Virus record (IMG/VR): IMGVR_UViG_3300012286_000299
Coordinates: 109,277-173,276 of that record
Reading direction: 5' to 3' (one strand)
DNA from: a virus
Taxonomy: Duplodnaviria; Heunggongvirae; Uroviricota; Caudoviricetes
Length of the DNA stretch: 64,000 bases
Under the pieces are notes generated by a model. The model was not told the DNA's origin. It saw nothing but the letters and a program-made list of their open reading frames with translations, and did not search any database. Positions 1 to 64,000 of the stretch are shown piece by piece (positions within the stretch are counted from its first letter, which is position 1; the number at the start of each line of letters is the position of its first letter). Position numbers and translations under genes: made by a program.

Positions 1-1
1 T

Positions 2-1111
2 GAATATGGTCGTGTTGATTCTTCAAGTACTAAACTAACTAAATCTATGTCACAATGGGGTTCTATCTACCGTGAAAAAACTAAAAAAGGTTACAAAGAT
101 ATAACTCATTTAGTTACTGAAAAGGTAGAAGATGATTCTACAGATGAAGTAGATGAAGTATTAGCAAAATTAGATGAAGCTAAAGTAAATGCTTTTCTAG
201 ATTTAATGCAAAAGTATACTGATGGGTTAGTTAAAAATACTTATTCGGTTACTTATAAAAGTGTAACAGTTGAGCAAGTTAAAAAAGCACAGGATATCTT
301 AAATGAATTCGATGACATTAATAAAAGCGATGAGAAGGCTGTAAACGAAAAGTTAATCGAGTTATACACTGTTATTCCCCGAAGAATGGGTAAGGTTGGT
401 GATTATTTATTACCAAGATTAGATTTAGATAAAGCCTTAGAAAAAGAACAAGATAACATTGACGCGATGTCTTCTAAAGTTCAAATGTACGAGCAAGAGA
501 AAGAAAACTCTAAACAAAATAAGGATAAAAAAGAGAAACCAAAACAAACAATGTTGGATGTTTTAGGATTATCTAAAATGGTTGAAACTAAATCTAATTC
601 TGATTTAAAGTACTTAATTGATCAAATTGGTGGTAGTAGAAGAGTTGAAGGTATATTTGAATTAGTTAAACCTGAAGAAGATAAATCATTTGATAAGTGG
701 ATGAGTGGGCAGAAAAATGTTCAAACACGAACTTTAATTCATGGAACTAGATGTTCATCAGTATTATCAATTCTTAAACAAGGTTTGAAAATCAGACCTT
801 CAGGTAACTTCCAATTTTCAGGTAAAGTATATGGGAATGGTAATTACTTCTCAGAAGTAGTACAAAAATCCTTAGGTTATACTGGATATGATAATGATAA
901 AATATTATTAGTATACGAAGTACATACAGGTAATCCATTTGTTTATGATGGTTGGTATAGAGGTAATTCATTTACTTTAGATTACAAAAACTTACAACAA
1001 CGTGGATTTGATTCAACTTACGTTAAAGCAGGTAATGGATTATTAAACAGTGAAATTATTGCCTATAAAGAGGAACAATGTAGAATTAAATATATAATTT
1101 GGTTAAAATAA
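2..1111 (+). CDS. PARP-like ADP-ribosyltransferase (catalytic domain at the C-terminus); the 5' end is probably upstream of the window
   Basis: The frame is open from nt 2, with no stop before the first in-window Met at 47. The C-terminus carries the PARP catalytic signature: TLIHGTRCSSVLSILKQGLKIRP (compare PARP1 [23 protein letters not shown]), GKVYGNGNYFSEVVQKS (donor-site Tyr loop) and LLVYEV (catalytic Glu), giving an H-Y-E triad. Confidence 0.75.
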   Translation, partial: EYGRVDSSSTKLTKSMSQWGSIYREKTKKGYKDITHLVTEKVEDDSTDEVDEVLAKLDEAKVNAFLDLMQKYTDGLVKNTYSVTYKSVTVEQVKKAQDILNEFDDINKSDEKAVNEKLIELYTVIPRRMGKVGDYLLPRLDLDKALEKEQDNIDAMSSKVQMYEQEKENSKQNKDKKEKPKQTMLDVLGLSKMVETKSNSDLKYLIDQIGGSRRVEGIFELVKPEEDKSFDKWMSGQKNVQTRTLIHGTRCSSVLSILKQGLKIRPSGNFQFSGKVYGNGNYFSEVVQKSLGYTGYDNDKILLVYEVHTGNPFVYDGWYRGNSFTLDYKNLQQRGFDSTYVKAGNGLLNSEIIAYKEEQCRIKYIIWLK

Positions 1112-1139
1112 TAAGAACTTAATAAAAACTATAAGTAAT

Positions 1140-1712
1140 ATGAAAACAAGTAAGATTAACAAAGTGTTTAAAGTAGCAAAAGGTTTGTGTAAAGCAAATA
1201 ACACAGTAACTACTCTAGAAATTAAAAATGAATTGAGAAAAAAATACTCAAAAAGAAATTGGAGACAAGATGAAATTTCTCAAGTTATGGCTGATTTCTA
1301 TTTAGAGGGTAAATTTGATTACTTAGATAATGGTACATTCAGAGTGTATTCATTAGCAGGCACTAACCCAACATCAGCTCCAGCTACACAATCTACTGTA
1401 GTAAATAAAGTTGCAAAAGTAAAAGCACCAAAAGCTCCATTAACTACACAAAGAATTTCACGTACTAAAGCTTTGGATGTTATTCAAAACTCAAATGGTA
1501 AATTCTTCACAGTAACTTTCATTAAAAAAGATGGTTCACAACGTGTAATGAATGGTCAACATACATCAGATATGGGAGTAAGTCCATTAGGTTATATTTT
1601 AGTAAAAGATATGACAGCGGTACGTAAAAAAGAAACTTCAACTGTTAAAAGTGTAAATTTACAAACTATCGAAAGCATTAAATTAAATAATGTGTTGTTT
1701 AAAGTAGATTAA
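1140..1712 (+). CDS. hypothetical basic, Lys-rich protein
   Basis: 190-aa ORF tightly spaced after the upstream gene and followed by a strong intrinsic terminator. Confidence 0.5.
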   Translation: MKTSKINKVFKVAKGLCKANNTVTTLEIKNELRKKYSKRNWRQDEISQVMADFYLEGKFDYLDNGTFRVYSLAGTNPTSAPATQSTVVNKVAKVKAPKAPLTTQRISRTKALDVIQNSNGKFFTVTFIKKDGSQRVMNGQHTSDMGVSPLGYILVKDMTAVRKKETSTVKSVNLQTIESIKLNNVLFKVD

Positions 1713-1732
1713 ATTTTAAAAATTATTCAAAG

Positions 1733-1759
1733 AGAGCTTGCTTACGCAAGCTCTTTTTC
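1733..1759 (+). terminator. rho-independent terminator
   Basis: Perfect hairpin agagcttgc-ttac-gcaagctct followed by a T5 run, which merges into the tcgtatatttaagtat promoter-like motif. Confidence 0.7.
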
Positions 1760-1790
1760 GTATATTTAAGTATATTAATTTAAAATAAAG
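1757..1790 (+). promoter_or_regulatory. conserved phage promoter-like element (ttcgtatatttaagtatatt...aaaggttATG)
   Basis: First of more than 30 copies of the same motif found about 15-35 nt upstream of ORF starts. Confidence 0.5.
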
Positions 1791-1793
1791 GTT

Positions 1794-2054
1794 ATGAAGT
1801 TTTTAAGATTTCTTTTTGGAGTTCTGATAATGCCTGTAATAGGTTGTTTAGAAATTTTTCTAGCAATAATGTTTCTATGTTGGGCATTTAGTGGATTTGG
1901 GTTAATTATGATAGCTATAGATTATACTGATCATAATCATCATTTTACTTGGGTAGGGTATAGTTTAATGGTTTTAGATGCTATAATATTAATACTGTTT
2001 CTATATGAGCATGTAACAAATGTTTACGAAAAAGTTTATAAAAATCAAAATTAA
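1794..2054 (+). CDS. small hydrophobic membrane protein
   Basis: 86-aa ORF with two or more predicted transmembrane helices (FLRFLFGVLIMPVIGCLEIFLAIMFLCWAF...), immediately downstream of the promoter motif. Confidence 0.5.
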   Translation: MKFLRFLFGVLIMPVIGCLEIFLAIMFLCWAFSGFGLIMIAIDYTDHNHHFTWVGYSLMVLDAIILILFLYEHVTNVYEKVYKNQN

Positions 2055-2059
2055 AAGTT

Positions 2060-2413
2060 ATGTTTAAAAAATTATTCGCTTACAAACCAACAGAGCAAGA
2101 ACAGCAGTTTATAGACATTGTTAAAGATTTATTAAATCATCCTGACACTGTAGTGAGAATGTCTTTTTATTCAAGAAAGTACTTTTTGACTAACGAGAAA
2201 AAGCATTACTATATGATGCTACAATGGCCAAATGTACAAGTAACTAATACTAAGTTTTCATTTTGTAAATCAATGCATCCAAAAGCATATGATATAATTT
2301 TAAAATTAGTACATGATTATATTGAAAAAGATCGTCAAGCGTTAGAAGATCATATTTTTGCAAACGAAAATAAAATGCTTGAACAAGTAAGAACTAAATT
2401 ACAATTAGCATAA
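2060..2413 (+). CDS. hypothetical protein
   Basis: 117-aa ORF; its stop overlaps the start of the next gene. Confidence 0.45.
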   Translation: MFKKLFAYKPTEQEQQFIDIVKDLLNHPDTVVRMSFYSRKYFLTNEKKHYYMMLQWPNVQVTNTKFSFCKSMHPKAYDIILKLVHDYIEKDRQALEDHIFANENKMLEQVRTKLQLA

Positions 2414-2652
2414 TGTATACAAAAAATATTTACATAGAAGGATTTTTAACTCGTAATGGGTTTAAAAAAATGAATGAAAATGATTTTGCTAATATGAAAT
2501 GTGTTGTAAAAGTTTTTCCCAAATATTATGAAATAGTATTTAATGATGATGAATTTGGGGAAATGACAATGTATACTGATAATATTTCAATACCTCAATT
2601 AGTAGGTATTTTAACTTGGCACGGTTTAATTGATAAAGATTACAATAAATAA
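2413..2652 (+). CDS. hypothetical protein
   Basis: 79-aa ORF in an ATAATG overlap chain. Confidence 0.4.
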   Translation: MYTKNIYIEGFLTRNGFKKMNENDFANMKCVVKVFPKYYEIVFNDDEFGEMTMYTDNISIPQLVGILTWHGLIDKDYNK

Positions 2653-2927
2653 TGAGAGTAAAACATAGTAAATTTAAAGATTGTGAATTTGTCGTTAGTG
2701 TTGATACTGATGGTAAAAGTTTTACATTAGTAAAAGATCCTTATCCGGCTTATGATGTTAAACCTGATTACTACATTTATTGGAGAAATATAGGAGAAGA
2801 TATTAGAACAGCAGGAAGAACATTATTACGTACTCCTTCAGGACGTAAAGTATCACAAAGTAGAGCTACTAAAATATTACATAATATGATAGCAGCATCA
2901 AAACAACTAACATTTAGCAAATTATAA
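2652..2927 (+). CDS. hypothetical protein
   Basis: 91-aa ORF in an overlap chain. Confidence 0.4.
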   Translation: MRVKHSKFKDCEFVVSVDTDGKSFTLVKDPYPAYDVKPDYYIYWRNIGEDIRTAGRTLLRTPSGRKVSQSRATKILHNMIAASKQLTFSKL

Positions 2928-3160
2928 TGGCAGCACTATCAGACAACAAATACGATGTATTTAATTGGATTATAAAAGTTTATGATTCATGTGAGAATGT
3001 ATCTCAAATAATAACAACAGAAAAATTAATTCGAAACTTTTATAAAATGTACGACGATTATACTTTGTATGATAAGTTACAGGACTATTATTTCGAAGTA
3101 TCAGAAAGACTACAACAAAAAGTAGATAAAAAGACTAGAAAACAAATACTAAAAGGATAA
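2927..3160 (+). CDS. hypothetical protein
   Basis: 77-aa ORF in an overlap chain. Confidence 0.4.
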   Translation: MAALSDNKYDVFNWIIKVYDSCENVSQIITTEKLIRNFYKMYDDYTLYDKLQDYYFEVSERLQQKVDKKTRKQILKG

Positions 3161-3163
3161 ATT

Positions 3164-3565
3164 ATGACATTTATACAGAAATACGTAGACTTTATCTTAG
3201 ATAACATCATACAGGATAATATAAGAGTTCAGCTTTACAAACCTTTTGAAGATGGTTCAAGAATGATTACAAAGATAGGACCTACAGTACATTGTAAAGT
3301 AAAGATTGAAGTAATTGAAAAGTATACACGATCTGCTAAACTAAAACTGACCTTTGATAAATACGAAATCGAAGAACTATTCTTCATACCTTTCAGCTCA
3401 AGTCCAGAATCAATTGAAGGTAAGACACGAACTAAAATTGAAAAGATCGTAAATCAAACTTTCATTGACGATAACAGAACTGAGGATATAAAGCAGATGT
3501 ACGAACAACAACACAAGTTATTAGGAGAAGCACTATCAAAAATAGTAGGTAAGAAAAAAATATGA
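3164..3565 (+). CDS. hypothetical protein
   Basis: 133-aa ORF. Confidence 0.45.
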   Translation: MTFIQKYVDFILDNIIQDNIRVQLYKPFEDGSRMITKIGPTVHCKVKIEVIEKYTRSAKLKLTFDKYEIEELFFIPFSSSPESIEGKTRTKIEKIVNQTFIDDNRTEDIKQMYEQQHKLLGEALSKIVGKKKI

Positions 3566-3912
3566 AGCTAGATAAACAACTCACAACATTAAATCAAGTT
3601 GCTGGTGCTATGTTTTTAGCCAACTCTAGATTTAAAACACAAGCCCATATATCTTCTCAAATGCTAAATCCTGAATGCAATGTAGATCATGAGGAAAGAG
3701 TTAGATATGAAATAATACAAAATCTATCAAAGCATGCAGTTGATACTTTCTCCAAAGAAATTAAAAAACAACAAGTACATGATGGAGAAGTACATTCACT
3801 TGAATTATTTATATTTCCAACTGAAGCATTAAAACTAGCAGTAGAGTACATTATTTCAGAAATGCCACAATCAGAAATAGACAGAATAAGAACAACACCA
3901 ATTTTTATTTAA
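3562..3912 (+). CDS. hypothetical protein
   Basis: 116-aa ORF with an ATGA start/stop overlap. Confidence 0.45.
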   Translation: MKLDKQLTTLNQVAGAMFLANSRFKTQAHISSQMLNPECNVDHEERVRYEIIQNLSKHAVDTFSKEIKKQQVHDGEVHSLELFIFPTEALKLAVEYIISEMPQSEIDRIRTTPIFI

Positions 3913-4002
3913 GATTAAGTAAAATAAAATGGAAAAAGTTTGCTTATTTAGATTTTTCTTCGTATATTTAAGTATTATAAATTTAAAAAATAAATAAAAA
4001 TT

Positions 4003-4953
4003 ATGAAAAACATACACATAATACCAACTACAAAGTCAAATAAGTTGTATAAAAATCTATTAACAGATAAATTATTTATTTTAGAAAATTCATTTATGGA
4101 TGTTTCTGAATGTAATAGAGAATATCAAAACATCTACATCACTTCTGATGAAGAAATTAAAGAAGGAGATTATGGATTAATAGTAAATGAAGTATTATCA
4201 TATAGTCAAATGCACAAAAAATGGGGTATACCACAAGGTAAAAAAATCATTCTAACAACAGACCAAGACTTAATCAAAGATGGTGTACAACCTATTGATG
4301 ATGAGTTTTTAGAATGGTTTGTTAATAATCCAAGTTGTGAAAGTGTTGAGATTGAAGAATTATGTGGTGGATGTGGCAGTAATGATGGGGACTGTTGGAG
4401 AAGTAAAGAGTGTAATAAAGGGTATTATAAAAATAAATACAAAATAATCATTTCAAAAAAAGAACCTAAACAAGACATAAACACTTGTAAAAACTTTGAT
4501 AGAGAAATTGGTTGTGATTTAGCAGATTGTCTTTGTGAAAAAGAAGAACCTACTCAAGAACTAGCTAAAACAGAAATTGATTGGTCAGGTTTTCCAAAAT
4601 CAACACAAGAACAAGTTGGTTTTACTGAACCAAATATCATTGATGAATGGTTAGATAAAAATGGTAGTCCAGAAATTGCTAAACAAGTTGATGAAGAAGC
4701 AAAAGAGTTATGTGAACAAGAAACACTTGAAGAAGCTTTGGAAAGATTATCTTTAACAGATACTAAAAAATTAAGTATATTTTTAGATGGAATGAGGTAT
4801 CAACAAGAAAGAAGTTATAGTGAGGAAGAAGTTAAAATAATGTACAGAAGTTTATGGACTCCGAAGGATTTTGGGTTTTATAGTTCTTATGAAATGGAAA
4901 GTAATTTTGAAGACGATTTTAATTTATGGTTTGAACAATTTAAAAAGAAATAA
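4003..4953 (+). CDS. hypothetical protein, paralog A, with a Cys-rich insert
   Basis: 316-aa ORF behind the promoter motif at about 3955-3975. Its N-terminal 60 aa and the blocks KKIILTTDQDL, DEFLEWF and EEPTQEL.KTEIDWSG are shared with ORF 5706..6194. It carries an extra CGGCGSNDGDCWRSKEC cluster. Confidence 0.55.
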   Translation: MKNIHIIPTTKSNKLYKNLLTDKLFILENSFMDVSECNREYQNIYITSDEEIKEGDYGLIVNEVLSYSQMHKKWGIPQGKKIILTTDQDLIKDGVQPIDDEFLEWFVNNPSCESVEIEELCGGCGSNDGDCWRSKECNKGYYKNKYKIIISKKEPKQDINTCKNFDREIGCDLADCLCEKEEPTQELAKTEIDWSGFPKSTQEQVGFTEPNIIDEWLDKNGSPEIAKQVDEEAKELCEQETLEEALERLSLTDTKKLSIFLDGMRYQQERSYSEEEVKIMYRSLWTPKDFGFYSSYEMESNFEDDFNLWFEQFKKK

Positions 4954-4954
4954 G

Positions 4955-5191
4955 ATGAAACAAACAGCAGTAGAATATTTAGAAAAAGAATTTAATACGT
5001 ATGGAACATTATTAAATGCTGATTTTATAAACGCAAAAGCAATGGAAAAGCAACAACAAGGCTATAGTGAAAATGAAGTTGAATTAATTGCTAATGAAAT
5101 GGTAAATTGGGCTATTGATAATATTGGTAATCCAAACCCTCAAAGTGGTAAAAAGTTTGATGAAGTTTTGGCTAAATATAAAAACAAATAA
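4955..5191 (+). CDS. hypothetical protein
   Basis: The track ORF 4871..5191 overlaps the upstream gene. The first ATG after the upstream stop (4955, MKQTAVEYLEKEF...) is the more likely start. Confidence 0.4.
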   Translation: MKQTAVEYLEKEFNTYGTLLNADFINAKAMEKQQQGYSENEVELIANEMVNWAIDNIGNPNPQSGKKFDEVLAKYKNK

Positions 5192-5196
5192 AAATT

Positions 5197-5547
5197 ATGA
5201 AAACAGAAATTGCAGAATTAGAAATTAACCAACTAAAATCAGAAGGATTAAATTTTGATTATGAGTTTACACAAAAAAATTATCTTAATTACTTAAACTT
5301 GTGTATTGAAAAAGAAGGTTATGATATAAAAACAATTATATCAAAATTAAAACAAAATGAGAAAATTATTTTTTCACTTAATTTAGGTGATAACTTCAAT
5401 GGTTCAAAAGACCAAAAAAAAGGTAGCATTTATTGGAAACACCCACAATATGGTTTGTGCATTAGAGTTCAGTCAAGTGAAAAAAGTTTACAAGAATGGT
5501 CTTATGAATTAGAAAAAACATTTTCCTTAACTCCTTCTAACATATAA
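5197..5547 (+). CDS. hypothetical protein
   Basis: 116-aa ORF. Confidence 0.45.
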   Translation: MKTEIAELEINQLKSEGLNFDYEFTQKNYLNYLNLCIEKEGYDIKTIISKLKQNEKIIFSLNLGDNFNGSKDQKKGSIYWKHPQYGLCIRVQSSEKSLQEWSYELEKTFSLTPSNI

Positions 5548-5705
5548 AAACAAATAAAATGAATAAACAAAATTTTTTTTTATCCTAAGAAAAATAATTG
5601 GGATATTGGGTGGCCTTGCTCTCCAAGATTTTTTAGTCTTTTAGTTTTAGGTATGACAGTGGTGATTTTAATATTAACTAATAACTTTTAAAAATAAATA
5701 AGATT

Positions 5706-6194
5706 ATGAAAAACATACACATATTATCAACAGATAAACCAAGTAGGTTGTATAGAAATCTATTAACAGACAAATTATTCATTTTAGAAAATTCAGTTAT
5801 GGATGTTTCTGAATGTAATAGAGAATACCAAAACATCTACATCACTAATGATGAAGAAATTAAAGATGGTGATTGGTTTTTAACTCCGATGAATGATTTA
5901 GAATATGCAAATAAGGAATGGATAATTACTATTTCAAAATTTATACCTAAAACTAATTTTAAAAAAATCATCCTAACAACAGACCAAGATTTAGATGGAA
6001 TACAAGCTATTGATTATGAGTTTTTAGAATGGTTTTGTAAAAATAGTAGTTGTGAGTTTGTTGAGGTTCAAAAAGGATTTGCTGATGGAAGTAATTATGG
6101 TTATAACTTTCTTGATTACAAAATAATCATTACAAAAGAAGAACCTACTCAAGAACTTCCTAAAACAGAAATTGATTGGTCAGGACAAAACTAG
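5706..6194 (+). CDS. hypothetical protein, paralog B (shorter copy of 4003..4953)
   Basis: 162 aa. About 70% identical at the N-terminus to 4003..4953 and ending right after the shared TEIDWSG block. It lacks the Cys-rich insert and the C-terminal extension. Confidence 0.5.
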   Translation: MKNIHILSTDKPSRLYRNLLTDKLFILENSVMDVSECNREYQNIYITNDEEIKDGDWFLTPMNDLEYANKEWIITISKFIPKTNFKKIILTTDQDLDGIQAIDYEFLEWFCKNSSCEFVEVQKGFADGSNYGYNFLDYKIIITKEEPTQELPKTEIDWSGQN

Positions 6195-6273
6195 CAGCTG
6201 TACACTTAGGATGTGATCCATCAACAATTACAGCTAATTTAAGAGGAATAACAAAAAAAGGATTCGGTTATAT

Positions 6274-7509
6274 ATGGAAAAGAAAAACAACATAGATTCT
6301 CAGTATATTAAGCTACTAGAGGATATTTTAGAAAATGGTATTAAAAAACAAACAAGAAATGGTGAAACTATTTCAGTATTCGGAAGACAAATACGTCACG
6401 ATATGAAAGACGGTTTTCCGTTGCTTACAACCAAGAAAATGCCGTTCAAAACAATCGTAACAGAACTTCTTTGGTTCTTACGAGGTGATACCAATATTAA
6501 GTATTTGGTTGATAATAATTGTCATATTTGGGATGGTGATGCTTATAAGAATTATATAAATACCGCACCACCTACATTAGATGGGAAGTATTTATCACAA
6601 CCAGAATTTATTCATTGGATAAAAACAGATGATGAGTTTGCTAAGAAGTGGGGTGAGTTAGGTCCAATTTACGGTAAGCAATGGAGAGATATTCCTGTAA
6701 TAAAAGATGGAGATGTAGAAGGTCATAAGATATTAAGTAGTATAGACCAAATCCAAAACCTAATCAACGACCTTAAAACAAATCCAGACTCAAGACGATT
6801 AATGGTTAATGCTTGGAATGTTGGAGAATTAGACCAAATGGTTCTTCCACCTTGTCATTATGGATTTCAAGTTTATACTAGAGAGTTGACTAAACAGGAA
6901 CGTTGGATGGCTTATTGTAATAAATGTAATGAATTAAAAACAGAATCAATTATAGGTTCTACCGATGATAAAGTAATGGAAAGTTATTATCAAGAATATA
7001 ACATACCAACACGAGCAATCTCTTTAATGTGGAATCAACGTTCAGTGGATACATTCTTAGGTTTACCATTTAATATTGCTTCTTATGGATTGTTGTTGGA
7101 AATCATTGCTGAAATCGTTAACATGGTTCCTGACCAATTGATTGGTAATCTTGGTGATACACACTTGTATTCAAATCATATTGAACAAGCAAAAGAACAG
7201 ATTGGAAGAGAGCTTAATGAAGATGAGAGATATGAATTAGTAACCCAGCAAATGAGTAAACTAAGAGCGATCAGAGATGAAGATTACATTAATTACAATA
7301 TTCCAACTAGAACAAGACAACCTTATTCTTTACCTAAAGTAAGAATCAATACTGAATTCTGGAACCCTGGTACAGAAGATGGATGTGGAATGGGACCAGG
7401 AACTTATACAAAAGATATAGGTGCTCTTGTAGAAGGAATGGAAGTAAATGATTTTCAAATTGAGGATTATCAATCACATCCAACAATCAAAGCACCCTTA
7501 TCAAATTAA
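6274..7509 (+). CDS. thymidylate synthase (ThyA) family enzyme with two large insertions (TS, or dUMP hydroxymethylase-type)
   Basis: ThyA motifs are present: LWFLRGDTN, GPIYGKQWR, SRRLMVNAWNVGEL..LPPCH (active-site Cys), QRSVDTFLGLPFNIASY (Asn, hence dUMP-type) and GDTHLYSNHIEQAKEQ, with a ThyA-like C-terminus DFQIEDYQSHPTIKA. It is 411 aa against about 265 aa for ThyA, because of inserts of about 45 aa and about 60 aa. Confidence 0.75.
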   Translation: MEKKNNIDSQYIKLLEDILENGIKKQTRNGETISVFGRQIRHDMKDGFPLLTTKKMPFKTIVTELLWFLRGDTNIKYLVDNNCHIWDGDAYKNYINTAPPTLDGKYLSQPEFIHWIKTDDEFAKKWGELGPIYGKQWRDIPVIKDGDVEGHKILSSIDQIQNLINDLKTNPDSRRLMVNAWNVGELDQMVLPPCHYGFQVYTRELTKQERWMAYCNKCNELKTESIIGSTDDKVMESYYQEYNIPTRAISLMWNQRSVDTFLGLPFNIASYGLLLEIIAEIVNMVPDQLIGNLGDTHLYSNHIEQAKEQIGRELNEDERYELVTQQMSKLRAIRDEDYINYNIPTRTRQPYSLPKVRINTEFWNPGTEDGCGMGPGTYTKDIGALVEGMEVNDFQIEDYQSHPTIKAPLSN

Positions 7510-7513
7510 AAAT

Positions 7514-7735
7514 ATGACACGAACTGAAATACACCCAAACACTTTTATATTTAGTGAAATACATGAATTAGAACCAGTTTCTTTAGAAATGGTGGTTGTG
7601 GATAAACAAGATGTTGTGTTATTTGACCATAAACAAGCAGCAGAACAGTTTTTAAATACTTTCCATGAAAAAGTTTGTGATTATTTTTTAATAGAACTAG
7701 TTGAAATAATTCAACAAACTAGATTAAATAAGTAA
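7514..7735 (+). CDS. hypothetical protein
   Basis: The track ORF 7448..7735 overlaps the thyA-like gene. The ATG at 7514 (MTRTEIHPNT...) follows the upstream stop. Confidence 0.4.
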   Translation: MTRTEIHPNTFIFSEIHELEPVSLEMVVVDKQDVVLFDHKQAAEQFLNTFHEKVCDYFLIELVEIIQQTRLNK

Positions 7736-7740
7736 TTAAT

Positions 7741-8079
7741 ATGAATTTTATAATAGGGTTTTTATTAGGTTTATTGGCACAAGTATTAACTTTTATACAA
7801 TTACAAGGTCAATTCAAGTTTACTTGGATGAGAGAAAATCCATTTTTTGTAGCATTATTAGGATTACCCATTTCTTATTTATTAATTAAATCTGTTAATA
7901 GATTAGTAATACACTTTGATGGTCAATTATGGCCATCAAGGTTAATGGGTTTTTCAATAGGAGCAATAGTTTTTACTTTAATGTCACGTTGGTTATTTAA
8001 TGAACCCTTTACTTTAAAAACTGTTGTTTGTTTAACATTAGCATTTTGCATATTAATGATTCAATTATTTTGGAAATGA
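7741..8079 (+). CDS. small membrane protein
   Basis: 112 aa with three or four hydrophobic helices. Confidence 0.45.
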   Translation: MNFIIGFLLGLLAQVLTFIQLQGQFKFTWMRENPFFVALLGLPISYLLIKSVNRLVIHFDGQLWPSRLMGFSIGAIVFTLMSRWLFNEPFTLKTVVCLTLAFCILMIQLFWK

Positions 8080-8378
8080 AAAATTTAGAAACATGTCACC
8101 ATTGTGGTGAAGAAAAAGAAAACTGTTATCATGGATTTATAGCAATGACTCTTCCAATTCCTGAAGCAGAAGCTAAAAAGGAAAAATGGGGAGGGAAAGA
8201 ATGGTGGAAAAATTTAGAAAGAACAGATCTTACTAAAGAAGAGATGGAAGAGTTAGATGGACTTTGTACGTATGACCAACTACTAAATACAGTTGGAAGA
8301 GGAGTGCAGTGTGATGATTGTGGAAAAAGAGAAGCAGAACTTTATGAAATATATTATCCAAAAAGTTTGGAATCTTAA
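8076..8378 (+). CDS. small zinc-binding protein (two C-x2-C pairs)
   Basis: ATGA overlap with the upstream stop; CHHCGEEKENC...CDDCGKRE. Confidence 0.4.
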   Translation: MKNLETCHHCGEEKENCYHGFIAMTLPIPEAEAKKEKWGGKEWWKNLERTDLTKEEMEELDGLCTYDQLLNTVGRGVQCDDCGKREAELYEIYYPKSLES

Positions 8379-8413
8379 AATAAATTTTGTATATTAAATA
8401 AAAAATAAAAGTT

Positions 8414-8590
8414 ATGTTTGATACAATTTTAAAATGGTGGAACAGAAAGTGGAGTAATTGGGAACTTGATACTCCTGATTGTAAAGTATTTAATGATGAT
8501 TCATCAAAACGGCCTTGGCAGATCTACGATAGATTTAAACGTACATCTAATGATGGGTTAGTAGAGTATAAAAAAGTTATTAAATCATGA
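8414..8590 (+). CDS. hypothetical small protein
   Basis: 58-aa ORF filling a gap, with an aaaagttATG leader. Coordinates approximate to 1 nt. Confidence 0.3.
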   Translation: MFDTILKWWNRKWSNWELDTPDCKVFNDDSSKRPWQIYDRFKRTSNDGLVEYKKVIKS

Positions 8591-8763
8591 GACAAATAAA
8601 CGACCATATGAAAGACGTAGTAGGTATCGAACCCGTACAAAAACCACAACAACCACAACCTTCATTCAATCCTTTAAAATGGAATTGGACAGCAATTATT
8701 ACATGGGCAATAATGGGATTTATTGCTTTCAATATTTTTAAATACTTATTTAGTTTAATATGA
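8587..8763 (+). CDS. hypothetical small membrane protein
   Basis: 58-aa ORF with ATGA coupling and a C-terminal transmembrane helix (WNWTAIITWAIMGFIAFNIFKYLFSLI). Confidence 0.3.
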   Translation: MRQINDHMKDVVGIEPVQKPQQPQPSFNPLKWNWTAIITWAIMGFIAFNIFKYLFSLI

Positions 8764-8924
8764 GATCATTTTACGTTATTGCATTAGCAATTATTTTATT
8801 ACCTATACCTTATTTTACAGGATTACCACAATGGTTAGCTTTAATACCAACTGCTTATTTGGTTTGGATATTTATAACCTCTTCTTGGTATGCTATTAAA
8901 CGTACATTCTTTAACAAAGACTAA
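8760..8924 (+). CDS. hypothetical small membrane protein
   Basis: 54-aa ORF with two hydrophobic helices, ATGA/TAATG coupled to its neighbours. Confidence 0.3.
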   Translation: MRSFYVIALAIILLPIPYFTGLPQWLALIPTAYLVWIFITSSWYAIKRTFFNKD

Positions 8925-9403
8925 TGATCTACACAATACAAAAAGGAAGTCATAGGAGTACCTGGTTACCTAAATTTAATACAAATACAATAATAAACTT
9001 TAAGTTTAAATTTTTATCTGATCCTTCATATATTTTAGGTAATAAATTAGATCAAGAAGACACTAACAAAATATTTGGAATATCAGATTCATGGTATCAT
9101 CGTAGACATTCAGTTAGATTAGGTTGGAGATATGATGACAAATTGCAAAAATCTATACTTTGTGTGTATTACTACAGAGATAGTAAACATTATACTCAAG
9201 ATTTAGGTGAAATGTATCAAGATAAAACATATTATGGTTTTATATCAATGTATAAAGATGAGTACATGATAGCATGTTTAGGAGATGTAATAACAATTCC
9301 AAGAACATCAAAATGGTGGGGTCCTCGATATTTATTGTTCCCATACTTTGGGGGACAACAAGTGGCACCAAAACAATTTAAAATAGAATTAACAAACTGG
9401 TAA
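8924..9403 (+). CDS. hypothetical protein
   Basis: 159-aa ORF immediately upstream of the deazaguanine genes. Confidence 0.45.
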   Translation: MIYTIQKGSHRSTWLPKFNTNTIINFKFKFLSDPSYILGNKLDQEDTNKIFGISDSWYHRRHSVRLGWRYDDKLQKSILCVYYYRDSKHYTQDLGEMYQDKTYYGFISMYKDEYMIACLGDVITIPRTSKWWGPRYLLFPYFGGQQVAPKQFKIELTNW

Positions 9404-9405
9404 AA

Positions 9406-9882
9406 ATGGGAAAATATCAATCAACAAAATTATTCGAGAACTACTCAGTAGCTATCAGACAATGGAAAGCACAACACTCACATTGTCAATTACTTCACGG
9501 ATATGCTTTAGAATTTAAAGTATGGTTTGAATCAATCGAACCTTTAGAAGAAAATCAATTAGACGAAATGAACTGGATCATGGACTATGGTGGGTTTAAA
9601 GAACAACCACAAGGAAACGGTTTAAAAGCATGGATGGACTATATGTGGGATCATACTCTACTAATCGAGAAAGATGATCCGCAATTAGAAACATTCCAAT
9701 ACATGCAAGAATTAGGTTTGTGTCATTTAAGAGTTATGGATAAGATTGGAGCTGAATCAGCTGCTAAACTAGTCTTCGATAAATTCAATGATGTAATGTC
9801 TAAGAATGGAGGAGGTAGAGTAAAAGTAGTAAAAGTAGAGTGCTGGGAAGCTCCTAAGAATTCATCAATTTATGGAGAGTAA
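9406..9882 (+). CDS. queD: 6-carboxy-5,6,7,8-tetrahydropterin synthase-like (QueD/PTPS family)
   Basis: About 158 aa with a C-x4-HGY..E.K motif (HCQLLHGYALEFKVWFE) resembling the PTPS/QueD Cys-x-His-Gly-His zinc site. Context between QueE-like and FolE genes. Confidence 0.5.
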   Translation: MGKYQSTKLFENYSVAIRQWKAQHSHCQLLHGYALEFKVWFESIEPLEENQLDEMNWIMDYGGFKEQPQGNGLKAWMDYMWDHTLLIEKDDPQLETFQYMQELGLCHLRVMDKIGAESAAKLVFDKFNDVMSKNGGGRVKVVKVECWEAPKNSSIYGE

Positions 9883-10747
9883 ATTTCTACAAGAGAATGG
9901 TTTTTTCGATGATAATACAGGAAAAATATCTCTAGCAGATAAATTAGAAGGTAAAACAAAACAGTATATGAAATTAAAAAGAATAGAAGATTACAACAAA
10001 ATACTGCCGATAGTAGAAGTCTATACAGCAGTACAATCAGAAGGAAGTAGAGCAGGATATCCTACAGTAGTAATTCGAACAAGTGGCTGTACTCACCGCT
10101 GCTGGTTCGGTGAAGGAGGTTGGTGTGATAGTCCATACACATCAATTCATCCAGAGAAAGGGAAATATTCATTCCAGAATATAATTGAAGCATACGACAG
10201 AAATCCTCACATCACAGAGATGATGTTAACTGGAGGATCACCAACAATGCATCCAGCATTAGTAAACGAATTAACACATTTTGCACATGAAAGAGGAATT
10301 TTTATTACTATGGAAACAGAGGGATCACATTACTTGGAAACAGACTTTCCGATTAATTTACTTAGCATTAGCCCTAAGTTTTCAAATTCAATTCCAGCAT
10401 TGGGAACCCGCACTCCAGGCGGTGACATCGTTGATGAAAAGATGGTTAAACAGCATAACAAACTTAGATTAAATTATGATGCAATGTCTAAGTCAATTGC
10501 GTATCATTCTGATTATCACCTGAAACCAGTGTGGGATGGAGAGGATGAAGGAGCATTGAAAGAGATTATGGCTTGCATTAAAATTCTAGATATTCCAGAA
10601 GACAAAGTTTGGTTCATGCCAGCAGGAGATTCAAGAGAGGCTTTATTCAAATCATATCCTAAAATGTTTGATTGGGTAAGAGATAATGGATATAGATTGA
10701 CTTGGAGACCACACATCATTGCATTTGAAGATAAAAGAGAAGTATAA
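9872..10747 (+). CDS. queE: radical-SAM 7-carboxy-7-deazaguanine synthase-like (QueE)
   Basis: Cys triad in SGCTHRCWFGEGGWCDSPY (non-canonical spacing, as known for some QueE), a glycine-rich SAM motif MLTGGSPTMHP, and a position adjacent to queD/folE. Confidence 0.6.
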   Translation: MESKFLQENGFFDDNTGKISLADKLEGKTKQYMKLKRIEDYNKILPIVEVYTAVQSEGSRAGYPTVVIRTSGCTHRCWFGEGGWCDSPYTSIHPEKGKYSFQNIIEAYDRNPHITEMMLTGGSPTMHPALVNELTHFAHERGIFITMETEGSHYLETDFPINLLSISPKFSNSIPALGTRTPGGDIVDEKMVKQHNKLRLNYDAMSKSIAYHSDYHLKPVWDGEDEGALKEIMACIKILDIPEDKVWFMPAGDSREALFKSYPKMFDWVRDNGYRLTWRPHIIAFEDKREV

Positions 10748-10803
10748 TATCATTTGGATATTAAAATAGAATTTATTACATTTACCTATTAAAAAAATTA
10801 TAA

Positions 10804-11499
10804 ATGACAGAAAATAGAAAAAAAGTCCACAACGATTTAGAAGTGGTACAAGTGGGATTTGCTAATGGTGTAGCACCTGGATTTCCCCTAAATGAGATTG
10901 AAAAACAAGGTATGATTGAGCAGGCTGCTGAAGCCTATGGTCAGTTTTTAACAGCATTAGGTTGTGATTGGAAAAATGATCCTAATAGTGCTGATACACC
11001 AAGACGTGTAGCTAAAGCCTATGTTAACGATCTATGGAAAGGTAGATATACTCCAATGTCTGAAATTACTTCATTCCCAAGTGATGGTTATGATGGGATT
11101 GTGATTGAAAGAAATATCCCTTTAACATCAATGTGTTCACATCACCACCAAACAATTGGAGGGGTAGTTCATATTGGGTATGTGGTAGGTGAAAATGGTA
11201 GAGTAATTGGTTTATCTAAATTAAACCGAATTGTAGAGCATTTTGGGCGTAGAGGTGCTATTCAAGAACAATTAACCTCTGCTATTCATCAAGCTGTAGA
11301 TAAAATTTGTGAAAATAATAGAGGTGTAATAGTTTCTATTGTTGGTACTCACAATTGCGTTTCTTGTAGAGGTGTTAAGCATCAAGGTGCTTCAATGATT
11401 ACAACTAAAGCATCAGGTGTTTTTATGGAGAATGGAAACTTAGCAAGAGAAGAATTCTTTGATTCAATTAAAATTAATAATGGTAATCATCCAGTATAA
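10804..11499 (+). CDS. folE: GTP cyclohydrolase I
   Basis: SMCSHHHQTIGGVVHIGYV matches the FolE zinc-site/active-site block (SMCEHH...VHIAY) in a 231-aa protein. Confidence 0.8.
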   Translation: MTENRKKVHNDLEVVQVGFANGVAPGFPLNEIEKQGMIEQAAEAYGQFLTALGCDWKNDPNSADTPRRVAKAYVNDLWKGRYTPMSEITSFPSDGYDGIVIERNIPLTSMCSHHHQTIGGVVHIGYVVGENGRVIGLSKLNRIVEHFGRRGAIQEQLTSAIHQAVDKICENNRGVIVSIVGTHNCVSCRGVKHQGASMITTKASGVFMENGNLAREEFFDSIKINNGNHPV

Positions 11500-11903
11500 T
11501 GGCTTTAAGAATTCATAATAAAATTTATTTAGGTTGGGATGATATTAATGATTTAATTGATACATTATGTTCAAAAATTATTACTGATCTTCCTAATATT
11601 GATTCAGTTCATGGTATAAAACGCGGTGGGTTAATTCCTGCCGTGTTGGTATCACATAAATTAGGTTTACCGTGGTCTGACGTGATGTTACCTAATACTT
11701 TAGTAATAGATGATATTTGTGATACTGGAGTTACTTTAAAAAATACAGTTGGAACTTATACGGCTGCTTTACATTATAAACCTCATACTTCTTGTTTTAT
11801 ACCTAATATTTATGCCCACGAACATAAAGGTGATGAATGGATTATCTACCCTTGGGAAAGAAAAGATTCAGAATCTATACAAGATTATTTAAAAACAAAA
11901 TAA
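11499..11903 (+). CDS. phosphoribosyltransferase (type I PRT) domain protein
   Basis: PRPP-binding motif LVIDDICDTGVTLK (compare HGPRT VVDDIVDTGGT) in a 134-aa protein. TAATG-coupled to folE. Confidence 0.5.
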   Translation: MALRIHNKIYLGWDDINDLIDTLCSKIITDLPNIDSVHGIKRGGLIPAVLVSHKLGLPWSDVMLPNTLVIDDICDTGVTLKNTVGTYTAALHYKPHTSCFIPNIYAHEHKGDEWIIYPWERKDSESIQDYLKTK

Positions 11904-11907
11904 AAAC

Positions 11908-12099
11908 ATGGCAAAAACTGAACAAATTCTCCAAATTACAGAAGTTATTTCAAATTTAGGAAAAGATCTTTTATCTGCAAATGAATCTAAAACAAATGCA
12001 TCATCTGAAGATCTACTTTTAATAGAACAAAATATTCAATATCTTGAAACTGTTTTACAAGAACATAAAGATAAACTTCAACAACTTATTTCTGAATAA
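11908..12099 (+). CDS. hypothetical protein (coiled-coil)
   Basis: 63-aa ORF. Confidence 0.35.
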   Translation: MAKTEQILQITEVISNLGKDLLSANESKTNASSEDLLLIEQNIQYLETVLQEHKDKLQQLISE

Positions 12100-12102
12100 T
12101 AA

Positions 12103-12492
12103 ATGACAGAAAATTTTGATCCAAATGCTCCTTCAAGAGGATTAGGTGATACAATTGCTAAATTTACTCATACAACTGGTATAGCTAAAGCTGTAGAAGT
12201 TGTAACGGGTGCTTTAGGAATAGAAGATTGTGGTTGTGGAAGAAGACAAGAATGGGTTAATAATTTAATTCCATATGAGAATCAGCCCAACCATAATGTT
12301 CAATATGATCCTAATAATGCTACAGAAGTAGAAGAAGGGATATATGAGGTAATGTATGAGATCCATGCTACTAAAGAAGGTAATAAATTTGATTACAAAG
12401 TAGGTGAAAAAATTTTGATAAATGAAAATCATTTATTATATTCAAATTGGCCTTATTATATAATGATAGGCGCAGTTAAAAAACAAAATTAA
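12103..12492 (+). CDS. hypothetical protein
   Basis: 129-aa ORF. Confidence 0.45.
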   Translation: MTENFDPNAPSRGLGDTIAKFTHTTGIAKAVEVVTGALGIEDCGCGRRQEWVNNLIPYENQPNHNVQYDPNNATEVEEGIYEVMYEIHATKEGNKFDYKVGEKILINENHLLYSNWPYYIMIGAVKKQN

Positions 12493-12501
12493 ATTAAAGT
12501 T

Positions 12502-13026
12502 ATGATTACAAAACCCAATGTACCTTTTATTGACGAGGTAGAAGAATTTAATGCCGTGATGGGCAAACCAAACAATTATGAACCAATTATTCCCGAAAGA
12601 AAAGAGTGGGAGTTCGTGTACAATTTCATCCTTGAGGAACTTGAAGAATATCGAGAAGCTTGCGAAGCAGGAAACATCGTGGAAGTTTTGGATGCTTTGT
12701 GCGATATTACTTATGTTGCCACTGGGAACGGTGCTATGCTACATGGCCTTAAGGGTAAGGTATGGCCGGCATATCAAGAAGTACAAGCTTCAAATTTATC
12801 GAAAGCTTGCCAAACTGAAGACGAAGCTAAAGCAACTGTCATTCAAAGATCGAGTGAACAAGGTGAAGAATGTCATTACGAAAAAGTTGGAGAATATTTC
12901 ATCGTATATCGAACAAGAGATAGAAAAGTAATGAAAAACGTAAATTACTTCAAACCAAACTTAAAACAATTCTTTACAGATAAAGAAATTCAAAAATCAT
13001 ATTTAATACAAATAACAGGAAATTAA
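12502..13026 (+). CDS. MazG-like nucleoside triphosphate pyrophosphohydrolase (putative)
   Basis: An all-alpha NTP-PPase-like motif: EELEEYREACEAGN..EVLDALCDITYVATG (E-E-x-x-E ... D metal-site pattern). Confidence 0.45.
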   Translation: MITKPNVPFIDEVEEFNAVMGKPNNYEPIIPERKEWEFVYNFILEELEEYREACEAGNIVEVLDALCDITYVATGNGAMLHGLKGKVWPAYQEVQASNLSKACQTEDEAKATVIQRSSEQGEECHYEKVGEYFIVYRTRDRKVMKNVNYFKPNLKQFFTDKEIQKSYLIQITGN

Positions 13027-13041
13027 TTTAAACTAGAAAAC

Positions 13042-13464
13042 ATGACAGCAATACAAGTATTAGGATTAATAGCATTTATAATAGCATTATCAGGTGTATT
13101 AGGGTTCTTATTTCAAGCCGGAAACGACGAAGAAGAAGAAGTTACATTTACTACTCCTGAGTATACTAAAGAAGAACTAGAAAATATTAAAGCTGCTGAA
13201 GCAGAATATAATAAACCTGTAGTAGCCGAAGAACTTGAAGTTACAGAACCTGAATTTGTAGCAAAAGGACTTAGTAGTACACCAGTAGCTCCGGAATTTC
13301 CAAACATAGGAAAGGATCTTACAAAAGTATTCCCACCAGATGCAACTATTAACACAGAAGAAATAGTAGAAACTAAATTGAAAAAGGTAAAAGAACCTAA
13401 ATCAGAGTTTCCAATTGATAAACCAAAGAAAAAAAGAAAATATTATCCTAAAAAAGCAAAATAA
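13042..13464 (+). CDS. membrane-anchored acidic protein
   Basis: N-terminal transmembrane helix, then a low-complexity E/P/K-rich region ending KKKRKYYPKKAK. Confidence 0.4.
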   Translation: MTAIQVLGLIAFIIALSGVLGFLFQAGNDEEEEVTFTTPEYTKEELENIKAAEAEYNKPVVAEELEVTEPEFVAKGLSSTPVAPEFPNIGKDLTKVFPPDATINTEEIVETKLKKVKEPKSEFPIDKPKKKRKYYPKKAK

Positions 13465-13539
13465 TATTAAATAAAGGTTAATTTTACATTATGGACTGAA
13501 TTAATTTAATTATTTTATAATCTGTCCATATTTATATGC

Positions 13540-14085
13540 ATGGATAAAAAAGTATGCAGTAAATGTAAAATTGAAAAAACTTTAGAAGAGTTTTCAATAG
13601 ATTTGTCTACTAAAAGTGGTAGAAAAAGTCAATGTAAAGAATGTAGAAAATTAATTTCTAAAAAGGAATATAAAAGTGATCCTTTATCTCATAATGTTAG
13701 AACTAGTGCTTATTATAAGGATAATAAAGAGTCTACTAGGAAGCAACAACGTGATTATGAAAGAAAACGTTTAAAAGTAGATCCCTTATTTAAATTAGGA
13801 AAATCAATGAGATGTCATTTGTATAGAATATTACAAGGACAAAAATCCATGAGTACTAAAGAATTATTAGGGTATAATGTTGAAGAATTAAAAATTCATA
13901 TTGAATCTCTTTGGGTAGAAGGAATGAATTGGGAAAATTGGGGTAAAGAATGGGAAATTGATCATATTTATCCTCTATCTCAATATTTAAAAGAAGGAGA
14001 AACTAGGCCTAGTATAATTAATAGTCTTAAAAATCTTCAACCTATAAGTAAAATTGAAAATCGAAAAAAATCAAATAAGTTATAA
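13540..14085 (+). CDS. HNH homing-type endonuclease
   Basis: N-terminal Cys4 (CSKCKIEK...CKECRK) and an HNH core EIDHIYPLSQ...NLQPISKIENRKK. Paralogous to 50911..51546. Confidence 0.65.
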   Translation: MDKKVCSKCKIEKTLEEFSIDLSTKSGRKSQCKECRKLISKKEYKSDPLSHNVRTSAYYKDNKESTRKQQRDYERKRLKVDPLFKLGKSMRCHLYRILQGQKSMSTKELLGYNVEELKIHIESLWVEGMNWENWGKEWEIDHIYPLSQYLKEGETRPSIINSLKNLQPISKIENRKKSNKL

Positions 14086-15812
14086 TGTATAAGAATATTG
14101 TTACGAATTCATTAGGGAAAAATAGATATAAGGTCATTTTATACACTGATGATGGAGTTGAAGAACATGAATTTCAAAATTATGCATATGAAGTGTGTAG
14201 CCAAAACCAGGCTACACATTTTGGTCTAAATGGAGAACCTTTAATGAAAACTACTTATTGGGATAAAACCAATCCCTTTATTCATTATCATGATATGCCT
14301 ATTCATCAAAAATTTTTAATTGATAAATATGGTACTAATGATGAACCCTCAACTACACATCAAGAAATATTTTTTGATATTGAGATTGAAATGGGAGGTG
14401 CTCTTACACCTGAGTACATTAGAAAAGCTCCAAAACCTGTTACTTCAATTGCTTGGTGGCATAAACAAGAAGATAAATGGTATATTTTAATTTTAGATAA
14501 AGATAATAAAATTGAAAAAACTACTATAGAGAATAAATATATTATTCCTGTACCTAACGAAAGAGAATTATTAAATAAGTGGTTAAATTATTTGAACAAA
14601 GTTAACCCTGATATCTTAATTGGCTATAATAGTGATTACTTCGATATACCTTACCTATACTATAGAATACTAAATCAATTAGGTGAACGTAGAGCTAATG
14701 CTTTCTCTCCAATAGGTAAAGTTAAAGAACAAAAACATTCAAATGAATCAGGAATGGTTTTTTGGAATGAAGAACAACCTATAAGAATAGAAGGAATGTA
14801 TTCTTTGGATTACATTCGCTTACATAAAAAATATTCGTTTGCAGATGAACCATCTTATAAATTAGATGCTTTAGGAGAAAAGTATTGTAAATTAGGTAAA
14901 ATTGAATATGAAGGTAGTTTAGACAGATTATTTGAAACTGATAAAGAAAAATTCATTGAATATAACTTTCGAGATGTTGAAATCCTAAAAGCACTTGATA
15001 ATAAATTTAATTATATTAGTTTAACTAAAAATCTAGCTCATAAGGGTAAAATCCATTATGATGATGTTTATCAATCATCTAAAATTCATGATGGAGCTAT
15101 TTCAGCATTCTTATTATCAGAAGATATAATTCCTCCTTCACGAGATAGAAACCCAATTAAAAAAGCTAATTACGCTGGTGGTTATTTGTTTTGTCCTAAA
15201 GCAGGGTTATATCGCTATATGTTTGATGAGGATTTAACTTCACTATACCCATCAATTATTATGTCTCTTAACATTGGTAAAGAAACATTAATAGGTAGAA
15301 TTATTGATTTAAATGATAGAAACAATCATTTAGGTTTAAATGATTTAATAAATGATATTGAAGATAGACCTCGTACTATGGAATGGTTTACTAATAAAGA
15401 TAAGTTCAGTAAAATTGATTGGACTTCTTCTAAAGTAGTTAAACTAATTCAACAATATAATTTGGCTATCTCAGCAAATGGTGTTATCTTTCGTACAGAT
15501 AAAGAGTCTGTATTATCAACTATTCTGAATAAGTGGTTTGATGAAAGGGTTTTATACAAAAATAAAATGAAAGCTGCATATAAAGCAGGAGATACAGTAG
15601 GTGGTGAGAAATATCATTTATTGCAATATACAATGAAAATCTTACTTAATTCACTTTATGGTGCTACAGCATTACCTTCATTTAGATATGGGAATGTAAT
15701 TCTATCAGAAGCAATCACTTTAAGTGGACAACGTATTATTCAAGAATCAGCACTTTGTGCTAACAGACATATGAACAAAGTTATTCGTGGTGAAATTAAA
15801 TTAGAGATATAA
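14085..15812 (+). CDS. family-B DNA polymerase, N-terminal fragment (3'-5' exonuclease plus polymerase motifs A and B)
   Basis: Exo I FDIEIEM, Exo II YNSDYFDIPYL, motif A DLTSLYPSIIMSLNIG, motif B KILLNSLYGA. Stop lies 50 aa after motif B. Confidence 0.85.
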   Translation: MYKNIVTNSLGKNRYKVILYTDDGVEEHEFQNYAYEVCSQNQATHFGLNGEPLMKTTYWDKTNPFIHYHDMPIHQKFLIDKYGTNDEPSTTHQEIFFDIEIEMGGALTPEYIRKAPKPVTSIAWWHKQEDKWYILILDKDNKIEKTTIENKYIIPVPNERELLNKWLNYLNKVNPDILIGYNSDYFDIPYLYYRILNQLGERRANAFSPIGKVKEQKHSNESGMVFWNEEQPIRIEGMYSLDYIRLHKKYSFADEPSYKLDALGEKYCKLGKIEYEGSLDRLFETDKEKFIEYNFRDVEILKALDNKFNYISLTKNLAHKGKIHYDDVYQSSKIHDGAISAFLLSEDIIPPSRDRNPIKKANYAGGYLFCPKAGLYRYMFDEDLTSLYPSIIMSLNIGKETLIGRIIDLNDRNNHLGLNDLINDIEDRPRTMEWFTNKDKFSKIDWTSSKVVKLIQQYNLAISANGVIFRTDKESVLSTILNKWFDERVLYKNKMKAAYKAGDTVGGEKYHLLQYTMKILLNSLYGATALPSFRYGNVILSEAITLSGQRIIQESALCANRHMNKVIRGEIKLEI

Positions 15813-16075
15813 TGGCATTAAAAGGACAATCAATTAGAAACGGGGTTACTATTAATATAAATGGTGTTAAAGCCGAAAAACAATTAGTTATTGATTTATC
15901 TGAAAATTGGGATGAATCACAAGAAAGATTCTTTAAGAAAATGCTTAAACAAGGAGGAAAATGTAAAGTTAATGGAAACTCATTTGAAATTATCCTCAAA
16001 GAAAGATCTGATATAGATTCAAAAGGAAATAGACCTATTAATTTACCACCAGTACCAGGAGAAAGAACATTTTAA
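15812..16075 (+). CDS. small ORF inside the polymerase split
   Basis: 87-aa ORF in a different frame, exactly filling the 264-nt insertion between the two polymerase cistrons. Confidence 0.35.
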   Translation: MALKGQSIRNGVTININGVKAEKQLVIDLSENWDESQERFFKKMLKQGGKCKVNGNSFEIILKERSDIDSKGNRPINLPPVPGERTF

Positions 16076-16076
16076 T

Positions 16077-17012
16077 ATGAAACATTTAGAAGATACCCCA
16101 TGGTGGATATGTGATGAAGGTGATTTTAATTTTTGTGCTTATGTTGATACAGATTCTAATTATTTCAATGCTGAGCCATTATTGAAACATTTATATCCTG
16201 ATTTTGATGAAAAAACTGATCAAGAAAAAGATGATTTATTAGAGAAAGTAGCTCTTAAGTACCAAGATATTATAACTGAACACTATGATATACTTGCTAA
16301 AGAAGCCTTTAATATTAGTACACACCGATTAGAAATGAAAACTGAGTGTGTTATTCGTTCTGCTTATTTTAGAGCTACAAGACGTTATGCTCAATGGATT
16401 ACTAAAAAAGAAGGTATAGCAAAAGAGGAATTAGACATTAAAGGATTAGAATTTAAAAAAGCTAATTTCCCTAAATATTTTGGAAAGTTTTATCAAGAAA
16501 TTCTTGAATTAATCATTAAAGGTACTTCACAGAGTATTATAGATAAGAAAATTCATGAATTTAGACAAGAAGCAACCTCAACTGATATAGATTTTACCCT
16601 TATAGGTAACCCAACATCAGTTAAAACATTAAATGAGTATATAGCTTCCCACCCTAAACCAGGTAAAATATTATCTGAAATAAAATCAGGAGCTGGTGCA
16701 TCAGTTAAAGCTTCTATCAAACATAATGATTTATTACGATTTTGGCAATTAGATTCAAAACATAGTCAAATAGTACAAGGTGATAAAGTAAAATGGGTTT
16801 ATTTAAAAAATAACCCTTATAATATAGAAGCTATTGCATTTTTAGAATTTGATATGGCTGATAAAATCAAAGACTTCATTAATGAATATATTGATAGAGG
16901 GAAAAGTTTTGAAACTATATTACAGAAAAAACTACAAGGCTTCTATGATGACCTTGAATGGATGTTACCACCAGCAAATCCACTAATACATAAATTTTTT
17001 ACATTCAACTAA
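16077..17012 (+). CDS. family-B DNA polymerase, C-terminal fragment (motif C plus thumb)
   Basis: Own ATG; motif C CAYVDTDSNYF 22 aa from the start; KKANFPKYF (KxY-like). Confidence 0.8.
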   Translation: MKHLEDTPWWICDEGDFNFCAYVDTDSNYFNAEPLLKHLYPDFDEKTDQEKDDLLEKVALKYQDIITEHYDILAKEAFNISTHRLEMKTECVIRSAYFRATRRYAQWITKKEGIAKEELDIKGLEFKKANFPKYFGKFYQEILELIIKGTSQSIIDKKIHEFRQEATSTDIDFTLIGNPTSVKTLNEYIASHPKPGKILSEIKSGAGASVKASIKHNDLLRFWQLDSKHSQIVQGDKVKWVYLKNNPYNIEAIAFLEFDMADKIKDFINEYIDRGKSFETILQKKLQGFYDDLEWMLPPANPLIHKFFTFN

Positions 17013-17734
17013 TGGATAAAACAATATTAACACAAATAATTGAAAGCTTTTACTTAAATGGATTAACATCTCAAGTTAAATTTAAGGTAAAAAACAACGA
17101 AGCTCACATTAAATTTGCAGTCGACAATAAGGATTGCATAGGAGAAGTTATTGCGCCTATAACTTTAGAAGATTGCGAGATTGGTATTTTTAATACTAGT
17201 CAATTACTTAAATTAATTAATATAACTAATGATTTTATTGATTTAAAATTAGAAAAAAATGGTATTCACTTTTTAAAACTTCATATTAGTGATAACCAAT
17301 TTGATTTATCATATAATTTAAGTGATTTAGGGTTAATTCAAGATCCTGGTGTAGTTCCTAATTTACCTCCTCATGATTTAGAATTTGATATTAATTTTGA
17401 TTTTACTCAAAAATATATTAAAGCACATAACGCATTAGATAAACCACCTCGTTTTGAAATAGGTGTATCTAAAGATTTTAAAAATGATGAAGTTATAAAT
17501 TTCATGATTGGTGAAAAATCATCTTATTCAAATAAAGCAAATTTTGCAGAATCTGGGAAAATTATAAATAAAATAAAACCTATAGCATTTAGTGCTAATA
17601 ACTTTAGAGAAGTAATATCTGTAAATAAAAATGCAGTAGGTAAGGTATGTGTTTATAAAGATGGGTTGTTAAAAATTAATCTAGAAGAAGCAGGAGTAAA
17701 ATCAGAATATTTTCTTGTAGCTTTACATGAGTAG
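17012..17734 (+). CDS. putative sliding clamp / polymerase accessory protein
   Basis: 240 aa, translationally coupled (TAATG) to the polymerase, similar in size to gp45-type clamps. No diagnostic motif. Confidence 0.3.
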   Translation: MDKTILTQIIESFYLNGLTSQVKFKVKNNEAHIKFAVDNKDCIGEVIAPITLEDCEIGIFNTSQLLKLINITNDFIDLKLEKNGIHFLKLHISDNQFDLSYNLSDLGLIQDPGVVPNLPPHDLEFDINFDFTQKYIKAHNALDKPPRFEIGVSKDFKNDEVINFMIGEKSSYSNKANFAESGKIINKIKPIAFSANNFREVISVNKNAVGKVCVYKDGLLKINLEEAGVKSEYFLVALHE

Positions 17735-17806
17735 TAATATTTATGACAAATGACCTAAGGGCAATTAATAACGAGTAGCAAAAGCACTCACAAAACGTAA
17801 ATCAAT

Positions 17807-18214
17807 ATGAGTACAAAATTTAATGAATTTGACATTCTATTCCACAATTTCTTTTACCCAACAAGTGGATTCGGTTCAGCAGCAACCACAAAACAACCTC
17901 ACCCTTTAAATATCTTTTATGACGATAACGGACTTCACTTTGAAGTAGCGTGTACTGGTCTTACTAAAGATGAGGTAAATGTAGATATCGAGGATGATAT
18001 CTTAAAAATTAGTTATAATAAAGCAGAAGAAGAAAAAGAACTTCATCCTGGAACAATCGTAAGAGGATTGTCTAAAAAATCTTTTAATTTAGGTTATAAA
18101 ATTTCAGCTAAATATGATTTGTCATTAGCACTAGCAAAACTAGAAAATGGTTTGCTAGAAATTTCTATACCTGTAGCTGAAAAAGCAAAACCAAAATCAA
18201 TAAAAATAAAATAA
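17807..18214 (+). CDS. small heat-shock protein (Hsp20/alpha-crystallin family)
   Basis: Alpha-crystallin domain pattern: DDNGLHFEVACTGLTKDEVNVDIEDDILKIS...ENGLLEISIP. Confidence 0.65.
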   Translation: MSTKFNEFDILFHNFFYPTSGFGSAATTKQPHPLNIFYDDNGLHFEVACTGLTKDEVNVDIEDDILKISYNKAEEEKELHPGTIVRGLSKKSFNLGYKISAKYDLSLALAKLENGLLEISIPVAEKAKPKSIKIK

Positions 18215-18299
18215 AAATCTAAGCCCTTAGGTTAAGTTTTATTTGGAGATTCAAGAAAAATTTATTATATTATATAATAAAAATTTAATTATAAAAGTT

Positions 18300-18602
18300 A
18301 TGGCAAATCCTCAATTCAAAGGTAGACAAAAAGGATCTATCAAAAAAACATCAACAATTTCCGATCCATCATTGGGTAATTTTAAAATTATCGTAGATGA
18401 TGAAAGTTATAATCTAGTTTTAACTGACCCTGAAACTGGAAAGGAAAAAATTATTGGTTATTATACTAGATTAACTAATGCTTTAAAGTATGTAGTTAGA
18501 ACCCAAACAGTTGAGAAAAAACCAACTTATACTATTAAAGAATATATCCAAGAATTAGAAACAGTTTTAAACAATTTAAACAATTTAATTAACAATGAGT
18601 AA
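18300..18602 (+). CDS. hypothetical protein
   Basis: The track ORF 18243 starts inside the upstream hairpin and leader. The ATG at about 18300 (MANPQFKG...) follows an AT-rich leader. Confidence 0.4.
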   Translation: MANPQFKGRQKGSIKKTSTISDPSLGNFKIIVDDESYNLVLTDPETGKEKIIGYYTRLTNALKYVVRTQTVEKKPTYTIKEYIQELETVLNNLNNLINNE

Positions 18603-18888
18603 ATTAGAATCAAGAGGTGGTAGTATCATCTTAAAACAACTTGAAGAAAATGAAATGAAAGTTGGTAACATCATTATCCCTGATAATGGTCATGAAAAAT
18701 CACTTGTAGCTGAAATTATAGCAGTATCAGATGTATTTAATTGGCATAGAGGAGAATTTGTACCATCAGATCTAAAAATAGGTCAAAAAGTAGTAATCCC
18801 ACCAATGGGAGCACAAAAATTAACATTAGATAATGTAGATTATTTAATCATTTCACAAGAACAAATCCCAGCAATAATAGTAGATTAA
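18595..18888 (+). CDS. groS: co-chaperonin GroES (Cpn10)
   Basis: 97 aa with the GroES fold pattern: GGSIILKQ..EMKVGNIIIPD...EIIAVSD...GQKVVIPPMGAQKL..DNVDYLIISQEQIPAII. Directly upstream of groEL. Confidence 0.75.
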   Translation: MSKLESRGGSIILKQLEENEMKVGNIIIPDNGHEKSLVAEIIAVSDVFNWHRGEFVPSDLKIGQKVVIPPMGAQKLTLDNVDYLIISQEQIPAIIVD

Positions 18889-18890
18889 TT

Positions 18891-20531
18891 ATGACAGAAA
18901 CAGTATTTGGACCCGAATTAAAATCAAAACTATTAGAAGGAGTTAGAAAACTCAATAATAGTGTATCATCTACCCTAGGACCAGCAGGTAGAACAGTATT
19001 AATTAAAGGTGAGTATGGTCAATTAACCGTAACTAAAGACGGTGTATCCGTAGCTAAGGCTTTTAAAGAATTAGAAGATCCAGTAGAATCTACAGGTGCA
19101 GAATTAGTACAAAAAGTATCAGTTAAATCCGCAAATGAAGTTGGAGATGGAACAACTACAGGTACTTTATTAACCTATGCTCTTTTAGAAGAAGGTTTAA
19201 AACATGTTAATGCAGGACAAAATGCAGTAGAAATTAAAAAAGGTATTGATGCTGCTGTAGAAGAAATTAAATCCTCACTTAACAATTTAACAGAAGATAT
19301 TTCTGATAACCAACAAATTAAAGAAGTTGCTACTATTTCAGGTAATAACGATGAAGAAATTGGTAATTTAATTGCTACTGCTTTAGAAAAAGTAGGCAGA
19401 GATGGAGTAGTTGCTATTGAAGAGTCTAAATCAGGCGAAACTTCACTTGAAGTTGTAGAAGGTATGCAGTTTGATAGAGGTTACAAATCACCTTATTTTG
19501 TAACTGATAATAATACAATGACAGCTGTATTAGATAACCCATATATTTTAATTTATAATGGTAGAATTACTAACCACCAAGAATTAATTCCAGCTTTAAC
19601 TTTAGCTAACACTGAAAAACGTTCATTATTAGTAGTAGCAGAAGATATTGATGGTGAAGCATTAGCAGTAGCTATTGTTAATAAAATGAGAGGTATTGTA
19701 AATGTTGTTGCTGTTAAAGCTCCTGATTTTGGAGATCGTAGAACAATGGCTTTAGAAGATTTAGCTATTATTACAGGTGGTCAAGTTTTATCTAAAGATA
19801 AGGGGCATAAATTAGAAAAAATTGATGTTAATACCTTAAAACAATGTTTAGGTACATCTCGTACTGCTACAATTGGAAAAGAGAAAACTACTATTGTAGA
19901 TGGTAAAGGTGAAGAAGAAGCTATTACAACTAGAGCTCAAGAAATTAAAAAACAAATTGATGACGCTGGTTCACCATTTGAAAAAGAAAAATTACAAGAG
20001 CGTTTAGGTAAGATGATTGGTGGAGTAGCTATTATTAACGTAGGTGGTAATAGTGAATTAGAAATCAAAGAGAAAAAAGATAGAGTAGAAGATGCTTTAT
20101 TCGCTACAAGAGCTGCTTTAGAAGAAGGTATTGTAGTAGGTGGTGGTACTGCTTTATTATATGCTAGAAAATCTATTACATTTGAAGGTGCAAATGATTT
20201 TGTTTTAGGTAAAAAAATAGTTTATAAAGCTGTAACAGCACCCTTCCAGAAAATTTTAACTAATGCCGGACACGATCTTGTAGAAGTACAATATTTAGGT
20301 TCTAAATTAACTGATTCTGAAAAAGGAAGTAATTGGGCAGGTCTTAATTATAAAGATTTATCAACAATGGATTTCAAATCAGCAGGTATTATTGATCCTA
20401 AAAAAGTAACTCGTATTGCATTAGAAAATGCAGCATCAGTTGCAGGTACAATTTTAACAACTGAATCTGTAATCTACGAGAAAAAAGAAGACAATAAAGA
20501 AGAAATCAATCCTATGCAAGGAATGATGTAA
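18891..20531 (+). CDS. groL: chaperonin GroEL (Cpn60)
   Basis: LGPAGRTVLI, AVKAPDFGDRR, GGGTALL and the C-terminal Gly-Met tail PMQGMM, in 546 aa. Confidence 0.9.
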   Translation: MTETVFGPELKSKLLEGVRKLNNSVSSTLGPAGRTVLIKGEYGQLTVTKDGVSVAKAFKELEDPVESTGAELVQKVSVKSANEVGDGTTTGTLLTYALLEEGLKHVNAGQNAVEIKKGIDAAVEEIKSSLNNLTEDISDNQQIKEVATISGNNDEEIGNLIATALEKVGRDGVVAIEESKSGETSLEVVEGMQFDRGYKSPYFVTDNNTMTAVLDNPYILIYNGRITNHQELIPALTLANTEKRSLLVVAEDIDGEALAVAIVNKMRGIVNVVAVKAPDFGDRRTMALEDLAIITGGQVLSKDKGHKLEKIDVNTLKQCLGTSRTATIGKEKTTIVDGKGEEEAITTRAQEIKKQIDDAGSPFEKEKLQERLGKMIGGVAIINVGGNSELEIKEKKDRVEDALFATRAALEEGIVVGGGTALLYARKSITFEGANDFVLGKKIVYKAVTAPFQKILTNAGHDLVEVQYLGSKLTDSEKGSNWAGLNYKDLSTMDFKSAGIIDPKKVTRIALENAASVAGTILTTESVIYEKKEDNKEEINPMQGMM

Positions 20532-20538
20532 TAAATTT

Positions 20539-20560
20539 GGAGTCTCGAAAGAGACTCCAT
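20539..20560 (+). terminator. intrinsic terminator after groEL
   Basis: Hairpin ggagtctc-gaaa-gagactcc followed by an A/T-rich tract. Confidence 0.55.
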
Positions 20561-20573
20561 ATATTAAAAAGTT

Positions 20574-21485
20574 ATGTTCAATAAAAAACACACTATTTGG
20601 GTAGAAAAATACAGACCAGATACTTTAGAAGGGTATATTGGTAATGAATTTTTTGTAGAGAAATTAAATCAATGGGTAGGAGATAATGATATCCCTCATC
20701 TATTACTTACAGGTCCTGCTGGTACAGGAAAAACAACTGCTGCTAAATTAATAGTAAATAATATTAATTGTGATTTTATCTACATTAATTGTTCAGATGA
20801 AAATGGTGTTGATACTATTAGAGATAAAGTAAAATCGTTTGTTTCCGCTGCTAGTTTTAAACCACTTAAAGTGGTTATAATGGATGAAGCAGATTTCTTA
20901 ACACTTAATGCTCAAGCATCTTTAAGAAACGTAATTGAAACTTATAGTTTAAATGCTCGTTTTATATTTACTTGTAATTTTGTAGAAAGAATTATGGAAC
21001 CAATTCAATCTAGAACAAATATATTTGAATTAATGCCTCCTTCTATGCAAGATGTAGCATTCAAATGTGTTGAAATTTTAGATTTAGAAAAAATTACTTA
21101 TACTAGAGCAGATATAGTAAGAATTGTAAAACAAACTTACCCTGATATTAGAAAGTGTTTAAACTTACTCCAAATATCTATTAGAAATGGAGAATTAATT
21201 GAAAGTAGAACTTCATCTAATTTTAAACAAACCTCTGACCAAGTAATAGAATTACTTAAAACTAAAAACGTTAAAAACTTTACTGCTATAAGACAGTTAG
21301 TAATGGATTCTAATGTTAGAGATTACAACGAGTTATATAGAGTATTATTTGAAAGAGCAGATGAATTTAATGAATCTGCTGTTACTACTCTTATAATAGC
21401 TGATTACCAACACAAATCAATTATGGCACCTGATAAAGAAATTACATTTTGTGCCTGTATCGCTAAATTATTAACAACTAAATAA
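20574..21485 (+). CDS. clamp-loader AAA+ ATPase (RFC/gp44-like)
   Basis: Walker A LLLTGPAGTGKTT, Walker B VVIMDEADFLT and sensor IQSRTNIF (an SRC-like SRT). Confidence 0.75.
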   Translation: MFNKKHTIWVEKYRPDTLEGYIGNEFFVEKLNQWVGDNDIPHLLLTGPAGTGKTTAAKLIVNNINCDFIYINCSDENGVDTIRDKVKSFVSAASFKPLKVVIMDEADFLTLNAQASLRNVIETYSLNARFIFTCNFVERIMEPIQSRTNIFELMPPSMQDVAFKCVEILDLEKITYTRADIVRIVKQTYPDIRKCLNLLQISIRNGELIESRTSSNFKQTSDQVIELLKTKNVKNFTAIRQLVMDSNVRDYNELYRVLFERADEFNESAVTTLIIADYQHKSIMAPDKEITFCACIAKLLTTK

Positions 21486-21487
21486 AA

Positions 21488-21736
21488 ATGGAAGGACAAC
21501 AACCACAAATGAGCTTAGATTTAAGCAAAACAACTCCAATTTTAACTGCTGCTGGCGGTAAAATTTGGCATCAAGGATACCTTTTAAGAAAAGTATCTAA
21601 ATTTATAACTGGTACTAATGAAGACAATGTGCTACCAATCCAAGTATTCTATGATCCAGAAACTGGTGAGATTTTAAAAGATGGTTTACCTGATGAGTTT
21701 AAATTCATTTTAGAAGATGGACAAGAAAATCAATAG
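21488..21736 (+). CDS. hypothetical protein (possibly a clamp-loader small subunit)
   Basis: 82-aa ORF immediately after the clamp loader. Confidence 0.35.
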   Translation: MEGQQPQMSLDLSKTTPILTAAGGKIWHQGYLLRKVSKFITGTNEDNVLPIQVFYDPETGEILKDGLPDEFKFILEDGQENQ

Positions 21737-22139
21737 TATATTTGATTGGGTAAAACAAATGTCTTATGATAAAGAATCATGGTCCTCATTTTCGAATGAG
21801 GAGCATGAAATCTTTAGTAATTTTATGGTTAACAAAATAATTTCAATGAATCCTAACTATATTGAGTTAGTAGCTGAAATACAAGAATACCAAATGCCCA
21901 AACAAAAACTATATGAATTTTATTGTAAAACTTTACCTAAACAAAAATTCTTTAACAAATATCAAAAACCCTCTAAACAACAATACCCAAAAGAAGTAAT
22001 AAATTTATTAACACTTTATTATCAAATAAGTACAAGAGAAGTTTTAGATTACTGTAATATCTTAACACAACAAGATATAAAAGATATTTTATTACAATTA
22101 GGTAAAGATGAAAAAGAAATCAAAAAATTACTAAAATGA
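21717..22139 (+). CDS. hypothetical protein
   Basis: 140-aa ORF. Confidence 0.45.
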   Translation: MDKKINSIFDWVKQMSYDKESWSSFSNEEHEIFSNFMVNKIISMNPNYIELVAEIQEYQMPKQKLYEFYCKTLPKQKFFNKYQKPSKQQYPKEVINLLTLYYQISTREVLDYCNILTQQDIKDILLQLGKDEKEIKKLLK

Positions 22140-22420
22140 GTGATTCAATAAAAAAATTTGAAGAAATGAATGATAGAGAAATGCATTTCACCATTGATGA
22201 TGATGAAAATAATATGGTAATACATCCAAATCACTATGGAGGTAAAGATAACCCTTATGAGGCTATCAAAGTTATAGAAGCTTGGGAAGTAGGATTTAAT
22301 TTAGGTAATACACTTAAATATATTTCCAGAGCAGGTAAAAAAGATAATATAATCCAGGATTTAGAAAAAGCTCTATTTTATTTAGATAGAGAAATCCAAA
22401 ATAGAAAAAAACTTGGCTAA
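22136..22420 (+). CDS. hypothetical protein
   Basis: 94-aa ORF, ATGA-coupled. Confidence 0.4.
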   Translation: MSDSIKKFEEMNDREMHFTIDDDENNMVIHPNHYGGKDNPYEAIKVIEAWEVGFNLGNTLKYISRAGKKDNIIQDLEKALFYLDREIQNRKKLG

Positions 22421-23384
22421 ACAAATCCCACCAGTATTAAAGGATCTTAAGAAGGTAATAGTTCCACCCGTCAACTACGAAGTTAATAAGTATATATCGT
22501 ATTCTCAATTAAGTATGTTTTCTAACTGCCCTTTTCAATGGGGTTTGAGATATAGAGATGGCTTTAAAGTATTTGAACCAAGTATACACGCGGTATTTGG
22601 AACAGCATTACACTTAACTCTACAAAACTATTTAACAGTATTGTATGAAGAAAGTGGTGTAGCAGCAGATCATTTAGATATTGAGACAGATTTTAAAAAT
22701 GCTTTAAAAAACGAATACAAACTTACTTTAGAAAAGAATAATAATGTTCATTTTTCTACAGCTGCGGAATTAGCAGAATTTTGTGATGATGGGATTCAAA
22801 TCCTTAATTTCATTAGAGAAAAACGAGCTGCTTACTTTTCTAAAAAAGGTTGGTATTTAGTAGGTTGTGAGTTACCAATTGTTTTGAACCCTATTAAAAC
22901 TCTAGAAAAAGTCTTTATAACAGGTTTTATTGATGTAGTGTTTTACCATGAACCAACTAATACAATTAAGATTCTTGATATAAAGACTTCAACTAGAGGT
23001 TGGGGTGACAAAGAAAAGAAAGATGATGTTAAAGTGACTCAAATACTTCTATACAAAAAGTTCTTTGCAGAACAATATGATTTCCCAATGGATAACATTG
23101 AGGTAGAATTCTTTATTACAAGAAGAAAAGTATATGAAGGTGGAGATTTCCCACAAAAACGAATTCAAGAATTTAAACCTGCTGCAGGTAAAATAAAATT
23201 GAATAAATCTACACAATTATTAGAAGGGTTTTTAAAACAAGTATTTGATTCTGAAGGGAATTACAATATGGCCGAATTAGAGAAAAAACCAAGTAAACGT
23301 AATTGTCATTTTTGTCCTTACAAAAATAATCAAGATTTATGTGATAAAAACGAGGATATTAAAAAAACATTCAAATTTTATTAG
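22413..23384 (+). CDS. PD-(D/E)XK nuclease with a C-terminal Cys cluster (Cas4/RecB-like exonuclease)
   Basis: GFIDVVFYH...ILDIKTS (D...D/E-x-K core) and C-terminal CHFCPYKNNQDLCDKN, typical of Cas4-like Fe-S nucleases. Confidence 0.6.
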   Translation: MAKQIPPVLKDLKKVIVPPVNYEVNKYISYSQLSMFSNCPFQWGLRYRDGFKVFEPSIHAVFGTALHLTLQNYLTVLYEESGVAADHLDIETDFKNALKNEYKLTLEKNNNVHFSTAAELAEFCDDGIQILNFIREKRAAYFSKKGWYLVGCELPIVLNPIKTLEKVFITGFIDVVFYHEPTNTIKILDIKTSTRGWGDKEKKDDVKVTQILLYKKFFAEQYDFPMDNIEVEFFITRRKVYEGGDFPQKRIQEFKPAAGKIKLNKSTQLLEGFLKQVFDSEGNYNMAELEKKPSKRNCHFCPYKNNQDLCDKNEDIKKTFKFY

Positions 23385-23425
23385 AGTACATATATTTATA
23401 TATAATAACAATAAAAATATAAATT

Positions 23426-23614
23426 ATGTCACAAAATCAACAATTAACAAGTGTGAAGGTAGACAAAGATATCTTTGAAGCTTTCAAAATTGAGACTATT
23501 AAAACTAAGTTCTCATTACAAAAATTAGCAGATAGGTGTATGCATCTATACTTAACAGACCCTGAATTTCAAAAAATGGTTCACGATCATATGAATTTGG
23601 AATTAGAAAAATAA
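23426..23614 (+). CDS. hypothetical small protein
   Basis: 62-aa ORF. Confidence 0.35.
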   Translation: MSQNQQLTSVKVDKDIFEAFKIETIKTKFSLQKLADRCMHLYLTDPEFQKMVHDHMNLELEK

Positions 23615-23619
23615 AATTT

Positions 23620-25044
23620 ATGAAAGAAGGTTATATACCAAAAGAACAAAGAAAAAAGATATTATTCATTTGTGATGATATCAGAATGCACTCGGGTGTA
23701 GCTACAATGGCTCGAGAAATAGTTTTAGGAACCTCTCACCATTATAACTGGGTAATAATTGGAGCAGCTATTGATCATCCTGAATCAGGACAAAGATTAG
23801 ACTTATCTGATGCTACTAACAAAGAAACTGGAAATGAGGATACAAATGTAATTATCTATCCTAGTAATGGATATGGAAGTGCTGATTTAATCAGATATAT
23901 GATAAAGAATGAAAAACCTGATGGGTTAATGTTCTTTACGGATCCAAGATATTATGACTGGTTATTTGCTATCGAAAATGAAGTAAGAAAACAAATACCA
24001 ATGATTTACTTAAACATTTGGGATGATTTACCTGCTCCACTTTATAATAGAGCATTCTATGAATCATGTGATGCTTTATTAGCTATCTCAAAACAAACCA
24101 AAAACATTAATGAAATGGTTTTAGGTAAAAAAGCAGATGGTAAAGTTATCTCTTATGTACCTCATGGTATTAATGAAAAAATGTTTTATCCTATAGAAGA
24201 TAAAACACAGTTACAAGAAACTAAGAAAAAATTATTTGGAGATAAAGAATTTGATTTTGTATTATTCTTTAATTCACGTAATATTAGGAGAAAATGTACT
24301 AGTGATTTATTAGCAGCTCATAAAATGTTTTTAGATTCTTTACCTAAAGAAAAAGCTGATAAAATTGCCTTAGTATTACATACACAAGTTGTAGATAATA
24401 ATGGTACTGATTTAGATGCTGTTAGAACTTTATTATTTGGTAAGAAATCAAACATATTCTTTTCAGATCAAAGAATTGATACTGCTGAGTTAAATAGAAT
24501 TTATAATATATCTGATGCTGTAGTATTACCTTCTTCAAATGAAGGATGGGGATTAGCAATAACTGAAGCTATGATGGCTGGTAAAATGATAATCGCTAAT
24601 GTAACTGGAGGTATGCAAGATCAAATGCGTTTTGAGGATGAAAATGGTAAATGGATTGAATTAACACCTGAATTTCCTTCTAATCATTTTGGTACTTATA
24701 AAAAATGTGGTAAGTGGGCTGTACCTGTATTCCCTAATAACATGTCATTAGTAGGTTCACCTATAACTCCTTATATTTGGGATGATAGATTAGATTTTAG
24801 AGACTTAGCAAATGCTATTAATCAGGTTTATGAATTATCTCCTGAAGAAAGAGTAGAAAATGGTAAAGCAGCTAGAGAATGGGTAACTTCTGATGAATCT
24901 GGTATGAGTGCTAGAATGATGTGCAATAATGTAATTAAAGATATTGATTTAACTTTAGAAACATTTAAACCTAAAAAATCATTTGATCTACTTTTAGTAG
25001 AAGATTTGGAACCTCTAGAATTAGTTCATAAATTAACGTATTAA
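23620..25044 (+). CDS. glycosyltransferase, GT-B fold (GT4-like)
   Basis: E-x7-E motif region LPSSNEGWGLAITEAMMAGKMII; 474 aa. Confidence 0.7.
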   Translation: MKEGYIPKEQRKKILFICDDIRMHSGVATMAREIVLGTSHHYNWVIIGAAIDHPESGQRLDLSDATNKETGNEDTNVIIYPSNGYGSADLIRYMIKNEKPDGLMFFTDPRYYDWLFAIENEVRKQIPMIYLNIWDDLPAPLYNRAFYESCDALLAISKQTKNINEMVLGKKADGKVISYVPHGINEKMFYPIEDKTQLQETKKKLFGDKEFDFVLFFNSRNIRRKCTSDLLAAHKMFLDSLPKEKADKIALVLHTQVVDNNGTDLDAVRTLLFGKKSNIFFSDQRIDTAELNRIYNISDAVVLPSSNEGWGLAITEAMMAGKMIIANVTGGMQDQMRFEDENGKWIELTPEFPSNHFGTYKKCGKWAVPVFPNNMSLVGSPITPYIWDDRLDFRDLANAINQVYELSPEERVENGKAAREWVTSDESGMSARMMCNNVIKDIDLTLETFKPKKSFDLLLVEDLEPLELVHKLTY

Positions 25045-25102
25045 TTAGATAAGATAAGTTTTCCATTGGGTACATATATTTATTATCATAAATACGTACC
25101 TA

Positions 25103-25774
25103 ATGGATTATCAAAGAATTTACAACCAATTAATAGAAAAAGCTCAAAGTAGAACCTTAGAAGGTTATATTGAAAAACATCATATTATCCCTAAATGTCT
25201 AGGAGGAAGTAATGATAAAGAAAATTTAGTAGAATTAACAGCAAGAGAACATTTTTTATGTCATATGTTACTTTGTGAGATTTATCCTAAAGAAAATAAA
25301 CTAAAACATGCCTTATTTTTAATGTCTATTGGTAAACAAAGGATTAAAGAAAAACATTATGTTGTTGGTTCTAGAGTTTATGAAAGGCTTAAAACTGAAT
25401 ATTCTCAATTTTTAACAGGTAAAAAACAATCACAAGAAACTAAAGATAAAAAGAGTAAAGCTATGTTAGGAATTTGGGAAGATAAAACCCAAGAAGAAAA
25501 ATCTAAGATAGGACAAAAAAGATGGGACACTAGAATCAAAAATGGGACTACTAATATTAAAAGTATTAATAGAAGTAAATCATTAAAGGGTAGAGAAATT
25601 ACATGGGACCGAGGAGTTAATAAAATCATTATTCAATATGATAAACAAAATAACTTTATTAAAGAATGGTCTAGTATATCAGAAGCTCAAAGGCAAATAG
25701 GAGGGGATATTAAAGGTGCTTTAGCAGGGAGGCAAAAAACTGCTGCAGGTTTTATTTGGAAATACAAAAACTAG
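25103..25774 (+). CDS. HNH homing-type endonuclease
   Basis: EKHHIIPKCLGGSNDKENLVELTAREHFLCH (HNH core) plus a C-terminal IENR/NUMOD-like region. Sits between two glycosyltransferase genes. Confidence 0.6.
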   Translation: MDYQRIYNQLIEKAQSRTLEGYIEKHHIIPKCLGGSNDKENLVELTAREHFLCHMLLCEIYPKENKLKHALFLMSIGKQRIKEKHYVVGSRVYERLKTEYSQFLTGKKQSQETKDKKSKAMLGIWEDKTQEEKSKIGQKRWDTRIKNGTTNIKSINRSKSLKGREITWDRGVNKIIIQYDKQNNFIKEWSSISEAQRQIGGDIKGALAGRQKTAAGFIWKYKN

Positions 25775-25797
25775 TTATTATATTAAAATAAAAAAAA

Positions 25798-27105
25798 ATG
25801 AAAAATACATTTGTGATATCATGTCCCATAGATTGTTATGCAGGGTATGGAGCACGTTCACGTGATTTAGTTAAAGCGTTAATTAATTTAGATAAATACG
25901 ATGTTAAAATAATGCCTCAACGTTGGGGAAATACACCTTGGAGTTTTATTGAAGATCATCAAGAAGAATGGGGATTTTTACAACCACATATTTTAACAGG
26001 TCAGTTAACTCAACAACCTGATATTTGGGCTCAAATAACAGTACCTAATGAATTTCAAGCTATTGGAAAATATAATATTGGAATAACAGCGGGTATCGAA
26101 ACTACTATTTGTGCTCCTCAATGGATTGAGGGTATGAATAGAATGAGTTTAAATTTAGTTTCATCAGAACATGCTAAAAAAGTATTTCAAGATTCTAAAT
26201 TTCAAAAACATGATGAAAGGACTAAACAAGTTGTTGGTGTAATAGAATTAACATCTCCTATTGAAGTATTATTTGAAGGAGTAGATATTGTTAAATACTT
26301 TGCATCTACATTAACTCCTACTTCCGAAATAAAGCAAGCCTTAGATAATGTAAAAGAAGAGTTTGCATTTTTATTTGTGGGTCATTGGCTTCAAGGTGAT
26401 TGGGGTCAAGATAGAAAAGATGTAGGAGGGTTAGTTAGAGTATTCTTAGAAGCCTTTAAAAATAAATCTAAAAAACCTGCTCTTATATTAAAAACAATGT
26501 CAGGTCCAACTAGTATTATAGATAGAGATAATATCTTGAAAAAAATAGACGTTATAAGACAATCTATGCCTACTAAAAACTTACCTAATATTTACTTATT
26601 TCATGGTGAAATATCAGACGATGAAATGAATCAATTATATAACCATTCTAAAGTAAAAGCAATGGTTAGTTTTACTAAAGGAGAAGGATTTGGTAGACCT
26701 TTACTTGAATTTACTCAAACTAAAAAACCAGTTATTGCTTCAAATTGGAGTGGACAATTGGATTTCTTAAACCCTGAATTTACTTCATTAATACCTGGTA
26801 CTTTAACTAATATTCATCCATCTGCTCAAGTTAAGGATATGTTAATTGATGGTTCACAGTGGTTTACAGTAGATTATGGATTTGCTGGTGGTATATTAAG
26901 AGATTATTTTGAAAATTATAAAAAATATCAAGATAATGGTAAACGTTTAGCACATTATTGTAAAACTAATTTCTCATTTGAGAAAATGCAAGAAAAATTA
27001 GATACTATATTAACTGCTAATATACCTGAGTTTCCAAAGCAAGTGCAATTGAAATTACCTCAATTAAAAAAGGTTGAGTTACCTAAATTAAAAAAAGTAG
27101 AATAA
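25798..27105 (+). CDS. glycosyltransferase, GT-B fold (putative)
   Basis: FTKGEGFGRPLLEFTQTKKPVIASNWSGQLDFL resembles the GT4 E-x7-E donor-binding block; 435 aa. Confidence 0.5.
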   Translation: MKNTFVISCPIDCYAGYGARSRDLVKALINLDKYDVKIMPQRWGNTPWSFIEDHQEEWGFLQPHILTGQLTQQPDIWAQITVPNEFQAIGKYNIGITAGIETTICAPQWIEGMNRMSLNLVSSEHAKKVFQDSKFQKHDERTKQVVGVIELTSPIEVLFEGVDIVKYFASTLTPTSEIKQALDNVKEEFAFLFVGHWLQGDWGQDRKDVGGLVRVFLEAFKNKSKKPALILKTMSGPTSIIDRDNILKKIDVIRQSMPTKNLPNIYLFHGEISDDEMNQLYNHSKVKAMVSFTKGEGFGRPLLEFTQTKKPVIASNWSGQLDFLNPEFTSLIPGTLTNIHPSAQVKDMLIDGSQWFTVDYGFAGGILRDYFENYKKYQDNGKRLAHYCKTNFSFEKMQEKLDTILTANIPEFPKQVQLKLPQLKKVELPKLKKVE

Positions 27106-27106
27106 A

Positions 27107-27559
27107 ATGAAAGATAAATTATCTATATGCCCACGTTGCGGGAGTGATGCTTGTTATGTCACTCCTGTAAATGAAGTAAAAAACAACTATTTCTGTTTTG
27201 GATGTGGTTTTCAAACAAATGACCTAATGAAAGAAGGTGAATTTGATTTTGAAACATATGAAGAACCATTACCTGAACTATATAAAGATCTTAAAAACAC
27301 TGATTCAGAAAAACGTGTTTGGTATCCAATTACTATTAATATTCAGGATAAAGGAACGGTATTTGCCAATGGAAAAACCAAAGATAATTGGACATGGGCA
27401 GGAGTAAAGGCCGTTGAAGTAAGCGAAGAAGAAAAAGGTAAATTTAAAATACCTGGTACTGAAGATTACTATACTCATAAAACTGATATTAAATCTTTAA
27501 AGAATTATCCACAAGATGATTTTATTGAAGCCCTAGATTATATAGGTTTTTATAATTAA
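27107..27559 (+). CDS. zinc-ribbon protein
   Basis: CPRCGSDACYV...CFGCGF at the N-terminus. Confidence 0.4.
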   Translation: MKDKLSICPRCGSDACYVTPVNEVKNNYFCFGCGFQTNDLMKEGEFDFETYEEPLPELYKDLKNTDSEKRVWYPITINIQDKGTVFANGKTKDNWTWAGVKAVEVSEEEKGKFKIPGTEDYYTHKTDIKSLKNYPQDDFIEALDYIGFYN

Positions 27560-27562
27560 TAT

Positions 27563-28180
27563 ATGAGAATAAGTTATGCAATTCCTGTTTGTAATGAACA
27601 TGAAGAATTAATGAGATTACTAAGCATCCTCATCACCAATAAAAGAGATGAGGATGAAATAGTAGTTCAATGTGATCAGGGTAATACTACACCTGAAGTA
27701 TATAAAGTATTAGACCAATTTTTTGGTAGAATAAGTGTTATAGAATTTCCATTAAAAGGTAATTTTGCGGCTTTTAAAAATAATTTAAAGAAGCATTGTA
27801 CTGGAGAATGGATTTTTCAAATTGATGCTGATGAATACGTAACTATTGAATTTTTACAAAGTTTACATTTAATTTTACAAGATAATCCTACAACAGAAGT
27901 ATTTTTGCTTCCTAGAATTAATACTGTAGAAGGATTAACTCAAGAGCATATTAATAAATGGAGATGGAATGTAAATGAGAAAGGATGGGTTAACTTCCCA
28001 GATTTACAACCTCGTATACTTCAAAATTCACCTAAAATTAATTGGGGTAATAAAGTACATGAAGTACTAATGGGTCATAGTACATGGTCTACTTTACCAT
28101 TAGAAGATGATTATTGTCTGTATCATCCAAAACATATTGAAAGACAAGAACGACAAAATAATTTATACGATTTATTATGA
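27563..28180 (+). CDS. glycosyltransferase family 2-like (putative)
   Basis: N-terminal ISYAIPVCNEHEEL resembles the GT2 ...IPxYNE... start, with EIVVQCDQGNTT at the DxD-like position. Confidence 0.4.
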   Translation: MRISYAIPVCNEHEELMRLLSILITNKRDEDEIVVQCDQGNTTPEVYKVLDQFFGRISVIEFPLKGNFAAFKNNLKKHCTGEWIFQIDADEYVTIEFLQSLHLILQDNPTTEVFLLPRINTVEGLTQEHINKWRWNVNEKGWVNFPDLQPRILQNSPKINWGNKVHEVLMGHSTWSTLPLEDDYCLYHPKHIERQERQNNLYDLL

Positions 28181-29529
28181 TAAAATTTATAATATTTGAT
28201 TTAGATGGTGTTTTAGTAGAAGCCAAAAATATTCATTTTGAAGCTTTAAATGAAGCTTTAGGAAAAAAATATGAAATATCTTGGAATGAACATTTAAGTA
28301 AATATGATGGTTTAAAAACAAATCAAAAACTTGAAATGTTAACTCAAGATAAAGGGTTACCTGTTGCATTATATAAACAAGTTTGGGATGAAAAACAACG
28401 ATTAACTTTACATAAGTTAAAAAACTTACAACCTGATACTCAATTAATGGTTTGTATGGATTCATTAGTACAACAAGGTTATAAATTAGCAGTATGTTCA
28501 AATAGTATACGTAAAACTGTATTAACAGTGTTATCTAAATTAAATATAATTGAAAATTTTGATTTAATATTATCTAATGAAGACGTAAAGAATAGTAAAC
28601 CTCATCCTGAGATTTATTGGAAAGCCATATCACAAATGGGTTTTTTACCTGAGGAAACACTTATTGTTGAGGATTCACCTTATGGTTTACTAGCCGCAAG
28701 CAGGAGTAAAGCTTCTGTAATGAGAGTTGGATCCCCAAAAGATATTTCGTATAATAACATTTATAAATACTTAAACCAAGAAAAAATGAATTTAACACCT
28801 AAATGGAAAGATGACAAATTAAATGTTTTAATTCCTATGGCTGGAGCTGGTTCACGTTTTGAACAAGCAGGTTATACTTTTCCTAAACCTCTAATAGAAG
28901 TAAAAGGTAAACCAATGATCCAAGTTGTAGTTGAAAACTTAAACTTAGAAGCAAATTATATTTATGTAGTACAAAAAGCTCATAGACAAAAATATAACTT
29001 AGATACATTATTAAATCTAATTACACCAGGATGTAAAATTGTAGAGACTGATGGGTTAACTGAAGGAGCAGCATGTACTGCTTTATTAGCTAAAGAATTT
29101 ATAGACAACAATGCTCCATTGTTTTTTGCTAATTCAGATCAATTTGTAGAATGGGACTCAAATGAATTTATGTATAAAATGAATGAAACTAACGCTGATG
29201 GTGGTATTGTTTCATTTACTGCTACTCACCCTAAATGGTCATTTGCTAAAGTTGATGAAAACGGATTAGTAACTAAAGTTGCTGAGAAAAATCCTATTTC
29301 AGATATAGCAACTGTAGGATATTACTACTGGAAACATGGTTCAGATTTTGTTAAATATGCTGAGCAAATGATTGAAAAAAATATAAGAGTAAATAATGAA
29401 TTCTATGTATGTCCTGTATTTAATCAAGCAATTGAAGATTGTAAACAAATCCGAACTTTTAACACTAATGGAATGTGGGGTCTTGGAACACCTGAAGATT
29501 TAAATTATTATTTAGAACATTATGTATAA
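28177..29529 (+). CDS. bifunctional HAD-superfamily hydrolase / sugar- or alcohol-phosphate nucleotidyltransferase
   Basis: N-terminal HAD motifs FIIFDLDGVL (I), SKPHPEIY (III, Lys) and VEDSPYGLLAA (IV). C-terminal nucleotidyltransferase P-loop LIPMAGAGSRF (G-x-G-[ST]-R), compare LicC/RmlA/HddC-type. Confidence 0.6.
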   Translation: MIKFIIFDLDGVLVEAKNIHFEALNEALGKKYEISWNEHLSKYDGLKTNQKLEMLTQDKGLPVALYKQVWDEKQRLTLHKLKNLQPDTQLMVCMDSLVQQGYKLAVCSNSIRKTVLTVLSKLNIIENFDLILSNEDVKNSKPHPEIYWKAISQMGFLPEETLIVEDSPYGLLAASRSKASVMRVGSPKDISYNNIYKYLNQEKMNLTPKWKDDKLNVLIPMAGAGSRFEQAGYTFPKPLIEVKGKPMIQVVVENLNLEANYIYVVQKAHRQKYNLDTLLNLITPGCKIVETDGLTEGAACTALLAKEFIDNNAPLFFANSDQFVEWDSNEFMYKMNETNADGGIVSFTATHPKWSFAKVDENGLVTKVAEKNPISDIATVGYYYWKHGSDFVKYAEQMIEKNIRVNNEFYVCPVFNQAIEDCKQIRTFNTNGMWGLGTPEDLNYYLEHYV

Positions 29530-30322
29530 ATTACATATAGTAATACCTATTGGAGTAAGTTCACCTGGGACTCCAGTACCTGAATTTTTATTAAATGGTA
29601 TAGAAAGTTTAAAAGAACAAACATTAGATGATATTCTAATTACAGTAGCAGCTGACGAAAATATATCAGATGAATGTAAACAAGTATTAAAAGATACAGG
29701 TGTAAATGTTGAATGGTTTCCTGAGTATTCTTATTTTACTAAAGAAGGAATTTGGGGTAAAATATTTAAATGTTGGGAAAATTATGATTCACAATATGTT
29801 TCATTTCTTCATTATGATGATCTTTGGGAAAGTAATAAAGCTTTAAATCAAATTAATTTTATTGAAAAAAACAATTTAGATGGTTGTTGGTCCCAAGTAT
29901 ATCTTATAAATGATAATAATGAAATTACTAGTGGAGATAGTATGCAAATTAGTAAATTATCTGCTAATTCTGTAGGATATTTAATTCCATGGATGTGTCA
30001 TTCTACTATTATAAAAAAAGATACCATATTAAACTGTGGAATATTAGAATATAGAGAAAAATGGAATTGTGATTTTGAATGGTTATATACTGTATTTTTA
30101 CATAAAATTAAAAACCTAATGAAATGTGAGGATGCTATATTTTTATGGAGACAACATGAAAGTCAAGTATCACACGCTCAAGGGATTAATATGAAAGAAG
30201 ATAATAATCATGTTAAAGAACAAAGAGAACTTGTAGGTTATTCGTTTGATGAAACCATGGAAGATTCTCGTTATGTGATGGAAAATATAAATTTAGAGGA
30301 GATTAAAAAACTATACAAATAA
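29522..30322 (+). CDS. hypothetical protein (possible glycosyltransferase)
   Basis: 266 aa with a HIVIPIGVSS...TLDDILITVAADEN N-terminus within the glycosylation island. Confidence 0.3.
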   Translation: MYKLHIVIPIGVSSPGTPVPEFLLNGIESLKEQTLDDILITVAADENISDECKQVLKDTGVNVEWFPEYSYFTKEGIWGKIFKCWENYDSQYVSFLHYDDLWESNKALNQINFIEKNNLDGCWSQVYLINDNNEITSGDSMQISKLSANSVGYLIPWMCHSTIIKKDTILNCGILEYREKWNCDFEWLYTVFLHKIKNLMKCEDAIFLWRQHESQVSHAQGINMKEDNNHVKEQRELVGYSFDETMEDSRYVMENINLEEIKKLYK

Positions 30323-30324
30323 AA

Positions 30325-31011
30325 ATGGAAAATTTAAATCAATATGTAAATATGCTTAATGAAGCATACAAAATGGGAACAAATAACCACCCAGAACACA
30401 ATTCAAATCCTAATTATTGGGGCTTACTTTTAAATAGTATTAAATCAAATCCTGAAAACTGGGATGGGAAAAAAGCACTTGATTTTGGGTGTGGTAAAGG
30501 AAGAAATGTAACTAATATGTTATCTTTAGCTAATTTTGAAAGAGTAGATGGTATAGATGTTAGTGAAGATAATGTTAGATACTGTAAAGAAATATACACT
30601 AATCAACCTTCTGACTTTTATAAAAATTCAGGGGAAGATTTATCTGATTTAAATGATAATGAATATGATTTTGTAATGAGTACTATTGTATTCCAACATA
30701 TTTGTGTACATGAATTAAGATATAAATTAAAAGAAGAAATATATAGAGTATTAAAACCTGGAGGAGAATTTTCATTCCAAATGGGATTTGGACCTATAGA
30801 TTGGAGTGGTAATACAAAACAGAGAACTTACTTTGAAAATGGGTATAACGCTGAAAATTCTAATGGAAGTAATGATGTTCGAGTATCAGACCCACAAGAT
30901 TTAGTTAATGATTTAAGTAAAATTGGTTTTAAAGATATTACTTATTCTGTTGAAGAGCCTTGGGAAGATGGAGGTCATCCTAATTGGATTTATGTAAAAT
31001 GTTTTAAATAA
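30325..31011 (+). CDS. SAM-dependent methyltransferase
   Basis: Motif I ALDFGCGKGRNV and post-I acidic RVDGIDVSE, with a Rossmann-fold MTase layout. Confidence 0.65.
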   Translation: MENLNQYVNMLNEAYKMGTNNHPEHNSNPNYWGLLLNSIKSNPENWDGKKALDFGCGKGRNVTNMLSLANFERVDGIDVSEDNVRYCKEIYTNQPSDFYKNSGEDLSDLNDNEYDFVMSTIVFQHICVHELRYKLKEEIYRVLKPGGEFSFQMGFGPIDWSGNTKQRTYFENGYNAENSNGSNDVRVSDPQDLVNDLSKIGFKDITYSVEEPWEDGGHPNWIYVKCFK

Positions 31012-31871
31012 TGAACACTTGTATATTTACAACTCATACCACTTTAAATTTAAAACATGCTGAATACAGTTTGAAGTCCCTATTGGGGCTTCAAAGTGTT
31101 GATGTGATATGGGATAATTTTATAATTTATAATACTCATGATCATGAATTGAGTAACTATGATTTAGTAAATTTAATTAAACAATTTGATGTTAAGAATT
31201 ATATTAAAAACCTTTTAATATTTCCTTATGATTCTGAAATAAATAAAAAAAATTTATTACAAGATATAAGAAATTGGTATGATATAGGATTATCATTAGA
31301 ATTACAAAACACACCAGGTAAAATGTTATGGTTAAAATCAGACTATTGTGTTTCTAATAATTTCAACCAAATATTCTTAGAACATAGTCTTAATAATTGT
31401 ATGTGGTCATTACCTACATTAGGGGCTAAACAAAAAATTAGTTATGACACTATATTAACTAAACTTAATTTACCTGAGTTTACTACATCAGATTTTGAAA
31501 CATATTATAGGGGAGGAGATAATCCTAATAATGAATTATCTAATGAAGAAATATCACCTAATGGAGAAATGGATTATCATCCATCTATAAATTATGTTTC
31601 TCATAATTACGTTCATGATTTTAACTTACATGTTATATCTAATGATACTTTAGAATTAGGTAGAGAATTAGCTTATCATCCTCAAGTATTCGATATGAAT
31701 TCAACATGGGGTGGTCCCCATAATTTATTTTATGGTTTGAAACAAAATGGAGTGTATTTTAGTGGTGAATATAGAGCTTATGGTATCCATATGTTTCATG
31801 AAATAATTTCTGAAAATAGGTTGGAAGACAGAGGAGATGATCGTAAATTACATATAGGAGAAAAATATTAA
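31011..31871 (+). CDS. hypothetical protein
   Basis: 286-aa ORF in the glycosylation island. Confidence 0.45.
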   Translation: MNTCIFTTHTTLNLKHAEYSLKSLLGLQSVDVIWDNFIIYNTHDHELSNYDLVNLIKQFDVKNYIKNLLIFPYDSEINKKNLLQDIRNWYDIGLSLELQNTPGKMLWLKSDYCVSNNFNQIFLEHSLNNCMWSLPTLGAKQKISYDTILTKLNLPEFTTSDFETYYRGGDNPNNELSNEEISPNGEMDYHPSINYVSHNYVHDFNLHVISNDTLELGRELAYHPQVFDMNSTWGGPHNLFYGLKQNGVYFSGEYRAYGIHMFHEIISENRLEDRGDDRKLHIGEKY

Positions 31872-31877
31872 AAAATT

Positions 31878-32312
31878 ATGATACTAATTTCACATAGAGG
31901 GAATACAAACGGGAAGTTTGAATCCTATGAAAATGAACCTAATTACATTGATAAAGCCATATCAGAAGGATATGATGTTGAAATTGATATTTGGTGTATT
32001 GAAGGTCTTTTATTATTAGGACATGATAAACCACAATACGGTATAACACAACATTGGTTAAATGAACGACATGATAAATTATGGATACATTGTAAAAATG
32101 TAGAAGCTGTAGAATGGTTTAACATGATTAAAGGGTTTAATTATTTTTGGCATGAAGAAGATACAGTAACATTGACATCACATGGATTTATTTGGGCTTA
32201 CCCAGGTAAACAACCTATAAAAAATTCAATAGCAGTATTACCTGAAAAATACAATGATAATTTAAATCAATGTATAGGAATATGCTCCGATTATTTAAAA
32301 AATTATAAATAA
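31878..32312 (+). CDS. glycerophosphodiester phosphodiesterase-like (GDPD) small protein
   Basis: ILISHRGN ... YDVEIDIW matches the GDPD HR(G) and E-x-D catalytic blocks, though the protein is only 144 aa. Confidence 0.4.
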   Translation: MILISHRGNTNGKFESYENEPNYIDKAISEGYDVEIDIWCIEGLLLLGHDKPQYGITQHWLNERHDKLWIHCKNVEAVEWFNMIKGFNYFWHEEDTVTLTSHGFIWAYPGKQPIKNSIAVLPEKYNDNLNQCIGICSDYLKNYK

Positions 32313-32908
32313 TGAAAAACAGAGTTATTTTAGGAGGACCTTTAAGAGGAAATATAAATAACTGGAATAAATTACAAGAATTATTCTCATTATTATCAGC
32401 TGAGGTATACGTGTCATCTTATACAAAATGGGAAAATGTTCCTTTTGAATATCATTATACTCAAACAAAACCCTTTTTAGATTTAACATGTTTTTCTCAA
32501 GGACAACATGTTCACAATGCTAGATATAAAGAACAATGGGAATCATTATATACTTGTTATTCTACCTTTTCTCCATCATTTTCAGAAGATGATATAATCT
32601 TTAAATTAAGAAATGATATATGTTTAGAATCTTCATTAAATATATTATTAGAACTCCAAATAAAAGATAATTACATACACGCTCCCAATACTGAATTTCA
32701 TATGAATTGTCCATTTGATGTGAATGTAGTATGTAATGACCAATTTTATATTTCTAAAAAACCAGTAGCTGATAAGATCTTTAATCTTCCTTATAATTTT
32801 GTATTTGATTCTAATAAAGATTTAGGTATAGAAGCTATTTTACGGGATTATATGTCACAACAAAATATCAATTTAGAAACATTTGAATTTAAATACTCCC
32901 GAGTATGA
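32312..32908 (+). CDS. hypothetical protein
   Basis: 198-aa ORF. Confidence 0.45.
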   Translation: MKNRVILGGPLRGNINNWNKLQELFSLLSAEVYVSSYTKWENVPFEYHYTQTKPFLDLTCFSQGQHVHNARYKEQWESLYTCYSTFSPSFSEDDIIFKLRNDICLESSLNILLELQIKDNYIHAPNTEFHMNCPFDVNVVCNDQFYISKKPVADKIFNLPYNFVFDSNKDLGIEAILRDYMSQQNINLETFEFKYSRV

Positions 32909-33618
32909 AGTTAGCAATTTGCATAAGTGGTCAACCTAGAAATTTTGAACAAGGTTATGAAAGTTTAAAAACTTATTTTTTAGACAAATATGATTGTGAT
33001 ATTTACTTTCATACTTGGAAAATTGATAGTTTTGAATCAACTAATTTTGGTTTTGGTAATCATCAATATAGTTTTGATAGAAATGATTATTATAGTTTAA
33101 ACTTTTTATATCAACCCAAAAATCACATTTTAGAAAATCCTATTATATTTGATAGTAGTGGTTATAAATGTCCAATTTGGAGACAACCACTAAATAATAC
33201 ATTAAGTATGTTTTATTCTATTTATAGATCTTTTCAATTAATTGAAGGGAATTATGATTATATTATAAGAACTAGATTTGATGTAAATTACTCTAAATTT
33301 AATTTGGAGTTTCCAGAAAAAGGTATTATATTACCAGAATGGAATACTGATATTAGAGTTAAATCTAGGGGTTATTATGATGTATTTGCTTTGGGTAAAC
33401 CCGAAGATATGAAAATATATTCACAAGTATTTTCAAATATTATATCTTATGTAACTAATGATGAAGATTTTCTTAACTTCTTAACAGGAGGTTGGCCTGG
33501 ACAAGACTCACCATTAAGAAATGAGTATTTATTAAAATGGCATTTATTAAAAAATAATATAAAAGTAAAAGAATTACCTACATTAGAAATAAAAGCTGAT
33601 GTTGGTTTAATAAGATAA
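32905..33618 (+). CDS. hypothetical protein
   Basis: 237-aa ORF. Confidence 0.45.
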   Translation: MKLAICISGQPRNFEQGYESLKTYFLDKYDCDIYFHTWKIDSFESTNFGFGNHQYSFDRNDYYSLNFLYQPKNHILENPIIFDSSGYKCPIWRQPLNNTLSMFYSIYRSFQLIEGNYDYIIRTRFDVNYSKFNLEFPEKGIILPEWNTDIRVKSRGYYDVFALGKPEDMKIYSQVFSNIISYVTNDEDFLNFLTGGWPGQDSPLRNEYLLKWHLLKNNIKVKELPTLEIKADVGLIR

Positions 33619-33619
33619 T

Positions 33620-34534
33620 ATGAAAGGAGTCATAACTATATTTGCATTACCCCAAGAATTAGAAGATTTATCTTTAACATTATATAACCTAAAAAGAAAT
33701 TCAGTTTATTTAGACCCACAAGACAAATATTCAGTAGACATAACATTATGTTTATCAGATGAATTAACAGATTGGAACAGTTCTATATTACCTAAAGATT
33801 ATATTGAACAACGAACTATTGAATTATGTAAAAAGTTTTTAGATTGGTGTGAATATGATTTAAATATTGAAAAAGGAGATAATATATTAGGATGTGTTTC
33901 TCAAAGACGATATAGTTTAAATAAACATCAAGATGCTGATTTTTTTATTTGGTTAGATTGTGATTTTATATTTAAAGATTCAACATTATCCTATATGGCT
34001 ACTGCATATCAAAATATAAAAGATATAGGAACTAATAATTTTATTCTAACCCCTCAATTTGTAAGACAATGGGACACTTCATGGGATGTATTAGTTAATG
34101 AAAAATTTATAAATCACCCTATATGTTACCACGAATCAGCAGATGTTTATATTGATACCCTTCCACAAAATGATGAAATACAAGTTAAACAAATCAATAA
34201 CATTAAATTTGCAGGTGGGTGGTTCACATTAATAACAGGTAAATTATTACAAGAAATAACTATCCCTGAATCTTTAGGCCATTATGGTTTAGAAGATAAT
34301 TTTGTTATTGAGTGTTCTAAAATACTACAACATAAAGGTGTAAATATATCTCAATTTATATTAGACGGACTTGTTATAGGTGAAAGTTATACTCATAGAC
34401 CAAATCAAACTATTAAAAATTTTATTACAAGTAAAAATAGAAAACAAGAATTTACTCAAATAGCACAAGATAATTTTCCAATTGAATTAAATAAATTTTA
34501 TGAAAGAAGTAACAGTAGTATTAACAGCCTGTAA
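33620..34534 (+). CDS. hypothetical protein
   Basis: 304-aa ORF. Confidence 0.45.
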   Translation: MKGVITIFALPQELEDLSLTLYNLKRNSVYLDPQDKYSVDITLCLSDELTDWNSSILPKDYIEQRTIELCKKFLDWCEYDLNIEKGDNILGCVSQRRYSLNKHQDADFFIWLDCDFIFKDSTLSYMATAYQNIKDIGTNNFILTPQFVRQWDTSWDVLVNEKFINHPICYHESADVYIDTLPQNDEIQVKQINNIKFAGGWFTLITGKLLQEITIPESLGHYGLEDNFVIECSKILQHKGVNISQFILDGLVIGESYTHRPNQTIKNFITSKNRKQEFTQIAQDNFPIELNKFYERSNSSINSL

Positions 34535-35189
34535 TAGGGCAGATTTATTAGAACGAACTTTAGATAGTTTTTTCGAAATGAACACTTATCCTCTTAAACG
34601 TTTTATTATCATTGATGATGGGATGAATTTTGGATGTAATGATTTTGTTAAAGATAAATATGATTTTCCTATTGAATTAATTTATAATGATCCTAAATTA
34701 TATCAAATTAAATCTATTGATTATGCCTATTCTTTAGTTGATACTGAATATATATTTCATATGGAAGAGGATTGGTTATTTCTTAAATCAGGTTTTATTG
34801 AAGATTCAATAGAAATATTAGAACAAGATCCTAACATAGTTCAAGTATGGTTAAGAGGTTTAGATGATAAAACTTTAAATCACCCTTATTCTCCTGATTT
34901 ATATTCTAGTGGTGATAAAAAATTAGTAATGAATTTACCTAATGGAGTATGGGGTGGAATTAGTTTTAACCCGGGATTAAATAGATTAAGTGATTGGAAA
35001 TCATTTGCTAATGGTTATGATGGATGTACTAGATTAACTCCTCCAGAAAACAGTGGTGGTGTAACACTTGAATGTGATATATCATATGAAAACATTCAAC
35101 GAGGTAAAATCACTATGAGATTTGTAGAATCATACATAGAACATATAGGATGGGATAGACATATAATACACGGAATAAATGGAGAATAA
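34500..35189 (+). CDS. glycosyltransferase family 2-like
   Basis: VTVVLTACNRADLLERTLDSF ... FIIIDDGMN (GT-A DxD region). Confidence 0.5.
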   Translation: MKEVTVVLTACNRADLLERTLDSFFEMNTYPLKRFIIIDDGMNFGCNDFVKDKYDFPIELIYNDPKLYQIKSIDYAYSLVDTEYIFHMEEDWLFLKSGFIEDSIEILEQDPNIVQVWLRGLDDKTLNHPYSPDLYSSGDKKLVMNLPNGVWGGISFNPGLNRLSDWKSFANGYDGCTRLTPPENSGGVTLECDISYENIQRGKITMRFVESYIEHIGWDRHIIHGINGE

Positions 35190-36384
35190 ATTTAATATAA
35201 GCAATATATCAGTTGTTGTACCAAGTTACAATAATTTAGAATACCTTAAATCTTTATATAAATCAGTTAGACAAGTTTCATCTGAAATTGAATTAATAAT
35301 GTTTAGTGATGGTTCAACTGATGGGACTAAAGAATGGTTAGAACAATTAAATGATTCTAATTCAATAATAAAATGTTATAATGAAAGAAAGGGACATACC
35401 TTATTATATGATGAAGGATTTTTATTAGCAACTAAAGAAATCATAGGTATATTACATGCTGATATGATTGTAAATAAGAATTTCTTTAATTCTATTATAA
35501 AACATATTGCTACTAATAATATAGTTTGTGGAACGTGTATAGAACCACCTTTACACCCACCTGGAGGAGAAAAACATATATTAGATCTTGGAATGTATCC
35601 TAATGAATTCAATGAGGATAAATTTAATAGTTTTTGTAATGATAAAGATGTAAATCAAATATCCGAAGGTATATTTGCTCCTTGGTTTTTACTTAAAGAT
35701 GATTATATATCAAAAATAGGTAAACATGATATTATATATGCTCCTTATGGATACGAAGATAGTGATCTATTTACTAGAATGGCTTTAGCTAATTTTAATT
35801 TTATACAAAGTAGAGATGCTTTTGTATATCATTTTACTCAAAGAGGTCATAAATGGACTAAAGGAGTAGGGATAGAAAATAATGATTATCAGTATCAAAT
35901 GGGTAAAACTCGAAAAGAATATATTAGAAAGTTTGGGAGTGATCCTAAATTTGATTTTAATCATAAACCTACCCCTTCACCTAAATATAATATTGCTTAT
36001 GTAGTTAAACATGCAAACATGCAAATAGTAGAAGTATTAGAACCTTGGTGTGATAGACTTTATATTGAAGACAGTATGCAAGTGATTACAGATTCTTATA
36101 GAGAAAAAGAACAACTAAATACCAAGTTTGATTTATCAAAAAGAGTTCTTACATTGGAGTATAATGATCCAAAAGGAGAGAATGACATCGTAGTAGAATT
36201 TGATGCAAAACAATTTACAAATGCCGATTTTGCTTTCTTACAAAGACTTCCTGAGATTATAAAAGATAATGGAGATATAGGTGAATTTGAATTTGATATA
36301 TTTAAAATAACTATCAATTCAATGACTGAATACCAAAATGATTTAATTTATTTTGATAAAAATAATATTTATATTAAAACATAA
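35179..36384 (+). CDS. glycosyltransferase family 2
   Basis: ISVVVPSYNNLEYL ... MFSDGSTDGT, the canonical GT2 N-terminus and DxD block. Confidence 0.6.
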   Translation: MENKFNISNISVVVPSYNNLEYLKSLYKSVRQVSSEIELIMFSDGSTDGTKEWLEQLNDSNSIIKCYNERKGHTLLYDEGFLLATKEIIGILHADMIVNKNFFNSIIKHIATNNIVCGTCIEPPLHPPGGEKHILDLGMYPNEFNEDKFNSFCNDKDVNQISEGIFAPWFLLKDDYISKIGKHDIIYAPYGYEDSDLFTRMALANFNFIQSRDAFVYHFTQRGHKWTKGVGIENNDYQYQMGKTRKEYIRKFGSDPKFDFNHKPTPSPKYNIAYVVKHANMQIVEVLEPWCDRLYIEDSMQVITDSYREKEQLNTKFDLSKRVLTLEYNDPKGENDIVVEFDAKQFTNADFAFLQRLPEIIKDNGDIGEFEFDIFKITINSMTEYQNDLIYFDKNNIYIKT

Positions 36385-36387
36385 ATT

Positions 36388-36834
36388 ATGGAATTTAAAT
36401 TACGAGATTTTTTCTTAAATGAAGAACTTCTTAGAGAAGAAGGTGAACTAAATTATGAAGCCACTTTAGGAGGTGAAAAATTTAGAGTGGTAGTTGATGT
36501 AAATAAAAACCCAACTAAAAAAGGTATCAAGGTTAAATTTTTCCCTGTTAATGAACAAGGAATGGTCCTTAGTAACTTAACACCTGAAGAAATAGATACA
36601 TTACAAAATAGTATTGCAACTGCAGTAACATCAAAATTTACTGATTATGGTTTAGAATTTGATAGAGATACAGATGCCCCTGATAGACAAGCAGCTAATT
36701 TCCAAATCCCATTAGATTCAGTATTTGCTTTTATTAGAGATACAATATTAGGAGGAGGCGAAGAATCAAGTATGGAAACACAACCTACTGAAGTTCCAAA
36801 TGAAATAGGTTATGATGAAGAAGAAAACGCCTAA
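36388..36834 (+). CDS. hypothetical acidic protein
   Basis: 148-aa ORF. Confidence 0.45.
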   Translation: MEFKLRDFFLNEELLREEGELNYEATLGGEKFRVVVDVNKNPTKKGIKVKFFPVNEQGMVLSNLTPEEIDTLQNSIATAVTSKFTDYGLEFDRDTDAPDRQAANFQIPLDSVFAFIRDTILGGGEESSMETQPTEVPNEIGYDEEENA

Positions 36835-37135
36835 TTTAATTTTAACAAGCTATAGTTTAAGAGGGGTACTAGATACCCTTTTTAATACTGAAATTCAAAA
36901 TGTTTTATATAATGAAACTTTTGAAAGTATTAAAACTGCTTTACAAACTAAAAAACGAGAATGTGTTGTATGTAACATTGGGCAATTAGAAACAACTATA
37001 ACACTTTCTAAATCCAATTGGGAACCTGCTTTAAAATCAATATTAGACTTTTATGTTAAAATAGAAGATTATGATAAATGTTCTCAAATTAACAAATTAA
37101 TACAAGAATTAAATGGAGAAGGAAGTAAAAAGTAA
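36812..37135 (+). CDS. hypothetical protein
   Basis: 107-aa ORF with a 23-nt overlap. Confidence 0.4.
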   Translation: MMKKKTPNLILTSYSLRGVLDTLFNTEIQNVLYNETFESIKTALQTKKRECVVCNIGQLETTITLSKSNWEPALKSILDFYVKIEDYDKCSQINKLIQELNGEGSKK

Positions 37136-37532
37136 TCTTGAAGAGGGATTTAATAAACTTTTCAACACTACAGTTAATATTAAGAGACAAAAAAAGGATA
37201 AAGAATTAAGAAAAAAAACATTATTCATATCTCTTATTAAACAATATGAAGATGTTATATCTAATTCATTTAAATTATTTGAAGGTTTTGGAATTGATTT
37301 AAAAGATTATGAAGATAATTATCATCAAATCATAGATAAAGTGCTCTTACTAAGTTGGGGTGCTGATGTATATGAAATAATTAATTATTATTTATATGAT
37401 CGTTTCGCTATGGATGGATTACCTAATTGCATTATAGAAGAAGTAGAAGGTGTAGAACAAGAGGTATTTTTAAGTAACCCTGAAGAATTGTATAACTACT
37501 TAGTAAATATAAATCCGAATTTTTTAAAATAA
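37113..37532 (+). CDS. hypothetical protein
   Basis: 139-aa ORF. Confidence 0.4.
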   Translation: MEKEVKSNLEEGFNKLFNTTVNIKRQKKDKELRKKTLFISLIKQYEDVISNSFKLFEGFGIDLKDYEDNYHQIIDKVLLLSWGADVYEIINYYLYDRFAMDGLPNCIIEEVEGVEQEVFLSNPEELYNYLVNINPNFLK

Positions 37533-37535
37533 GTT

Positions 37536-38192
37536 ATGGGAACTAGAGGTAAAGCCCCTAAAATTTACTCTAAGGAAGATTTGTTACGTTCAATGAAGGT
37601 TACTAAGAGTATCAGAGCAGCTGCTCGATACTTAAACTGTTCATATCAACATATTAAACCTTATTTTAAATCATATCGAGTTGATGACAACGATCCCAAC
37701 TCGCCTACATTATTTGATGTTCATAAAAATCAATTAGGTAAAGGTATTCCTAAATTCCTAAAACATCATGGTAAAGACCCGGATTTACAGAAAATACTAA
37801 CAGGAGAGTTATACACTGAATCATTTAGTATAGACAAATTCAAACGTCGTTTAATTCAGGAAGCTATATTAGCTGAAGAATGTGTTTGTTGTGGATTTAA
37901 AGAACAACGTGTATCAGATTATAGAGTACCCTTATTAATTAATTTTAAAAATGGGAATAAACGAGATTGGAAACGAGAAAATTTAGAATTTCTTTGTTAT
38001 AACTGTTACTTCTTAACAATTGGAGATGTGTTTACTAAAAAACAAACACAGGATATTGAAGATTATAATGAGGGGTATAAAGCAAATCAGGTAACTTGGG
38101 AATTAGATGAATATGCTGAAGAGCATTTCCGTTCACTAGGGTTAATTGATACTCCAAATGAAGAAGATGACTTTGTTTCTTATAATAGATAA
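37536..38192 (+). CDS. putative HNH-like / zinc-finger nuclease or DNA-binding protein
   Basis: C-terminal CVCCGF...NFKNGNKRDW...LCYNCY (C-x2-C ... N ... C-x2-C, an HNH-like scaffold lacking the canonical His). Possible N-terminal HTH. Confidence 0.3.
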   Translation: MGTRGKAPKIYSKEDLLRSMKVTKSIRAAARYLNCSYQHIKPYFKSYRVDDNDPNSPTLFDVHKNQLGKGIPKFLKHHGKDPDLQKILTGELYTESFSIDKFKRRLIQEAILAEECVCCGFKEQRVSDYRVPLLINFKNGNKRDWKRENLEFLCYNCYFLTIGDVFTKKQTQDIEDYNEGYKANQVTWELDEYAEEHFRSLGLIDTPNEEDDFVSYNR

Positions 38193-38210
38193 GTTTGGAA
38201 ATTTAAAATT

Positions 38211-38235
38211 TTCTTCGTATATTATAAGGTAAATC
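38211..38235 (+). promoter_or_regulatory. conserved promoter-like element
   Basis: ttcttcgtatattataaggtaaat, 10 nt upstream of the ATG at 38243. Confidence 0.45.
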
Positions 38236-38242
38236 AAAAATT

Positions 38243-38608
38243 ATGAAAGTAGAAAATAGAGGTAGACAAGCCATAAATGATACTGTTATAAAACAATATA
38301 CTCAAGTATTTAAAGACCACAAAGGTGAAATAACTACTTGGGAATGGGACAAAAACATTCACGCAAATGGTCCTATTAGTGTTACTATTAAAGATCCCTT
38401 CTGGAGTGTTTTTGATAAAAAAGAAAAACAATTAGCTGATCTCTTAGATAGATACGAACCCAAAGGTAACGAGCGCAAACCACGTATTACAAAAGCTGAT
38501 AAAGAATTAATGGAGCAACTAGAATCCGAAATAAATGAAATCTGGTATGACTCATTCCCTGAAGATAGACCCAAAACTAGAAAACCAAGAACACCTAAAA
38601 ACAAATAA
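38243..38608 (+). CDS. hypothetical basic protein
   Basis: 121-aa ORF. Confidence 0.45.
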   Translation: MKVENRGRQAINDTVIKQYTQVFKDHKGEITTWEWDKNIHANGPISVTIKDPFWSVFDKKEKQLADLLDRYEPKGNERKPRITKADKELMEQLESEINEIWYDSFPEDRPKTRKPRTPKNK

Positions 38609-38920
38609 ATGAAAGCCAAAAAAATGACCTTAAGGGATTTAGATGAACTAATTGATTTCTCTGAAAATGAACCTGATCAAATTCATAATCAGACCTACAA
38701 AATGTTAAACCAAGAATGGAATAAGAATAAAAAATTCTCCATAGTTGACTTGTTTGTAGTTGAATTAACTGATGATGATGAAATGGAAGAGGTTATTTTA
38801 ACAGTTCAAGAACATGAATGGGAACGAGCCTTAGAATTAGGATTAGAACATTTTGAATCAGTTGAAAATTATGAAATGTGTGCTAAAGTTAAAAAATTAT
38901 TAGAAACAATTACTTTATAA
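38609..38920 (+). CDS. hypothetical acidic protein
   Basis: 103-aa ORF. Confidence 0.45.
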   Translation: MKAKKMTLRDLDELIDFSENEPDQIHNQTYKMLNQEWNKNKKFSIVDLFVVELTDDDEMEEVILTVQEHEWERALELGLEHFESVENYEMCAKVKKLLETITL

Positions 38921-38952
38921 TATTTATATCATATAATTTAAACTAATATAAA

Positions 38953-39429
38953 ATGAATAACGACTTTAACTTAAAACAATTCCTTACTGAAGGAAAATTA
39001 TTGAAAGAAAGTAAAGAAACTTTTAATACTCCTGAAGATTTAGCTGATTTTCTTAATCAGCATAAAGAAGAATTCTTTAATGAATTTAATACAGATGTTA
39101 TAATGTATGTAGTAGATGCCTTTGGGCCATTTGACGTTGATGGTGAAAATATAGATAACGAATGGGTTGAGGATCACTGGGATCATGAAAATATTAAAAA
39201 TTTTATTAAAAAATATTGGATGAAACCTGAAATGAAATTTGAAGTTGTAGATTTAGATACAGCAGAGGGTAATTTTCCTATAGTAAGTATATCTTGGCCC
39301 GGGTCCGATACTGATGTAGATATGTCAGGATATACATGGTTCCAAAATACTCCTGATACTGATACATCTTTTGGAGGTGATAAAACTGTAAACTTTTTAG
39401 GTAGAAAATTTTGGTATGATTATAATTAA
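38953..39429 (+). CDS. hypothetical protein
   Basis: 158-aa ORF. Confidence 0.45.
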   Translation: MNNDFNLKQFLTEGKLLKESKETFNTPEDLADFLNQHKEEFFNEFNTDVIMYVVDAFGPFDVDGENIDNEWVEDHWDHENIKNFIKKYWMKPEMKFEVVDLDTAEGNFPIVSISWPGSDTDVDMSGYTWFQNTPDTDTSFGGDKTVNFLGRKFWYDYN

Positions 39430-39453
39430 ACTAAAATTTACATATAAAAATTT

Positions 39454-39470
39454 GGCTCCCTAAGGGAGCC
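39454..39470 (+). terminator. intrinsic terminator hairpin fused to a promoter-like motif
   Basis: ggctccc-taa-gggagcc followed by tttgtatatt. Confidence 0.5.
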
Positions 39471-39507
39471 TTTGTATATTTAACATTATAAATTTAAAAC
39501 AATAAAA

Positions 39508-39711
39508 ATGAGTTATTTCCAAGTAAACGTGTCTATTATAGACACAAATGACAAAGGTAAACAAACTAAAGTTACCGAACAATACCTAGTTGACGCTGTA
39601 AGTGTAACTGATGCCGAAGTAAAAGTTACTAAAATGTACGAAGACGAAGGTGGAAGCGTTGATTTCCAAGTTAAAAGTGTTAAGGAAACTAAGATCTTAC
39701 AGGTAATTTAA
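39508..39711 (+). CDS. hypothetical protein
   Basis: 67-aa ORF. Confidence 0.4.
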   Translation: MSYFQVNVSIIDTNDKGKQTKVTEQYLVDAVSVTDAEVKVTKMYEDEGGSVDFQVKSVKETKILQVI

Positions 39712-39747
39712 TACCCGTCCCTATTTATATCCCTCCATATATACGCC

Positions 39748-39951
39748 ATGAAACACCTATTTAAACACAACGACAAACTCTATGTTATCATACGCGATAT
39801 GGCTATGCACAATTTTGAAAACAAAAATGGTAGCATTAACATGGAGGTACTCAAAGCATGGAGGGATCATATGGGGTGCGATCACGTTTTAAGACACAAC
39901 GACCGTTATTTATTAGTACAAACAATACAAGACGCAATAATAGAAGAATAG
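39748..39951 (+). CDS. hypothetical protein
   Basis: 67-aa ORF. Confidence 0.4.
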   Translation: MKHLFKHNDKLYVIIRDMAMHNFENKNGSINMEVLKAWRDHMGCDHVLRHNDRYLLVQTIQDAIIEE

Positions 39952-39952
39952 T

Positions 39953-40157
39953 TATGGCAAGTGAATTTATAAATCACATGAAGGGTAAATACCCGGAATT
40001 AGATATAGACACGATTGTTAAATTAGTTAACCAAAATGTTAACAGTATTCAAACTCATACTAAAAATCCTAACAAACAAATATCTGTTCCATTAGGATGT
40101 GACATGAATAAAAATTTGATAATCAAAACTATTTCAGAATATTTAAAAAAAGATTAA
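39953..40157 (+). CDS. hypothetical protein
   Basis: The track ORF 39858..40157 overlaps the upstream gene. The ATG at 39953 (MASEFINHMKG...) follows the upstream stop. Confidence 0.35.
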
Positions 40158-40158
40158 A

Positions 40159-40410
40159 ATGAAAACAGTAATTAAATACGGAGCAGCATGGTGCGGGCCT
40201 TGTAAGGTTTATGCCCCTAAATTTGCTCAAGCACAAAGTGAAATTTCAGGAGTTAATTTCCAATCAGTAGATGTTGATTCGGGTGATCCAAGAATTGTTG
40301 AACATGGAATTAGAAACGTTCCTACTACAGTGGTAATTGATGAGAATGGAAGCGTTCGTAAACAAACAGGTGTTATGAGTGTAGACCAATTAAGAGCGTT
40401 CATAGGGTAA
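40159..40410 (+). CDS. thioredoxin
   Basis: WCGPCK active site in an 83-aa thioredoxin-fold protein. Confidence 0.8.
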   Translation: MKTVIKYGAAWCGPCKVYAPKFAQAQSEISGVNFQSVDVDSGDPRIVEHGIRNVPTTVVIDENGSVRKQTGVMSVDQLRAFIG

Positions 40411-40434
40411 TATTTATTACCATACACTAAACTT

Positions 40435-41658
40435 ATGGCTCAATTAAAAGATATATTACCTCAAATACCTAAAGATGAATTAGCGATTTTAAAATCATTA
40501 AATCAGGAATTAGGAAAAGAATTAACAGAAGCAACTGCTAAAGAAACTGCTCAAGCTGTTAAAACAATAATTAAAGGATGGAAAGGTTGGTCACAGGCCA
40601 TGTTAGCAGCAATGCTATTAACACCAAATATATCTAATGCCTTAGAGACATACGCACCTGATACTTTAGATGCAATTAAAACTGAAATATCAGGAGAAAA
40701 ATCAAGTGAAATTAAAGGTAACCCAACTGCTGTTAAAACAGTAGACTTCTCACAAACCTTTTCTTCAGGGCAATCAGAAATTGTTAATAAACAAGTTATA
40801 CTTGAGAAAGTTAATGATTTGAAAAAATGGATAAGTGAAAATAAAACTAAACCATTTAAAATTGTAATCACAGCTAGCGAATCAAGAGTACCAAATCAAG
40901 CAGGATTTGAAGAAGGTGAATTGGCTCAAGCAAGAGGTGAAGCAATTAAAGCCGTAGTTGACAATTTAGGAGCACAAGATGTTGAAATCAAATCATTAGT
41001 AGGTGGACCTGCTTGGGATGGTAAAAACAAAGATGATGTTAAATATACTAAACACCAATACATTAAAGTTAGTATAGTAATTGATACAGAAAGTATCTGT
41101 ACTATGAATAGTATTGATGATACAGGTAAACAAGGTAATTCAACCAACAACTTTAGAACATATGATGAGTATCTAAGTGGAGATGGTAATATAACACTTC
41201 ATACAGGAACAATACCTGATAGAATGATTGTATTGGATGAAAATGATAATATCACACACGATACAGGATATGTAGCAACTGATGAGACTAATGCTCAAAG
41301 TGGGTATCAAGAATGGAATTACGTTCCAATTTATGTTTTAAAATTAACTAAATTGAAATCTAATCAAACTGTAATGGGATCAAATGTAGAAACCATTAAA
41401 GTAACATCTTATGAAGATTTAGTTAACAAAATGTTAAAACCAGGAGCTAAACAAGCTAAAAGTGATACTGTAGATAAAGCATTAGAAGAGTTAAAATCAA
41501 TGGTTGAAAGTGGGGTTAAAGAATTTGTTATTTATAAAGTAGGAACAGGTGATTTAAAAGTCGAGTTCATGAATAATAAAGGAGATACTAAAGTGCAAAT
41601 ATTCTCACCCGTTGGTAAAACAGGGTTCAGTTTAAAAGGACAATGTACTAGAATATAA
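40435..41658 (+). CDS. hypothetical protein
   Basis: 407-aa ORF. Confidence 0.5.
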   Translation: MAQLKDILPQIPKDELAILKSLNQELGKELTEATAKETAQAVKTIIKGWKGWSQAMLAAMLLTPNISNALETYAPDTLDAIKTEISGEKSSEIKGNPTAVKTVDFSQTFSSGQSEIVNKQVILEKVNDLKKWISENKTKPFKIVITASESRVPNQAGFEEGELAQARGEAIKAVVDNLGAQDVEIKSLVGGPAWDGKNKDDVKYTKHQYIKVSIVIDTESICTMNSIDDTGKQGNSTNNFRTYDEYLSGDGNITLHTGTIPDRMIVLDENDNITHDTGYVATDETNAQSGYQEWNYVPIYVLKLTKLKSNQTVMGSNVETIKVTSYEDLVNKMLKPGAKQAKSDTVDKALEELKSMVESGVKEFVIYKVGTGDLKVEFMNNKGDTKVQIFSPVGKTGFSLKGQCTRI

Positions 41659-41662
41659 AAAG

Positions 41663-41700
41663 AGGCTTGTTAATTCAAGCCTTTCTTCGTATATTATATC
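41663..41700 (+). promoter_or_regulatory. terminator hairpin (aggcttg-ttaatt-caagcct) fused to promoter-like ttcttcgtatattatatc
   Basis: Hairpin immediately after the stop at 41658, with the motif 19 nt upstream of the ATG at 41719. Confidence 0.5.
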
Positions 41701-41718
41701 AAATTAAAATAATAAGTT

Positions 41719-42327
41719 ATGGAAGTTAAAATCTACAGAGAGCCTGAAAATGAAGCTCTAATATTGGATGAAGAACAATTAGCAGAATATCATGAATTAA
41801 CTGCTGAGTTGGGTCTTCAAGTTGTTGATCAGCAAGAACAAAAAGTACCAAACGTTTATACATTTCTAAACTCTGCTATGACTAAACAATTACATGCTAT
41901 ATGTCCTAGACATTTAAAAGTGGAAGAGTATAAAAAATCTACTATACCTGTAGAGGTATTGAAAGTGTTAAAGTTTGCTAAAGAACAAAACATGTATGAA
42001 GGTTATGAAATTTGGTATAATGATGTTGAACCAGATCCACTGTTAATTGGATGGAATTATTCAAATGATAGAGCTAGAGAAAACAATTATGATTGGCAAA
42101 AAGATAGATTCTTAATGGCTCGTTGGGGTGATTGCGCTATGGAATTACCTGAATTACTACAAGTAGGATTTGATAAGTTAAAACAAGAATTAATTGATAA
42201 AGCTAAACAAGCCATATCAACTTGCAAATCAGTAATAGAAGACCCTGACATGTATGTTAGAAAAGTGTTGAGTGATCAATCTGCTAACATCGATTTAACT
42301 ACTACTTCATCAAACACAATTTATTAA
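41719..42327 (+). CDS. hypothetical protein
   Basis: 202-aa ORF. Confidence 0.45.
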   Translation: MEVKIYREPENEALILDEEQLAEYHELTAELGLQVVDQQEQKVPNVYTFLNSAMTKQLHAICPRHLKVEEYKKSTIPVEVLKVLKFAKEQNMYEGYEIWYNDVEPDPLLIGWNYSNDRARENNYDWQKDRFLMARWGDCAMELPELLQVGFDKLKQELIDKAKQAISTCKSVIEDPDMYVRKVLSDQSANIDLTTTSSNTIY

Positions 42328-42328
42328 T

Positions 42329-42925
42329 ATGAAATTCAAATCACAACAAGCTTTTAATTATCACGAATTAAAAGGGTTATATCCTTACATTAAAGGTACA
42401 AAAGGTTTTATAGCAGGAGGATGCTTCAAAGACATATTTGCAGGTAACAAAGCTAGAGACATTGATGTTTTCTTTGAAAATGAAAGCGACTATAAAAAGG
42501 CTGTAAAACTTTATAAAACCAAAAATAATTTTAAGAAAATATACTCAAACGACAACTGTACAGGGTATAGAGATCTTAAAAACAATGTTGGAGTTGAATT
42601 AGTTAAATCAATATTTGGAACACCTGAAGCGGTGTTGGAGCAATTCGATTTTACTATTGTAAAAGCAGCTTACTATAACCCACCTACAGACGAGCAAGAA
42701 ATTCAATTCATATTTCACCCTGACTTTTTTGAGCATTTGCTTCTTAAAAGATTAGTTTTAGATGATGCTATACCTAGAGCTGTAGCAACACTTAACAGAA
42801 GTTGGAAATATGCTGCTTATGGATTTGGGTTGTGTAGAGAAAGTAAAGTTAAATTATCAAATGAGATTATCAACAAAGGAGTTGTTGATGACATTAATGG
42901 AGATTTATATTTTGGATATGACTAA
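42329..42925 (+). CDS. hypothetical protein
   Basis: 198-aa ORF. Confidence 0.45.
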   Translation: MKFKSQQAFNYHELKGLYPYIKGTKGFIAGGCFKDIFAGNKARDIDVFFENESDYKKAVKLYKTKNNFKKIYSNDNCTGYRDLKNNVGVELVKSIFGTPEAVLEQFDFTIVKAAYYNPPTDEQEIQFIFHPDFFEHLLLKRLVLDDAIPRAVATLNRSWKYAAYGFGLCRESKVKLSNEIINKGVVDDINGDLYFGYD

Positions 42926-42938
42926 TAAAATATATAGA

Positions 42939-43403
42939 ATGTATGGGTTAGTTCCATACAATATTAGCCCAATTCAGCAAGCTATTCAATATGGACATGC
43001 AGTTGTTGAGTATTTGAACAGTTATTTTAATGAACCTGACTGTACTGAGTGGAGATTGAATGATAAAACATTTATTATCTTAAATGGGGGTACAACTAAC
43101 AAATCATATTCAGAGTTTGGTACATTAAATAAACATCAACAGACGTTAAAATTTGCTGGAGTACGTAATGCTAGTTTTTTTGAACCTGATTTAGGAAATC
43201 AATTAACAGCAGTTGTCTTCTTGGTTGATGAAAGAGTTTATGATAAAAAGATGTGGCCTGATTATAATGGGTTATGTTACATGGATGGAACACCTGATGA
43301 AACAGAGTATTATACTTGGAAAATGCAATTTGCTGAAACTGAAGAAGAAGTAAACCAAATATTATTTTTAAGAGATTTCTTAAAACAATTTAGATTGGCT
43401 TAA
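42939..43403 (+). CDS. hypothetical protein
   Basis: The track ORF starts inside the upstream gene. In-frame ATGs at 42918 and 42939 are the likely starts. Confidence 0.4.
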   Translation: MYGLVPYNISPIQQAIQYGHAVVEYLNSYFNEPDCTEWRLNDKTFIILNGGTTNKSYSEFGTLNKHQQTLKFAGVRNASFFEPDLGNQLTAVVFLVDERVYDKKMWPDYNGLCYMDGTPDETEYYTWKMQFAETEEEVNQILFLRDFLKQFRLA

Positions 43404-43442
43404 CTAAAAATTCTTCGTATATTAAATCAAAATTAAAAGGTT

Positions 43443-44180
43443 ATGCCAAAATTATTTAAAGTAGGAGGATGTGTTAGAGATAGGTTGCTAGGAGTAAAGA
43501 CAAAAGATATTGACTTTGTATTTGTTCTAGATGATCTAAACAAAACAGTTGAAGAAGGATTTCAAGAGATGAAATCTTGGATGGAGAATGAAGGATTTAC
43601 AATATTCCTATCAGTCCCTGAAATGTACACAATCAGAGCTAAATTCCCACCTGACCATAAATTCGCTAAATTAGATGCTGACTTTGTAATGGCTCGTAAA
43701 GAAACTGGTTATGAAGAAGGAACAAGACGTCCTGTTTTAGAATTAGGAACTCTTGAAGATGATTTGGTTCGTAGAGACTTCACAGTTAATGCTATGGCTG
43801 AGGATGAGGATGGAAACATTATTGATATGTTCAATGGATTAGAAGATTTAGATTTTATGTTACTTCGTACTCCATTAGATCCAAAAGATACATTCATGGA
43901 TGATCCTTTGAGAATCTTACGTGCATTGAGATTTGTAATTACAAAAGGATTTACAATGTACGTAGATGTTTGGGAAGCAATACAACAACCACACATCCTA
44001 GCCAAACTAACTCAAACTGTAAGCAGTGAGAGAATAAGAGAAGAGGTATTAAAGATGATGGCTGTAGATACTCCAAGAACAATTCGATTGTTAATAGATA
44101 TTGATAATGAAGTGCCAGGATTTTTAGAAGTAGTATTCAAAGAAGGATTGTGGTTAAAACCAACATTTGAAAAAATATAG
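43443..44180 (+). CDS. tRNA nucleotidyltransferase / poly(A) polymerase family head-domain protein (minimal CCA-adding-type enzyme)
   Basis: N-terminal VGGCVRDRLLGVKTKDIDFVFV matches the class II nucleotidyltransferase GGxVRDxLLG...DxD signature. 245 aa, so the head/neck region only. Confidence 0.65.
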   Translation: MPKLFKVGGCVRDRLLGVKTKDIDFVFVLDDLNKTVEEGFQEMKSWMENEGFTIFLSVPEMYTIRAKFPPDHKFAKLDADFVMARKETGYEEGTRRPVLELGTLEDDLVRRDFTVNAMAEDEDGNIIDMFNGLEDLDFMLLRTPLDPKDTFMDDPLRILRALRFVITKGFTMYVDVWEAIQQPHILAKLTQTVSSERIREEVLKMMAVDTPRTIRLLIDIDNEVPGFLEVVFKEGLWLKPTFEKI

Positions 44181-44182
44181 TT

Positions 44183-44404
44183 ATGGAGAATTTTAGATTA
44201 CAAGCACTAGAAAGACGTGCTGAGGAACTAGTATTGGAATTAAGGGAACAAGGATTAATCAATCCAGATTTTGAATTGATCGGAGCAATAATATTTAATA
44301 AGTATAAGGGCTCTGAAGATAGGTTTAATGACCTTATTGGTAATATTGTAGAATTGAGAAAAGAAGCAGAAGACTTCCTTAAAAAACTAAAAGATGATAA
44401 ATAA
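44183..44404 (+). CDS. hypothetical coiled-coil protein
   Basis: 73-aa ORF. Confidence 0.4.
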   Translation: MENFRLQALERRAEELVLELREQGLINPDFELIGAIIFNKYKGSEDRFNDLIGNIVELRKEAEDFLKKLKDDK

Positions 44405-44996
44405 TATAGAACAAATAAAAGGATTGCTTCATTTTGAAGCACCAGGTGATTTTTATATGTTATACGTTTTTAAACGTAAGAAAGATCAGCCTGAAGGTGA
44501 AAGAGATAATCATCAATCAGTACGAACAATTAAGACATACTGTATTGAAAGTATCGATCACTTGGAAAGACGTTATGATGAGATCATACAACTGTGTGAA
44601 ATGTTTAAAGCAAGAGCTTATATTCACGTACAGAAACAGAACCATGCAGATGTATCATTGGAAATGATGATGGCACTTGCTCAACGTATTAAGAACGGAC
44701 AGCCAAATCAAAAAGGTTTATTCGATTCTGTTGTAGGTCAAATCAAGACTCAAGAAAAGAGATGGATTGTTGACATTGATACAAAAGATTTTGACTATGT
44801 GAAGAATGTACATGACTTTATCAATACTTTACAACCTGCAGGGCATAAAACTGAAGCTATTGTACCTACTAAGAATGGTTGTCATTTAATTACTTGTAAG
44901 TTTAATGTAATGGAATTTGCAAAACAATTCCCGGATGTTGATATACAGAAAAAGAATCCAACTTTATTATACTATCCTGATAGTTTGGATTTTTAA
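44394..44996 (+). CDS. hypothetical protein
   Basis: 200-aa ORF. Confidence 0.45.
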   Translation: MINNIEQIKGLLHFEAPGDFYMLYVFKRKKDQPEGERDNHQSVRTIKTYCIESIDHLERRYDEIIQLCEMFKARAYIHVQKQNHADVSLEMMMALAQRIKNGQPNQKGLFDSVVGQIKTQEKRWIVDIDTKDFDYVKNVHDFINTLQPAGHKTEAIVPTKNGCHLITCKFNVMEFAKQFPDVDIQKKNPTLLYYPDSLDF

Positions 44997-45037
44997 ATTA
45001 AACTTCGTATATTTAATCAAATAAAAAGATAAAGGTT

Positions 45038-45490
45038 ATGAAATTAAAAGAAAAGTTATTTGCTGACTTCATCACAGCAATGAAAGCTAAAGATGAAGTA
45101 GCTAAATCTGCCTTAAGTAGTGTTAAAGCCAAAATTATTGAAGCTGAAAAAGCAGCTGGTAATTGGGAACCTACAGATAGTGAAGTGTTAAAGATTATAA
45201 TCAAAGCTATTAAACAACGTGAAGAATCACAAGCTATATTTTTTAGTTCAGGCAGGATTCAACTTTCAATAGACGAAGCCAATGAAGCATCTGTACTGAG
45301 AAATTATTTACCCCAACAAATGACTGAAGTTGAAATTGAAAATGCAATACGCACAATTTCATCTGATATAATTGGTGTTGTTAATAATATGCAGGCCCTG
45401 AAAGGTAAAGTTATTGGTGAATTCAATAAACAATATAATGGGCAAGCTGATATAAATTTGGTAAAGCAAATTGTAGAGCGTATATTATGA
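45038..45490 (+). CDS. GatB/YqeY-domain protein
   Basis: AMKAKDEVAKSALSSVKAKI...SDSEVLKIIIKAIKQREES...GR...NYLPQQMTEVEIENAI matches the YqeY (COG1610) pattern. Confidence 0.6.
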   Translation: MKLKEKLFADFITAMKAKDEVAKSALSSVKAKIIEAEKAAGNWEPTDSEVLKIIIKAIKQREESQAIFFSSGRIQLSIDEANEASVLRNYLPQQMTEVEIENAIRTISSDIIGVVNNMQALKGKVIGEFNKQYNGQADINLVKQIVERIL

Positions 45491-45666
45491 AAACAGTTTT
45501 AAGATTAATAAGTCGTGAGGGTAGTGACTTCATTGAAGTCCCAAACCCTTATAATATGACTCCAAGAAAAGACGATAATTTCGTTTGGAAAGAAAAATGT
45601 TATGTAGTTGATTGGGTTGAGTTTGATTTTGACACAAACACACTTTATATAATTTCAGTAAAATAA
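45487..45666 (+). CDS. hypothetical small protein
   Basis: 59-aa ORF, ATGA-coupled, filling the gap before the ligase. Coordinates approximate to 1 nt. Confidence 0.3.
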   Translation: MKTVLRLISREGSDFIEVPNPYNMTPRKDDNFVWKEKCYVVDWVEFDFDTNTLYIISVK

Positions 45667-45668
45667 TT

Positions 45669-46790
45669 ATGACAAAATTTCCAGCGTTGTATAAACGTTC
45701 AAACAGTAAAGACCACATTAATGAGTGGCAAATCGAAGTTGATGGTTGTATGTTTAGAACTACAACTGGGTTTGTAGGTATGAAAATGTTTACAGGCGAT
45801 TGGACAGTATGTTCTCCTAAAAATATTGGGAAGAAAAACGGAACCACTGCAGAACAACAAGCATTAGCTGAAGCTCAAGCGCTATGGCAAAAACGTAAAG
45901 ATTTAGGTTATTGGGAGGACGTTAATGACTGTGATAAGAAAGTATTCTTCCAACCTATGTTGGCACAAGACTATGATAAACGTAAAGGTAAAATCAAATA
46001 CCCTATCTTATCACAACCTAAATTAGATGGTGTTAGATGTGTCATTAAATCAGACGGAATGTGGTCTCGTAATGGTAAAGAAATTATATCTGCACCACAT
46101 ATATTTGAGAATCTAAAGCATATCTTCGAGAGTCAACCTGACCTAGTGTTAGACGGTGAGTTATATACTTCAGATAGGAGCGTTGATTTTAACACAATTA
46201 TTTCATGTGTTAGAAAGACAAAACCAACACAAGATGATTTAGATATGTCACAACAATACATAGAGTATTGGATGTATGATATAGTAAATGATAAGGATCA
46301 AGGTTATGAAGAGCGATATGAAGATTTAATTGACTTGATGTTGAATTACAAATTAGATACTTTATTGTTTCATGTAGTAGCTACTTATGAACTGCCTGAT
46401 GAAAAACACGTTATTGACCAGTTAAGTCATTACCTTGAACAAGGTTTTGAAGGGCAAATACTACGTGAATGTAATTCGTTTTATGAAAATAAACGCTCAA
46501 ATGGTTTATTAAAGCATAAAATATTTCATGATGAAGAATTTAAAATTCTAGCTATCAATGAAGGTGTAGGTAAATTTGCTAATAAAGCTGCTACAATGTC
46601 GTTTCAAACATCAATTGGTGTTAAATTTGATGCTACTATTAATGGTACTATGGCTTATTTAGAAGAAATTTGGGCTAATAAAGACAATTTAATAGGTAAG
46701 TTAGCAACTGTTAAGTATTTTGAAGAAACTACTGATGGTTCACTACGTTTTCCTAAAGTAATTAATATTGATAGAGCTAGTTATGAATAA
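45669..46790 (+). CDS. ATP-dependent DNA ligase
   Basis: Motif I SQPKLDGVRC (KxDGxR adenylation lysine); 373 aa. Confidence 0.75.
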   Translation: MTKFPALYKRSNSKDHINEWQIEVDGCMFRTTTGFVGMKMFTGDWTVCSPKNIGKKNGTTAEQQALAEAQALWQKRKDLGYWEDVNDCDKKVFFQPMLAQDYDKRKGKIKYPILSQPKLDGVRCVIKSDGMWSRNGKEIISAPHIFENLKHIFESQPDLVLDGELYTSDRSVDFNTIISCVRKTKPTQDDLDMSQQYIEYWMYDIVNDKDQGYEERYEDLIDLMLNYKLDTLLFHVVATYELPDEKHVIDQLSHYLEQGFEGQILRECNSFYENKRSNGLLKHKIFHDEEFKILAINEGVGKFANKAATMSFQTSIGVKFDATINGTMAYLEEIWANKDNLIGKLATVKYFEETTDGSLRFPKVINIDRASYE

Positions 46791-47163
46791 GTTTATATTA
46801 ACAATATTATTAATGAGCAGTATGTTGTGTACTGCTCAGTTTTTTAACAGTGATTTAGATAGAAGATATTTTTATCATTGGGAATCAGTTAATCCACAAC
46901 AGAATGATATGGAAATTATTATTCATAGAGAAAGTGGTAAAGCTAGGGTAACTGAAATTAAATTTGAGAAAGAAGGTAAATTAGGACAAGCTGTTGTTTA
47001 TACTACAGTTTATGTTTGTAAAAATAGAAAAGGTAAAATGGTAGTTGAAACTATTGATCCATCTACATTACAAATCATAGATAGTGAGTATATTCTCACT
47101 AAGGATAAAAAGTTATTGAGAATAACACAAAACGATACTATTACATTTCAAAGGCGATATTAA
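46768..47163 (+). CDS. hypothetical secreted protein
   Basis: N-terminal signal-like segment ILTILLMSSMLCTAQ. Confidence 0.45.
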   Translation: MIELVMNKFILTILLMSSMLCTAQFFNSDLDRRYFYHWESVNPQQNDMEIIIHRESGKARVTEIKFEKEGKLGQAVVYTTVYVCKNRKGKMVVETIDPSTLQIIDSEYILTKDKKLLRITQNDTITFQRRY

Positions 47164-47433
47164 ATGGAAAAAACAGGTAATACTGAGAAACTCAAATACA
47201 CATTTGAAACTGCAGCTAATTTAGAAGTGTTTATGCCTAATTTAAACGATTGGTATAGAGTTACAGCAAGAGAATTTCGCTCATTTAATGGAAAAAGACG
47301 TATAAACAACGTTGAGTATAATGGTGATATATACTTGTATGGAACCAATAAATTAATCGATTTAAACACAGAGATTCAAGGGAAAATAGCAGGTTATAGT
47401 TGGGTTTCTAAAAGAAGAGCAGGAGAGGATTAG
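47164..47433 (+). CDS. hypothetical protein
   Basis: 89-aa ORF. Confidence 0.4.
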   Translation: MEKTGNTEKLKYTFETAANLEVFMPNLNDWYRVTAREFRSFNGKRRINNVEYNGDIYLYGTNKLIDLNTEIQGKIAGYSWVSKRRAGED

Positions 47434-47484
47434 AATTATTAAAACTTTCTTCGTATATTTAAGTATAATTTTAAAAATAAAATA

Positions 47485-47679
47485 ATGTTAGAAAAAATTG
47501 GAACAGTTATTGGATTATTAGTTGTAGTAGCAGTATTATTGGCTTGGCCAGTCCAGTTACTATGGAATGGTTGTTTAGTTGGAGCAGTTGATGGAGTACA
47601 TCCAATTGGCTTTTGGCAAGCAATGGGGTTAAATTTCTTGTTTGGTATGTTATTTAAATCATCTAGTTCAAGTAAGTAA
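47485..47679 (+). CDS. small membrane protein
   Basis: 64 aa with two hydrophobic helices; promoter motif upstream. Confidence 0.4.
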   Translation: MLEKIGTVIGLLVVVAVLLAWPVQLLWNGCLVGAVDGVHPIGFWQAMGLNFLFGMLFKSSSSSK

Positions 47680-47897
47680 TGAGTGGTAAAATAACAAAAA
47701 TTCAGGAAAAAGTACCTCAAGAGACTACACTACCTGATGGAACATATACCGGAACGTGGGGTGGATACACCATTGACGTTAGGTACAAGGACAAGTCTTA
47801 TGAACTTACTACTGAAGAAGGAGTAAGAGGAATGGGATTCAAAGTAGTAGTTCATATTGTGGACGGAGTAGCAACATTCACATCAACAAATAATTAA
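47679..47897 (+). CDS. hypothetical protein
   Basis: 72-aa ORF. Confidence 0.4.
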   Translation: MSGKITKIQEKVPQETTLPDGTYTGTWGGYTIDVRYKDKSYELTTEEGVRGMGFKVVVHIVDGVATFTSTNN

Positions 47898-47899
47898 TT

Positions 47900-48133
47900 A
47901 TGAAGATATCAACAGGATGGAAAATAATATTATATGCTTTTGCAGTAATATTACTAATACAGGGTTTGGATTTATCATATTATTTGATGAATCAAAAAGA
48001 TAGTTACTTAGCTAACTTAGGGATAATAGCCTTAGTAGCAAATATTGCAGCTATAGGATATTGTTTAGTGCAAATAGTAACAAATGCTTTACAACACATT
48101 AAAGAACAAATTAAAAAAGAAGAACAGCCATGA
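47900..48133 (+). CDS. small membrane protein
   Basis: 77 aa with two transmembrane helices. Confidence 0.4.
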   Translation: MKISTGWKIILYAFAVILLIQGLDLSYYLMNQKDSYLANLGIIALVANIAAIGYCLVQIVTNALQHIKEQIKKEEQP

Positions 48134-48501
48134 TTATATTATTTTTATTAGTAATAGCTTTAGTTATAGGAATTATAATAGAGTGTATAAACATGGCTGA
48201 ACATGGAACACCCGCTAAAGATTCTGACATTTTAGAGATGTTAGAGAATTGTGAATCAAGTTATGAAGTAGAAAAAAAATGGAATGACAAATTCAAACTA
48301 AAAGCATCATATAGAACATTAGCACCTACTATACATCAAACACAGTATAGTGTTATATTTCCATATTATATAAGTGATGTAGGTGTTATTCCTATCTGGT
48401 ATAAGTCAGCAGGTAGAATTAGAAAAATATTTGAGGAAAAGATCTCTGCCTCAAAATATGATGTAACAAAGAGAGATAAATTAGGTTTAAATAAAAAATA
48501 A
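48130..48501 (+). CDS. hypothetical protein with an N-terminal transmembrane helix
   Basis: 123-aa ORF. Confidence 0.4.
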   Translation: MIILFLLVIALVIGIIIECINMAEHGTPAKDSDILEMLENCESSYEVEKKWNDKFKLKASYRTLAPTIHQTQYSVIFPYYISDVGVIPIWYKSAGRIRKIFEEKISASKYDVTKRDKLGLNKK

Positions 48502-48504
48502 GTT

Positions 48505-48861
48505 ATGATGATATTATTAATAATATTAGGAGTTATATGGATTGCTGGTACAATAGCATCATTTAGTAGTTTTAAATACTATAAATCAACTTACCAAAAA
48601 TTAGTAAATGGTAATGTTGTGTTTAATTATAAATCAAGTGGGTTATATTGGTTTTGTGAACCTTCAAATAAAGATAAATATATAGATGATGTTGTATTTT
48701 TTACACATCTTGATGGGACTATAAGTGATATAAAAGTAGGAGATGGAGAATATATACATGGGGGTGTATTATCATATATGAGCCCTTATTCACTTTACTG
48801 GTTGTTCAAGTATAAAAATTGGTTTAAAGAAAATAAAGCTAAATTTGATTCTATAAAATAA
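48505..48861 (+). CDS. hypothetical protein with an N-terminal transmembrane helix
   Basis: 118-aa ORF. Confidence 0.4.
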   Translation: MMILLIILGVIWIAGTIASFSSFKYYKSTYQKLVNGNVVFNYKSSGLYWFCEPSNKDKYIDDVVFFTHLDGTISDIKVGDGEYIHGGVLSYMSPYSLYWLFKYKNWFKENKAKFDSIK

Positions 48862-48901
48862 TTTTCGTATATTTAATTATAATTTTAAACAAATAAAGTT
48901 T

Positions 48902-49156
48902 ATGACAACGTACAAACACATTCGTACAGGTAGAGTAATTACCGAATCAGATTACAGAAGATTAAGTTCATACGAACAAAGAGACTATTCATACAATGGA
49001 AGCTCTTCATCAACATCAGACAGTTCAGGAGATTTTTTAACATCAGCAGCTATTGGTTATGCAACTGATAATGCTTTGTTAGGAGGTGCACTTGGAGGAG
49101 ATATGCTTGGAGGTATTGTAGGTGATCTTTTAGATGGTGACGGAGGATTATTCTAA
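48902..49156 (+). CDS. hypothetical Gly/Ser-rich protein
   Basis: 84-aa ORF. Confidence 0.4.
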   Translation: MTTYKHIRTGRVITESDYRRLSSYEQRDYSYNGSSSSTSDSSGDFLTSAAIGYATDNALLGGALGGDMLGGIVGDLLDGDGGLF

Positions 49157-49443
49157 TGAAAAAAGTACTATTAGCATTACTGTTAGTTATAAGTATAGCT
49201 AGCTGTAATAAGGCTGAAGAAGCAAAAGATACAGGTAATACACAACAAGAACAAGTAGCTTGGGATTTAGACACAACTACATATGATGCTGTTGACGTAG
49301 ATGAAACTTCAGAAGATGAAGTATCTAATGGTCCCACAGAATGGATTTGGGACGGTAGTCAATTCGATACATTATATGTTGGAGCTACTTTAAGAATCTC
49401 AAACATTGATGGAGATAAAGTTTATTTAGTTATGTCAAAATAA
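49156..49443 (+). CDS. putative lipoprotein
   Basis: Signal peptide with a lipobox-like LVISIASC. Confidence 0.45.
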   Translation: MKKVLLALLLVISIASCNKAEEAKDTGNTQQEQVAWDLDTTTYDAVDVDETSEDEVSNGPTEWIWDGSQFDTLYVGATLRISNIDGDKVYLVMSK

Positions 49444-49567
49444 ATTTGATTATATAAATTTTTCTTCGTATATTAAATCATTAGAAATTTAAAAATTAAG
49501 GTTGATACTACCTTTGCAAAAATAGTATTAGATAAATAAAAACAAGTTATAAATTAAAAACAAAAAA

Positions 49568-50407
49568 ATGAAGAAAATTTTAGGTATTTTAGGAGCGATT
49601 GTATTAATTTTCGCAATGTTTAGTTCATGTGATGTGGTAAATGCCGGTCACGTAGGGGTTAAGGTTGATATGTTTGGTTCCGGTAAAGGAGTACAGAATG
49701 TAACAGCATGTACAGGATGGGTATTTTACAACCCAATCACAACAAAGGTATATGAGTTCCCAACTTATATCCAGCATAAAGAGTATAAGAAAACAGAAGA
49801 TGGAGATAATTCATTTACTGTAAATACTAAAGACGGGTCTGAGTTTAGAGTGTCACCTATACTAAATTATTCAGTTAATCCTGATAAAGCACCTTCAATC
49901 TTTGCTAAATATAGACGTACATTACCTGAATTAGAGGAAGGATTTTTAAAGACTGCTATTTATGATGCATTTAGATTAGCAACAAATAAATATTCAGCTG
50001 AAGAATTAATATCTAATCGAGCTAAATTTGAAGTTGAAGTACGTAAATTATTAGAAGCACAAATTGTTAAAGAAGGATTTATTGTTAATCAATTTACATC
50101 TAATTTAGAATATCCAACATCATTTAAGAATGCTATTAATGCTAAGAATAATGCAGTACAAGCTGCTTTAACAGCTGAGAATCAAGTTAAAACAGCTGAA
50201 GCACAAGCTAAAATTAAAGTAGCACAAGCAGCTGGTAACGCTGAAGCATTACTTACAAATGCACGAGCTGAAGCTGAATCTAATAAATTAAGATTATCAA
50301 CATTGACTCCAATGCTATTACAACAACAATGGATTGAAAAGTGGGATGGTGCATTACCAACTACACAGTTAGCATCAGGTGCTAATACAATGTATGGTTT
50401 GAAGTAA
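49568..50407 (+). CDS. SPFH/band-7 (prohibitin-like) domain lipoprotein
   Basis: Lipobox AMFSSC; an SPFH-like core; C-terminal coiled-coil AEAQAKIKVAQAAGNAEALLTNARAEAE. Confidence 0.5.
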   Translation: MKKILGILGAIVLIFAMFSSCDVVNAGHVGVKVDMFGSGKGVQNVTACTGWVFYNPITTKVYEFPTYIQHKEYKKTEDGDNSFTVNTKDGSEFRVSPILNYSVNPDKAPSIFAKYRRTLPELEEGFLKTAIYDAFRLATNKYSAEELISNRAKFEVEVRKLLEAQIVKEGFIVNQFTSNLEYPTSFKNAINAKNNAVQAALTAENQVKTAEAQAKIKVAQAAGNAEALLTNARAEAESNKLRLSTLTPMLLQQQWIEKWDGALPTTQLASGANTMYGLK

Positions 50408-50424
50408 TAAAAATACTCAAAGAG

Positions 50425-50460
50425 GGGCTTGTTAATACAAGCCTTTCTTTGTATATTAAA
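50425..50460 (+). promoter_or_regulatory. terminator hairpin (ggcttgt-taat-acaagcc) fused to a promoter-like motif
   Basis: Same architecture as at 41663. Confidence 0.5.
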
Positions 50461-50473
50461 TCAAATAAAATAT

Positions 50474-50656
50474 ATGCCTCAAAAATATTATCAAGTACTG
50501 TTAAAAACAGGAAAAACACACCCATCACTTTATATTAATCTTCAAACAGCAATTAAAAAAGTAGGAGTAGAAAATATAAAAGAAATCAAAGAAATTAGAG
50601 CAGAATTAGTTAATGCCAAGTACAACGAAATAGTAGGAACAATCAATATAGAATAG
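50474..50656 (+). CDS. hypothetical small protein
   Basis: The track start at 50429 lies within the terminator. The ATG at 50474 (MPQKYYQ...) is downstream of the motif. Confidence 0.35.
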   Translation: MPQKYYQVLLKTGKTHPSLYINLQTAIKKVGVENIKEIKEIRAELVNAKYNEIVGTINIE

Positions 50657-50910
50657 TATGTCTAAAAACTCAGCAAAATCAAATTACGAACAATTAATGG
50701 CATGGTTACCAACATTGAATGCACCAAAATTAAAAGTAGAACAATCTTCTACTAAGTTTTCAAAATCTACATATTACAAAGAAAAAGGTGTAAAGTAATA
50801 TAAAATATTAATATTTATAGGTATAGTGTCGGACCTATAATATAAAATATTAATTTAAAGCTTATGGTGAGTAGAGAGTCCGACCTCGAAAACCTAAGCT
50901 TTTATTTTTT

Positions 50911-51546
50911 ATGGAAACCAAGGAATGTAAAGTTTGTAAAAATGAAAAAACATTAAATAATTTTAGTAAAAATCAAAAATCTATTGATGGGTTACATTAT
51001 AAATGTAAGGAATGTGTTAAAGAATATAATAAACATCATTACCAAAATAATGAGGAATCTATTAAAAATTATCACCAAAAATGGAGAGAAGATAATTTTA
51101 GTTATTTTAAAGATTACTATCAAAATAATGAGGAATACCTTAAAGGTAAAAATAAAGATTGGAGAGAAAATAATAAGGAAATGTTTAAAAATTATCAAAA
51201 AAACTATTCTAAATATAGGTTACAAAATGATCCTGTTTTTAAATTCAAATTTAATGTTAGAAATTTAATCAAGGGGTCTTTTAAAAGAGCTTGTAATGGT
51301 TTATTTCCTAAAACAGCAAAATCTATAGATATATTAGGATGTAATTTTGAATATTTTATTCAACATATACAATCTCAATTTACAGAAGGTATGACTTTAG
51401 AAAATTATGGTAAATGGCATTTAGACCATATTATACCCATATCAAAAGCACAAACCGAGGAAGATATTATAAAATTAAATCATTATACTAATTTTCAACC
51501 CTTATGGGCTATTGATAATTTAAAAAAAGGAAATAAAATTAAATAA
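50911..51546 (+). CDS. HNH homing-type endonuclease
   Basis: Cys4 N-terminus (CKVCKNEK...CKECVKEY) and an HNH core HLDHIIPISKA...NFQPLWAIDNLKKGNK. Paralog of 13540..14085. Confidence 0.65.
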   Translation: METKECKVCKNEKTLNNFSKNQKSIDGLHYKCKECVKEYNKHHYQNNEESIKNYHQKWREDNFSYFKDYYQNNEEYLKGKNKDWRENNKEMFKNYQKNYSKYRLQNDPVFKFKFNVRNLIKGSFKRACNGLFPKTAKSIDILGCNFEYFIQHIQSQFTEGMTLENYGKWHLDHIIPISKAQTEEDIIKLNHYTNFQPLWAIDNLKKGNKIK

Positions 51547-51553
51547 ACAACTA

Positions 51554-51730
51554 ATGACTGAAAGAAAACAAATTATTCAGCAAGTAAAAGAGTTAGGTAT
51601 CAAAACTGATAAACCTGCTCATATGTGCACTACATCTTATCTTAAAGGGTTATTACCTAAAGAAGAAGTTAAACAAGAAGAAGTTAAAATTGGGTTTTTT
51701 AAGAAGGTTTTAAGAGGATTAGGCTTTTAA
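51554..51730 (+). CDS. small protein with a Rho-N/SAP-like N-terminal domain
   Basis: 58-aa ORF. MTERKQIIQQVKELGIKTDKPAHMCTTSYLKGLL parallels the N-terminus of the 59038 gene (MNRIEIIAEVKKLGLTTEKPAHQCKTDYLQQVL). Confidence 0.35.
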   Translation: MTERKQIIQQVKELGIKTDKPAHMCTTSYLKGLLPKEEVKQEEVKIGFFKKVLRGLGF

Positions 51731-51765
51731 AGCCTTTCTTCGTATATTAAAGCATTATTAATTTA
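51721..51765 (+). promoter_or_regulatory. terminator hairpin (aggcttt-taa-agcct) fused to promoter-like ttcttcgtatattaaagcattattaa
   Basis: Motif 17 nt upstream of the ATG at 51778. Confidence 0.5.
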
Positions 51766-51777
51766 AAAATAAAGGTT

Positions 51778-52575
51778 ATGAGTTTAAAAGCATTATCAAA
51801 AGGGGAATTAGCAGCATTAGCTCCTCAAACATTCAATCATGAAATCGGTTCTAATTTAACTGATAAGTATGTTCATATTCCAACTGATACCATAGTTGAT
51901 GATATGGAAGCGTTAGGTTGGTTTCCGTATGATGTAAAAACAGTTAGAGCAAGAAAGAAAAATGCTCAAACTGCTAAACATTTAATTCAGTTTTTTAACC
52001 CAAATATTGTTATTAATAACGAAGAAGGTGAAGCTGATATGCACCCAACACTATTACTTATCAATTCACATGATGGCTCTACAGCGGTTAGATTTGAAAT
52101 GGGTGTGTTTAGAATGATTTGTGAAAATGGTTTAGTAATCAAATCACAGGATTTCGGTGGATTCAGAATGAGACACATGGGTTATACCTTTGAAGATTTA
52201 CGTCAGTACATTAATCAATTGGTTGAAACACTACCAACTGTAGTTGCTAACCTGAATAAGTTTTCACAAGTATTAATGACACCTGAGCAACAACACGATT
52301 TCGCTGTTAAAGCAGTTGCAGCTCGTTTTGGTGAAGATAAACAATTGTCAGATGAGGCTATTAAAGATTTATTATTAGCAGAACGTAAAGAGGATATTGG
52401 TGATAATGTTTGGGTTGTATTAAATCGTGTTCAAGAAAAATTAACAAGTGGTGGTTTTAGTTACTTGGGTGTTAAAGGTAAACCAAGAAAAGCACGAGCT
52501 GTTAAAAATTTCACACAGGATGTTGAAATGAACTCCAAATTGTGGGAATTAGCTGAAACATATTTAATTAACTAA
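51778..52575 (+). CDS. hypothetical protein
   Basis: 265-aa ORF. Confidence 0.5.
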   Translation: MSLKALSKGELAALAPQTFNHEIGSNLTDKYVHIPTDTIVDDMEALGWFPYDVKTVRARKKNAQTAKHLIQFFNPNIVINNEEGEADMHPTLLLINSHDGSTAVRFEMGVFRMICENGLVIKSQDFGGFRMRHMGYTFEDLRQYINQLVETLPTVVANLNKFSQVLMTPEQQHDFAVKAVAARFGEDKQLSDEAIKDLLLAERKEDIGDNVWVVLNRVQEKLTSGGFSYLGVKGKPRKARAVKNFTQDVEMNSKLWELAETYLIN

Positions 52576-52579
52576 TAAT

Positions 52580-52625
52580 AAAGGGCCTGGAATAGGGCCC
52601 TTTAAATTTTCTTCGTATATTTAAT
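52580..52625 (+). promoter_or_regulatory. terminator hairpin (aaagggcc-tggaatag-ggcccttt) fused to promoter-like ttcttcgtatatttaat
   Basis: GC-rich stem right after the stop, with the motif upstream of the ATG at 52638. Confidence 0.55.
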
Positions 52626-52637
52626 AAAATAAAGGTT

Positions 52638-53075
52638 ATGACAAGAATTAATGCATTCATACCAGTTGAGGATTTATCAAACAAACATTTGATAGCTGAA
52701 CACAGAGAGATAAAACGTATACCTAATCACGTAGCTAAACATTTTAGTAAAATGTCTCTATCAAAAATACCTAAACAATTTACGCTTAATACTGGTCACG
52801 TTACTTTCTTCTTTGATAAAGGGCAATTTACCTATGAAAGGTATAAGCAGCTTTATGAAGAGTGTAAAAAAAGAGGGTTCAATATCACTTATTATGGACA
52901 TGCTTGGGATGTTTATAAAGATAAACCTGATGTTTGGAATAAAGATTTAAACGTAACATCACAAGAAAAAATACGCATACAAACCCTAATTAAAGATAGA
53001 ATTAGGAGTAATGAAAAAATAGCCCTTGAAAAAAAGTTAGCAAAAAAGTTAAGTAAATCTATTTTGGATTTATAA
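52638..53075 (+). CDS. denV: pyrimidine-dimer DNA glycosylase (T4 endonuclease V / DenV family)
   Basis: MTRINAFIPVEDLSNKHLIAEHREIKRIP...GHVTFFFDKGQFTYERYKQLYEECKKRGFNI parallels T4 EndoV (MTRINLTLVSEL..HLMAEYRELPRV...GHVTFFYDK...CLKRGFNI), including the N-terminal Thr2 and the catalytic Glu region. Confidence 0.85.
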   Translation: MTRINAFIPVEDLSNKHLIAEHREIKRIPNHVAKHFSKMSLSKIPKQFTLNTGHVTFFFDKGQFTYERYKQLYEECKKRGFNITYYGHAWDVYKDKPDVWNKDLNVTSQEKIRIQTLIKDRIRSNEKIALEKKLAKKLSKSILDL

Positions 53076-53116
53076 AATAATCTTCGTATATTTAATTATA
53101 ATTAAAAATAAAGGTT

Positions 53117-53350
53117 ATGACATCACAAATGAATGAATACCATACTACTTTAAATAAGGTAGAAGAAATTATCACAATGTTAAGAAGTTTAACTCATAAA
53201 GGTGATTGTGTTGATGGAGAGACAATGCAATACATACTTGAACAGGTAGGTATGCAAGACCAAATGTTAAGACAACTAATGATGTCTATGCCTTATGATG
53301 AGGTTGAGTACATAATGGAAGAAAGAGCAATCTTTGAAAACAATAAGTAA
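53117..53350 (+). CDS. hypothetical protein
   Basis: 77-aa ORF; promoter motif upstream. Confidence 0.4.
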   Translation: MTSQMNEYHTTLNKVEEIITMLRSLTHKGDCVDGETMQYILEQVGMQDQMLRQLMMSMPYDEVEYIMEERAIFENNK

Positions 53351-53625
53351 TGATAGTAGAACTATACACAATAGCATTTCCACATAATGGGGAAATAGTG
53401 TCTGAATTACACACATTCGATTCAGAAGATGAAAGTGATTTATTTGCTGTAATAGAGTATTTGGAAGAAGATGGAATTGATAGAGATGAAATGTCTCAAG
53501 ATGAATTTGAAACTGCTTGTAGAAAATGGTTATTTGAAGATGAAGTAGCATCTTGGGGACAAGCATTTGTTAATTGCATAGTTGTAACTAAAGAACAGTT
53601 AAAAAGAATTAAAAATATACAATAA
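53350..53625 (+). CDS. hypothetical acidic protein
   Basis: 91-aa ORF. Confidence 0.4.
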   Translation: MIVELYTIAFPHNGEIVSELHTFDSEDESDLFAVIEYLEEDGIDRDEMSQDEFETACRKWLFEDEVASWGQAFVNCIVVTKEQLKRIKNIQ

Positions 53626-53628
53626 GCT

Positions 53629-53991
53629 ATGGATAATAATTGGAAACCCGGAGACATTGGTATTTGTATCAATACAGGAAAACTACCTCATCAAAAAAAT
53701 GGTACAAACTTACCACCATTAAGACTTAAGGCAGAATATCTAGTTCAAAATGTTTCAAATTGTGGATGTGGTCTAATAGTGTTAGATGTAGGTTTTGGCT
53801 TAACTGACGGCAAAGGTGTAAATTGTAGTTGTGGAGCAACTACATCACCAGCAACCGGAATTAGATGGATAGCAGCTGAAAGATTAGTTAAGAAACAAAC
53901 TAAAAGTGAAATTGAATCGCAAATTGAAGAAGCAGTTGCTAATGAAAATTATGAGTTAGCTCCGGAATTAACAAAAAAATTAGAACAATAA
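53629..53991 (+). CDS. hypothetical protein
   Basis: 120-aa ORF. Confidence 0.4.
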   Translation: MDNNWKPGDIGICINTGKLPHQKNGTNLPPLRLKAEYLVQNVSNCGCGLIVLDVGFGLTDGKGVNCSCGATTSPATGIRWIAAERLVKKQTKSEIESQIEEAVANENYELAPELTKKLEQ

Positions 53992-53997
53992 AAGGTT

Positions 53998-54396
53998 ATG
54001 AAAAGAGTAATAGTTAAGTACAAAGATAGTGAACAAACACTAATTTATCACATTGTTAGTTTTAAAAACGACAAACGTCAAATTCTAGTTGAGGATGTAA
54101 AAGAATTCTTAGCAAACCCAAGAGTAGAATCATACGAAATCATAGACATGTCAGGGCGATCATCGAATTCTGATGGTGAAGGTAAAGTATACGAATCGAA
54201 GTACGAACGGGAAAATAATAACTTACCTAAAATAATCGCTAATGAGGTAATACAAGTTGCTACATCATTAAAAGGTTGTACTAAGGAAACCATTGATAAA
54301 TGGAACCAACATCTTGATTTTGACTTACATGAAAAGTTAAATGGTGAATACGGTTTTACAGGCGCCAAAAGATTATATAATATCTTTGGATTGTAA
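53998..54396 (+). CDS. hypothetical protein
   Basis: 132-aa ORF. Confidence 0.4.
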   Translation: MKRVIVKYKDSEQTLIYHIVSFKNDKRQILVEDVKEFLANPRVESYEIIDMSGRSSNSDGEGKVYESKYERENNNLPKIIANEVIQVATSLKGCTKETIDKWNQHLDFDLHEKLNGEYGFTGAKRLYNIFGL

Positions 54397-54436
54397 AATA
54401 TAACTTCGTATATTAAAGCATAATTAAAATATAAAT

Positions 54437-54550
54437 TATGAAAGATTTTGCAGATTGCGGGTTTTATTTTGCAATGGGATGTTGTCTCTTTGCTTGTGGT
54501 GTAATGGTGAGTGCACTAATTTTTAGAATGTTTAAAGATTTATTTAGATA
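54437..54550 (+). CDS. hypothetical small membrane peptide
   Basis: About 38 aa (MKDFADCGFYFAMGCCLFACGVMVSALIF...) behind a promoter motif. Coordinates approximate. Confidence 0.25.
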
Positions 54551-54552
54551 AT

Positions 54553-54669
54553 TATGAGTTTAGTAAGTAATTGTTGTGGTGCGTATTCAGAATATGCTGA
54601 GGACATAGACATTTGTCCTGATTGTCTTGAACATTGTGAATTCGAAGATGATGAAGAAGATGAAGATTA
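54553..54669 (+). CDS. hypothetical small Cys-rich acidic peptide
   Basis: About 38 aa, CCGAY...CPDCLEHCEFEDDEEDED. Coordinates approximate. Confidence 0.25.
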
Positions 54670-54729
54670 AATAAATTTGTTTTATTAAAATTTACTTAGT
54701 ATATTAAATCATAATTAAAATAATAAGTT

Positions 54730-54933
54730 ATGTTTAAAACGGAAAAAGCAAGAGATTTATTTAGTCAATTATTGGATGTTAATTGGAAAATTGACAATAA
54801 AGAATATCGTTCACCTGAAGAACGAATTGAATTGAATGCCCAATACCGTAAGTTATATGATGAACTTATGTTAGAGATGGGTACAGAAGAGTTCACCAAA
54901 TTCATGGAAATGGGTCACAAATTGTTTAATTAA
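54730..54933 (+). CDS. hypothetical protein
   Basis: 67-aa ORF; promoter motif upstream. Confidence 0.4.
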   Translation: MFKTEKARDLFSQLLDVNWKIDNKEYRSPEERIELNAQYRKLYDELMLEMGTEEFTKFMEMGHKLFN

Positions 54934-54943
54934 AATAAAGGTT

Positions 54944-55132
54944 ATGATATTACAGGTAATTAACACCAAAAAGGAAAAACACAATCAAATTCGTACAACT
55001 AAGGAAACTTTATTTCAAGACCTTAAAACTCAAGGTTGGGCAGTCCAAGATTGTAAAGTAACAGAACTAAATGAGGCTTTAGTAAACACTGTATATCGTG
55101 GTACTGATGGTAAAAATTCATTAAAACGTTAA
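54944..55132 (+). CDS. hypothetical protein
   Basis: 62-aa ORF. Confidence 0.4.
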   Translation: MILQVINTKKEKHNQIRTTKETLFQDLKTQGWAVQDCKVTELNEALVNTVYRGTDGKNSLKR

Positions 55133-55135
55133 AAT

Positions 55136-55288
55136 ATGGTAGTATTATTAGCACAACTTGTATTAATGGGTATAAATTTATATCTAGCAAAAGTACAAAC
55201 AGAACAGGGTAGAAATCCAGCAATACAATATTTTGTTGCAGGAATGTGTTTTATGGGTGCAATTGATGCACTTATTAAATTACTTTAG
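55136..55288 (+). CDS. hypothetical small membrane protein
   Basis: 50-aa ORF with two hydrophobic segments. Confidence 0.3.
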   Translation: MVVLLAQLVLMGINLYLAKVQTEQGRNPAIQYFVAGMCFMGAIDALIKLL

Positions 55289-55297
55289 TAAGGCAAT

Positions 55298-55367
55298 AGT
55301 CAGGTAGTGTAATGGTAGCACCCGGAGGTCACACTTCTAGAACAGGTTCGAATCCTGTCCTGACTAC
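55298..55367 (+). tRNA. tRNA-like gene 1 (anticodon not confidently assigned; possibly CAC)
   Basis: Perfect 7-bp acceptor stem AGTCAGG/CCTGACT, D-arm GTGT-AATGGTA-GCAC with a GG D-loop, and a canonical T-arm ACAGG-TTCGAAT-CCTGT. The anticodon stem is irregular by hand folding. Confidence 0.5.
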
Positions 55368-55482
55368 AAAGTAATGCCTGGCGAAGTTGTCAAAACCGGG
55401 ATGAAGCAGAATTGTAAATAAAACACGCGAGTGTATAATGACAGATGGGATACACAAAAGTTACAATTAGAATTACTTAAAC

Positions 55483-55582
55483 AGTCAGGTGGCACTGAAG
55501 GTAGAGTGCTCCATAAAATAAGCAATAAGTGGTAATATGGTACCAATACTTATAGCCTTAGGTTCGAATCCTGTCCTGACTA
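55483..55582 (+). tRNA. tRNA-like gene 2, about 100 nt (long variable arm or intervening hairpin)
   Basis: Same acceptor strands AGTCAGG/CCTGACT, D-arm GCAC-TGAAGGTAGA-GTGC, T-arm TTAGG-TTCGAAT-CCTGT, and an internal long hairpin TAAGTGGTA-ATATGG-TACCAATACTTA. Confidence 0.4.
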
Positions 55583-55638
55583 CTATAACAATATAAGTGT
55601 TTCATAACCACTTATTATTTTTAATTATGCCCGTAATT

Positions 55639-55700
55639 AGCCCCGAAAGGGGCTATTACTTTATTTGGAGGGTATAAATTAAATTCGTATATTTATTACA
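55639..55700 (+). promoter_or_regulatory. terminator hairpin (agcccc-gaaa-ggggct) followed by promoter-like gagggtataaattaaattcgtatattt
   Basis: GC-rich stem-loop plus the conserved motif downstream of the tRNA-like genes. Confidence 0.5.
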
Positions 55701-55711
55701 AATAAAATAAA

Positions 55712-55849
55712 ATGAAAGTAGTACAATTCACATTACAGGAAAGATGGGCTGCATCAAAGCACATGGTTCAAAAGAACAAGAAAAAATACAATAGGGAAAA
55801 AGATAAAAGAGAAAATAGGGAGGCTGGTAAGTCTCCTTACTTCATTTAA
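55712..55849 (+). CDS. hypothetical small basic protein
   Basis: About 45-aa ORF behind the motif. Confidence 0.25.
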   Translation: MKVVQFTLQERWAASKHMVQKNKKKYNREKDKRENREAGKSPYFI

Positions 55850-55932
55850 TATATTTATAAGGGTCCTTATTTAGTTTCTTTGAGTGTTTAAAACTAATTC
55901 GTATATTAAAGTATAATTAAAAAATAAAGGTT

Positions 55933-56202
55933 ATGAATAAAATTGAAATAGAAGGTAAAGTTTATGAGCAAATTGAACAAAAATCTTCTAATAATGGGGT
56001 AAGTAAAAAAATGCTAGGAATGTTAGCTATGGCACAAGCTATGTATAACTTATCTTTTGGTGGTTCCAATTATAGCCGACAAAGACCCTCTGTAAATATA
56101 GTTGAAGAGTTCCGACTAATACAACAAAAGAAAAGTAAATTAAATCGTTCTGATAGGGACTGGGTTATATATCAATTTAATAGAAATTTTAAAGAAGTAT
56201 AA
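55933..56202 (+). CDS. hypothetical protein
   Basis: 89-aa ORF with promoter motif 55894-55920 upstream. Confidence 0.45.
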   Translation: MNKIEIEGKVYEQIEQKSSNNGVSKKMLGMLAMAQAMYNLSFGGSNYSRQRPSVNIVEEFRLIQQKKSKLNRSDRDWVIYQFNRNFKEV

Positions 56203-56206
56203 GGTT

Positions 56207-56524
56207 ATGAATTTAGATTTTGACTTAATTAGAAGTGAGGTATTAGTAGCACGTAAGGAAGATAGTCCTAACGATTGCCCTTCCACAAATGTTGAAGAAC
56301 TTTCTGAAAATATAAAATATTTACTTGAAGAGCTTCCTATAATGAATTTATCTAATATTGAAGACCTCGATGAGGATGAATTCAGTTTATTTGATGATTA
56401 CTTTGAGGATGAACAATTCTGGATATTGATTTGGAAAGGCAGAACATTCTTTGTAGATACTCAAGGGTATTCCTATGCAAGATATTGTGGTGAATTAATT
56501 AATTATAATGAAGTTGAGGGTTAA
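56207..56524 (+). CDS. hypothetical acidic protein
   Basis: 105-aa ORF. Confidence 0.45.
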   Translation: MNLDFDLIRSEVLVARKEDSPNDCPSTNVEELSENIKYLLEELPIMNLSNIEDLDEDEFSLFDDYFEDEQFWILIWKGRTFFVDTQGYSYARYCGELINYNEVEG

Positions 56525-56566
56525 AATTAACTTAGTATATTAAAGTATATTAATAATTAAAAAGTT

Positions 56567-56761
56567 ATGGCAAGTAAGATATTAATGTATAATGATGTAA
56601 CCGGGGAAGTAGTAGCTACTACTGCTAGTCTTGAAGGGCATAAGTTTGCAAACTTCATTGAAAAAGGATTTAAACCTATTTGTATAGCTTACCCTGTAAG
56701 TTACTCAGTAGCTGTAGAATCCTATACTGAAGAAAAACATGTAAGGTTAACTAAAAAATAA
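56567..56761 (+). CDS. hypothetical protein
   Basis: 64-aa ORF with promoter motif 56528-56560. Confidence 0.4.
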   Translation: MASKILMYNDVTGEVVATTASLEGHKFANFIEKGFKPICIAYPVSYSVAVESYTEEKHVRLTKK

Positions 56762-56765
56762 GATT

Positions 56766-56927
56766 ATGACACAATTTGAAAAAAATTCTTTATCAATAGC
56801 AAAAGAACTAATTGAATTAAAATTTAAGGTTCAAGTTATTGCAATAGATTTTGAAGATGGTTCGGGAAGAAATTTTATTGTAACTACAAAGGATAATCCT
56901 TTAAAGAAAAGATTTGTTAAATTTTAA
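56766..56927 (+). CDS. hypothetical small protein (MTQFEKN... paralog pair, copy 1)
   Basis: About 53-aa ORF. Its N-terminus MTQFE is shared with the next ORF. Coordinates approximate. Confidence 0.3.
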   Translation: MTQFEKNSLSIAKELIELKFKVQVIAIDFEDGSGRNFIVTTKDNPLKKRFVKF

Positions 56928-56935
56928 ATAAGGTT

Positions 56936-57100
56936 ATGACACAGTTTGAAGAAAACAACCCTAAGGAATTAAAGAAATTTATTTCCGAGTTAGACAATCT
57001 TATAGATGAATTTCACCCTAACATATATCTAATTGATGATGTGTTTAAAGGGGTAGAAATTATAAGAAACGCTATTAAGGAAGTGATTGCTGAGAAATAA
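56936..57100 (+). CDS. hypothetical small protein (MTQFEEN... paralog pair, copy 2)
   Basis: About 54-aa ORF. Coordinates approximate. Confidence 0.3.
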   Translation: MTQFEENNPKELKKFISELDNLIDEFHPNIYLIDDVFKGVEIIRNAIKEVIAEK

Positions 57101-57136
57101 CTTCGTATATTTAAGCATAATTAAAATAATAAAGTT

Positions 57137-57382
57137 ATGGCAAGAGGAGAAGGAACAATTACCTATGATGGTGTAGAAATTGATATTGAATTCCAATATG
57201 AACCTTTAGTAAGAGGTAGAATGTGGATGGACAATGGTGACCCAGGTTACCCTGATGAAGGAGGTGAATTCTATATTGAAAAAGCATTCATTGGAGGGCA
57301 AGATGTAACTGATTTACTTGGTGAAGACAAGCTAGAATCAATAGCTGAAGCCTATCAAGAAAAACATGGTGGGGAATATTAA
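57137..57382 (+). CDS. hypothetical protein
   Basis: 81-aa ORF with promoter motif 57099-57125. Confidence 0.45.
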   Translation: MARGEGTITYDGVEIDIEFQYEPLVRGRMWMDNGDPGYPDEGGEFYIEKAFIGGQDVTDLLGEDKLESIAEAYQEKHGGEY

Positions 57383-57446
57383 TTCCCTGTCGTGTTTATT
57401 ATAAATTTACCTCGTATATTAAAGCATAATTAAAATAAGAAAAGTT

Positions 57447-57842
57447 ATGAGTGCTGAATCAATTAAAATTGCATTTATTAAATTAAATGCTGCTGATAAA
57501 ATTAAAGTAAGGGCTTATATAAAATCCCTTAGTGAATCTTATAAGAAACCACCCTTAAAAGTTAAGGAATATAAAGTTAATACTATAACGGGTGCACTCA
57601 AACATACCCTATCCTCAATGGGGTGTGATATTGAAAATAAATATACATTTTCAGATAATCGTACCATTGGAATCAGTGTTAAAATATGTAACTTAAAACT
57701 TACAAAATCCCAGGAACAAGAAGTGAAATCTAAAATGGAAAACTTGGGGTACACTTACCACAGTATAAAAAGACCTTCACATAATCATGGTTCACCATAT
57801 TATAGAGATACTTTTAAGGGTACAAGATTTCATTTTTCTTAA
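57447..57842 (+). CDS. hypothetical protein
   Basis: 131-aa ORF with promoter motif 57401-57430. Confidence 0.45.
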   Translation: MSAESIKIAFIKLNAADKIKVRAYIKSLSESYKKPPLKVKEYKVNTITGALKHTLSSMGCDIENKYTFSDNRTIGISVKICNLKLTKSQEQEVKSKMENLGYTYHSIKRPSHNHGSPYYRDTFKGTRFHFS

Positions 57843-57859
57843 AATAGTTAAGGTATAGT

Positions 57860-57897
57860 GAGGTATAAATTAACTTCGTATATTAAGGCATAATTAA
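57860..57897 (+). promoter_or_regulatory. extended conserved element gaggtataaattaacttcgtatattaaggcataattaa
   Basis: About 40-nt element recurring with 90% or greater identity at 58224, 58583, 59809, 60680, 61138, 61584, 61902 and 62683. Confidence 0.55.
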
Positions 57898-57913
57898 TTA
57901 AAACATTAATATA

Positions 57914-58222
57914 ATGGATTACGGAAAAAAGTATTTCACTAACAACAATAAATTTGGTGTTGGTAGAGTTGAGACAATGAGGTTAGTTAATCAACCTGAA
58001 ATTTTGAATTTCATAACTCACAATCCTGGAAGAACAGAACTACAAATTATGGAGCAGTTGTATAATTACCCTAATTATGTAGGTATATTTCAGGAAAGTA
58101 ATAAAAAGTATGCTGACCGATTAAGAGCATTACTTCATAGTGGGAAAATATCCCGAGTTAAAGCTAGAACCATAGATGGGCCTCGTTTTATATATTTCTC
58201 AATATATGAGAAAAAGGCATAG
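57914..58222 (+). CDS. hypothetical protein
   Basis: 102-aa ORF. Confidence 0.45.
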   Translation: MDYGKKYFTNNNKFGVGRVETMRLVNQPEILNFITHNPGRTELQIMEQLYNYPNYVGIFQESNKKYADRLRALLHSGKISRVKARTIDGPRFIYFSIYEKKA

Positions 58223-58274
58223 TAAGGTATAAATTAACTTCGTATATTAAGGCATAATTAAAATATTAAATGTT

Positions 58275-58571
58275 ATGAGTAAGTATGTAGAATTAATGAA
58301 TAACCCACCTAAATTAACTATTAAGGAGGGTGCTCGAGAAGTAGTGTTTAAAACCATAGCAAGTATGTGTGATAATGTTCACTACATTACATTCAAGAAA
58401 AATAATGAAGGTGACTTCAAAATGAGCGGTAATGGGTTTTCACTCTCAAACTGGGGAATGAAACATACACCTCAAGAGATTGAGTGGGAAGCAGATGAAA
58501 ACCTATGGGGAGGGGTTATTGCAATGGTTAATTCAGGTTATGAAGTTATTGAATCTGTAGTAAGTAGATAA
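58275..58571 (+). CDS. hypothetical protein
   Basis: 98-aa ORF. Confidence 0.45.
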   Translation: MSKYVELMNNPPKLTIKEGAREVVFKTIASMCDNVHYITFKKNNEGDFKMSGNGFSLSNWGMKHTPQEIEWEADENLWGGVIAMVNSGYEVIESVVSR

Positions 58572-58637
58572 TAAGGCATTTTGAGGTATAAATTAACTTC
58601 GTATATTAAAGTATAATTAAAATAAATAATTAAGGTT

Positions 58638-58952
58638 ATGACAAAAACACAAACAGTAGACTTATTAAAAAGTCAATTGCCAGGATTTTATTCCGCAGAA
58701 CAAGTAATCAATCTAATTGAGAAGATGGAGGACACTCCAAAAATTACTCAGGAACACATTAAAGAAATTGCAAGAAGTATCATGAATGATATTGAAAGCG
58801 AGGCACAAAGAGGTCACATTGTCAGTAATGACGAGGTTGAATTTGACTTAAGACACAGAGAAATTGAAGTGACTGACGTTCCAATTAACTTTGATACCAT
58901 CAGAGAGTGTATTGAAGAAGGTCTATCAAATGCCTTTGAAGAAGAAGAATAA
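58638..58952 (+). CDS. hypothetical acidic protein
   Basis: 104-aa ORF. Confidence 0.45.
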   Translation: MTKTQTVDLLKSQLPGFYSAEQVINLIEKMEDTPKITQEHIKEIARSIMNDIESEAQRGHIVSNDEVEFDLRHREIEVTDVPINFDTIRECIEEGLSNAFEEEE

Positions 58953-59037
58953 ATCAAGGTAGTTGAGGGACAAAAATAAATTCGTATATTTAAAACATAT
59001 TAATAATAAAAAAGTTTAATTTTAAAATTTAAAGGTT

Positions 59038-59499
59038 ATGAACAGAATTGAAATCATTGCAGAAGTAAAAAAATTAGGTTTAACAACAGAAAAACCTGCG
59101 CACCAATGTAAAACTGATTACTTACAACAAGTATTAGATGCACACTATGCAACTAGTGTTGAAGTAAAACAGAAAGGTAGACCTGTGAATGAAAACAGTG
59201 AACGCCAAAAACGACTTGCTGAATTAGAAGCAAAACGTGAAGCAGGTGAACTACGTAAAGGTAGACCAGTAGTGGAAGGTAGTGCTCGTCAAGTGAGATT
59301 ATCACTTAAAGGTACATTGCCATTAGGTAGAAAACCAAATCCTGAAAGCGCTGCTTACAAACGTAAAATGGAATTGGAAGCAAAACGTGCTGCGGGTGAA
59401 CTAAAAAGAGGTAGACCAGCACAAGTAAAAGAAGCAGCTGAACCAGTAGCAGCTCAAGTAGAAGCGCCTGCAGCAGCAGAGCCACAAACTGAAGTATAA
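59038..59499 (+). CDS. DNA-binding protein with three AT-hook motifs and a Rho-N/SAP-like N-terminal domain
   Basis: KGRPVNEN, KGRPVVEG and RGRPAQVK (AT-hook GRP cores flanked by basic residues), with an Ala/Glu-rich tail. The gene has locally elevated GC. Confidence 0.5.
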   Translation: MNRIEIIAEVKKLGLTTEKPAHQCKTDYLQQVLDAHYATSVEVKQKGRPVNENSERQKRLAELEAKREAGELRKGRPVVEGSARQVRLSLKGTLPLGRKPNPESAAYKRKMELEAKRAAGELKRGRPAQVKEAAEPVAAQVEAPAAAEPQTEV

Positions 59500-59568
59500 G
59501 AATTAATTACAGAAAAGGGACATGACGATTAGTTATGTCCCTTACTTTAACCCTTAATCAGTATATAT

Positions 59569-59805
59569 TTGAAAAGACATACAGTAATTAGCAAAAAATA
59601 TGTTGAAACCTACAAAAATTACCCTAAAGCAAAACCCAAACCACAATATATAATTGGGTGTGTTTATTATGGAAGAAACCGCTCAAATCATTTAAAATTA
59701 GGCATACTAACCTTATTTGGTGATAGGGTATCAACTTTAAAAACTAAAGATGGTAAATTGGTTAAAGTTAAAAATAACACTCTAAAAAGCGCTCAAACAG
59801 GGTAG
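59569..59805 (+). CDS. hypothetical basic protein
   Basis: 78-aa ORF, duplicated identically at 60440..60676. Confidence 0.4.
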   Translation: MKRHTVISKKYVETYKNYPKAKPKPQYIIGCVYYGRNRSNHLKLGILTLFGDRVSTLKTKDGKLVKVKNNTLKSAQTG

Positions 59806-60055
59806 TTTGAGGTATAATTTAACTTCGTATATTAAAGTATAATTAATAAATACATTATTATGGTAAAAGTAGTTAAATCAGGCATCACATATTATGAGGT
59901 AAATTTAGGTAGTATATCTCTAATTGCATTTGAACCACAGGAATTAGTTATTAGCAACAGAAAAACCTGCGCACCAATGTAAAACTGATTACTTACAACA
60001 AGTATTAGATGCACACTATGCAACTAGTGTTGAAGTAAAACAGAAAGGTAGACCT

Positions 60056-60370
60056 GTGAATGAAAACAGTGAACGCCAAAAACGACTTGCTGAATTAGAA
60101 GCAAAACGTGAAGCAGGTGAACTACGTAAAGGTAGACCAGTAGTGGAAGGTAGTGCTCGTCAAGTGAGATTATCACTTAAAGGTACATTGCCATTAGGTA
60201 GAAAACCAAATCCTGAAAGCGCTGCTTACAAACGTAAAATGGAATTGGAAGCAAAACGTGCTGCGGGTGAACTAAAAAGAGGTAGACCAGCACAAGTAAA
60301 AGAAGCAGCTGAACCAGTAGCAGCTCAAGTAGAAGCGCCTGCAGCAGCAGAGCCACAAACTGAAGTATAA
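60056..60370 (+). pseudogene. 5'-truncated second copy of the AT-hook gene (lacks the original start and N-terminal domain)
   Basis: Identical to the 3' 417 nt of 59038..59499. The track ORF uses an internal Met. Confidence 0.5.
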
Positions 60371-60439
60371 GAATTAATTACAGAAAAGGGACATGACGAT
60401 TAGTTATGTCCCTTACTTTAACCCTTAATCAGTATATAT

Positions 60440-60676
60440 TTGAAAAGACATACAGTAATTAGCAAAAAATATGTTGAAACCTACAAAAATTACCCTAAAG
60501 CAAAACCCAAACCACAATATATAATTGGGTGTGTTTATTATGGAAGAAACCGCTCAAATCATTTAAAATTAGGCATACTAACCTTATTTGGTGATAGGGT
60601 ATCAACTTTAAAAACTAAAGATGGTAAATTGGTTAAAGTTAAAAATAACACTCTAAAAAGCGCTCAAACAGGGTAG
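60440..60676 (+). CDS. hypothetical basic protein (duplicate copy of 59569..59805)
   Basis: 100% identical to 59569..59805. Confidence 0.4.
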   Translation: MKRHTVISKKYVETYKNYPKAKPKPQYIIGCVYYGRNRSNHLKLGILTLFGDRVSTLKTKDGKLVKVKNNTLKSAQTG

Positions 60677-60864
60677 TTTGAGGTATAATTTAACTTCGTA
60701 TATTAAAGTATAATTAATAAATACATTATTATGGTAAAAGTAGTTAAATCAGGCATCACATATTATGAGGTAAATTTAGGTAGTATATCTCTAATTGCAT
60801 TTGAACCACAGGAATTAGTTATTAGAATGGTAAACATGAATATATCACTAAACTAATAAAGGTT

Positions 60865-61128
60865 ATGACGGAAAAATCAACTCAACAAGCGGCAAACGTT
60901 GCCAAAATAGGATTAATTATTTTATGGGCGGCATTCATGTATTCCCTAACATCATGTGGTTCACAATGTTCAAGAACAAAACGTTATTGGAGAAACCATA
61001 GATGTGTCGAGGTGAAAACCCAAAAATCAATCAACAGGGCAAGAAGATCATTGGATAGAAGAATACAATCAGCACAACAACAGTATGCTATTGTCAACAA
61101 TGAAATCATAATGTTTGAAAATTATTAG
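60865..61128 (+). CDS. hypothetical protein with an N-terminal transmembrane segment
   Basis: 87-aa ORF. Confidence 0.4.
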   Translation: MTEKSTQQAANVAKIGLIILWAAFMYSLTSCGSQCSRTKRYWRNHRCVEVKTQKSINRARRSLDRRIQSAQQQYAIVNNEIIMFENY

Positions 61129-61192
61129 TGGTCGTTTGAGGTATAAATTTACTTCGTATATTTAAGCATATTAATAATTAAAATATAATGTT

Positions 61193-61375
61193 ATGAAATT
61201 TAATGGTTTTGAAAAGTACTTAATTATACAAGGGTTAAATATAGTTAAGGAACAAGCTAAAACTGAAATACGTGAAGCTATAGCCAAAGGTGAAATGCCT
61301 ATTATGACGGAAGATTTCATTGATATAACTGTGAAAGAAGCCCTAGACAAATTAAATAAATTAACTGTAGAATAA
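61193..61375 (+). CDS. hypothetical protein
   Basis: 60-aa ORF with promoter motif 61138-61180. Confidence 0.4.
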   Translation: MKFNGFEKYLIIQGLNIVKEQAKTEIREAIAKGEMPIMTEDFIDITVKEALDKLNKLTVE

Positions 61376-61377
61376 TT

Positions 61378-61563
61378 ATGGTAGCTAAAGTAAGAGAATA
61401 CTTCAGACAAAACTATGGACACGTGTACTTTGATGACATTAGTGATTCATTTATTGAAGAATACATGTCACGTTCCTACGTAGTCTCATTATCATTTGAA
61501 ATGCAAATGGACTGTTTGTATGATGCAGTCATGTCACAATCAATGGTTGATTATGACGAATAA
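61378..61563 (+). CDS. hypothetical protein
   Basis: 61-aa ORF. Confidence 0.4.
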   Translation: MVAKVREYFRQNYGHVYFDDISDSFIEEYMSRSYVVSLSFEMQMDCLYDAVMSQSMVDYDE

Positions 61564-61634
61564 AAAATTAATTATGGTATGTGAGGGTTAAATATAACCT
61601 CGTATATTTAAGTATAATTAATAAATAAAACATC

Positions 61635-61901
61635 ATGACAAAAGAGGAATTTATAGCAGGAACACCGTTCTATGTAGGTAAAAAAAGATACAGAGGTGAA
61701 TCAACACACTATTATGACCCAAAAATAGGTTGTATTTGTAAACAAAATAGATCTTCGGCCGATGAAAGAATTGTACTTGAAGATTATGCTTGCAATATTA
61801 AAAAAGTAGGTAGATTAGGGTTCGAAGGGTTCACTCATGTAATGAATAAACAAGTGAATGTTAAATATAAATTTGAGCATTTGAGTGTATTTGAGGGTTA
61901 A
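61635..61901 (+). CDS. hypothetical protein
   Basis: 88-aa ORF with promoter motif 61584-61620. Confidence 0.45.
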   Translation: MTKEEFIAGTPFYVGKKRYRGESTHYYDPKIGCICKQNRSSADERIVLEDYACNIKKVGRLGFEGFTHVMNKQVNVKYKFEHLSVFEG

Positions 61902-61950
61902 GATTAGCTTCGTATATTAAGGTATAATTAATAATAAAAACATAAAGGTT

Positions 61951-62316
61951 ATGAAAAAAGTTGTAAAAAAAGCATCACAGGTTAAGGTATCTATTACCCA
62001 CAAAACATTAATGGTGAATTTCGAGTTCCCAATTGTAGTAGGACAAGTTAAGATAATTGCTATTGGTCTAGCTCATGTTTATAAGGGTGATGAATCAGGA
62101 CAAATTGAAGCAGATATCGATTTTATGGATTATGGGGAAACAACCTATATGGACATGCCTGTTGAGGGGTATGAGGGTGTGAAAAAGTTAAAGGAAATGC
62201 ACAAAGGATTTGGTATTGACTTAGGTACCCTAATTGATAATGAATTCAATAAGGTTGTAACAGAGGAATTCAAAACCGAATTCCTAAAACAATTCGACGT
62301 TAGAATGTTTGAATAA
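61951..62316 (+). CDS. hypothetical protein
   Basis: 121-aa ORF with promoter motif 61902-61940. Confidence 0.45.
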   Translation: MKKVVKKASQVKVSITHKTLMVNFEFPIVVGQVKIIAIGLAHVYKGDESGQIEADIDFMDYGETTYMDMPVEGYEGVKKLKEMHKGFGIDLGTLIDNEFNKVVTEEFKTEFLKQFDVRMFE

Positions 62317-62323
62317 TAAAAAT

Positions 62324-62376
62324 AAGCCCCGGAATGGGGCTTATAAATTTTACTTCGTATATTTAAGTATAATTAA
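62324..62376 (+). promoter_or_regulatory. terminator hairpin (agcccc-ggaat-ggggct) fused to promoter-like tacttcgtatatttaagtataattaa
   Basis: Same terminator-promoter architecture as elsewhere in the window. Confidence 0.55.
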
Positions 62377-62387
62377 AAATTAAGGTT

Positions 62388-62705
62388 ATGTTAAATACAA
62401 CTTATTTAGGAAGAGAAATCACTAGACGTGATAATGTTAAAGTAGAAGGTACATTCCAATCATTTTATGAGGCATCAAAACGTTTGATGGGGATGGGTTA
62501 TATAATGGGAAGCATGTGTGGAGATGAACCAATAGGGTTTGCCGATGCAGACAAATACGAGTATATTGCCAAATGGAGAAACATTGACCCGAGCGATAGA
62601 GTAAAAGTGGACGGGGTAATGATCAGTAGTGACTGGAGAGAGGGTAGTGTTGAAATAATATGGTTTAAAGAGCCATTAAATAAGGCAGTAGCGGGTATAA
62701 ATTAA
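62388..62705 (+). CDS. hypothetical protein
   Basis: 105-aa ORF. Confidence 0.45.
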   Translation: MLNTTYLGREITRRDNVKVEGTFQSFYEASKRLMGMGYIMGSMCGDEPIGFADADKYEYIAKWRNIDPSDRVKVDGVMISSDWREGSVEIIWFKEPLNKAVAGIN

Positions 62706-62742
62706 CTTCGTATATTGAGGTATAATTAAAAAAGTAAACGTT

Positions 62743-63087
62743 ATGGTAAAAGAAATTACTGCAATAGATAAACTGATTGCTATTGAGGAAATGCTTGTTA
62801 AAATGAGGTATGACACTACAGGAATGAGTGTGAGCCAAGCACTGGAAATAATGAAGGCAACGGTAAAGGCTATTGATAAAGCAAAATTACCCTCAAACAC
62901 GATTTACCCTATGACACGAGACGATTTATACAAAATAATGGATTCAGAAAACTATACGGTGGACGAGATCAAAGATTCAGTGTATATGGGGAACAGAATA
63001 ACCACTATATTGGAGAATGAGGACGTGGAGATAGATGACGAACAGGTAAAGGTGTTGGTGGTAGAGTACCAAAATGCTAGAGCATAG
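62743..63087 (+). CDS. hypothetical protein
   Basis: 114-aa ORF with promoter motif 62683-62719. Confidence 0.45.
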   Translation: MVKEITAIDKLIAIEEMLVKMRYDTTGMSVSQALEIMKATVKAIDKAKLPSNTIYPMTRDDLYKIMDSENYTVDEIKDSVYMGNRITTILENEDVEIDDEQVKVLVVEYQNARA

Positions 63088-63370
63088 TAATGTTAAACCA
63101 TTCCAATATCTAAAGATATCGTAATGTGGAAACTTATTCCTAGTATATTGGGGTAACGGACAAATGTTCCGGCGGTAACGCTTAATAGTATAGTTGTATG
63201 TGGAAATTGGGTTAAATTGGGGTGGATAATAGGGCAGGGTCTCCGCTCCCCTGCCCCGTTATGGAATAACTTTCCTCCCTACCTCCCTTGTATATACAAT
63301 TTTTAATGGAACTAGGTGGAACAAATCAACTTCGTATATTATAGTATATTAATAATTAAACAACTATATT

Positions 63371-63553
63371 ATGATAAAGTTTGAGGTTTACCCAAGTGTT
63401 AGATTACAAGCACACCAATTGTTAATCAATTCGAACCGTTTGAAAAGTGTATTTTATAATACTGGAAATACTTTCCTAATTGACCCCGTTGATTTACCTC
63501 GTTGTAAGGAAATACTTACCAAACGAATGATTAAATTAAAGGTAGTTAATTAA
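63371..63553 (+). CDS. hypothetical protein
   Basis: 60-aa ORF with promoter motif 63327-63359. Confidence 0.4.
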   Translation: MIKFEVYPSVRLQAHQLLINSNRLKSVFYNTGNTFLIDPVDLPRCKEILTKRMIKLKVVN

Positions 63554-63618
63554 GGTAATAGGGGAATAAAAATCCCTTCGTATATTATAGTATAATAAAA
63601 AATATAAAATTAAAGGTT

Positions 63619-63855
63619 ATGAAAGCTAAAGTACAAATTAAATCAGTGTTCGAACAAATTGCAGGTAAAGTATTTACCATGACCAATGTTACCCAAGCCA
63701 AAGAGTATATCACTGAATTTATTACCAGTAAAGGTATTGATGGTACCGACAAACAAACCATCGTTAATAACGTTAATAAATGTACCTCAATTGCACAACT
63801 ACAACGTTACGTGTGTAATTCATTATTAATGTATGAGGGTATGGGTATCAGTTAA
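63619..63855 (+). CDS. hypothetical protein
   Basis: 78-aa ORF with promoter motif 63562-63600. Confidence 0.45.
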   Translation: MKAKVQIKSVFEQIAGKVFTMTNVTQAKEYITEFITSKGIDGTDKQTIVNNVNKCTSIAQLQRYVCNSLLMYEGMGIS

Positions 63856-63885
63856 TACCCCGCTATTACCCACATTCCCACCGCA

Positions 63886-63936
63886 GGGACCCAGGCTTTA
63901 CAGCCCCGGGTCCCTTCTTTGTTTTTCTTTCCCTTT
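63886..63936 (+). terminator. strong GC-rich intrinsic terminator
   Basis: 7-bp GC stem gggaccc...gggtccc with a 15-nt loop, followed by a T-rich tract ttctttgtttttctttccctttt. Confidence 0.6.
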
Positions 63937-64000
63937 TCGTCCGAATTCGGTCCGCATGCGGATCGGCACGGGTTGCCCACGCGGCGTTGCTGTCCATAAA

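Follow-up and report, generated by a model that had tools for sequence, protein, structure and literature searches.

A small heat shock protein, GroES and GroEL cassette of a T4-like aquatic phage, and the non-coding elements around its hsp20 gene

Introduction

Does a complete chaperone set found in phage DNA belong to the phage, do its members work together, and how would their expression be arranged? These questions are raised by a 64,000-nucleotide stretch of viral DNA (IMG/VR record IMGVR_UViG_3300012286_000299, positions 109,277 to 173,276), here called the window, in which an earlier note had pointed to a block of hsp20, groES and groEL genes. The comparisons presented below make it very probable that this cassette is a functional chaperone module of a T4-like phage, belonging to the virioplankton lineage with sHSP and GroES>GroEL, whose products may form a cooperating set. 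The cooperation of the three proteins, their clients, the number of GroEL rings and the host are points that we infer.

Results and Discussion

Four conserved genes in the chaperone block

The hsp20 gene (17807..18214, + strand) encodes a small heat shock protein (sHsp) of 135 aa, recognised by Pfam HSP20, PHROG 432 and sHsp entries of the PDB. The groES gene (18595..18888, + strand) encodes a Cpn10 co-chaperonin of 97 aa that matches Pfam Cpn10 and GroES entries of the PDB, and groEL (18891..20531, + strand) encodes a group I chaperonin of 546 aa that is recognised by TIGR02348, Pfam and PHROG. All three reading frames are intact and had been correctly placed by the earlier note. The trio thus stands as first described, but the count of three genes does not, since a fourth conserved gene, orfX (18300..18602, + strand, with its ATG at 18300), had been overlooked. 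It encodes 100 aa and has 77 metagenomic homologues.

Translational coupling is suggested by an 8-nt overlap between the 3′ end of orfX and the start of groES, and a gap of only 2 nt separates the end of groES from the start of groEL, the GroES>GroEL order being kept in related loci. The orfX gene is also kept in loci that lack hsp20. Its product has a basic Gly/Arg-rich N-terminus followed by a beta-sheet and two helices in an AF2 model (pLDDT 76). For orfX no significant match came from Pfam, NCBIfam or PHROG, apart from a weak one to PHROG 154 (E 5e-4). With Foldseek the model found nothing in the PDB at E <= 0.001, and in BFVD only uncharacterised and DUF5405 proteins with TM of about 0.4-0.5. 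More distant relatives carry at the same place an orfY of 62-66 aa, and the possibility that this is a shortened orfX was rejected (hhalign probability 0.2%).

Hsp20 and the non-coding elements that surround its gene

Hsp20 matches Pfam HSP20 (PF00011) with E 6.9e-13 and 49 bits against 20.8, the alpha-crystallin domain covering residues 39-134. Its C-terminus, ...KPKSIKIK, holds an I-K-I tripeptide of the I/V-x-I/V type, which in sHsps serves for anchoring. Such a protein would act as an ATP-independent holdase that holds new or stressed phage proteins soluble. The gene is missing from some close relatives (loci L007, L017 and L019) in which groES and groEL remain, so that hsp20 is dispensable and need not cooperate with GroEL.

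Two complementary arms bracket hsp20. The left arm ACCTAAGGGC (17753..17762, + strand) is a perfect 10-nt complement of positions 18223-18232, where the right arm GCCCTTAGGT (18223..18232, + strand) begins 9 nt past the hsp20 stop codon. Across 52 loci the arms co-vary, the sequence of the 31 arm variants differing by sub-lineage while complementarity stays, and the helix is seen in both the MFE and the centroid folds. The bracket is no general trait of genes in this genome, as that of hsp20 ranks first among 28 testable genes and is the sole GC-rich repeat. Nor is it general to phage hsp20 genes, since flanking 5′/3′ complementarity was not seen at hsp20 of the cyanophages Syn9 and S-SSM4 or of the Agrobacterium phage Atu_ph07; the duplex energies of the hsp20 flanks in Syn9 and S-SSM4 are no better than those of shuffled sequences. 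Applied to a MAFFT alignment, in which the arms of different clades are out of register, RNAalifold for that reason missed the long-range helix and found the local hairpin alone. The support for the long-range helix therefore comes from the tests of matched versus mismatched arms.

The local element is a leader hairpin (17773..17789, + strand) of the form GAGU-A-GC / AAAA / GC-ACUC, which has 6 bp with a bulged A, ends in a tetraloop and precedes a conserved CACAAA. In the RNAalifold consensus there are compensatory changes in four of the six pairs and 96.6% of cells are paired. The covariation score is 0.661, compared with 0.167 for shuffled alignments, none of 500 reaching 0.661, and slid controls gave at most 0.25. 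An Rfam search of positions 17600-20700 at a permissive threshold gave nothing near a gathering score, only chance-level snoRNA and sRNA hits with E >= 0.5, and the hsp20 leader is thus not a known RNA thermometer.

An inverted repeat in this position might instead act at the level of DNA, for instance as the recombination sites of an invertible or mobile hsp20 cassette, and not as an RNA helix. The gene and both arms are present or absent together in close relatives, being absent from L007, L017 and L019, the cores of the arms are in part palindromic (AGGCCT and CCTAAGG), and recombination between inverted repeats could likewise hold the arms identical. Inversion was however not seen, as hsp20 is oriented like groEL in every one of the 63 loci in which it was detected, and a recombinase gene adjacent to the cassette was not found either. 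Furthermore, predicted RNA pairing of the bracket is stronger for the + strand than for the - strand in 40 of the 52 loci, as expected if a transcript tolerates G-U pairs, and through bulges and G-U pairs the helix continues past its perfect core to a total of 18-32 pairs. We consider a DNA-level element unlikely, though a reading to be taken seriously.

A transcript-level role of the bracket is the reading that we prefer, and the balance is about even as to whether the hsp20 transcript is under an undescribed cis-RNA control, in which a helix of about 10-30 bp would join the extreme 5′ leader with bases after the stop codon and so enclose the reading frame, together with the hairpin about 20 nt before the AUG. 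The bracketing helix could be either a processing site of the RNase III type or a clamp that protects both mRNA ends against exonucleases, and in either role it would uncouple sHsp output from the adjacent replisome transcripts and from the orfX-groES-groEL transcript. It might also react to temperature or stress. The new part of the locus is this non-coding DNA around hsp20, the bracketing helix and the leader hairpin, which has no Rfam match.

GroEL and GroES as a probable matched pair

GroEL matches Pfam Cpn60_TCP1 (PF00118) over profile positions 1-489 of 490 with E 1.3e-62, and the PHROG family 'chaperonin groEL' with E 2.6e-142. It scores 615 bits against the NCBIfam equivalog TIGR02348 (cut-off 582.1) and 624 bits against NF000592 (cut-off 397), and is 46% identical to the Salmonella protein. 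Residues T30-P33, K51-G53, D87-T91, I150, S151, D398, G414-G416 and D495 do not vary among 79 viral homologues, and in the GP loop (30-33), KDG (51-53), DGTTT (87-91), D398, GGG (414-416) and D495 the window has the enterobacterial residues. The earlier note had described the pair as complete, and this description was borne out: truncation or inactive ATP-binding motifs were looked for on a full alignment and none were found. The apical residues Y199, S201, Y203, F204, L234, L237, L259, V263 and V264, to which substrate and the GroES mobile loop bind, are kept or exchanged for similar ones; seven of the nine are identical to those of enterobacterial GroEL, the others being the conservative changes L234I and V263I.

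A retained GGM-type tail had also been claimed. There is indeed one Gly/Met-rich ending, ...EKKEDNKEEINPMQGMM, but it is without GGM repeats, compared with (GGM)4M in enterobacteria. The window tail ends in ...NPMQGMM and those of relatives in PM(Q/A/M)GMM or in short GM-rich ends. A (GGM)n tail is frequent among bacterial GroELs, yet it does not define the family. Among the contacts between rings (R452, E461, S463 and V464), the window has Q at position 452, where relatives show K, Q, I or L, and the region of E461 contains indels and is placed differently in two alignments. A double ring should therefore not be assumed. The best PDB matches of GroEL are an ancestral chaperonin of the FCB group and a Chlorobaculum protein, and phage chaperonin chains are absent among the 58 PDB matches at E <= 1e-50.

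GroES matches Pfam Cpn10 (PF00166) over profile positions 6-93 of 93 with E 5.6e-17 and 62 bits against 21.1. With the NCBIfam GroES models it reaches 51 bits, under all cut-offs (96-136), and it is thus a divergent member of Cpn10, with 30% identity to bacterial GroES. The roof hairpin is present, and the mobile loop VGNIIIPD carries the hydrophobic tripeptide I-I-I. Where the Salmonella loop reads GGIVL the window has GNIII, so that Asn stands in place of the Gly that immediately precedes the tripeptide, and the mobile-loop census showed the Asn type in nearly all of the 79 relatives. This replacement suggests that the phage GroES is tuned to the phage GroEL and not to that of the host. Phage GroEL capped by phage GroES would form an ATP-driven folding cage, the altered loop of the lid being matched to the phage cage instead of the host one. 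The compact natural trio of sHsp, GroES and GroEL offers material for the biochemistry of lid-and-cage co-adaptation, above all through the Gly-to-Asn change in the mobile loop.

The major capsid protein of phage T4 requires GroEL together with the phage co-chaperonin gp31. By analogy with gp31, the clients of the phage chaperonin would most likely be large virion proteins. The earlier note had proposed a large capsid or glycosyltransferases as clients, or independence from the stress state of the host, and these proposals are speculation. The cassette bears on how large phages fold their virion proteins in hosts whose chaperonins may be unsuitable, a problem that T4 solves with gp31 alone. 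Both gp31 and CocO of RB49 are likewise phage-specific GroEL lids of T4-like phages, on which the major capsid protein depends. The resemblance of gp31 to GroES is structural only, and its cage is the host GroEL, whereas the window has a true Cpn10 homologue and a GroEL of the phage.

A second way of working without a closed pair is known from the chaperonins of phages EL (gp146), OBP and AR9, which need no co-chaperonin, have been suggested to form a chaperonin group of their own, and are reported to be single-ring or to cycle between ring states (for EL and AR9, PMC7185714 and PMC9598537). The GroEL of the window differs from the EL gp146 type in having a canonical sequence, above the TIGR02348 cut-off, and its own adjacent GroES, and falls outside that class. 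One may ask whether a closed phage-only system exists here at all, or whether the phage GroES mainly retargets host GroEL in the manner of gp31, or the phage GroEL manages without any lid in the manner of EL gp146, Hsp20 being unrelated to either. Both modes occur in cultured phages (EL, AR9: PMC7185714, PMC9598537), the available passages of a virome study report that phages with GroES only are more numerous than GroEL carriers (PMC5649160), and some close relatives of the window have groES and groEL but no hsp20. Against this, the two chaperonin genes lie next to each other and are co-conserved in essentially every locus, the apical GroEL residues for binding of the GroES loop are intact, the lineage-specific Gly-to-Asn loop fits co-adaptation with the phage GroEL, and an identity of 46% puts this GroEL near the canonical lid-dependent one. 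An open system of this kind is improbable, and a closed pair of phage GroES and phage GroEL is the reading retained here.

Phage context and probable host

The phage is T4-like, with a genome of about 165-170 kb. In the chaperone region all genes are on one strand, densely packed and without a break in composition, and the neighbours include a T4-type family B DNA polymerase, clamp-loader subunits, DNA ligase and thymidylate synthase. A 240-aa ORF upstream (17012-17734) has no family or PDB match in Pfam, PHROG, NCBIfam or the PDB, and its label as a putative sliding clamp comes only from size and position. More than 500 relatives were found among IMG/VR viral contigs. At least 60 IMG/VR contigs carry the cassette, the same arrangement is present in independent ENA, JGI/NCBI and Logan assemblies, and synteny holds among viral contigs with GroEL identities as low as 58%. 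The median dN/dS values are 0.12 for hsp20, 0.28 for orfX, 0.22 for groES and 0.11 for groEL, similar to the 0.09-0.13 of neighbouring replication genes; judged by these ratios, all four cassette genes are under purifying selection. The gene content confirms a widespread T4-like aquatic phage lineage with a complete chaperone set kept by selection.

A GTDB genome scan for the nearest cellular GroEL, limited by its back-translated patterns, gave 24 loci with 35-59% identity, and the clearly cellular GroELs among them are 44-48% identical to that of the window. That the block is a host bacterial hsp20/groESL operon, brought in through mis-assembly or as a very recent passenger with no phage-specific role, is highly improbable and already largely refuted, for although GroEL passes the equivalog cut-off set for cellular GroEL, GroES>GroEL is the canonical bacterial gene order and a few fragments of 55-59% identity are binned in bacterial MAGs (L084 and L091), T4-type replication genes flank both sides on the same strand with continuous composition, the same junctions turn up dozens of times in viral contigs and assemblies that are independent of each other, identity to GroEL of the recovered cells and of Salmonella is only that given above, viral contigs hold a deep GroEL family of their own (58-96% identical), and purifying selection acts inside the phage lineage.

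Megablast of positions 17000-21500 found no match among 50,697 phage records, in which a close cultured relative is thus absent. The cultured phages that come nearest have Flavobacterium and Bacteroides as hosts, and together with the PDB matches of GroEL this points to a low-GC member of the Bacteroidota as the probable host.

Comparison with known chaperone systems

Phage GroEL is uncommon, as the earlier note had supposed: matches were obtained in 233 of 50,697 deposited phage records, a part of which are bacterial contigs. The view that a phage chaperonin set is unusual holds in so far as few deposited phage genomes have one, but rarity and novelty were overstated, as the same arrangement was described by Marine et al. 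and the pair is present in a cultured phage. The available passages of Marine et al. (2017, ISME J; PMC5649160) describe virioplankton contigs with sHSP upstream of GroES>GroEL, and the gene arrangement is accordingly not new, having been found in aquatic viromes in 2017. In that virioplankton clade the mobile-loop Gly of GroES is replaced by Asn before the hydrophobic tripeptide, and in viromes GroEL carriers are fewer than phages with GroES only (PMC5649160). The window resembles the clade in gene order, viral metagenomic origin and Asn loop, as far as these passages describe it. The small ORF between sHSP and groES is present in the window while the same passages are silent on one, and they mention neither a position of the cassette within a T4-type replisome module nor an RNA helix bracketing hsp20 and a leader hairpin, which the window has.

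Flavobacterium phage vB_FspM_immuto (Immutovirus) has an annotated GroES>GroEL pair, adjacent as in the window, and its GroEL is the closest one from a cultured phage, with 53-54% aa identity. Further likenesses are the 160 kb genome, DUF3310 and PD-(D/E)XK genes nearby, and genes of the 7-deazaguanine pathway. The immuto pair is unlike that of the window in having no adjoining hsp20 or orfX, in a family A DNA polymerase upstream where the window has the T4-type family B replisome, and in a Ser in the GroES loop where the window has Asn.

The sHsps of T4-like cyanophages Syn9, S-SSM4 and S-ShM2 (PMC5028025) are of the alpha-crystallin type and about 27-32% identical to Hsp20 of the window, and that of S-ShM2 was described with a C-terminal anchoring motif (PMC5028025). 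GroES and GroEL of E. coli and Salmonella share domain architecture, ATP site, apical surface and operon order with the window, whereas the phage GroEL differs from the bacterial one in its shortened tail, the non-conserved position R452, and small insertions near residues 312 and 485.

Candidate promoters and terminators and the proposed transcription units

The cassette appears to form two expression units, one of hsp20 with its mRNA closed by the 5′/3′ helix, and one of orfX-groES-groEL that runs from a phage promoter motif to a hairpin. A candidate promoter-like AT-rich motif, ATATTTATGA (17737..17746, + strand), lies just upstream of the left arm as a conserved block at the 5′ end of the alignment. 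The consensus of relatives is ATATTTATAAT, which contains TATAAT, and we infer, from sequence only, that the motif acts as a promoter. Upstream of orfX there is an AT-rich palindrome, an inverted repeat (18256..18286, + strand), and at this site relatives bear the phage promoter motif TTCGTATATTA.

A hairpin of 9 bp with a GAAA loop (20538..20559, + strand) follows directly after the groEL stop codon. It is palindromic, and the terminator scan reported it on the opposite strand. The structure is kept in relatives with different, co-varying stem sequences, and more distant relatives have canonical hairpin-plus-U-tract terminators in the same place after groEL. It is likely that the transcript ends at this hairpin or is stabilised by it. 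The 5′/3′ helix, the leader hairpin, the promoter motif and the hairpin after groEL give testable hypotheses on the timing and stabilising of the holdase mRNA, and as sequence signatures these non-coding elements may serve to find the lineage in metagenomes and metatranscriptomes.

A scan for sigma-70 promoters was at chance level, with 25 promoter-like sites against 26.1 expected. The phage promoter-like motif CATATATTA (20558..20566, + strand) lies 16 nt upstream of the clamp-loader gene and would be the start of the next transcription unit. The pattern [CT][AG]TATATTA has 21 occurrences on the + strand, of which 19 are intergenic, and a single one on the - strand; most lie 16-40 nt before start codons.

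Integrity and selection of the chaperone genes

The chaperone cassette is real, and its genes are intact and selected. Three chaperone ORFs are found on the + strand exactly where the earlier note had placed a complete sHsp-GroES-GroEL block, and Pfam and PHROGs agree on their names: hsp20 (17807-18214, 135 aa; Pfam HSP20, E 6.9e-13; PHROGs Hsp20), groES (18595-18888, 97 aa; Pfam Cpn10, E 5.6e-17; PHROGs co-chaperonin GroES) and groEL (18891-20531, 546 aa; Pfam Cpn60_TCP1, E 1.3e-62; PHROGs chaperonin GroEL, E 2.6e-142). GroEL also scores above the cut-off of the NCBIfam GroEL equivalog (615 versus 582.1 bits). The three-gene composition given earlier is incomplete, in that a fourth gene, orfX (18300-18602, +), lies between hsp20 and groES and overlaps the groES start with its last 8 nt. 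An ORF lister picks TTG 18243 as the start of orfX, but ATG 18300 (MANPQFKG...) was used since the relatives all begin there and the DNA 5′ of this ATG is intergenic in them. From 16000 to 23000 the + strand ORFs form an unbroken row.

The window GroEL was aligned with those of Salmonella (46% identity), Flavobacterium phage vB_FspM_immuto (immuto) and Bacteroides phage DAC16. The nucleotide site is identical at T30-P33, K51-G53, D87-T91, I150, S151, D398, G414-G416, I454, N479, I493 and D495, with A152G and A480W being the changes among the residues checked. The core of the ATP site does not vary among 79 viral homologues; N479 and I493 do vary. With nearly all checked residues identical and the core invariant, the alignment does not reveal the truncated or inactive ATP motifs that would have refuted the block. 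The hinge glycines are retained, as are the apical hydrophobic residues for binding of substrate and of the GroES loop, with the conservative swaps L234I and V263I. The GGM-type tail described earlier stands as a Gly/Met-rich end (EKKEDNKEEINPMQGMM) but not as the (GGM)4M repeat of enterobacterial GroEL. Sequence does not give the number of rings: R452 lacks conservation, and two alignments place the E461 region differently.

GroES retains the full Cpn10 domain and the roof hairpin, and its mobile loop reads V-G-N-I-I-I-P-D in the window; the Asn in place of Gly directly before the hydrophobic tripeptide is shared by nearly all relatives. In Hsp20 the alpha-crystallin domain is present, as is an I-K-I at the C-terminus. 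The median dN/dS in about 20 close relatives was 0.12 for hsp20, 0.28 for orfX, 0.22 for groES and 0.11 for groEL, compared with 0.09-0.13 for the flanking replication genes, and from these values the cassette genes are under selection within the phage lineage.

Comparison with known phage chaperonins

The gp31 of phage T4 is no more than an analogue of GroES and works with the host GroEL. The cultured immuto has annotated GroES and GroEL like the window, but is without hsp20 and orfX and has another neighbourhood around these genes. Cyanophage sHsps are distant homologues of the window Hsp20 (about 27-32% identity). The divergent, lid-independent chaperonins of phages EL, OBP and AR9, for which a separate group has been proposed (PMC7185714, PMC9598537), are a different case from the window GroEL. 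Marine et al. 2017 (PMC5649160) found GroEL genes of viruses to be common in viromes from aquatic sites. They reported that one clade has the bacterial order GroES>GroEL, that an sHSP gene is located upstream of this operon in 25 contigs, and that the GroES of this clade has Asn or Ser for the conserved loop Gly; the window fits every one of these points. The sHSP-GroES-GroEL arrangement is of an already described kind, to which the window adds another member. Neither a conserved small ORF coupled to groES nor a placement of the cassette inside a T4-type replisome module was found in the cited literature, and a co-varying long-range helix with a leader hairpin around hsp20 was found neither there nor in Rfam. 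It is this RNA architecture around hsp20 that is worth pursuing.

Phage context and host

The G+C content is about 29% across the whole window, the cumulative GC skew is monotonic and the long ORFs are nearly all on one strand. Upstream of the block is a T4-type family B DNA polymerase in two pieces (14085-15812 and 16077-17012, matching positions 22-567 and 565-846 of PHROG 262), with a conserved 87-aa ORF (15812-16075) exactly between them; the split is also kept in relatives, and the window polymerase is 28-34% identical to gp43 of T4-like phages. A 240-aa ORF (17012-17734) then occupies the gap before hsp20. Its size and position are as for a T4 gp45-like sliding clamp, but searches of Pfam, PHROGs, NCBIfam and PDB found no similar sequence. 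Downstream of the block follow the large and small clamp-loader subunits, a DUF3310 protein and a PD-(D/E)XK nuclease. More than 500 viral contigs with GroEL relatives were detected in an IMG/VR scan, of which 80 relatives with 58-96% identity were retrieved. Homologues of orfX occur on contigs up to 170 kb, the gene order is identical in ENA, JGI/NCBI and Logan assemblies, and no near-identical cultured phage was found for the window. The one-strand layout, the T4-type replication genes, the relatives on viral contigs and the recurring order together make the window a member of a widespread uncultured T4-like phage lineage.

The best PDB matches of GroEL are a reconstructed ancestral Fibrobacteres-Chlorobi-Bacteroidetes chaperonin and a Chlorobaculum protein. 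Its closest cultured phage homologue is that of immuto (53% by tblastn, 54% in the MAFFT alignment), followed by homologues in Bacteroides phages at 48-49%. Together with the absence of Shine-Dalgarno sequences from the genes, these matches point to a putative host among the Bacteroidota.

Elsewhere in the window a thymidylate synthase homologue (6274-7509) has 411 aa, and the PHROG profile to which it aligns has about 335 positions, implying a putative insertion of about 100-130 aa. A sugar-modifying cluster downstream (23620-36384) comprises two glycosyltransferase-family-1-like proteins, a GtrB-like protein and a HAD-hydrolase fusion, to which an epimerase/dehydratase is added in the related contig L108; such proteins had been proposed earlier as possible chaperonin clients. 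L108 also carries PTPS (QueD-like) and GTP cyclohydrolase I genes upstream of the polymerase (759-3834, syntenic with about 9.4-11.5 kb of the window), and a radical-SAM gene was seen in another assembly; these genes suggest a 7-deazaguanine DNA-modification pathway, as annotated in immuto. ARAGORN reported a tRNA-like gene at 55298-55367 with an abnormal, undetermined anticodon ('ca').

Conservation of the cassette

At GroEL identities of at least 67% the order is 240-aa ORF, hsp20, orfX, groES, groEL and clamp loader. In a clade at about 60% identity hsp20, a small ORF, groES and groEL are kept and the neighbours differ. The small ORF of that clade, orfY (62-66 aa; for example 4500-4688 in L034), has no detectable relationship to orfX, and the slot between hsp20 and groES is always filled by a small conserved ORF from one of these two unrelated families. 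The orfX family of the window's clade has 93-105 aa and a basic KGR(Q/P)KG N-terminus, and all its 77 metagenomic homologues are from this lineage. In an AF2 model of moderate confidence a basic, disordered N-terminus precedes a small beta-sheet and two helices; structure and family searches gave no informative match for orfX, and the only hint at its function is how tightly it is coupled to groES.

Three close relatives (L007, L017 and L019) have orfX-groES-groEL and lack hsp20. The indel begins at the stop codon of the preceding gene and ends about 9 nt beyond the right of two complementary arms that flank hsp20. Both arms are absent together with the gene, and hsp20 thus shows the behaviour of a dispensable, self-contained cassette. 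In two distant relatives groES and groEL are separated by an inserted ORF of about 200 aa (L068, 4396-4995; L072, 4390-4995); it is possibly a homing endonuclease gene or a mobile gene of another type.

Complementary arms and leader hairpin of hsp20

The left arm ACCTAAGGGC (17753-17762) and the right arm GCCCTTAGGT (18223-18232) are perfect 10-nt complements and enclose the entire hsp20 ORF. Among 28 testable genes of the window, hsp20 has the longest flanking complement and the sole GC-rich one, and the closing helix appears in the MFE fold of 17738-18250 as well as in its centroid fold (z = -3.2). Across relatives 31 arm variants were seen, such as CTCTAGGGCGAG, TGTGAGTAGGCCT, TACTTGGTAGGCCT and CGACAGGCCTTTA, with both arms changing together and their positions constant, the left arm starting mostly 54-74 nt before the ATG and the right arm 2-13 nt after the stop. 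A perfect complement of at least 9 nt joined the flanks of the same locus in 43 of 52 distinct related loci (within L004-L083), which share kinship and are not independent events, compared with 214 of 2387 combinations when flanks were crossed between loci of different arm classes. The mean predicted RNA duplex energy was -29.1 kcal/mol for matched regions, -18.8 ± 5.2 kcal/mol for regions paired with other loci and -13.6 ± 3.5 kcal/mol for shuffled sequences. No flanking complement was seen at hsp20 of cyanophages Syn9 and S-SSM4 or Agrobacterium phage Atu_ph07.

In 40 of the 52 loci the + strand forms the better predicted pairing of the two strands, an asymmetry that G-U pairs in a transcript would produce. 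It speaks against the main rival explanation, that the arms act in DNA as parts of an invertible or mobile hsp20 cassette; such a cassette would agree with hsp20 and both arms being present or absent together, but the orientation of hsp20 is uniform in 63 of 63 loci. Of the possible roles of the arms, one at the RNA level is regarded as the likeliest. With a conserved TATAAT-containing motif just 5′ of the left arm, the helix may bring together the 5′ end and the 3′ UTR of the hsp20 mRNA, and could serve as an RNase III-type processing site or as a clamp between the two ends that stabilises or insulates the transcript.

A leader hairpin at 17773-17789 has 6 bp, a bulged A and a tetraloop, and is followed by a conserved CACAAA. 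When 30 loci were aligned with ordinary MAFFT, 96.6% of cells were paired and 4 of 6 pairs had compensatory changes. The covariation score was 0.661 versus 0.167 for shuffles, none of 500 reaching 0.661, and slid controls gave at most 0.25. The hairpin had no match in Rfam. The sub-clade of L067, L075, L080 and L083 has another hairpin instead, holding a Shine-Dalgarno-like AGGAGG.

Transcription layout

The window has 21 copies of the motif [CT][AG]TATATTA (fuller consensus cTTCGTATATTA) on its + strand and a single one on its - strand. Of the 21, 19 lie between genes, mostly 16-40 nt before start codons, and sites include 8388, 20558, 38216, 41688, 43416 and 49467-63579. By this distribution the motif is very likely a promoter element of the phage, and probably the main one. 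Relatives have the motif upstream of orfX, where the window has a degenerate palindromic version (18256-18286). Directly after the groEL stop codon is a 9-bp hairpin with a GAAA loop (20538-20559), whose stem sequence varies between relatives with pairing preserved and whose position is taken in distant relatives by canonical hairpin-plus-U terminators; the copy at 20558 follows it and precedes the clamp loader. With the motif upstream of orfX and the hairpin after groEL, orfX-groES-groEL appears to be one transcription unit. The motif is most crowded in the small-ORF array at 49-64 kb, where identical stretches of at least 52 nt at 59826 and 60697, about 870 nt apart and each with the motif, suggest a local duplication.

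Follow-up and report, generated by a model that had tools for sequence, protein, structure and literature searches.

Islands rich in glycosyltransferases (GTs) are already known from cyanophages and pelagiphages. Those combining GTs with sugar-nucleotide enzymes have been published (PMC7029224, PMC12801897) and are annotated in phages S-CAM9, S-PRM1 and immuto. The "LPS-like" islands of cyanomyophages and pelagimyophages (S-CAM9, S-PRM1, P-SSM2, S-SCSM2R, PMPs) belong to aquatic T4-like phages, carry many GT2- and GT4-type and NDP-sugar enzymes, lie in hypervariable regions and, in pelagimyophages, sit with tail-fibre genes (PMC7029224). Host-envelope remodelling is the usual interpretation for the GT islands of aquatic myophages. 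Chloroviruses encode soluble, cytoplasmic capsid-glycan machinery (B736L, A064R, A111/114R) with GTs and a methyltransferase, and their glycan has a conserved core and strain-variable outer sugars (PMC4691112; PMC7826918). B736L is a virus-encoded GT-B enzyme that has been discussed with capsid-glycan synthesis (PMC4691112). In mycobacteriophages, phage-encoded soluble GTs glycosylate the C-termini of capsid and tail-tube subunits (Freeman et al., 2023, as related in PMC12619734 and also cited in PMC12801897). These phages and their hosts are unrelated to the phage described here and are likened to it by description only. To our knowledge, the glycosylating mycobacteriophages carry a smaller number of GTs and lack both dedicated nucleotide-sugar synthesis and a core-plus-cassette layout.

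Other relevant systems modify DNA or are bacterial. The DNA poly-arabinosylation clusters of the T4-like phages RB69/DLP3 carry, among nucleotide-metabolism genes, several GT4-like GT-B enzymes with a HAD phosphatase and an NTP-transferase that make the phage's own UDP-sugar, together with a dCTPase, nucleotide kinases and a ThyA homolog whose D169N substitution yields 5-hydroxy-dCMP (PMC13326640). Bacterial O-antigen and capsule serotype loci have a variable centre of GT and sugar-nucleotide genes between conserved flanks, within which recombination brings about the exchange. GmaR, the flagellin O-GlcNAc transferase of Listeria, moves GlcNAc onto flagellin (PMC9638930) and SunS is named a peptide S-glycosyltransferase in NCBIfam; both act directly on protein or peptide in the cytoplasm.

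The 64-kb stretch of DNA analysed here (the window), from an uncultured aquatic phage, carries a sugar-handling gene block at 23620–36384 on the + strand that is not the first island of its type, contrary to the suggestion of a first-pass annotation that a lytic phage with an entire pathway would be something new. The same annotation had described a single contiguous island of about 13 kb and 20% of the window. The size (12.8 kb, 20%) and all the ORFs listed, with their coordinates and + strand, were recovered, but comparison with the loci of 80 relatives replaces the single island with a composite: a three-enzyme core common to a large phage lineage and a cassette swapped among relatives. Furthermore, the module starts at a conserved 62-aa ORF (23426–23614) rather than at 23620. 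The island ORFs are all on the + strand and packed tightly or overlapping:

23426–23614, +: 62-aa conserved protein, head of the module (homolog conservation)
23620–25044, +: core GT 1 (GT4-type, GT4-1), 474 aa (Pfam PF00534 Glycos_transf_1, 48.2 bits; phrog_2170)
25103–25774, +: sporadic HNH/NUMOD1-like homing endonuclease (weak Pfam HNH and NUMOD1 matches)
25798–27105, +: core GT 2 (GT4-type, GT4-2), 435 aa (PF00534 Glycos_transf_1, 34.9 bits)
27107–27559, +: core protein with N-terminal four-Cys zinc ribbon and beta-rich domain of orphan fold
27563–28180, +: core GT2, 205 aa, catalytic domain only (Pfam PF00535 Glycos_transf_2, 44.5 bits)
28177–29529, +: fusion of HAD (beta-phosphoglucomutase-like) and sugar-1-phosphate nucleotidyltransferase, 450 aa (Pfam HAD_2, 1.4e-31; NTP_transferase, 7e-13)
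29522–30322, +: cassette GT2 (PF00535 Glycos_transf_2, 31.5 bits against a cut-off of 23.3)
30325–31011, +: class-I SAM methyltransferase (Pfam Methyltransf_11, 3e-18; also Methyltransf_25)
31011–31871, +: cassette protein, 286 aa
31878–32312, +: miniature GDPD-fold protein, 144 aa
32312–32908, +: cassette protein, 198 aa
32905–33618, +: cassette protein, phrog_13607 (1.7e-25) with weak DUF7796 match
33620–34534, +: cassette protein, 304 aa
34500–35189, +: cassette GT2, 229 aa (PF00535 Glycos_transf_2, 46.8 bits)
35179–36384, +: terminal GT2, 401 aa (PF00535 Glycos_transf_2, 68.3 bits)

Six GTs have profile support (two Glycos_transf_1 and four Glycos_transf_2, all above the Pfam gathering score). 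These comprise the "at least five" called earlier, to which the enzyme at 29522–30322 is added. The previous calls of a HAD/nucleotidyltransferase fusion and a SAM methyltransferase also agree with Pfam (HAD_2, NTP_transferase, Methyltransf_11/25). The "seven unknowns" do not stand, however: 29522 is a GT2 and 25103 a weak HNH/NUMOD1 match, and five ORFs are without a family (27107, 31011, 32312, 32905 and 33620). The GC content of the island (0.26–0.29) does not differ from that of its flanks, a search around it found no flanking repeats, and no island protein in the window contains a segment hydrophobic enough to count as transmembrane.

A homolog of the 62-aa protein directly precedes GT4-1 in 76 of the 80 related loci (median identity 59% in the distant clade; 45% to immuto gp89). 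Its only Pfam match, Omega_Repress, is sub-threshold (E 0.077), and by eye it is possibly a ribbon-helix-helix-type regulator. GT4-1 has an EX7E motif (EGWGLAITE) and is 60% identical to gp90 of Flavobacterium phage immuto, 40% to its counterpart in Microcystis phage Mel-JY01 and 27% to that of Rhodothermus phage RM378. Its family profile matched chlorovirus NY-2A B736L (3oy2) in the PDB over both domains (E 1.5e-12), a chain that beats every other by about five orders of magnitude. GT4-2 (EX7E motif EGFGRPLLE; median identity 58% in the distant clade, 47% to Mel-JY01) aligns with GT4-1, its distant paralog, at 29% identity over 141 aa; its profile also had B736L as best match (E 7e-5). Among solved structures B736L is the top homolog for each of the two core GT4s, a remote likeness of catalytic domains only. 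Chloroviruses are, however, eukaryotic giant viruses in which the acceptor and donor of B736L are not settled (PMC4691112), and the lineage of the window is not known to bear a capsid glycan.

The core GT2 (27563) belongs to a family with an invariant DAD motif. Its profile matched the glycosyltransferase domain of GmaR (22ao) with an E of 4.7e-13 over positions 3–202, followed by 6p61 and SunS (7msp). The GmaR domain aligns with the full-length enzyme and SunS with its N-terminal half, but the phage protein (205 aa) consists of the catalytic domain only and has no TPR or other domain for substrate recognition. The SunS family also tops its NCBIfam matches, yet its 26 bits fall far short of the 350-bit cut-off, and membership was rejected on this basis. 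We propose that 27563 is a GmaR/SunS-like candidate for an initiating protein glycosyltransferase.

Of those among the 80 IMG/VR loci that reach far enough, nearly all keep the core (23426–28180) in synteny, and it recurs in immuto (54–60% identity), in Mel-JY01 without the zinc-ribbon gene and, in part, in RM378. Median identity in the distant clade is 50–59% for the core, compared to 57% for GroEL, 38–41% for the DNA polymerase and 33% for the clamp. The core is thus conserved about as strongly as GroEL and more strongly than the polymerase, and looks host-independent and essential. A PD-(D/E)XK nuclease gene always comes before the module, and the polymerase and clamp-loader genes are upstream of it; the RM378 GT4 lies between a Pol I-like gene and ribonucleotide reductase. 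There are no virion genes in the window, and the neighbours of the island are replication and repair genes. Unlike the accessory islands of cyanomyophages and pelagimyophages, the island in the window has three lineage-core GTs fixed beside the replication module and varies only in its middle; the core GTs had no match in Kyanoviridae.

Immuto has the same gene order as the window: DUF3310, PD-(D/E)XK nuclease, small ORF, GT, GT, small ORF, GT2, variable sugar cassette, terminal GT2 and HNH gene. The five conserved island proteins of the two phages are 60, 58, 47, 54 and 49% identical, and both genomes encode a long ThyA, QueD, QueE, FolE and MazG. The immuto cassette, however, is wholly unlike that of the window (two WecE-type aminotransferases, a methyltransferase, a mannosyltransferase, a "pilin glycosylation protein" and an epimerase). 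Its polymerase belongs to family A, whereas the window has a split family-B enzyme, and in the region equivalent to the window it carries DpdA, DpdN and QueF, all three of which the window lacks.

The cassette (~28181–35977) changes in content even among close relatives. DNA homology breaks sharply at 28180–28202, with the stop codon of the core GT2 as the left breakpoint, and at ~35977, where homology with L003, L004 and L005 returns and continues to 36384. The leftmost gene (28177) is 95% identical in L028 and L030, though the nuclease flanking it there is only 63–66% identical. NCBIfam matches of this fusion (beta-PGM family, RmlA/GlmU-like models) are all below cut-off and its PDB matches are 4evw and beta-PGM 1lvh; its putative product is an activated NDP-sugar or NDP-phospho-alcohol. 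The protein is 59–60% identical to Kyanoviridae cyanophage proteins, and S-CAM9 and S-PRM1 share with the window the fusion (at that level), the mini-GDPD protein (45%) and the phrog_13607 family. The latter (32905) has three paralog-like matches inside the S-CAM9 and S-PRM1 islands; DUF7796 is sub-threshold for it but reaches 6e-12 in cassettes of relatives, and a PDB sequence search gave nothing meaningful.

The GT2 at 29522 has a homolog in L017 only, and the protein at 31011, which has no match in Pfam, PHROG or NCBIfam, in L017 and L030 only (85–87% identity). None of the 80 loci has a homolog of the GT2 at 34500, of the protein at 32312 (no family match) or of the methyltransferase at 30325, which probably O- or N-methylates sugars; methyltransferases are frequent in the cassettes of relatives. 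The protein at 33620 has no match in Pfam, PHROG, NCBIfam or the PDB, and its homologs (25–31% identity) lie just ahead of the terminal GT2 in L003 and L004 and at other cassette positions in L019 and L037. A DCD motif read by eye suggests that it is a candidate GT-A-like enzyme. The terminal GT2 (35179) is 45–49% identical to its counterparts in L003, L004, L005 and immuto (gp102), and its PDB matches are generic GT2 enzymes. It joins a variable catalytic domain to a conserved C-terminal domain of ~135 aa, within a C-terminal half with many invariant residues; this domain is the right anchor of the cassette.

The 182 cassette ORFs of 33 related loci form 89 families. Pathways for deoxy-, amino-, methyl- and nonulosonic sugars are represented, and the census includes GDP-mannose dehydratase, RmlC/RmlD-type, DegT aminotransferase and FkbM methyltransferase families; NeuB, a CMP-transferase and a glycerophosphotransferase (Glyphos_transf) come in addition from the L003 cassette. 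In variable centre, conserved flanks and enzyme families the cassettes behave like serotype cassettes. Transmembrane stretches are missing from 178 of the 182 ORFs and never exceed one per ORF, and flippase, polymerase, initiating phosphoglycosyltransferase and ABC permease are absent from their 25 most frequent Pfam families. The window, part of a lytic phage genome, likewise differs from O-antigen and capsule loci in having no initiating transferase, flippase (Wzx), polymerase (Wzy), ligase or ABC exporter.

We tentatively favour, at a probability of roughly 40%, a phage-encoded and wholly cytoplasmic protein glycosylation pathway with a conserved inner and a variable outer part, whose acceptor would most likely be a phage protein and probably a virion component. 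A protein target is favoured because the nearest solved relatives (GmaR and SunS) act on proteins, and a cytoplasmic pathway because glycan-export components are absent and all island proteins are soluble. The B736L matches of both GT4s, the host-independent and essential look of the core, the weak case for DNA as target and the serotype-like cassettes also count in favour of this reading. This supports the earlier leaning, based on a GT-A-rich set with a nucleotidyltransferase, toward protein or polymer glycosylation rather than T-even-type DNA glucosylation. The core (23426, GT4 23620, GT4 25798, zinc-ribbon 27107 and GT2 27563) would lay down a conserved inner glycan with host nucleotide sugars as donors. 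The GmaR/SunS-like GT2 is the candidate for attaching the first sugar to the protein, and the zinc-ribbon protein may serve as its substrate-recognition partner. The cassette (28181 to ~35977) would provide one lineage-specific activated donor via the HAD/nucleotidyltransferase fusion, as well as two to four more GT-A enzymes, the methyltransferase and the mini-GDPD enzyme to extend and decorate the glycan, which the terminal GT2 would complete. Gene content, core-plus-cassette layout, recombination breakpoints, protein solubility and nearest solved homologs come directly from the analysis, whereas we infer which acceptor is used, how the steps are ordered and which sugars are involved.

Several observations run against a protein target. 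The neighbours of the island are not structural genes; the GT genes of mycobacteriophages are not necessarily adjacent to structural genes either. The likeness to GmaR, SunS and B736L is one of catalytic domains only, at low identity, and 27563 lacks the TPR-type substrate-binding domain present in GmaR. The literature searched reports no glycoprotein data for immuto or its relatives.

Rather unlikely, though the strongest of the alternatives, is that the island remodels the host envelope. During infection its enzymes would act on lipid-linked glycans of the host or on those of its surface (LPS O-chain, capsule, glycoproteins), which might, for instance, block superinfection by competing phages. 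The cassette repertoire is that of bacterial O-antigen and capsule loci, the variable centre between conserved flanks recalls serotype loci, and the GDPD-fold and L003 Glyphos_transf enzymes fit phosphodiester-linked surface polymers. The missing membrane proteins are compatible with action on host lipid-linked intermediates, since the peripheral GT2 and GT4 enzymes that serve O-antigen pathways are soluble too. This is also the view taken for the pelagimyophage and cyanomyophage islands (PMC7029224, PMC12801897). However, the assembly and export components listed above are absent from the window and from the frequent Pfam families of the 182 cassette ORFs, and the three-GT core is kept in phages of hosts from different phyla, which have very different envelopes. 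Nor would one expect a lytic phage to conserve an accessory function for modifying its host at the level of GroEL.

Glycosylation of the phage DNA as an anti-restriction hypermodification, in the style of T-even phages, RB69/DLP3 arabinosylation or TET-linked GTs, is disfavoured and improbable. The module does lie among DNA-metabolism genes (PD-(D/E)XK nuclease, polymerase and clamp loader; also in RM378), the RB69/DLP3 clusters likewise unite GT4-like GT-B enzymes with a HAD phosphatase and an NTP-transferase (PMC13326640), and strong core conservation would suit essential DNA protection. Yet LC-UV-MS/MS of immuto DNA found only canonical dA, dC and dT, with fdPreQ1 in place of dG, and no glycosylated nucleoside was reported (PMC10516641), despite a core at 54–60% identity and a cassette. 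The first-pass annotation had linked an "atypical ThyA" and deazapurine genes to the island, but the ThyA active site is canonical, and immuto has the same long ThyA with the GT module. Relative to E. coli ThyA, the window protein keeps W80, Y94, L143, C146, H147, D169, N177 and the C-terminal HPxIKAP. By the criteria of PMC13326640 it is an ordinary dTMP synthase with insertions; the retained D169, N177 and L143 speak against both a hydroxymethylase and a 5-hydroxy-dCMP synthase. No TET/5mYOX, hydroxymethylase, DNA methyltransferase (C5-methyltransferase included), dCTPase or dNMP kinase was found in the 64-kb window, which also sets it apart from RB69/DLP3. The lineage already has another route of DNA modification in its 7-deazaguanine genes, and at least six GTs, mostly GT-A, point to a glycan larger than the DNA glycans described in the literature examined.

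Compatible-solute pathways usually pair a HAD phosphatase with a nucleotidyltransferase. Least probable is a free or lipid-bound small glycoconjugate in the infected cell (compatible solute, glycolipid or storage glycan), or a host cytoplasmic protein glycosylated for takeover, which this pairing, the solubility of all island enzymes and sub-threshold NCBIfam and PDB matches of GT4-1 (sucrose-phosphate synthase, trehalose synthase, MshA/BshA and glucosyl-diacylglycerol synthase among them) would fit, but those matches span only the shared C-terminal nucleotide-binding motif and fall far under the B736L score, and neither the at least six GTs nor the fast-turnover cassettes with nonulosonic, amino and methylated sugars are accounted for.

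The core itself is interrupted in the window by the ORF at 25103, whose weak matches hint at a homing-endonuclease-like insertion separating the two GT4 genes. Six of the 80 loci carry it at this position with 86–89% identity (L005, L021–L023, L026), and in the other loci the GT4 genes abut.

Fifteen plus-strand ORFs, named here by their start coordinates, run in an unbroken series across positions 23620–36384 of the window, and most of them overlap or sit a few bases apart. The architecture of this island and the classes of its enzymes are established by the analysis.

ORFs of the island, with Pfam matches (score in bits versus cut-off)
23620, + strand: GT4-type glycosyltransferase, GT4-1 (Glycos_transf_1, 48.2 versus 26.4)
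25103–25774, + strand: HNH/NUMOD1 homing-endonuclease-like ORF (weak matches)
25798, + strand: GT4-type glycosyltransferase, GT4-2 (Glycos_transf_1, 34.9 versus 26.4)
27107, + strand: Zn-ribbon protein, no family assigned by the searches run
27563, + strand: core GT2 glycosyltransferase (Glycos_transf_2, 44.5 versus 23.3)
28177, + strand: HAD_2 and NTP_transferase fusion (above the curated cut-off)
29522, + strand: GT2 glycosyltransferase (Glycos_transf_2, 31.5 versus 23.3)
30325, + strand: class-I SAM methyltransferase (above the curated cut-off)
31011, + strand: no family assigned by the searches run
31878, + strand: mini-GDPD, a small protein with the GDPD fold
32312, + strand: no family assigned by the searches run
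32905, + strand: no family assigned by the searches run
33620, + strand: no family assigned by the searches run
34500, + strand: GT2 glycosyltransferase (Glycos_transf_2, 46.8 versus 23.3)
35179, + strand: terminal GT2 glycosyltransferase (Glycos_transf_2, 68.3 versus 23.3)

The ORF block proposed by a first-pass annotation of the sequence is confirmed, and Pfam matches above the cut-offs bear out its glycosyltransferase, HAD/NTP-transferase and methyltransferase classes. The glycosyltransferases listed there all stand, but 29522 had been overlooked; the island therefore encodes six profile-supported glycosyltransferases. The annotation had also called 31878 GDPD-like, which holds for the fold and for the conserved His/Arg ... 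Glu-x-Asp ... His residues but not for the GDPD sequence profile (PF03009), to which the protein is unmatched even at E ≤ 10. The C-terminal domains of GT4-1 and GT4-2 carry readable EX7E motifs (EGWGLAITE and EGFGRPLLE, respectively), with both glutamates of each invariant in the family alignments, and the GT4-1 profile aligns to positions 9–326 of the GT-B structure 3oy2, that is, across both domains. The HAD domain of 28177 scores below the beta-phosphoglucomutase equivalog cut-offs (TIGR01990, 91.1 versus 189.4 bits; TIGR02009, 99 versus 153 bits), and searches of 32905 and 33620 against PDB sequences gave chance-level matches only. The GC content of the island is indistinct from that of its flanks, and searches for boundary repeats or att-like sites around it returned only short chance repeats. 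The T4 late-promoter motif TATAAATA shows no enrichment, with 17 occurrences versus ~22 expected, and gives no guide to expression timing.

A megablast search of 50,697 phage records with the island sequence gave no nucleotide-level match, so relatives had to be sought at the protein level. Searching IMG/VR with the upstream nuclease as query recovered 80 loci. In almost all of the loci that are long enough, the core (23426–28180) recurs in the order nuclease, 62-amino-acid ORF (23426), GT4-1, GT4-2, 27107 and GT2 27563. Across the 53 most distant loci, median identities are 59% for the 62-amino-acid ORF, 58% for GT4-2, 55% for GT4-1, 51% for the core GT2 and 50% for 27107, alongside 57% for GroEL, 46% for the clamp loader, 38–41% for the two parts of the DNA polymerase and 33% for the clamp. 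In this distant clade, GroEL and the core glycosyltransferases are conserved to about the same degree. Among cultured phages, the Flavobacterium phage immuto has an identical core gene order, and the Microcystis phage Mel-JY01, on which a literature search found nothing, encodes GT4-1, GT4-2 and the GT2 (34–52%, 47% and 41% identity) after the same nuclease. The Rhodothermus phage RM378 has GT4-1 at 27% identity and a GT2-like ORF at 30%. The Zn-ribbon protein 27107 has 1970 homolog clusters in metagenomes, and its model, predicted with high confidence (pLDDT 94.6), is an orphan fold for which no structural relative was found. The system is abundant.

The cassette of the window, which begins at 28181, has nothing in common with most relatives. 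The left breakpoint in DNA homology (28180–28202) coincides with the stop codon of 27563, and homology resumes at ~35977, within the terminal GT2. The C-terminal domain of this enzyme (35978–36384, ~135 amino acids) is more conserved than its catalytic domain and matched no family in Pfam or among PDB sequences. The HAD/nucleotidyltransferase fusion 28177 occurs in three loci. In two of them (L028 and L030) it is 95% identical to ours next to a nuclease of only 63–66% identity, and in the third (L017) the values are 89% and 75%. None of the 80 loci has a homolog of 30325, 32312 or 34500. In another relative (L069), only ~1.5 kb separates the core GT2 from the counterpart of the HNH-like ORF 37536, which lies downstream of the island. 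The HNH ORF 25103 is itself a sporadic insertion, with a presence that varies even among close relatives.

The 182 ORFs in the cassettes of 33 loci fall into 89 families. Their Pfam census includes NDP-sugar epimerases/dehydratases, GDP-mannose dehydratase, RmlC/RmlD-type enzymes, DegT aminotransferases, GT2 enzymes, three kinds of methyltransferase, transketolase, PfkB kinase and DUF7796. For example, one relative (L003, IMGVR_UViG_3300007734_000754, 1154–9148) carries at the cassette position a nonulosonic-acid biosynthesis set (PseB-like dehydratase, aminotransferase, CMP-transferase, oxidoreductase, NeuB and a GNAT acetyltransferase) plus a glycerophosphotransferase-like protein, and the immuto cassette is an aminosugar set. 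The mini-GDPD family of 31878 is very large and unusually conserved (3355 clusters in metagenomes, with 72–83% identity among the matches listed). One member lies on a 270-kb contig (L089, JGI 3300042460, 7261–8471) that also carries cyanophage-like genes (CpeT, ribosomal protein S21); a WavE-family protein immediately precedes it, and a NUDIX hydrolase follows. Neither 32905 nor 32312 is significantly similar to this WavE-family neighbor, and both were rejected as WavE candidates.

We assign a probability of about 0.4 to a cytoplasmic protein glycosylation pathway that the phage runs autonomously. In the scheme that we infer for its acceptor, order of steps and sugars, the core GT2 27563, perhaps aided by the orphan-fold protein 27107, would attach the first sugar, and GT4-1 and GT4-2 would extend a conserved inner glycan. 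The cassette (~28181–35977) would then add a lineage-specific outer part from its own activated donor (28177), using further GT-A enzymes (29522, 34500 and perhaps 33620), the methyltransferase 30325 and the mini-GDPD 31878, whose fold is suggestive of phosphodiester chemistry. Completion of the glycan would fall to the terminal GT2 35179.

The best solved homologs of the core enzymes are consistent with a protein acceptor. In searches against PDB sequences, the best match of the 27563 family profile is the GmaR glycosyltransferase domain (E 4.7e-13), to which the core GT2 aligns over its whole length (profile positions 3–202); 6p61 and then the peptide glycosyltransferase SunS (4.9e-8) come next. 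GmaR is the Listeria enzyme that places GlcNAc on flagellin (PMC9638930). SunS is also the best NCBIfam match of 27563, at a score far under the cut-off (TIGR04195, 26.4 versus 350 bits). With 205 amino acids, 27563 is a catalytic domain only and has no C-terminal TPR or other substrate-binding domain. The GT4-1 profile matches B736L of chlorovirus NY-2A over both domains (E 1.5e-12), at least 5 orders of magnitude better than any other chain, and B736L is likewise the best PDB match of GT4-2. This virus-encoded GT-B enzyme has been discussed in relation to capsid-glycan synthesis, its acceptor being unproven (PMC4691112). The similarities to GmaR, SunS and B736L are remote and lie in catalytic domains, and we take them as leads rather than as evidence of membership. 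As in the virus-run virion glycosylation of mycobacteriophages and chloroviruses, in which a methyltransferase may or may not take part, the glycosyltransferases are virus-encoded and soluble, and no export machinery accompanies them. A literature search found no virion data for this lineage.

Remodelling of the host envelope is an unlikely alternative to protein glycosylation, even though published work on pelagimyophage and cyanophage islands interprets them in this way (PMC7029224, PMC12801897) and the cassettes share their enzyme repertoire with O-antigen and capsule loci. The island does resemble a surface-polysaccharide locus in combining nucleotide-sugar synthesis genes with several GT2 and GT4 enzymes. 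However, none of its proteins has a transmembrane segment (highest 19-residue Kyte-Doolittle hydropathy, 1.38), and neither do 178 of the 182 cassette ORFs of relatives, none of which has more than one. Flippases, polymerases, initiating transferases and ABC permeases are absent from the 25 most frequent cassette Pfam families. The hydropathy profiles and this census thus provide none of the hallmarks of Wzx/Wzy- or ABC-type loci (initiating polyprenyl-phosphate transferase, flippase/polymerase or ABC exporter). The core is, moreover, common to phages whose hosts belong to different phyla.

Glycosylation of phage DNA is distinctly improbable. The positional argument for it is real because the module always lies among DNA-metabolism genes, and the arabinosylation clusters of RB69 and DLP3 likewise join GT4-like enzymes, a HAD phosphatase and an NTP-transferase (PMC13326640). 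Yet immuto, which has the same module, packages DNA of canonical dA, dC and dT with fdPreQ1 fully in place of dG and nothing else, as determined by LC-UV-MS/MS in an analysis that did not specifically seek low-stoichiometry adducts (PMC10516641). In addition, no TET, DNA methyltransferase or nucleotide kinase gene was detected in the window: Pfam scans of both island flanks found no TET/JBP or DNA methyltransferase, and no kinase for a modified dNMP was found in the 64 kb. The only candidate in the window for a dCTPase or dUTPase that would control the dNTP pool is a MazG-like pyrophosphohydrolase at 12502. The first-pass annotation had tied modified DNA to an atypical ThyA. The enzyme retains L143, C146, D169, N177 and the C-terminal HPxIKAP, and these canonical active-site residues rule it out as a hydroxymethylase or hydroxylase and undo the proposed link. 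By comparison, residue 169 is Asn in 5-hydroxy-dCMP synthases (D169N), and the choice of substrate and product depends on N177 and L143 (PMC13326640).

This ThyA homolog (6274–7509) is 411 amino acids long and, alongside three large insertions, keeps a fully canonical active site; immuto encodes the same long form (57% identity). QueD, QueE, FolE, a phosphoribosyltransferase and MazG cluster at 9406–13026, and the window has no DpdA, QueC, QueF or DpdN homologs. In contrast, immuto, whose DNA carries fdPreQ1, has DpdA, QueF and DpdN in the corresponding region and QueC upstream.

Synthesis of a small glycoconjugate, or glycosylation of a cytoplasmic host protein, is very improbable.

The island belongs to the glycosyltransferase and sugar-nucleotide islands already known from aquatic myophages; its gene content is ordinary for the habitat, and a counterpart lies in the deposited and annotated immuto genome. 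The earlier suggestion that it would be a novelty for a lytic phage to carry a complete pathway is incorrect. 'LPS modification' and 'DNA glucosylation' are the routine labels for such islands, given without testing. What appears to be new here is that three glycosyltransferases are core rather than accessory genes of the lineage and that turnover is confined to the middle of the island, a recombining cassette with defined junctions. Also seemingly new is that two lines of evidence, the best solved homologs and a relative's published DNA composition, both argue against DNA and against exported polysaccharide as the target. Because immuto can be grown in culture (on Flavobacterium sp. LMO8), carries this module and has a published DNA composition, the target of the glycan genes is directly testable. 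If that target is the virion, virus-autonomous protein glycosylation, so far known from chloroviruses, mimiviruses and mycobacteriophages, would extend to abundant environmental phages and imply selection on phage surface glycans in nature.

A more novel reading is possible, if doubtful. An abundant, global aquatic lineage, probably infecting Bacteroidota, would glycosylate its own virion proteins with an inner glycan made by three enzymes as conserved as GroEL. The recombining outer cassette would generate phage 'serotypes', similar to the conserved core and variable periphery of chlorovirus capsid glycans, and 27107 would be a new substrate-recognition partner of a minimal GmaR/SunS-like protein glycosyltransferase.

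The window lies in the early/replication region of a large phage that is distantly T4-like. It encodes a PARP-domain protein, the long ThyA, QueD, QueE, FolE, the phosphoribosyltransferase, MazG, a split family-B polymerase, clamp, clamp loader, Hsp20, GroES, GroEL and a PD-(D/E)XK nuclease, with thioredoxin, a CCA-adding-type enzyme, DNA ligase, an SPFH protein and DenV downstream of the island. Low GC had suggested a pelagimyophage, an identity that we rejected: no cultured phage has a polymerase more than 34% identical to this one, and among cultured phages the nearest relative infects Flavobacterium. A scan of the genomes of 185,579 species found four cellular homologs of GT4-1, all in metagenome-assembled genomes (MAGs), including an Algoriphagus MAG and a Bacteroidetes MAG. 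These matches have no informative cellular context and are probably binned phage fragments, which makes them a weak hint of the host. A Bacteroidota host would fit them and the 29% GC.

Several other features of the window stand out. In the polymerase region (13540–17012), the family-B polymerase is split into two ORFs (14085–15812 and 16077–17012) with an 87-amino-acid ORF between them and an HNH-type ORF just upstream, whereas the polymerase of immuto is of family A and immediately precedes GroES. Hsp20, GroES and GroEL are consecutive at 17807–20531. Four HNH-type endonuclease-like ORFs are scattered along the window (13540–14085, 25103–25774, 37536–38192 and 50911–51546). ARAGORN predicts a tRNA-like gene of undetermined anticodon at 55298–55367. 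The paralogous ORFs 4003–4953 and 5706–6194, which match no Pfam family, share near-identical N-terminal segments of ~55 residues and a second conserved segment (~residues 80–115). A perfect direct duplication with an 871-bp period (~59080–60700) yields two identical ORF pairs and may be either a genuine tandem duplication or an artefact of assembly. Finally, the 354-amino-acid protein encoded at 47–1111 has a C-terminal PARP catalytic domain (PF00644, E 1.9e-17) and may be an ADP-ribosyltransferase.

Follow-up and report, generated by a model that had tools for sequence, protein, structure and literature searches.

Repeated promoter-like cassettes in an array of small genes of an uncultured, distantly T4-like phage

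What is the dense run of small genes between 52.6 and 63.9 kb of this phage DNA, and how might so many short genes be expressed and maintained? We analysed a 64-kb stretch, called the window here, of a phage genome of about 173 kb and 30% G+C. Our best reading of the sequence is that the region holds fast-evolving accessory genes of an uncultured, distantly T4-like phage. More specifically, the array is probably the most tightly packed stretch of a hyperplastic region of accessory genes, built from promoter cassettes that resemble the PeSL (promoter-early stem-loop) elements of T4-type phages. The T4-like affiliation is drawn from the replication module, in which a gp43-type family B DNA polymerase, a clamp loader (phrog_168, 4e-81), an ATP-dependent ligase and DenV can all be recognised within the window. 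The polymerase is encoded in two cistrons (14085-15812 and 16077-17012), as in some T4-likes, and its best tblastn matches are T4-like phages at 28-34% identity.

The array is organised by a repeated core, TTCGTATATT. The window has 28 exact copies, every one on the + strand, where 0.23 would be expected by chance; with one mismatch allowed, it has 43 where 11.4 would be expected. The conserved promoter-like unit described in the first-pass annotation is thus present. The 11.3 kb between 52.6 and 63.9 kb hold 22 copies, one-mismatch variants included, each in an intergenic gap and 26-57 nt (mostly 33-42 nt) before an ATG (Table 1). The same annotation had counted about 35 small ORFs, in line with the 36 that we find densely packed on the + strand from 52638 to 63855 (37-153 aa; three are copies from an 871-bp tandem duplication). 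It overstated the case in giving each ORF its own promoter copy: 22 promoters head 22 units, 12 with a single gene and 10 with two to four. We rejected the core as a feature special to the array, which is only its densest site (one copy per 0.5 kb against one per 1.2 kb); the stretches at 1.7-4 kb and 38-52 kb carry another 12. In the replication and sugar-metabolism block at 4-38 kb, the sole copy is a weak one-mismatch variant at 8386. About 20 related IMG/VR metagenomic loci have 14-28 same-strand copies per 10-20 kb, and the genomes that share the core differ by a synonymous divergence of 0.5 to >1.

Table 1. Cores, genes and non-coding elements of the array, in order of position.
Feature	Position	Strand	Unit or remark
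Unit 1 core TTCGTATATT	52612-52621	+	drives DenV; terminator hairpin 52579-52604 just 5'
DenV, pyrimidine-dimer DNA glycosylase, 145 aa	52638-53075	+	Pfam and PHROGs
Core, class T, TTG at -35, 17-nt spacer	53083-53092	+	4-gene unit 53117-54396
Four ORFs, 77/91/120/132 aa	53117-54396	+	g53117, g53350, g53629, g53998
Core, class T	54405-54414	+	g54438, g54554
Five ORFs: 37 aa hydrophobic, 38 aa acidic Cys-rich, 67, 62, 50 aa hydrophobic	54438-55288	+	
Core variant TTAGTATATT	54696-54705	+	g54730, g54944, g55136 and tRNA-like elements
tRNA-like gene, abnormal anticodon arm	55298-55366	+	
Second tRNA-like element	55486-55585	+	acceptor and T arms common to the first
Core, class T	55684-55693	+	g55712
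Seven ORFs, 45/89/105/64/53/54/81 aa	55712-57382	+	includes MTQFE pair 56766/56936
Core, class T	55898-55907	+	g55933, g56207
Core variant TTAGTATATT, TTGAGG, 16-nt spacer	56532-56541	+	g56567, g56766, g56936
Core	57102-57111	+	g57137
Core variant CTCGTATATT	57411-57420	+	g57447; hairpin 57371-57387 on 5' side
g57447, 131 aa, basic	57447-57842	+	no homologue in related loci
Core, block-B, AAGGTAT box -41 to -35, GAGGTATAAAT spacer	57875-57884	+	g57914
g57914, 102 aa, basic	57914-58222	+	predicted winged-helix fold (PadR/MarR/ScpB-like)
Core, block-B	58239-58248	+	g58275
Two ORFs, 98 and 104 aa	58275-58952	+	g58275, g58638
Core, block-B	58598-58607	+	g58638; L010 orthologue has class T promoter
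Core	58981-58990	+	g59038 (and g59569)
g59038, 153 aa	59038-59499	+	HeH/SAP-like N-terminus, repeated (K/R)GRP AT-hook-like motifs
Exact tandem duplication, 2 x 871 bp	59084-60825	+	59084-59954 = 59955-60825
g59569, 78 aa, very basic	59569-59805	+	TTG start
Core, block-B	59824-59833	+	copy 1 in duplication
Core, block-B	60695-60704	+	copy 2 in duplication; g60731, g60865
Ten ORFs, 41/87 (lipoprotein-like)/60/61/88/121/105/114/60/78 aa	60731-63855	+	
Core, block-B	61153-61162	+	g61193, g61378
Core variant CTCGTATATT	61599-61608	+	g61635
Core	61909-61918	+	g61951, then terminator hairpin 62322-62344
Core straight after hairpin 62322-62344	62354-62363	+	g62388; PeSL-like composite
Core, block-B	62707-62716	+	g62743
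GC-rich non-coding block	63090-63300	+	hairpin 63232-63256, GTATATAC palindrome
Core	63331-63340	+	g63371
Core overlapping hairpin 63560-63578	63577-63586	+	g63619, last of array
Conserved GC-rich non-coding element, about 300 nt	63856-64000	+	starts at array end; runs past window end in L011

From 5' to 3', each cassette comprises an upstream box, a spacer rich in A/T that contains tTAAAAT, the invariant core, aAAGTATAATTAA as a conserved start region, and about 20 nt of leader ending in AAAGGTTATG. We read the core as TTCG followed by a putative -10 hexamer, TATATT. TTG peaks at -19 relative to the core, giving TTGnnn-N17-TATATT, and there are 20 instances of TTTG-N19-21-TATATT on the + strand but a single one on the - strand. 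Neither canonical TTGACA-N17-TATAAT nor the Bacteroidetes TTTG/TAnnTTTG pattern is enriched. Two sub-classes share the core: class T, with a canonical -35 TTG in sigma-70-like geometry, versus a type with an AAGGAAT box centred near -38. The upstream elements are nearly exclusive (GG box only, n = 193; TTG only, n = 93; both, n = 13), and the sub-classes sit in spatial blocks within genomes. The 57.8-63.6 kb block of the window is of the AAGGAAT-box (block-B) type, with an AAGGNAT box present instead and the TTG separated from TATATT by 15-16 nt; neither block-B nor class G copies have a -35 at a suitable spacing. Orthologous genes that have class T promoters in the close relative L010 have block-B promoters here, and the two sub-classes are thus arguably interchangeable in function.

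PeSL cassettes populate the hyperplastic regions of T4-type phages, and in phi1/RB49 their promoter and terminator activity and their mini-circles have been shown experimentally (Arbiol et al. 2010, PMC2839356; Comeau et al. 2014, PMC4122927). The cassettes of the array are alike in being a repeated composite motif, putatively regulatory, that ends in a ribosome-binding context and start codon, in clustering just ahead of small ORFans where a T4-like genome is variable (22 copies here, over 11.3 kb of ORFans), in having a few copies near the replication genes as well and in bounding the indels and replacements between related phages. They differ in consensus, which is E. coli sigma-70 in PeSLs and a TTG or AAGGAAT box followed by TTCG-TATATT here, and in setting two upstream-box classes on one core. 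The stem-loop is another difference. A GC-containing hairpin lies adjacent, at most 70 nt 5' of the core, in only 7 of the 22 array cassettes and in 12 of 35 across the window, so that neither the PeSL stem-loop nor the private terminator once ascribed to almost every ORF is general here. The array has about 10 hairpins in total, and at 52579-52621 and 62322-62363 hairpin and promoter together resemble classical PeSLs.

DenV was the one gene with a recognisable enzymatic motif in the first-pass annotation, and that assessment holds. The protein matches Pfam Pyr_excise (PF03013) over its full length (4.5e-13; 49.8 bits against a cut-off of 23) and phrog_1183 over residues 1-136 (4.2e-34). Thirty other array ORFs gave no credible Pfam or PHROGs match, including none to anti-restriction, anti-CRISPR or shut-off families, and a PDB sequence search of three array ORFs returned no match. 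Structure prediction followed by Foldseek, as had been suggested, found no fold match for g58638. For g57914, an AlphaFold2 model (pLDDT 75, pTM 0.67, topology H-H-H-E-E) matched many winged-helix regulators in the PDB (probability 0.99-1.0, TM about 0.5, E about 0.01-0.05); at the level of fold, it is predicted to be a winged-helix protein with a three-helix bundle and a beta-hairpin wing. This protein and the AT-hook-like g59038, which is conserved more widely than any other array gene (27 of 35 loci), offer the sole functional hints besides DenV. A supposed paralogue pair beginning MTQFE does not stand: the likeness is confined to the first 8 residues (E = 0.16), and MT (ACA) often opens an ORF here. 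True duplicates trace solely to the tandem duplication, which repeats g59569, adds a truncated version of the AT-hook gene and creates, at 59860-59982, a fusion ORF that is out of frame.

Comparison with relatives indicates that the array ORFs are real genes under purifying selection: dN/dS is 0.06-0.31 for all 17 testable ORFs, including ORFs of 38-45 aa. It is 0.06-0.21 for the conserved g54554, g54730 and g54944 and 0.17 for g53998, which is 82% identical in amino acids to its L014 counterpart. The conservation of g59569 at a dN/dS of 0.24 argues that it, too, is a real gene. Gene content is patchy. Of the 36 ORFs, nine lack a homologue throughout the 35 related loci and the others are patchily present; g53350 and g53629 have no counterpart in any locus, g53117 has homologues in 15, and most of the last ten ORFs have homologues in relatives at 44-82% amino acid identity in a different gene order. 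The closest relative lacks DenV, g53350/g53629, 55933-57100 and 57447-58571 and carries other inserted genes; since DenV is absent from all related loci, its cassette was presumably gained in the window phage. In clusters at 90% identity, PolB has 135 members and GroEL 146, and g53998 and g62388 are singletons. Ends of homology blocks fall inside cassettes in 14 of 30 cases for L014 (P = 1e-5) and 10 of 24 for L016 (P = 7e-4), against the 13.6% expected from the cassette share of the region. These data support a mosaic gene content with breakpoints enriched at the promoter cassettes. The enrichment lends support short of proof, because selection for intact genes favours intergenic breaks anyway and BLAST alignments tend to run into any conserved cassette.

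Could the array be largely non-coding or an assembly artefact, its ORFs chance frames in A/T-rich DNA? Thirty-five of the 36 ORFs lack a family match, and in a metagenome assembly the perfect 871-bp duplication, missing from the relatives compared, could be a mis-assembly. We find this reading scarcely credible, given the low dN/dS in every testable ORF, the 116 homologue clusters of the acidic g58638 alone (all within the same phage lineage), the recurrence of the same genes on independently assembled contigs from many samples, the one-strand layout and a start context, AAGGTTATG, with 21 copies on the + strand and none on the other; the duplication excepted, it is already largely refuted. 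It is also very improbable that the repeat, instead of being a promoter, serves recombination or the binding of a protein, for instance as a lox-like recombinase half-site, in homing or partition, or as an intergenic signal for replication or packaging. That idea draws on the mosaic breakpoints at the repeats and on ATAACTTCGTATA, present in several core copies, which is identical to one 13-bp arm of loxP; literature matches to the 10-mer, in the excerpts available, are apparently mostly lox constructs. Yet the inverted second arm is missing, orientation follows gene direction in 100% of >330 copies, the core keeps a fixed distance from the start codon, the -35 and -10 elements have a sigma-70-like arrangement, there is one copy per transcription unit and a general Pfam scan of about 50 window ORFs gave no tyrosine-recombinase match.

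We infer promoter activity, the polymerase or factor that reads the cassettes, early timing and any host-takeover or anti-defence role of the products. As we propose it, a unit would consist of a promoter, one to four small ORFs and, in about a third of cases, a hairpin; the cassettes would be strong promoters from which each small gene or short gene group is transcribed independently of its neighbours. Class T (TTG-N17-TATATT) would be read by unmodified host RNA polymerase of the sigma-70 type, giving pre-replicative (early) expression. Alternatively, a phage-encoded or phage-modified specificity factor, such as a MotA/AsiA-like activator system, an alternative sigma or an ADP-ribosylated polymerase, may read TTCGTATATT and/or the AAGGAAT box; some or all units of the array, those at 57.8-63.6 kb above all, would then be of middle class or expressed continuously. 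We consider this unlikely, and the evidence divides. The near-exclusive upstream elements, their arrangement in blocks, a PARP/Alt-like ADP-ribosyltransferase gene at 47-1111 and the predicted winged-helix protein encoded by the first block-B unit all speak for it. Conservation is strongest outside the classical hexamers, in TTCG and a downstream AAGTATAAT; both are foreign to the standard sigma-70 consensus sequences, which would leave room for a phage-specific factor. With a different box and no -35 at a 17-nt spacing, the block-B promoters may depend on such a factor and may not be immediate-early. Against it, T4 early promoters are likewise conserved well beyond the hexamers, orthologues switch class between L010 and the window, and no sigma, MotA or AsiA homologue appears among about 70 ORFs scanned in 64 of the 173 kb. 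T4 itself has host sigma-70 early promoters and MotA/AsiA-dependent middle promoters that keep the -10 and replace the -35 with a MotA box; its many strong and closely similar promoters serve short pre-replicative units of small non-essential genes, and denV is one of its pre-replicative genes. The array is similar in its many strong, similar, putative promoters, its short units of small genes and its two promoter classes with a common downstream and a different upstream element. It departs from T4 in the position of the box (near -38, against -30 for the MotA box), in lacking MotA/AsiA homologues among the ORFs scanned and in the change of promoter class between orthologous genes of close relatives.

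Other phages also have dense same-strand arrays of small, mostly uncharacterised genes with several strong promoters (putative here). In T7 class I, T5 pre-early and the SPO1 host-takeover module, early timing and host shut-off were demonstrated experimentally; these belong to unrelated phage families. To our knowledge, a regular promoter cassette is not a feature of the 'ORFanage' of T4-like cyanophages. In the excerpt available, that and other hypervariable islands are described as small uncharacterised genes prone to gain and loss (PMC4503421), like the cluster in this T4-like genome. The sequence supports the earlier view of small uncharacterised genes with independent promoters, as in accessory or host-takeover regions of phages. 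Besides acting as promoters, the cassettes, near-identical over about 50 bp, in the same orientation and every 0.5 kb, would offer portable homology for recombination, so that genes may be gained, lost and reshuffled cassette by cassette, as has been described for PeSLs. The layout is already known from other phages; the lineage that carries it here, with a PolB only about 30% identical to those of T4-likes, is new.

The array of promoter-like cassettes in the 52.6-63.9 kb region is real and statistically solid. Its 10-nt core, TTCGTATATT, is present in 28 exact copies in the window, all on the plus strand, against an expectation of 0.23, which bears out the first-pass annotation in its proposal of a conserved promoter-like unit. 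Together with one-mismatch forms (TTAG-, CTCG- and TTTG-), which alter core positions 1 and 3 only and leave GTATATT invariant, there are 22 cores in the region; another 13 lie at 1.7-4 kb, 8.4 kb and 38-52 kb. Each copy lies within an intergenic gap, 26-57 nt and mostly 33-42 nt from the ATG. The conserved start-codon context, AAGGTTATG (e.g. 52629-52640 and 53108-53119), occurs 21 times on the plus strand and not once on the minus strand. Start contexts are uniform at gene starts (A at -12, -6 and -5, G at -3, TT at -2/-1, ATG, A at +4), and their AAGG stands only 2 nt from the ATG, too near for classical Shine-Dalgarno spacing.

Between 52638 and 63855 we count 36 plus-strand ORFs of 37-153 aa (named g plus start position), in line with the roughly 35 small ORFs previously described. 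The 22 core copies define 22 units, 12 with a single gene and 10 with two to four genes; that every ORF has its own promoter was thus an overstatement. Private terminators are the exception: terminator-like hairpins are enriched over 50-64 kb (17 observed versus 5.3 expected) but are far from universal, as an adjacent upstream GC-containing hairpin is found at only 7 of the 22 core copies. The array ORFs are genes. For the 17 that have orthologues in the closest relative (L014, contig IMGVR_UViG_3300046010_006778), dN/dS ranges from 0.06 to 0.31, with dS between about 0.5 and more than 1, which excludes a reading as chance ORFs; the set includes ORFs of 38 and 45 aa and the TTG-start g59569. 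The latter gene lacks its own TTCGTATATT cassette. Directly at its TTG start, after a hairpin, stands TATATTTG, which fits the Bacteroidetes -7 promoter consensus perfectly.

We aligned 334 distinct cassette instances, drawn from the window together with 18 related loci. They have in common the invariant core, a conserved A/T-rich spacer (tTAAAAT) and a conserved downstream segment, aAAGTATAATTAA, and differ in which of two upstream elements they carry. In class T (93 instances), TTTGG occupies -36 to -32, with TTG at -35, 19 nt ahead of the core. With TATATT taken as the -10 element, class T is TTGnnn-N17-TATATT, a canonical sigma-70 geometry in which TTCG supplies the final four bases of the spacer. 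The 193 class G instances lack the TTG and carry AAGGAAT at -41 to -35, numbered in the same way. Both elements are present in only 13 instances, so the classes are almost mutually exclusive. They are arranged in long blocks along the genomes (the window and loci L003-L028). Class T predominates in the window up to about 56 kb, and the block at 57.8-63.6 kb (block-B) carries AAGGNAT and TTGAGGTATAAAT, with a TTG only 15-16 nt from TATATT. The window has the block-B form at g58638, g62388 and g63619, whose orthologues in the related locus L010 have class T promoters; the upstream element is thus exchangeable on a short evolutionary scale.

The canonical TTGACA-N17-TATAAT is not enriched in the window. 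A Bacteroidetes-type promoter (TTTG ... TAnnTTTG), likewise not enriched on the gene strand, with one occurrence on the plus strand versus five on the minus strand, was dropped in favor of the generic TTG-N17-TATATT. Literature searches on TAnnTTTG and phage returned nothing relevant, and among the papers listed for the core motif none looks related to phage promoters.

We propose that the cassettes act as strong promoters, and that those of class T would be read early in infection by unmodified host polymerase. Two mutually exclusive upstream boxes on one core, together with unusual conservation outside the hexamers, raise the alternative that some or all cassettes, especially the AAGGAAT and block-B forms, need a phage factor and are not immediate-early; we consider this, the main rival, rather improbable. 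The more specific form of the idea is a two-tier code, in which the invariant TTCG-TATATT core is paired with either a host-type -35 element (TTG) or an AAGGAAT box centered near -38, and a phage factor acting on the latter box would create a new early-to-middle transcriptional switch. We hold this to be a speculative proposal with rather low odds in its favor. If it is true, the factor would be functionally analogous to MotA/AsiA and unrelated to them in sequence, and one of the small array ORFs, for example the winged-helix g57914, might encode it; genes would then pass from one temporal class to another by cassette exchange. Among about 70 window ORFs scanned there is no sigma factor, MotA or AsiA homologue. 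One arm of the repeat resembles a lox half-site, which would suit a non-promoter role. However, there is only a single arm, strictly co-oriented with the genes and at fixed spacing to start codons. We therefore rejected a lox-like site and regard any non-promoter role as unlikely.

The closest described system to these putative promoters is the PeSL (promoter-early stem-loop) cassettes of T4-type hyperplastic regions, small composite promoter/terminator motifs 5' of ORFans that act as strong early promoters and lie at the junctions where related phages differ by insertion, deletion or replacement (PMC2839356, PMC4122927). Of four testable respects, the array resembles PeSL cassettes in location and breakpoints and, going by the class T geometry, probably also in promoter-like architecture. 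The stem-loop is missing from two thirds of the cassettes, and for this reason we regard the array as a PeSL-like variant rather than a member.

About 30 related loci were retrieved from IMG/VR by a pattern scan and a protein-anchored scan. About 20 of these contain 14-28 same-strand core copies per 10-20 kb, and the more distant L032-L035 contain none. Nine of the 36 array ORFs have no homologue in any related locus, and most others are found in 1-10 loci; g59038 is the only widespread array gene, but was itself the query that fetched 23 of 35 loci. L014 and the window form a mosaic: DenV, g53350/g53629, 55933-57100 and 57447-58571 are absent from L014, other genes are inserted, and g61951 is at a different place. 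Ends of homology blocks fall inside promoter-to-ATG cassettes, which make up 13.6% of the region, in 14 of 30 cases for L014 (P = 1e-5) and 10 of 24 for L016 (P = 7e-4). Recombination at repeats predicts such enrichment; selection for intact genes and cassette conservation also contribute, and the result is supportive only.

An exact tandem duplication of 871 bp, missing from four relatives, is the source of the array's true duplicates. It yields a second, N-terminally truncated and promoter-less copy of g59038 (AT-hook-like) and fuses a small ORF out of frame; its ends are not at promoter cassettes. Given its absence from relatives, it must have arisen very recently or be an artefact of metagenome assembly. 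The MTQFE pair, once listed as paralogs, is alike only in the first eight residues (E = 0.16), and we reject this paralogy.

Functional hints are modest. DenV, a repair enzyme, is confirmed as a recognizable gene, and Pfam and PHROGs gave nothing credible for the other 30 array ORFs scanned. Structure prediction, an approach the first-pass annotation had recommended, was productive for g57914, a predicted winged helix (pLDDT 75, pTM 0.67) with PadR/MarR/ScpB-like matches (probability ~1, TM ~0.5), but not for g58638, for which the model is of low confidence (pLDDT 70, pTM 0.40) and has no fold match. The 116 homologue clusters of g58638 are all unnamed and all on contigs of the same phage lineage. 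PDB sequence searches with g53629, g57914 and g61951 gave nothing significant. As read from its sequence, g59038 has an HeH/SAP-like N-terminus and repeated (K/R)GRP motifs, and it has no Pfam match. Its N-terminus (59038-59150) shares (I/V)xxVKxLG(L/I)xTxKPAHxCxTxYL with a 58-aa ORF, a motif that looks like an HeH/SAP-type DNA-binding module. Of the array products, 14 are strongly acidic, 15 strongly basic and two clearly hydrophobic (g54438 and g55136); g61951 has a borderline hydrophobic stretch, and the N-terminus of g60865 is lipoprotein-like.

Coordinates of features in the window
Feature	Position	Strand	Remarks
PARP-type ADP-ribosyltransferase	47-1111		354 aa; catalytic domain, Pfam 1e-16
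PTPS (QueD-like), QueE-like radical SAM and GTP cyclohydrolase genes	9406-11499
HNH/endonuclease VII-like gene to end of PolB	13540-17012		HNH gene directly upstream of PolB; 87-aa ORF between PolB cistrons
Family B DNA polymerase (PolB), two cistrons	14085-15812, 16077-17012	+	best tblastn matches T4-like phages, 28-34% identity
Glycosyltransferases (GT1/GT4, GT2), HAD-hydrolase/nucleotidyltransferase fusion	23620-36384		~13 kb; zero TTCGTATATT promoters inside
HNH/NUMOD1/endonuclease VII-like (homing-endonuclease-type) genes	25103-25774, 37536-38192, 50911-51546		scattered
58-aa ORF	51554-51730
tRNA-like gene and second tRNA-like element	55298-55585		gene: Rfam tRNA, 44.8 bits
Tandem duplication	59084-59954 / 59955-60825
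Hairpin before g59569	59515-59543
TATATTTG	59549-59571
GC-rich non-coding block	63090-63300		between g62743 and next promoter
Hairpin in this block	63232-63256		GGGCAGGG-N9-CCCTGCCC
GC-rich end element	63856-64000 (first 145 nt)		rest as L011 1297-1600; also L010 5230-5490, L013, L016

The promoter array is closed by a GC-rich non-coding element of about 300 nt (~50-60% G+C in a 30% genome); in L010, the array halts exactly at the g63619 homologue, followed by this element. Across four relatives, conservation is higher in its 3' 170 nt than in the genes on either side, and the element has an invariant palindrome, AGATCGAAAACGATCT, along with TATATAC/CATATACTTATAG motifs immediately 5' of the next gene. 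Possible roles are those of a distinct regulatory region, an operator or an origin. We claim no RNA structure, as RNAalifold on four sequences gave little covariation. A second GC-rich block also contains a GTATATAC palindrome. Rfam, run on the entire window and again on the tRNA region and the GC-rich end, yielded only one tRNA and no match in the GC-rich end. This tRNA-like gene has an abnormally short anticodon arm and is of undetermined type in ARAGORN, with a 2-nt 'anticodon'. About 120 nt downstream is a second element of ~100 nt, called by neither program; it matches the first exactly in the T arm and in both acceptor strands (5' strand AGTCAGG) and has a long internal insert. L014 retains a single element of this kind, which has a Leu-like D arm and carries an insert of ~90 nt. 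Such elements may represent tRNAs that contain introns or are degenerate.

The window derives from a metagenomic contig of 173,276 bp, has all coding on the plus strand and is ~30% G+C. Its replication and nucleotide-metabolism genes form a distantly T4-like set; besides PolB, it encodes a clamp loader, exonuclease, ATP-dependent ligase, thymidylate synthase, GroEL-like chaperonin and tRNA nucleotidyltransferase, as well as a QueE/PTPS/GTP-cyclohydrolase cluster and a long glycosyltransferase block. Megablast of the region against GenBank phages gave zero matches, and no cultured close relative exists. At 90% identity, PolB and GroEL clusters have 135 and 146 metagenomic members on contigs of up to ~170 kb, which, with the absence of a GenBank match, points to an abundant, uncultured phage lineage. 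A host search by promoter pattern found no match among 185,579 genomes, and PolB gave a single match (63%), to a 2.3-kb contig assigned to a Gammaproteobacteria MAG, which is too weak to name a host.

The earlier expectation of a host-takeover and anti-defence role is plausible, and array products may well be accessory proteins directed at the host or its defences; no direct match supports it. The QueE cluster suggests a 7-deazaguanine (queuosine-precursor) pathway, which other phages use for DNA modification against restriction, and these genes are therefore a more concrete anti-defence candidate than any in the array region. The PARP-type protein is reminiscent of the T4 Alt/Mod enzymes, which modify host RNA polymerase.

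The layout of the array is already known in principle from T4-type phages; the promoter code and the phage lineage are new here. Our analysis extends the PeSL idea, of regulatory cassettes that double as recombination linkers and drive gene turnover, to a metagenome-abundant lineage that has no cultured representative. The lineage-wide signature (TTCGTATATT, two upstream boxes and AAGGTTATG) could serve to delimit transcription units, find metagenomic relatives and list cargo genes. This cargo, hundreds of small genes under purifying selection and in rapid turnover, is a reasonable candidate pool for host-takeover and anti-defence screens.
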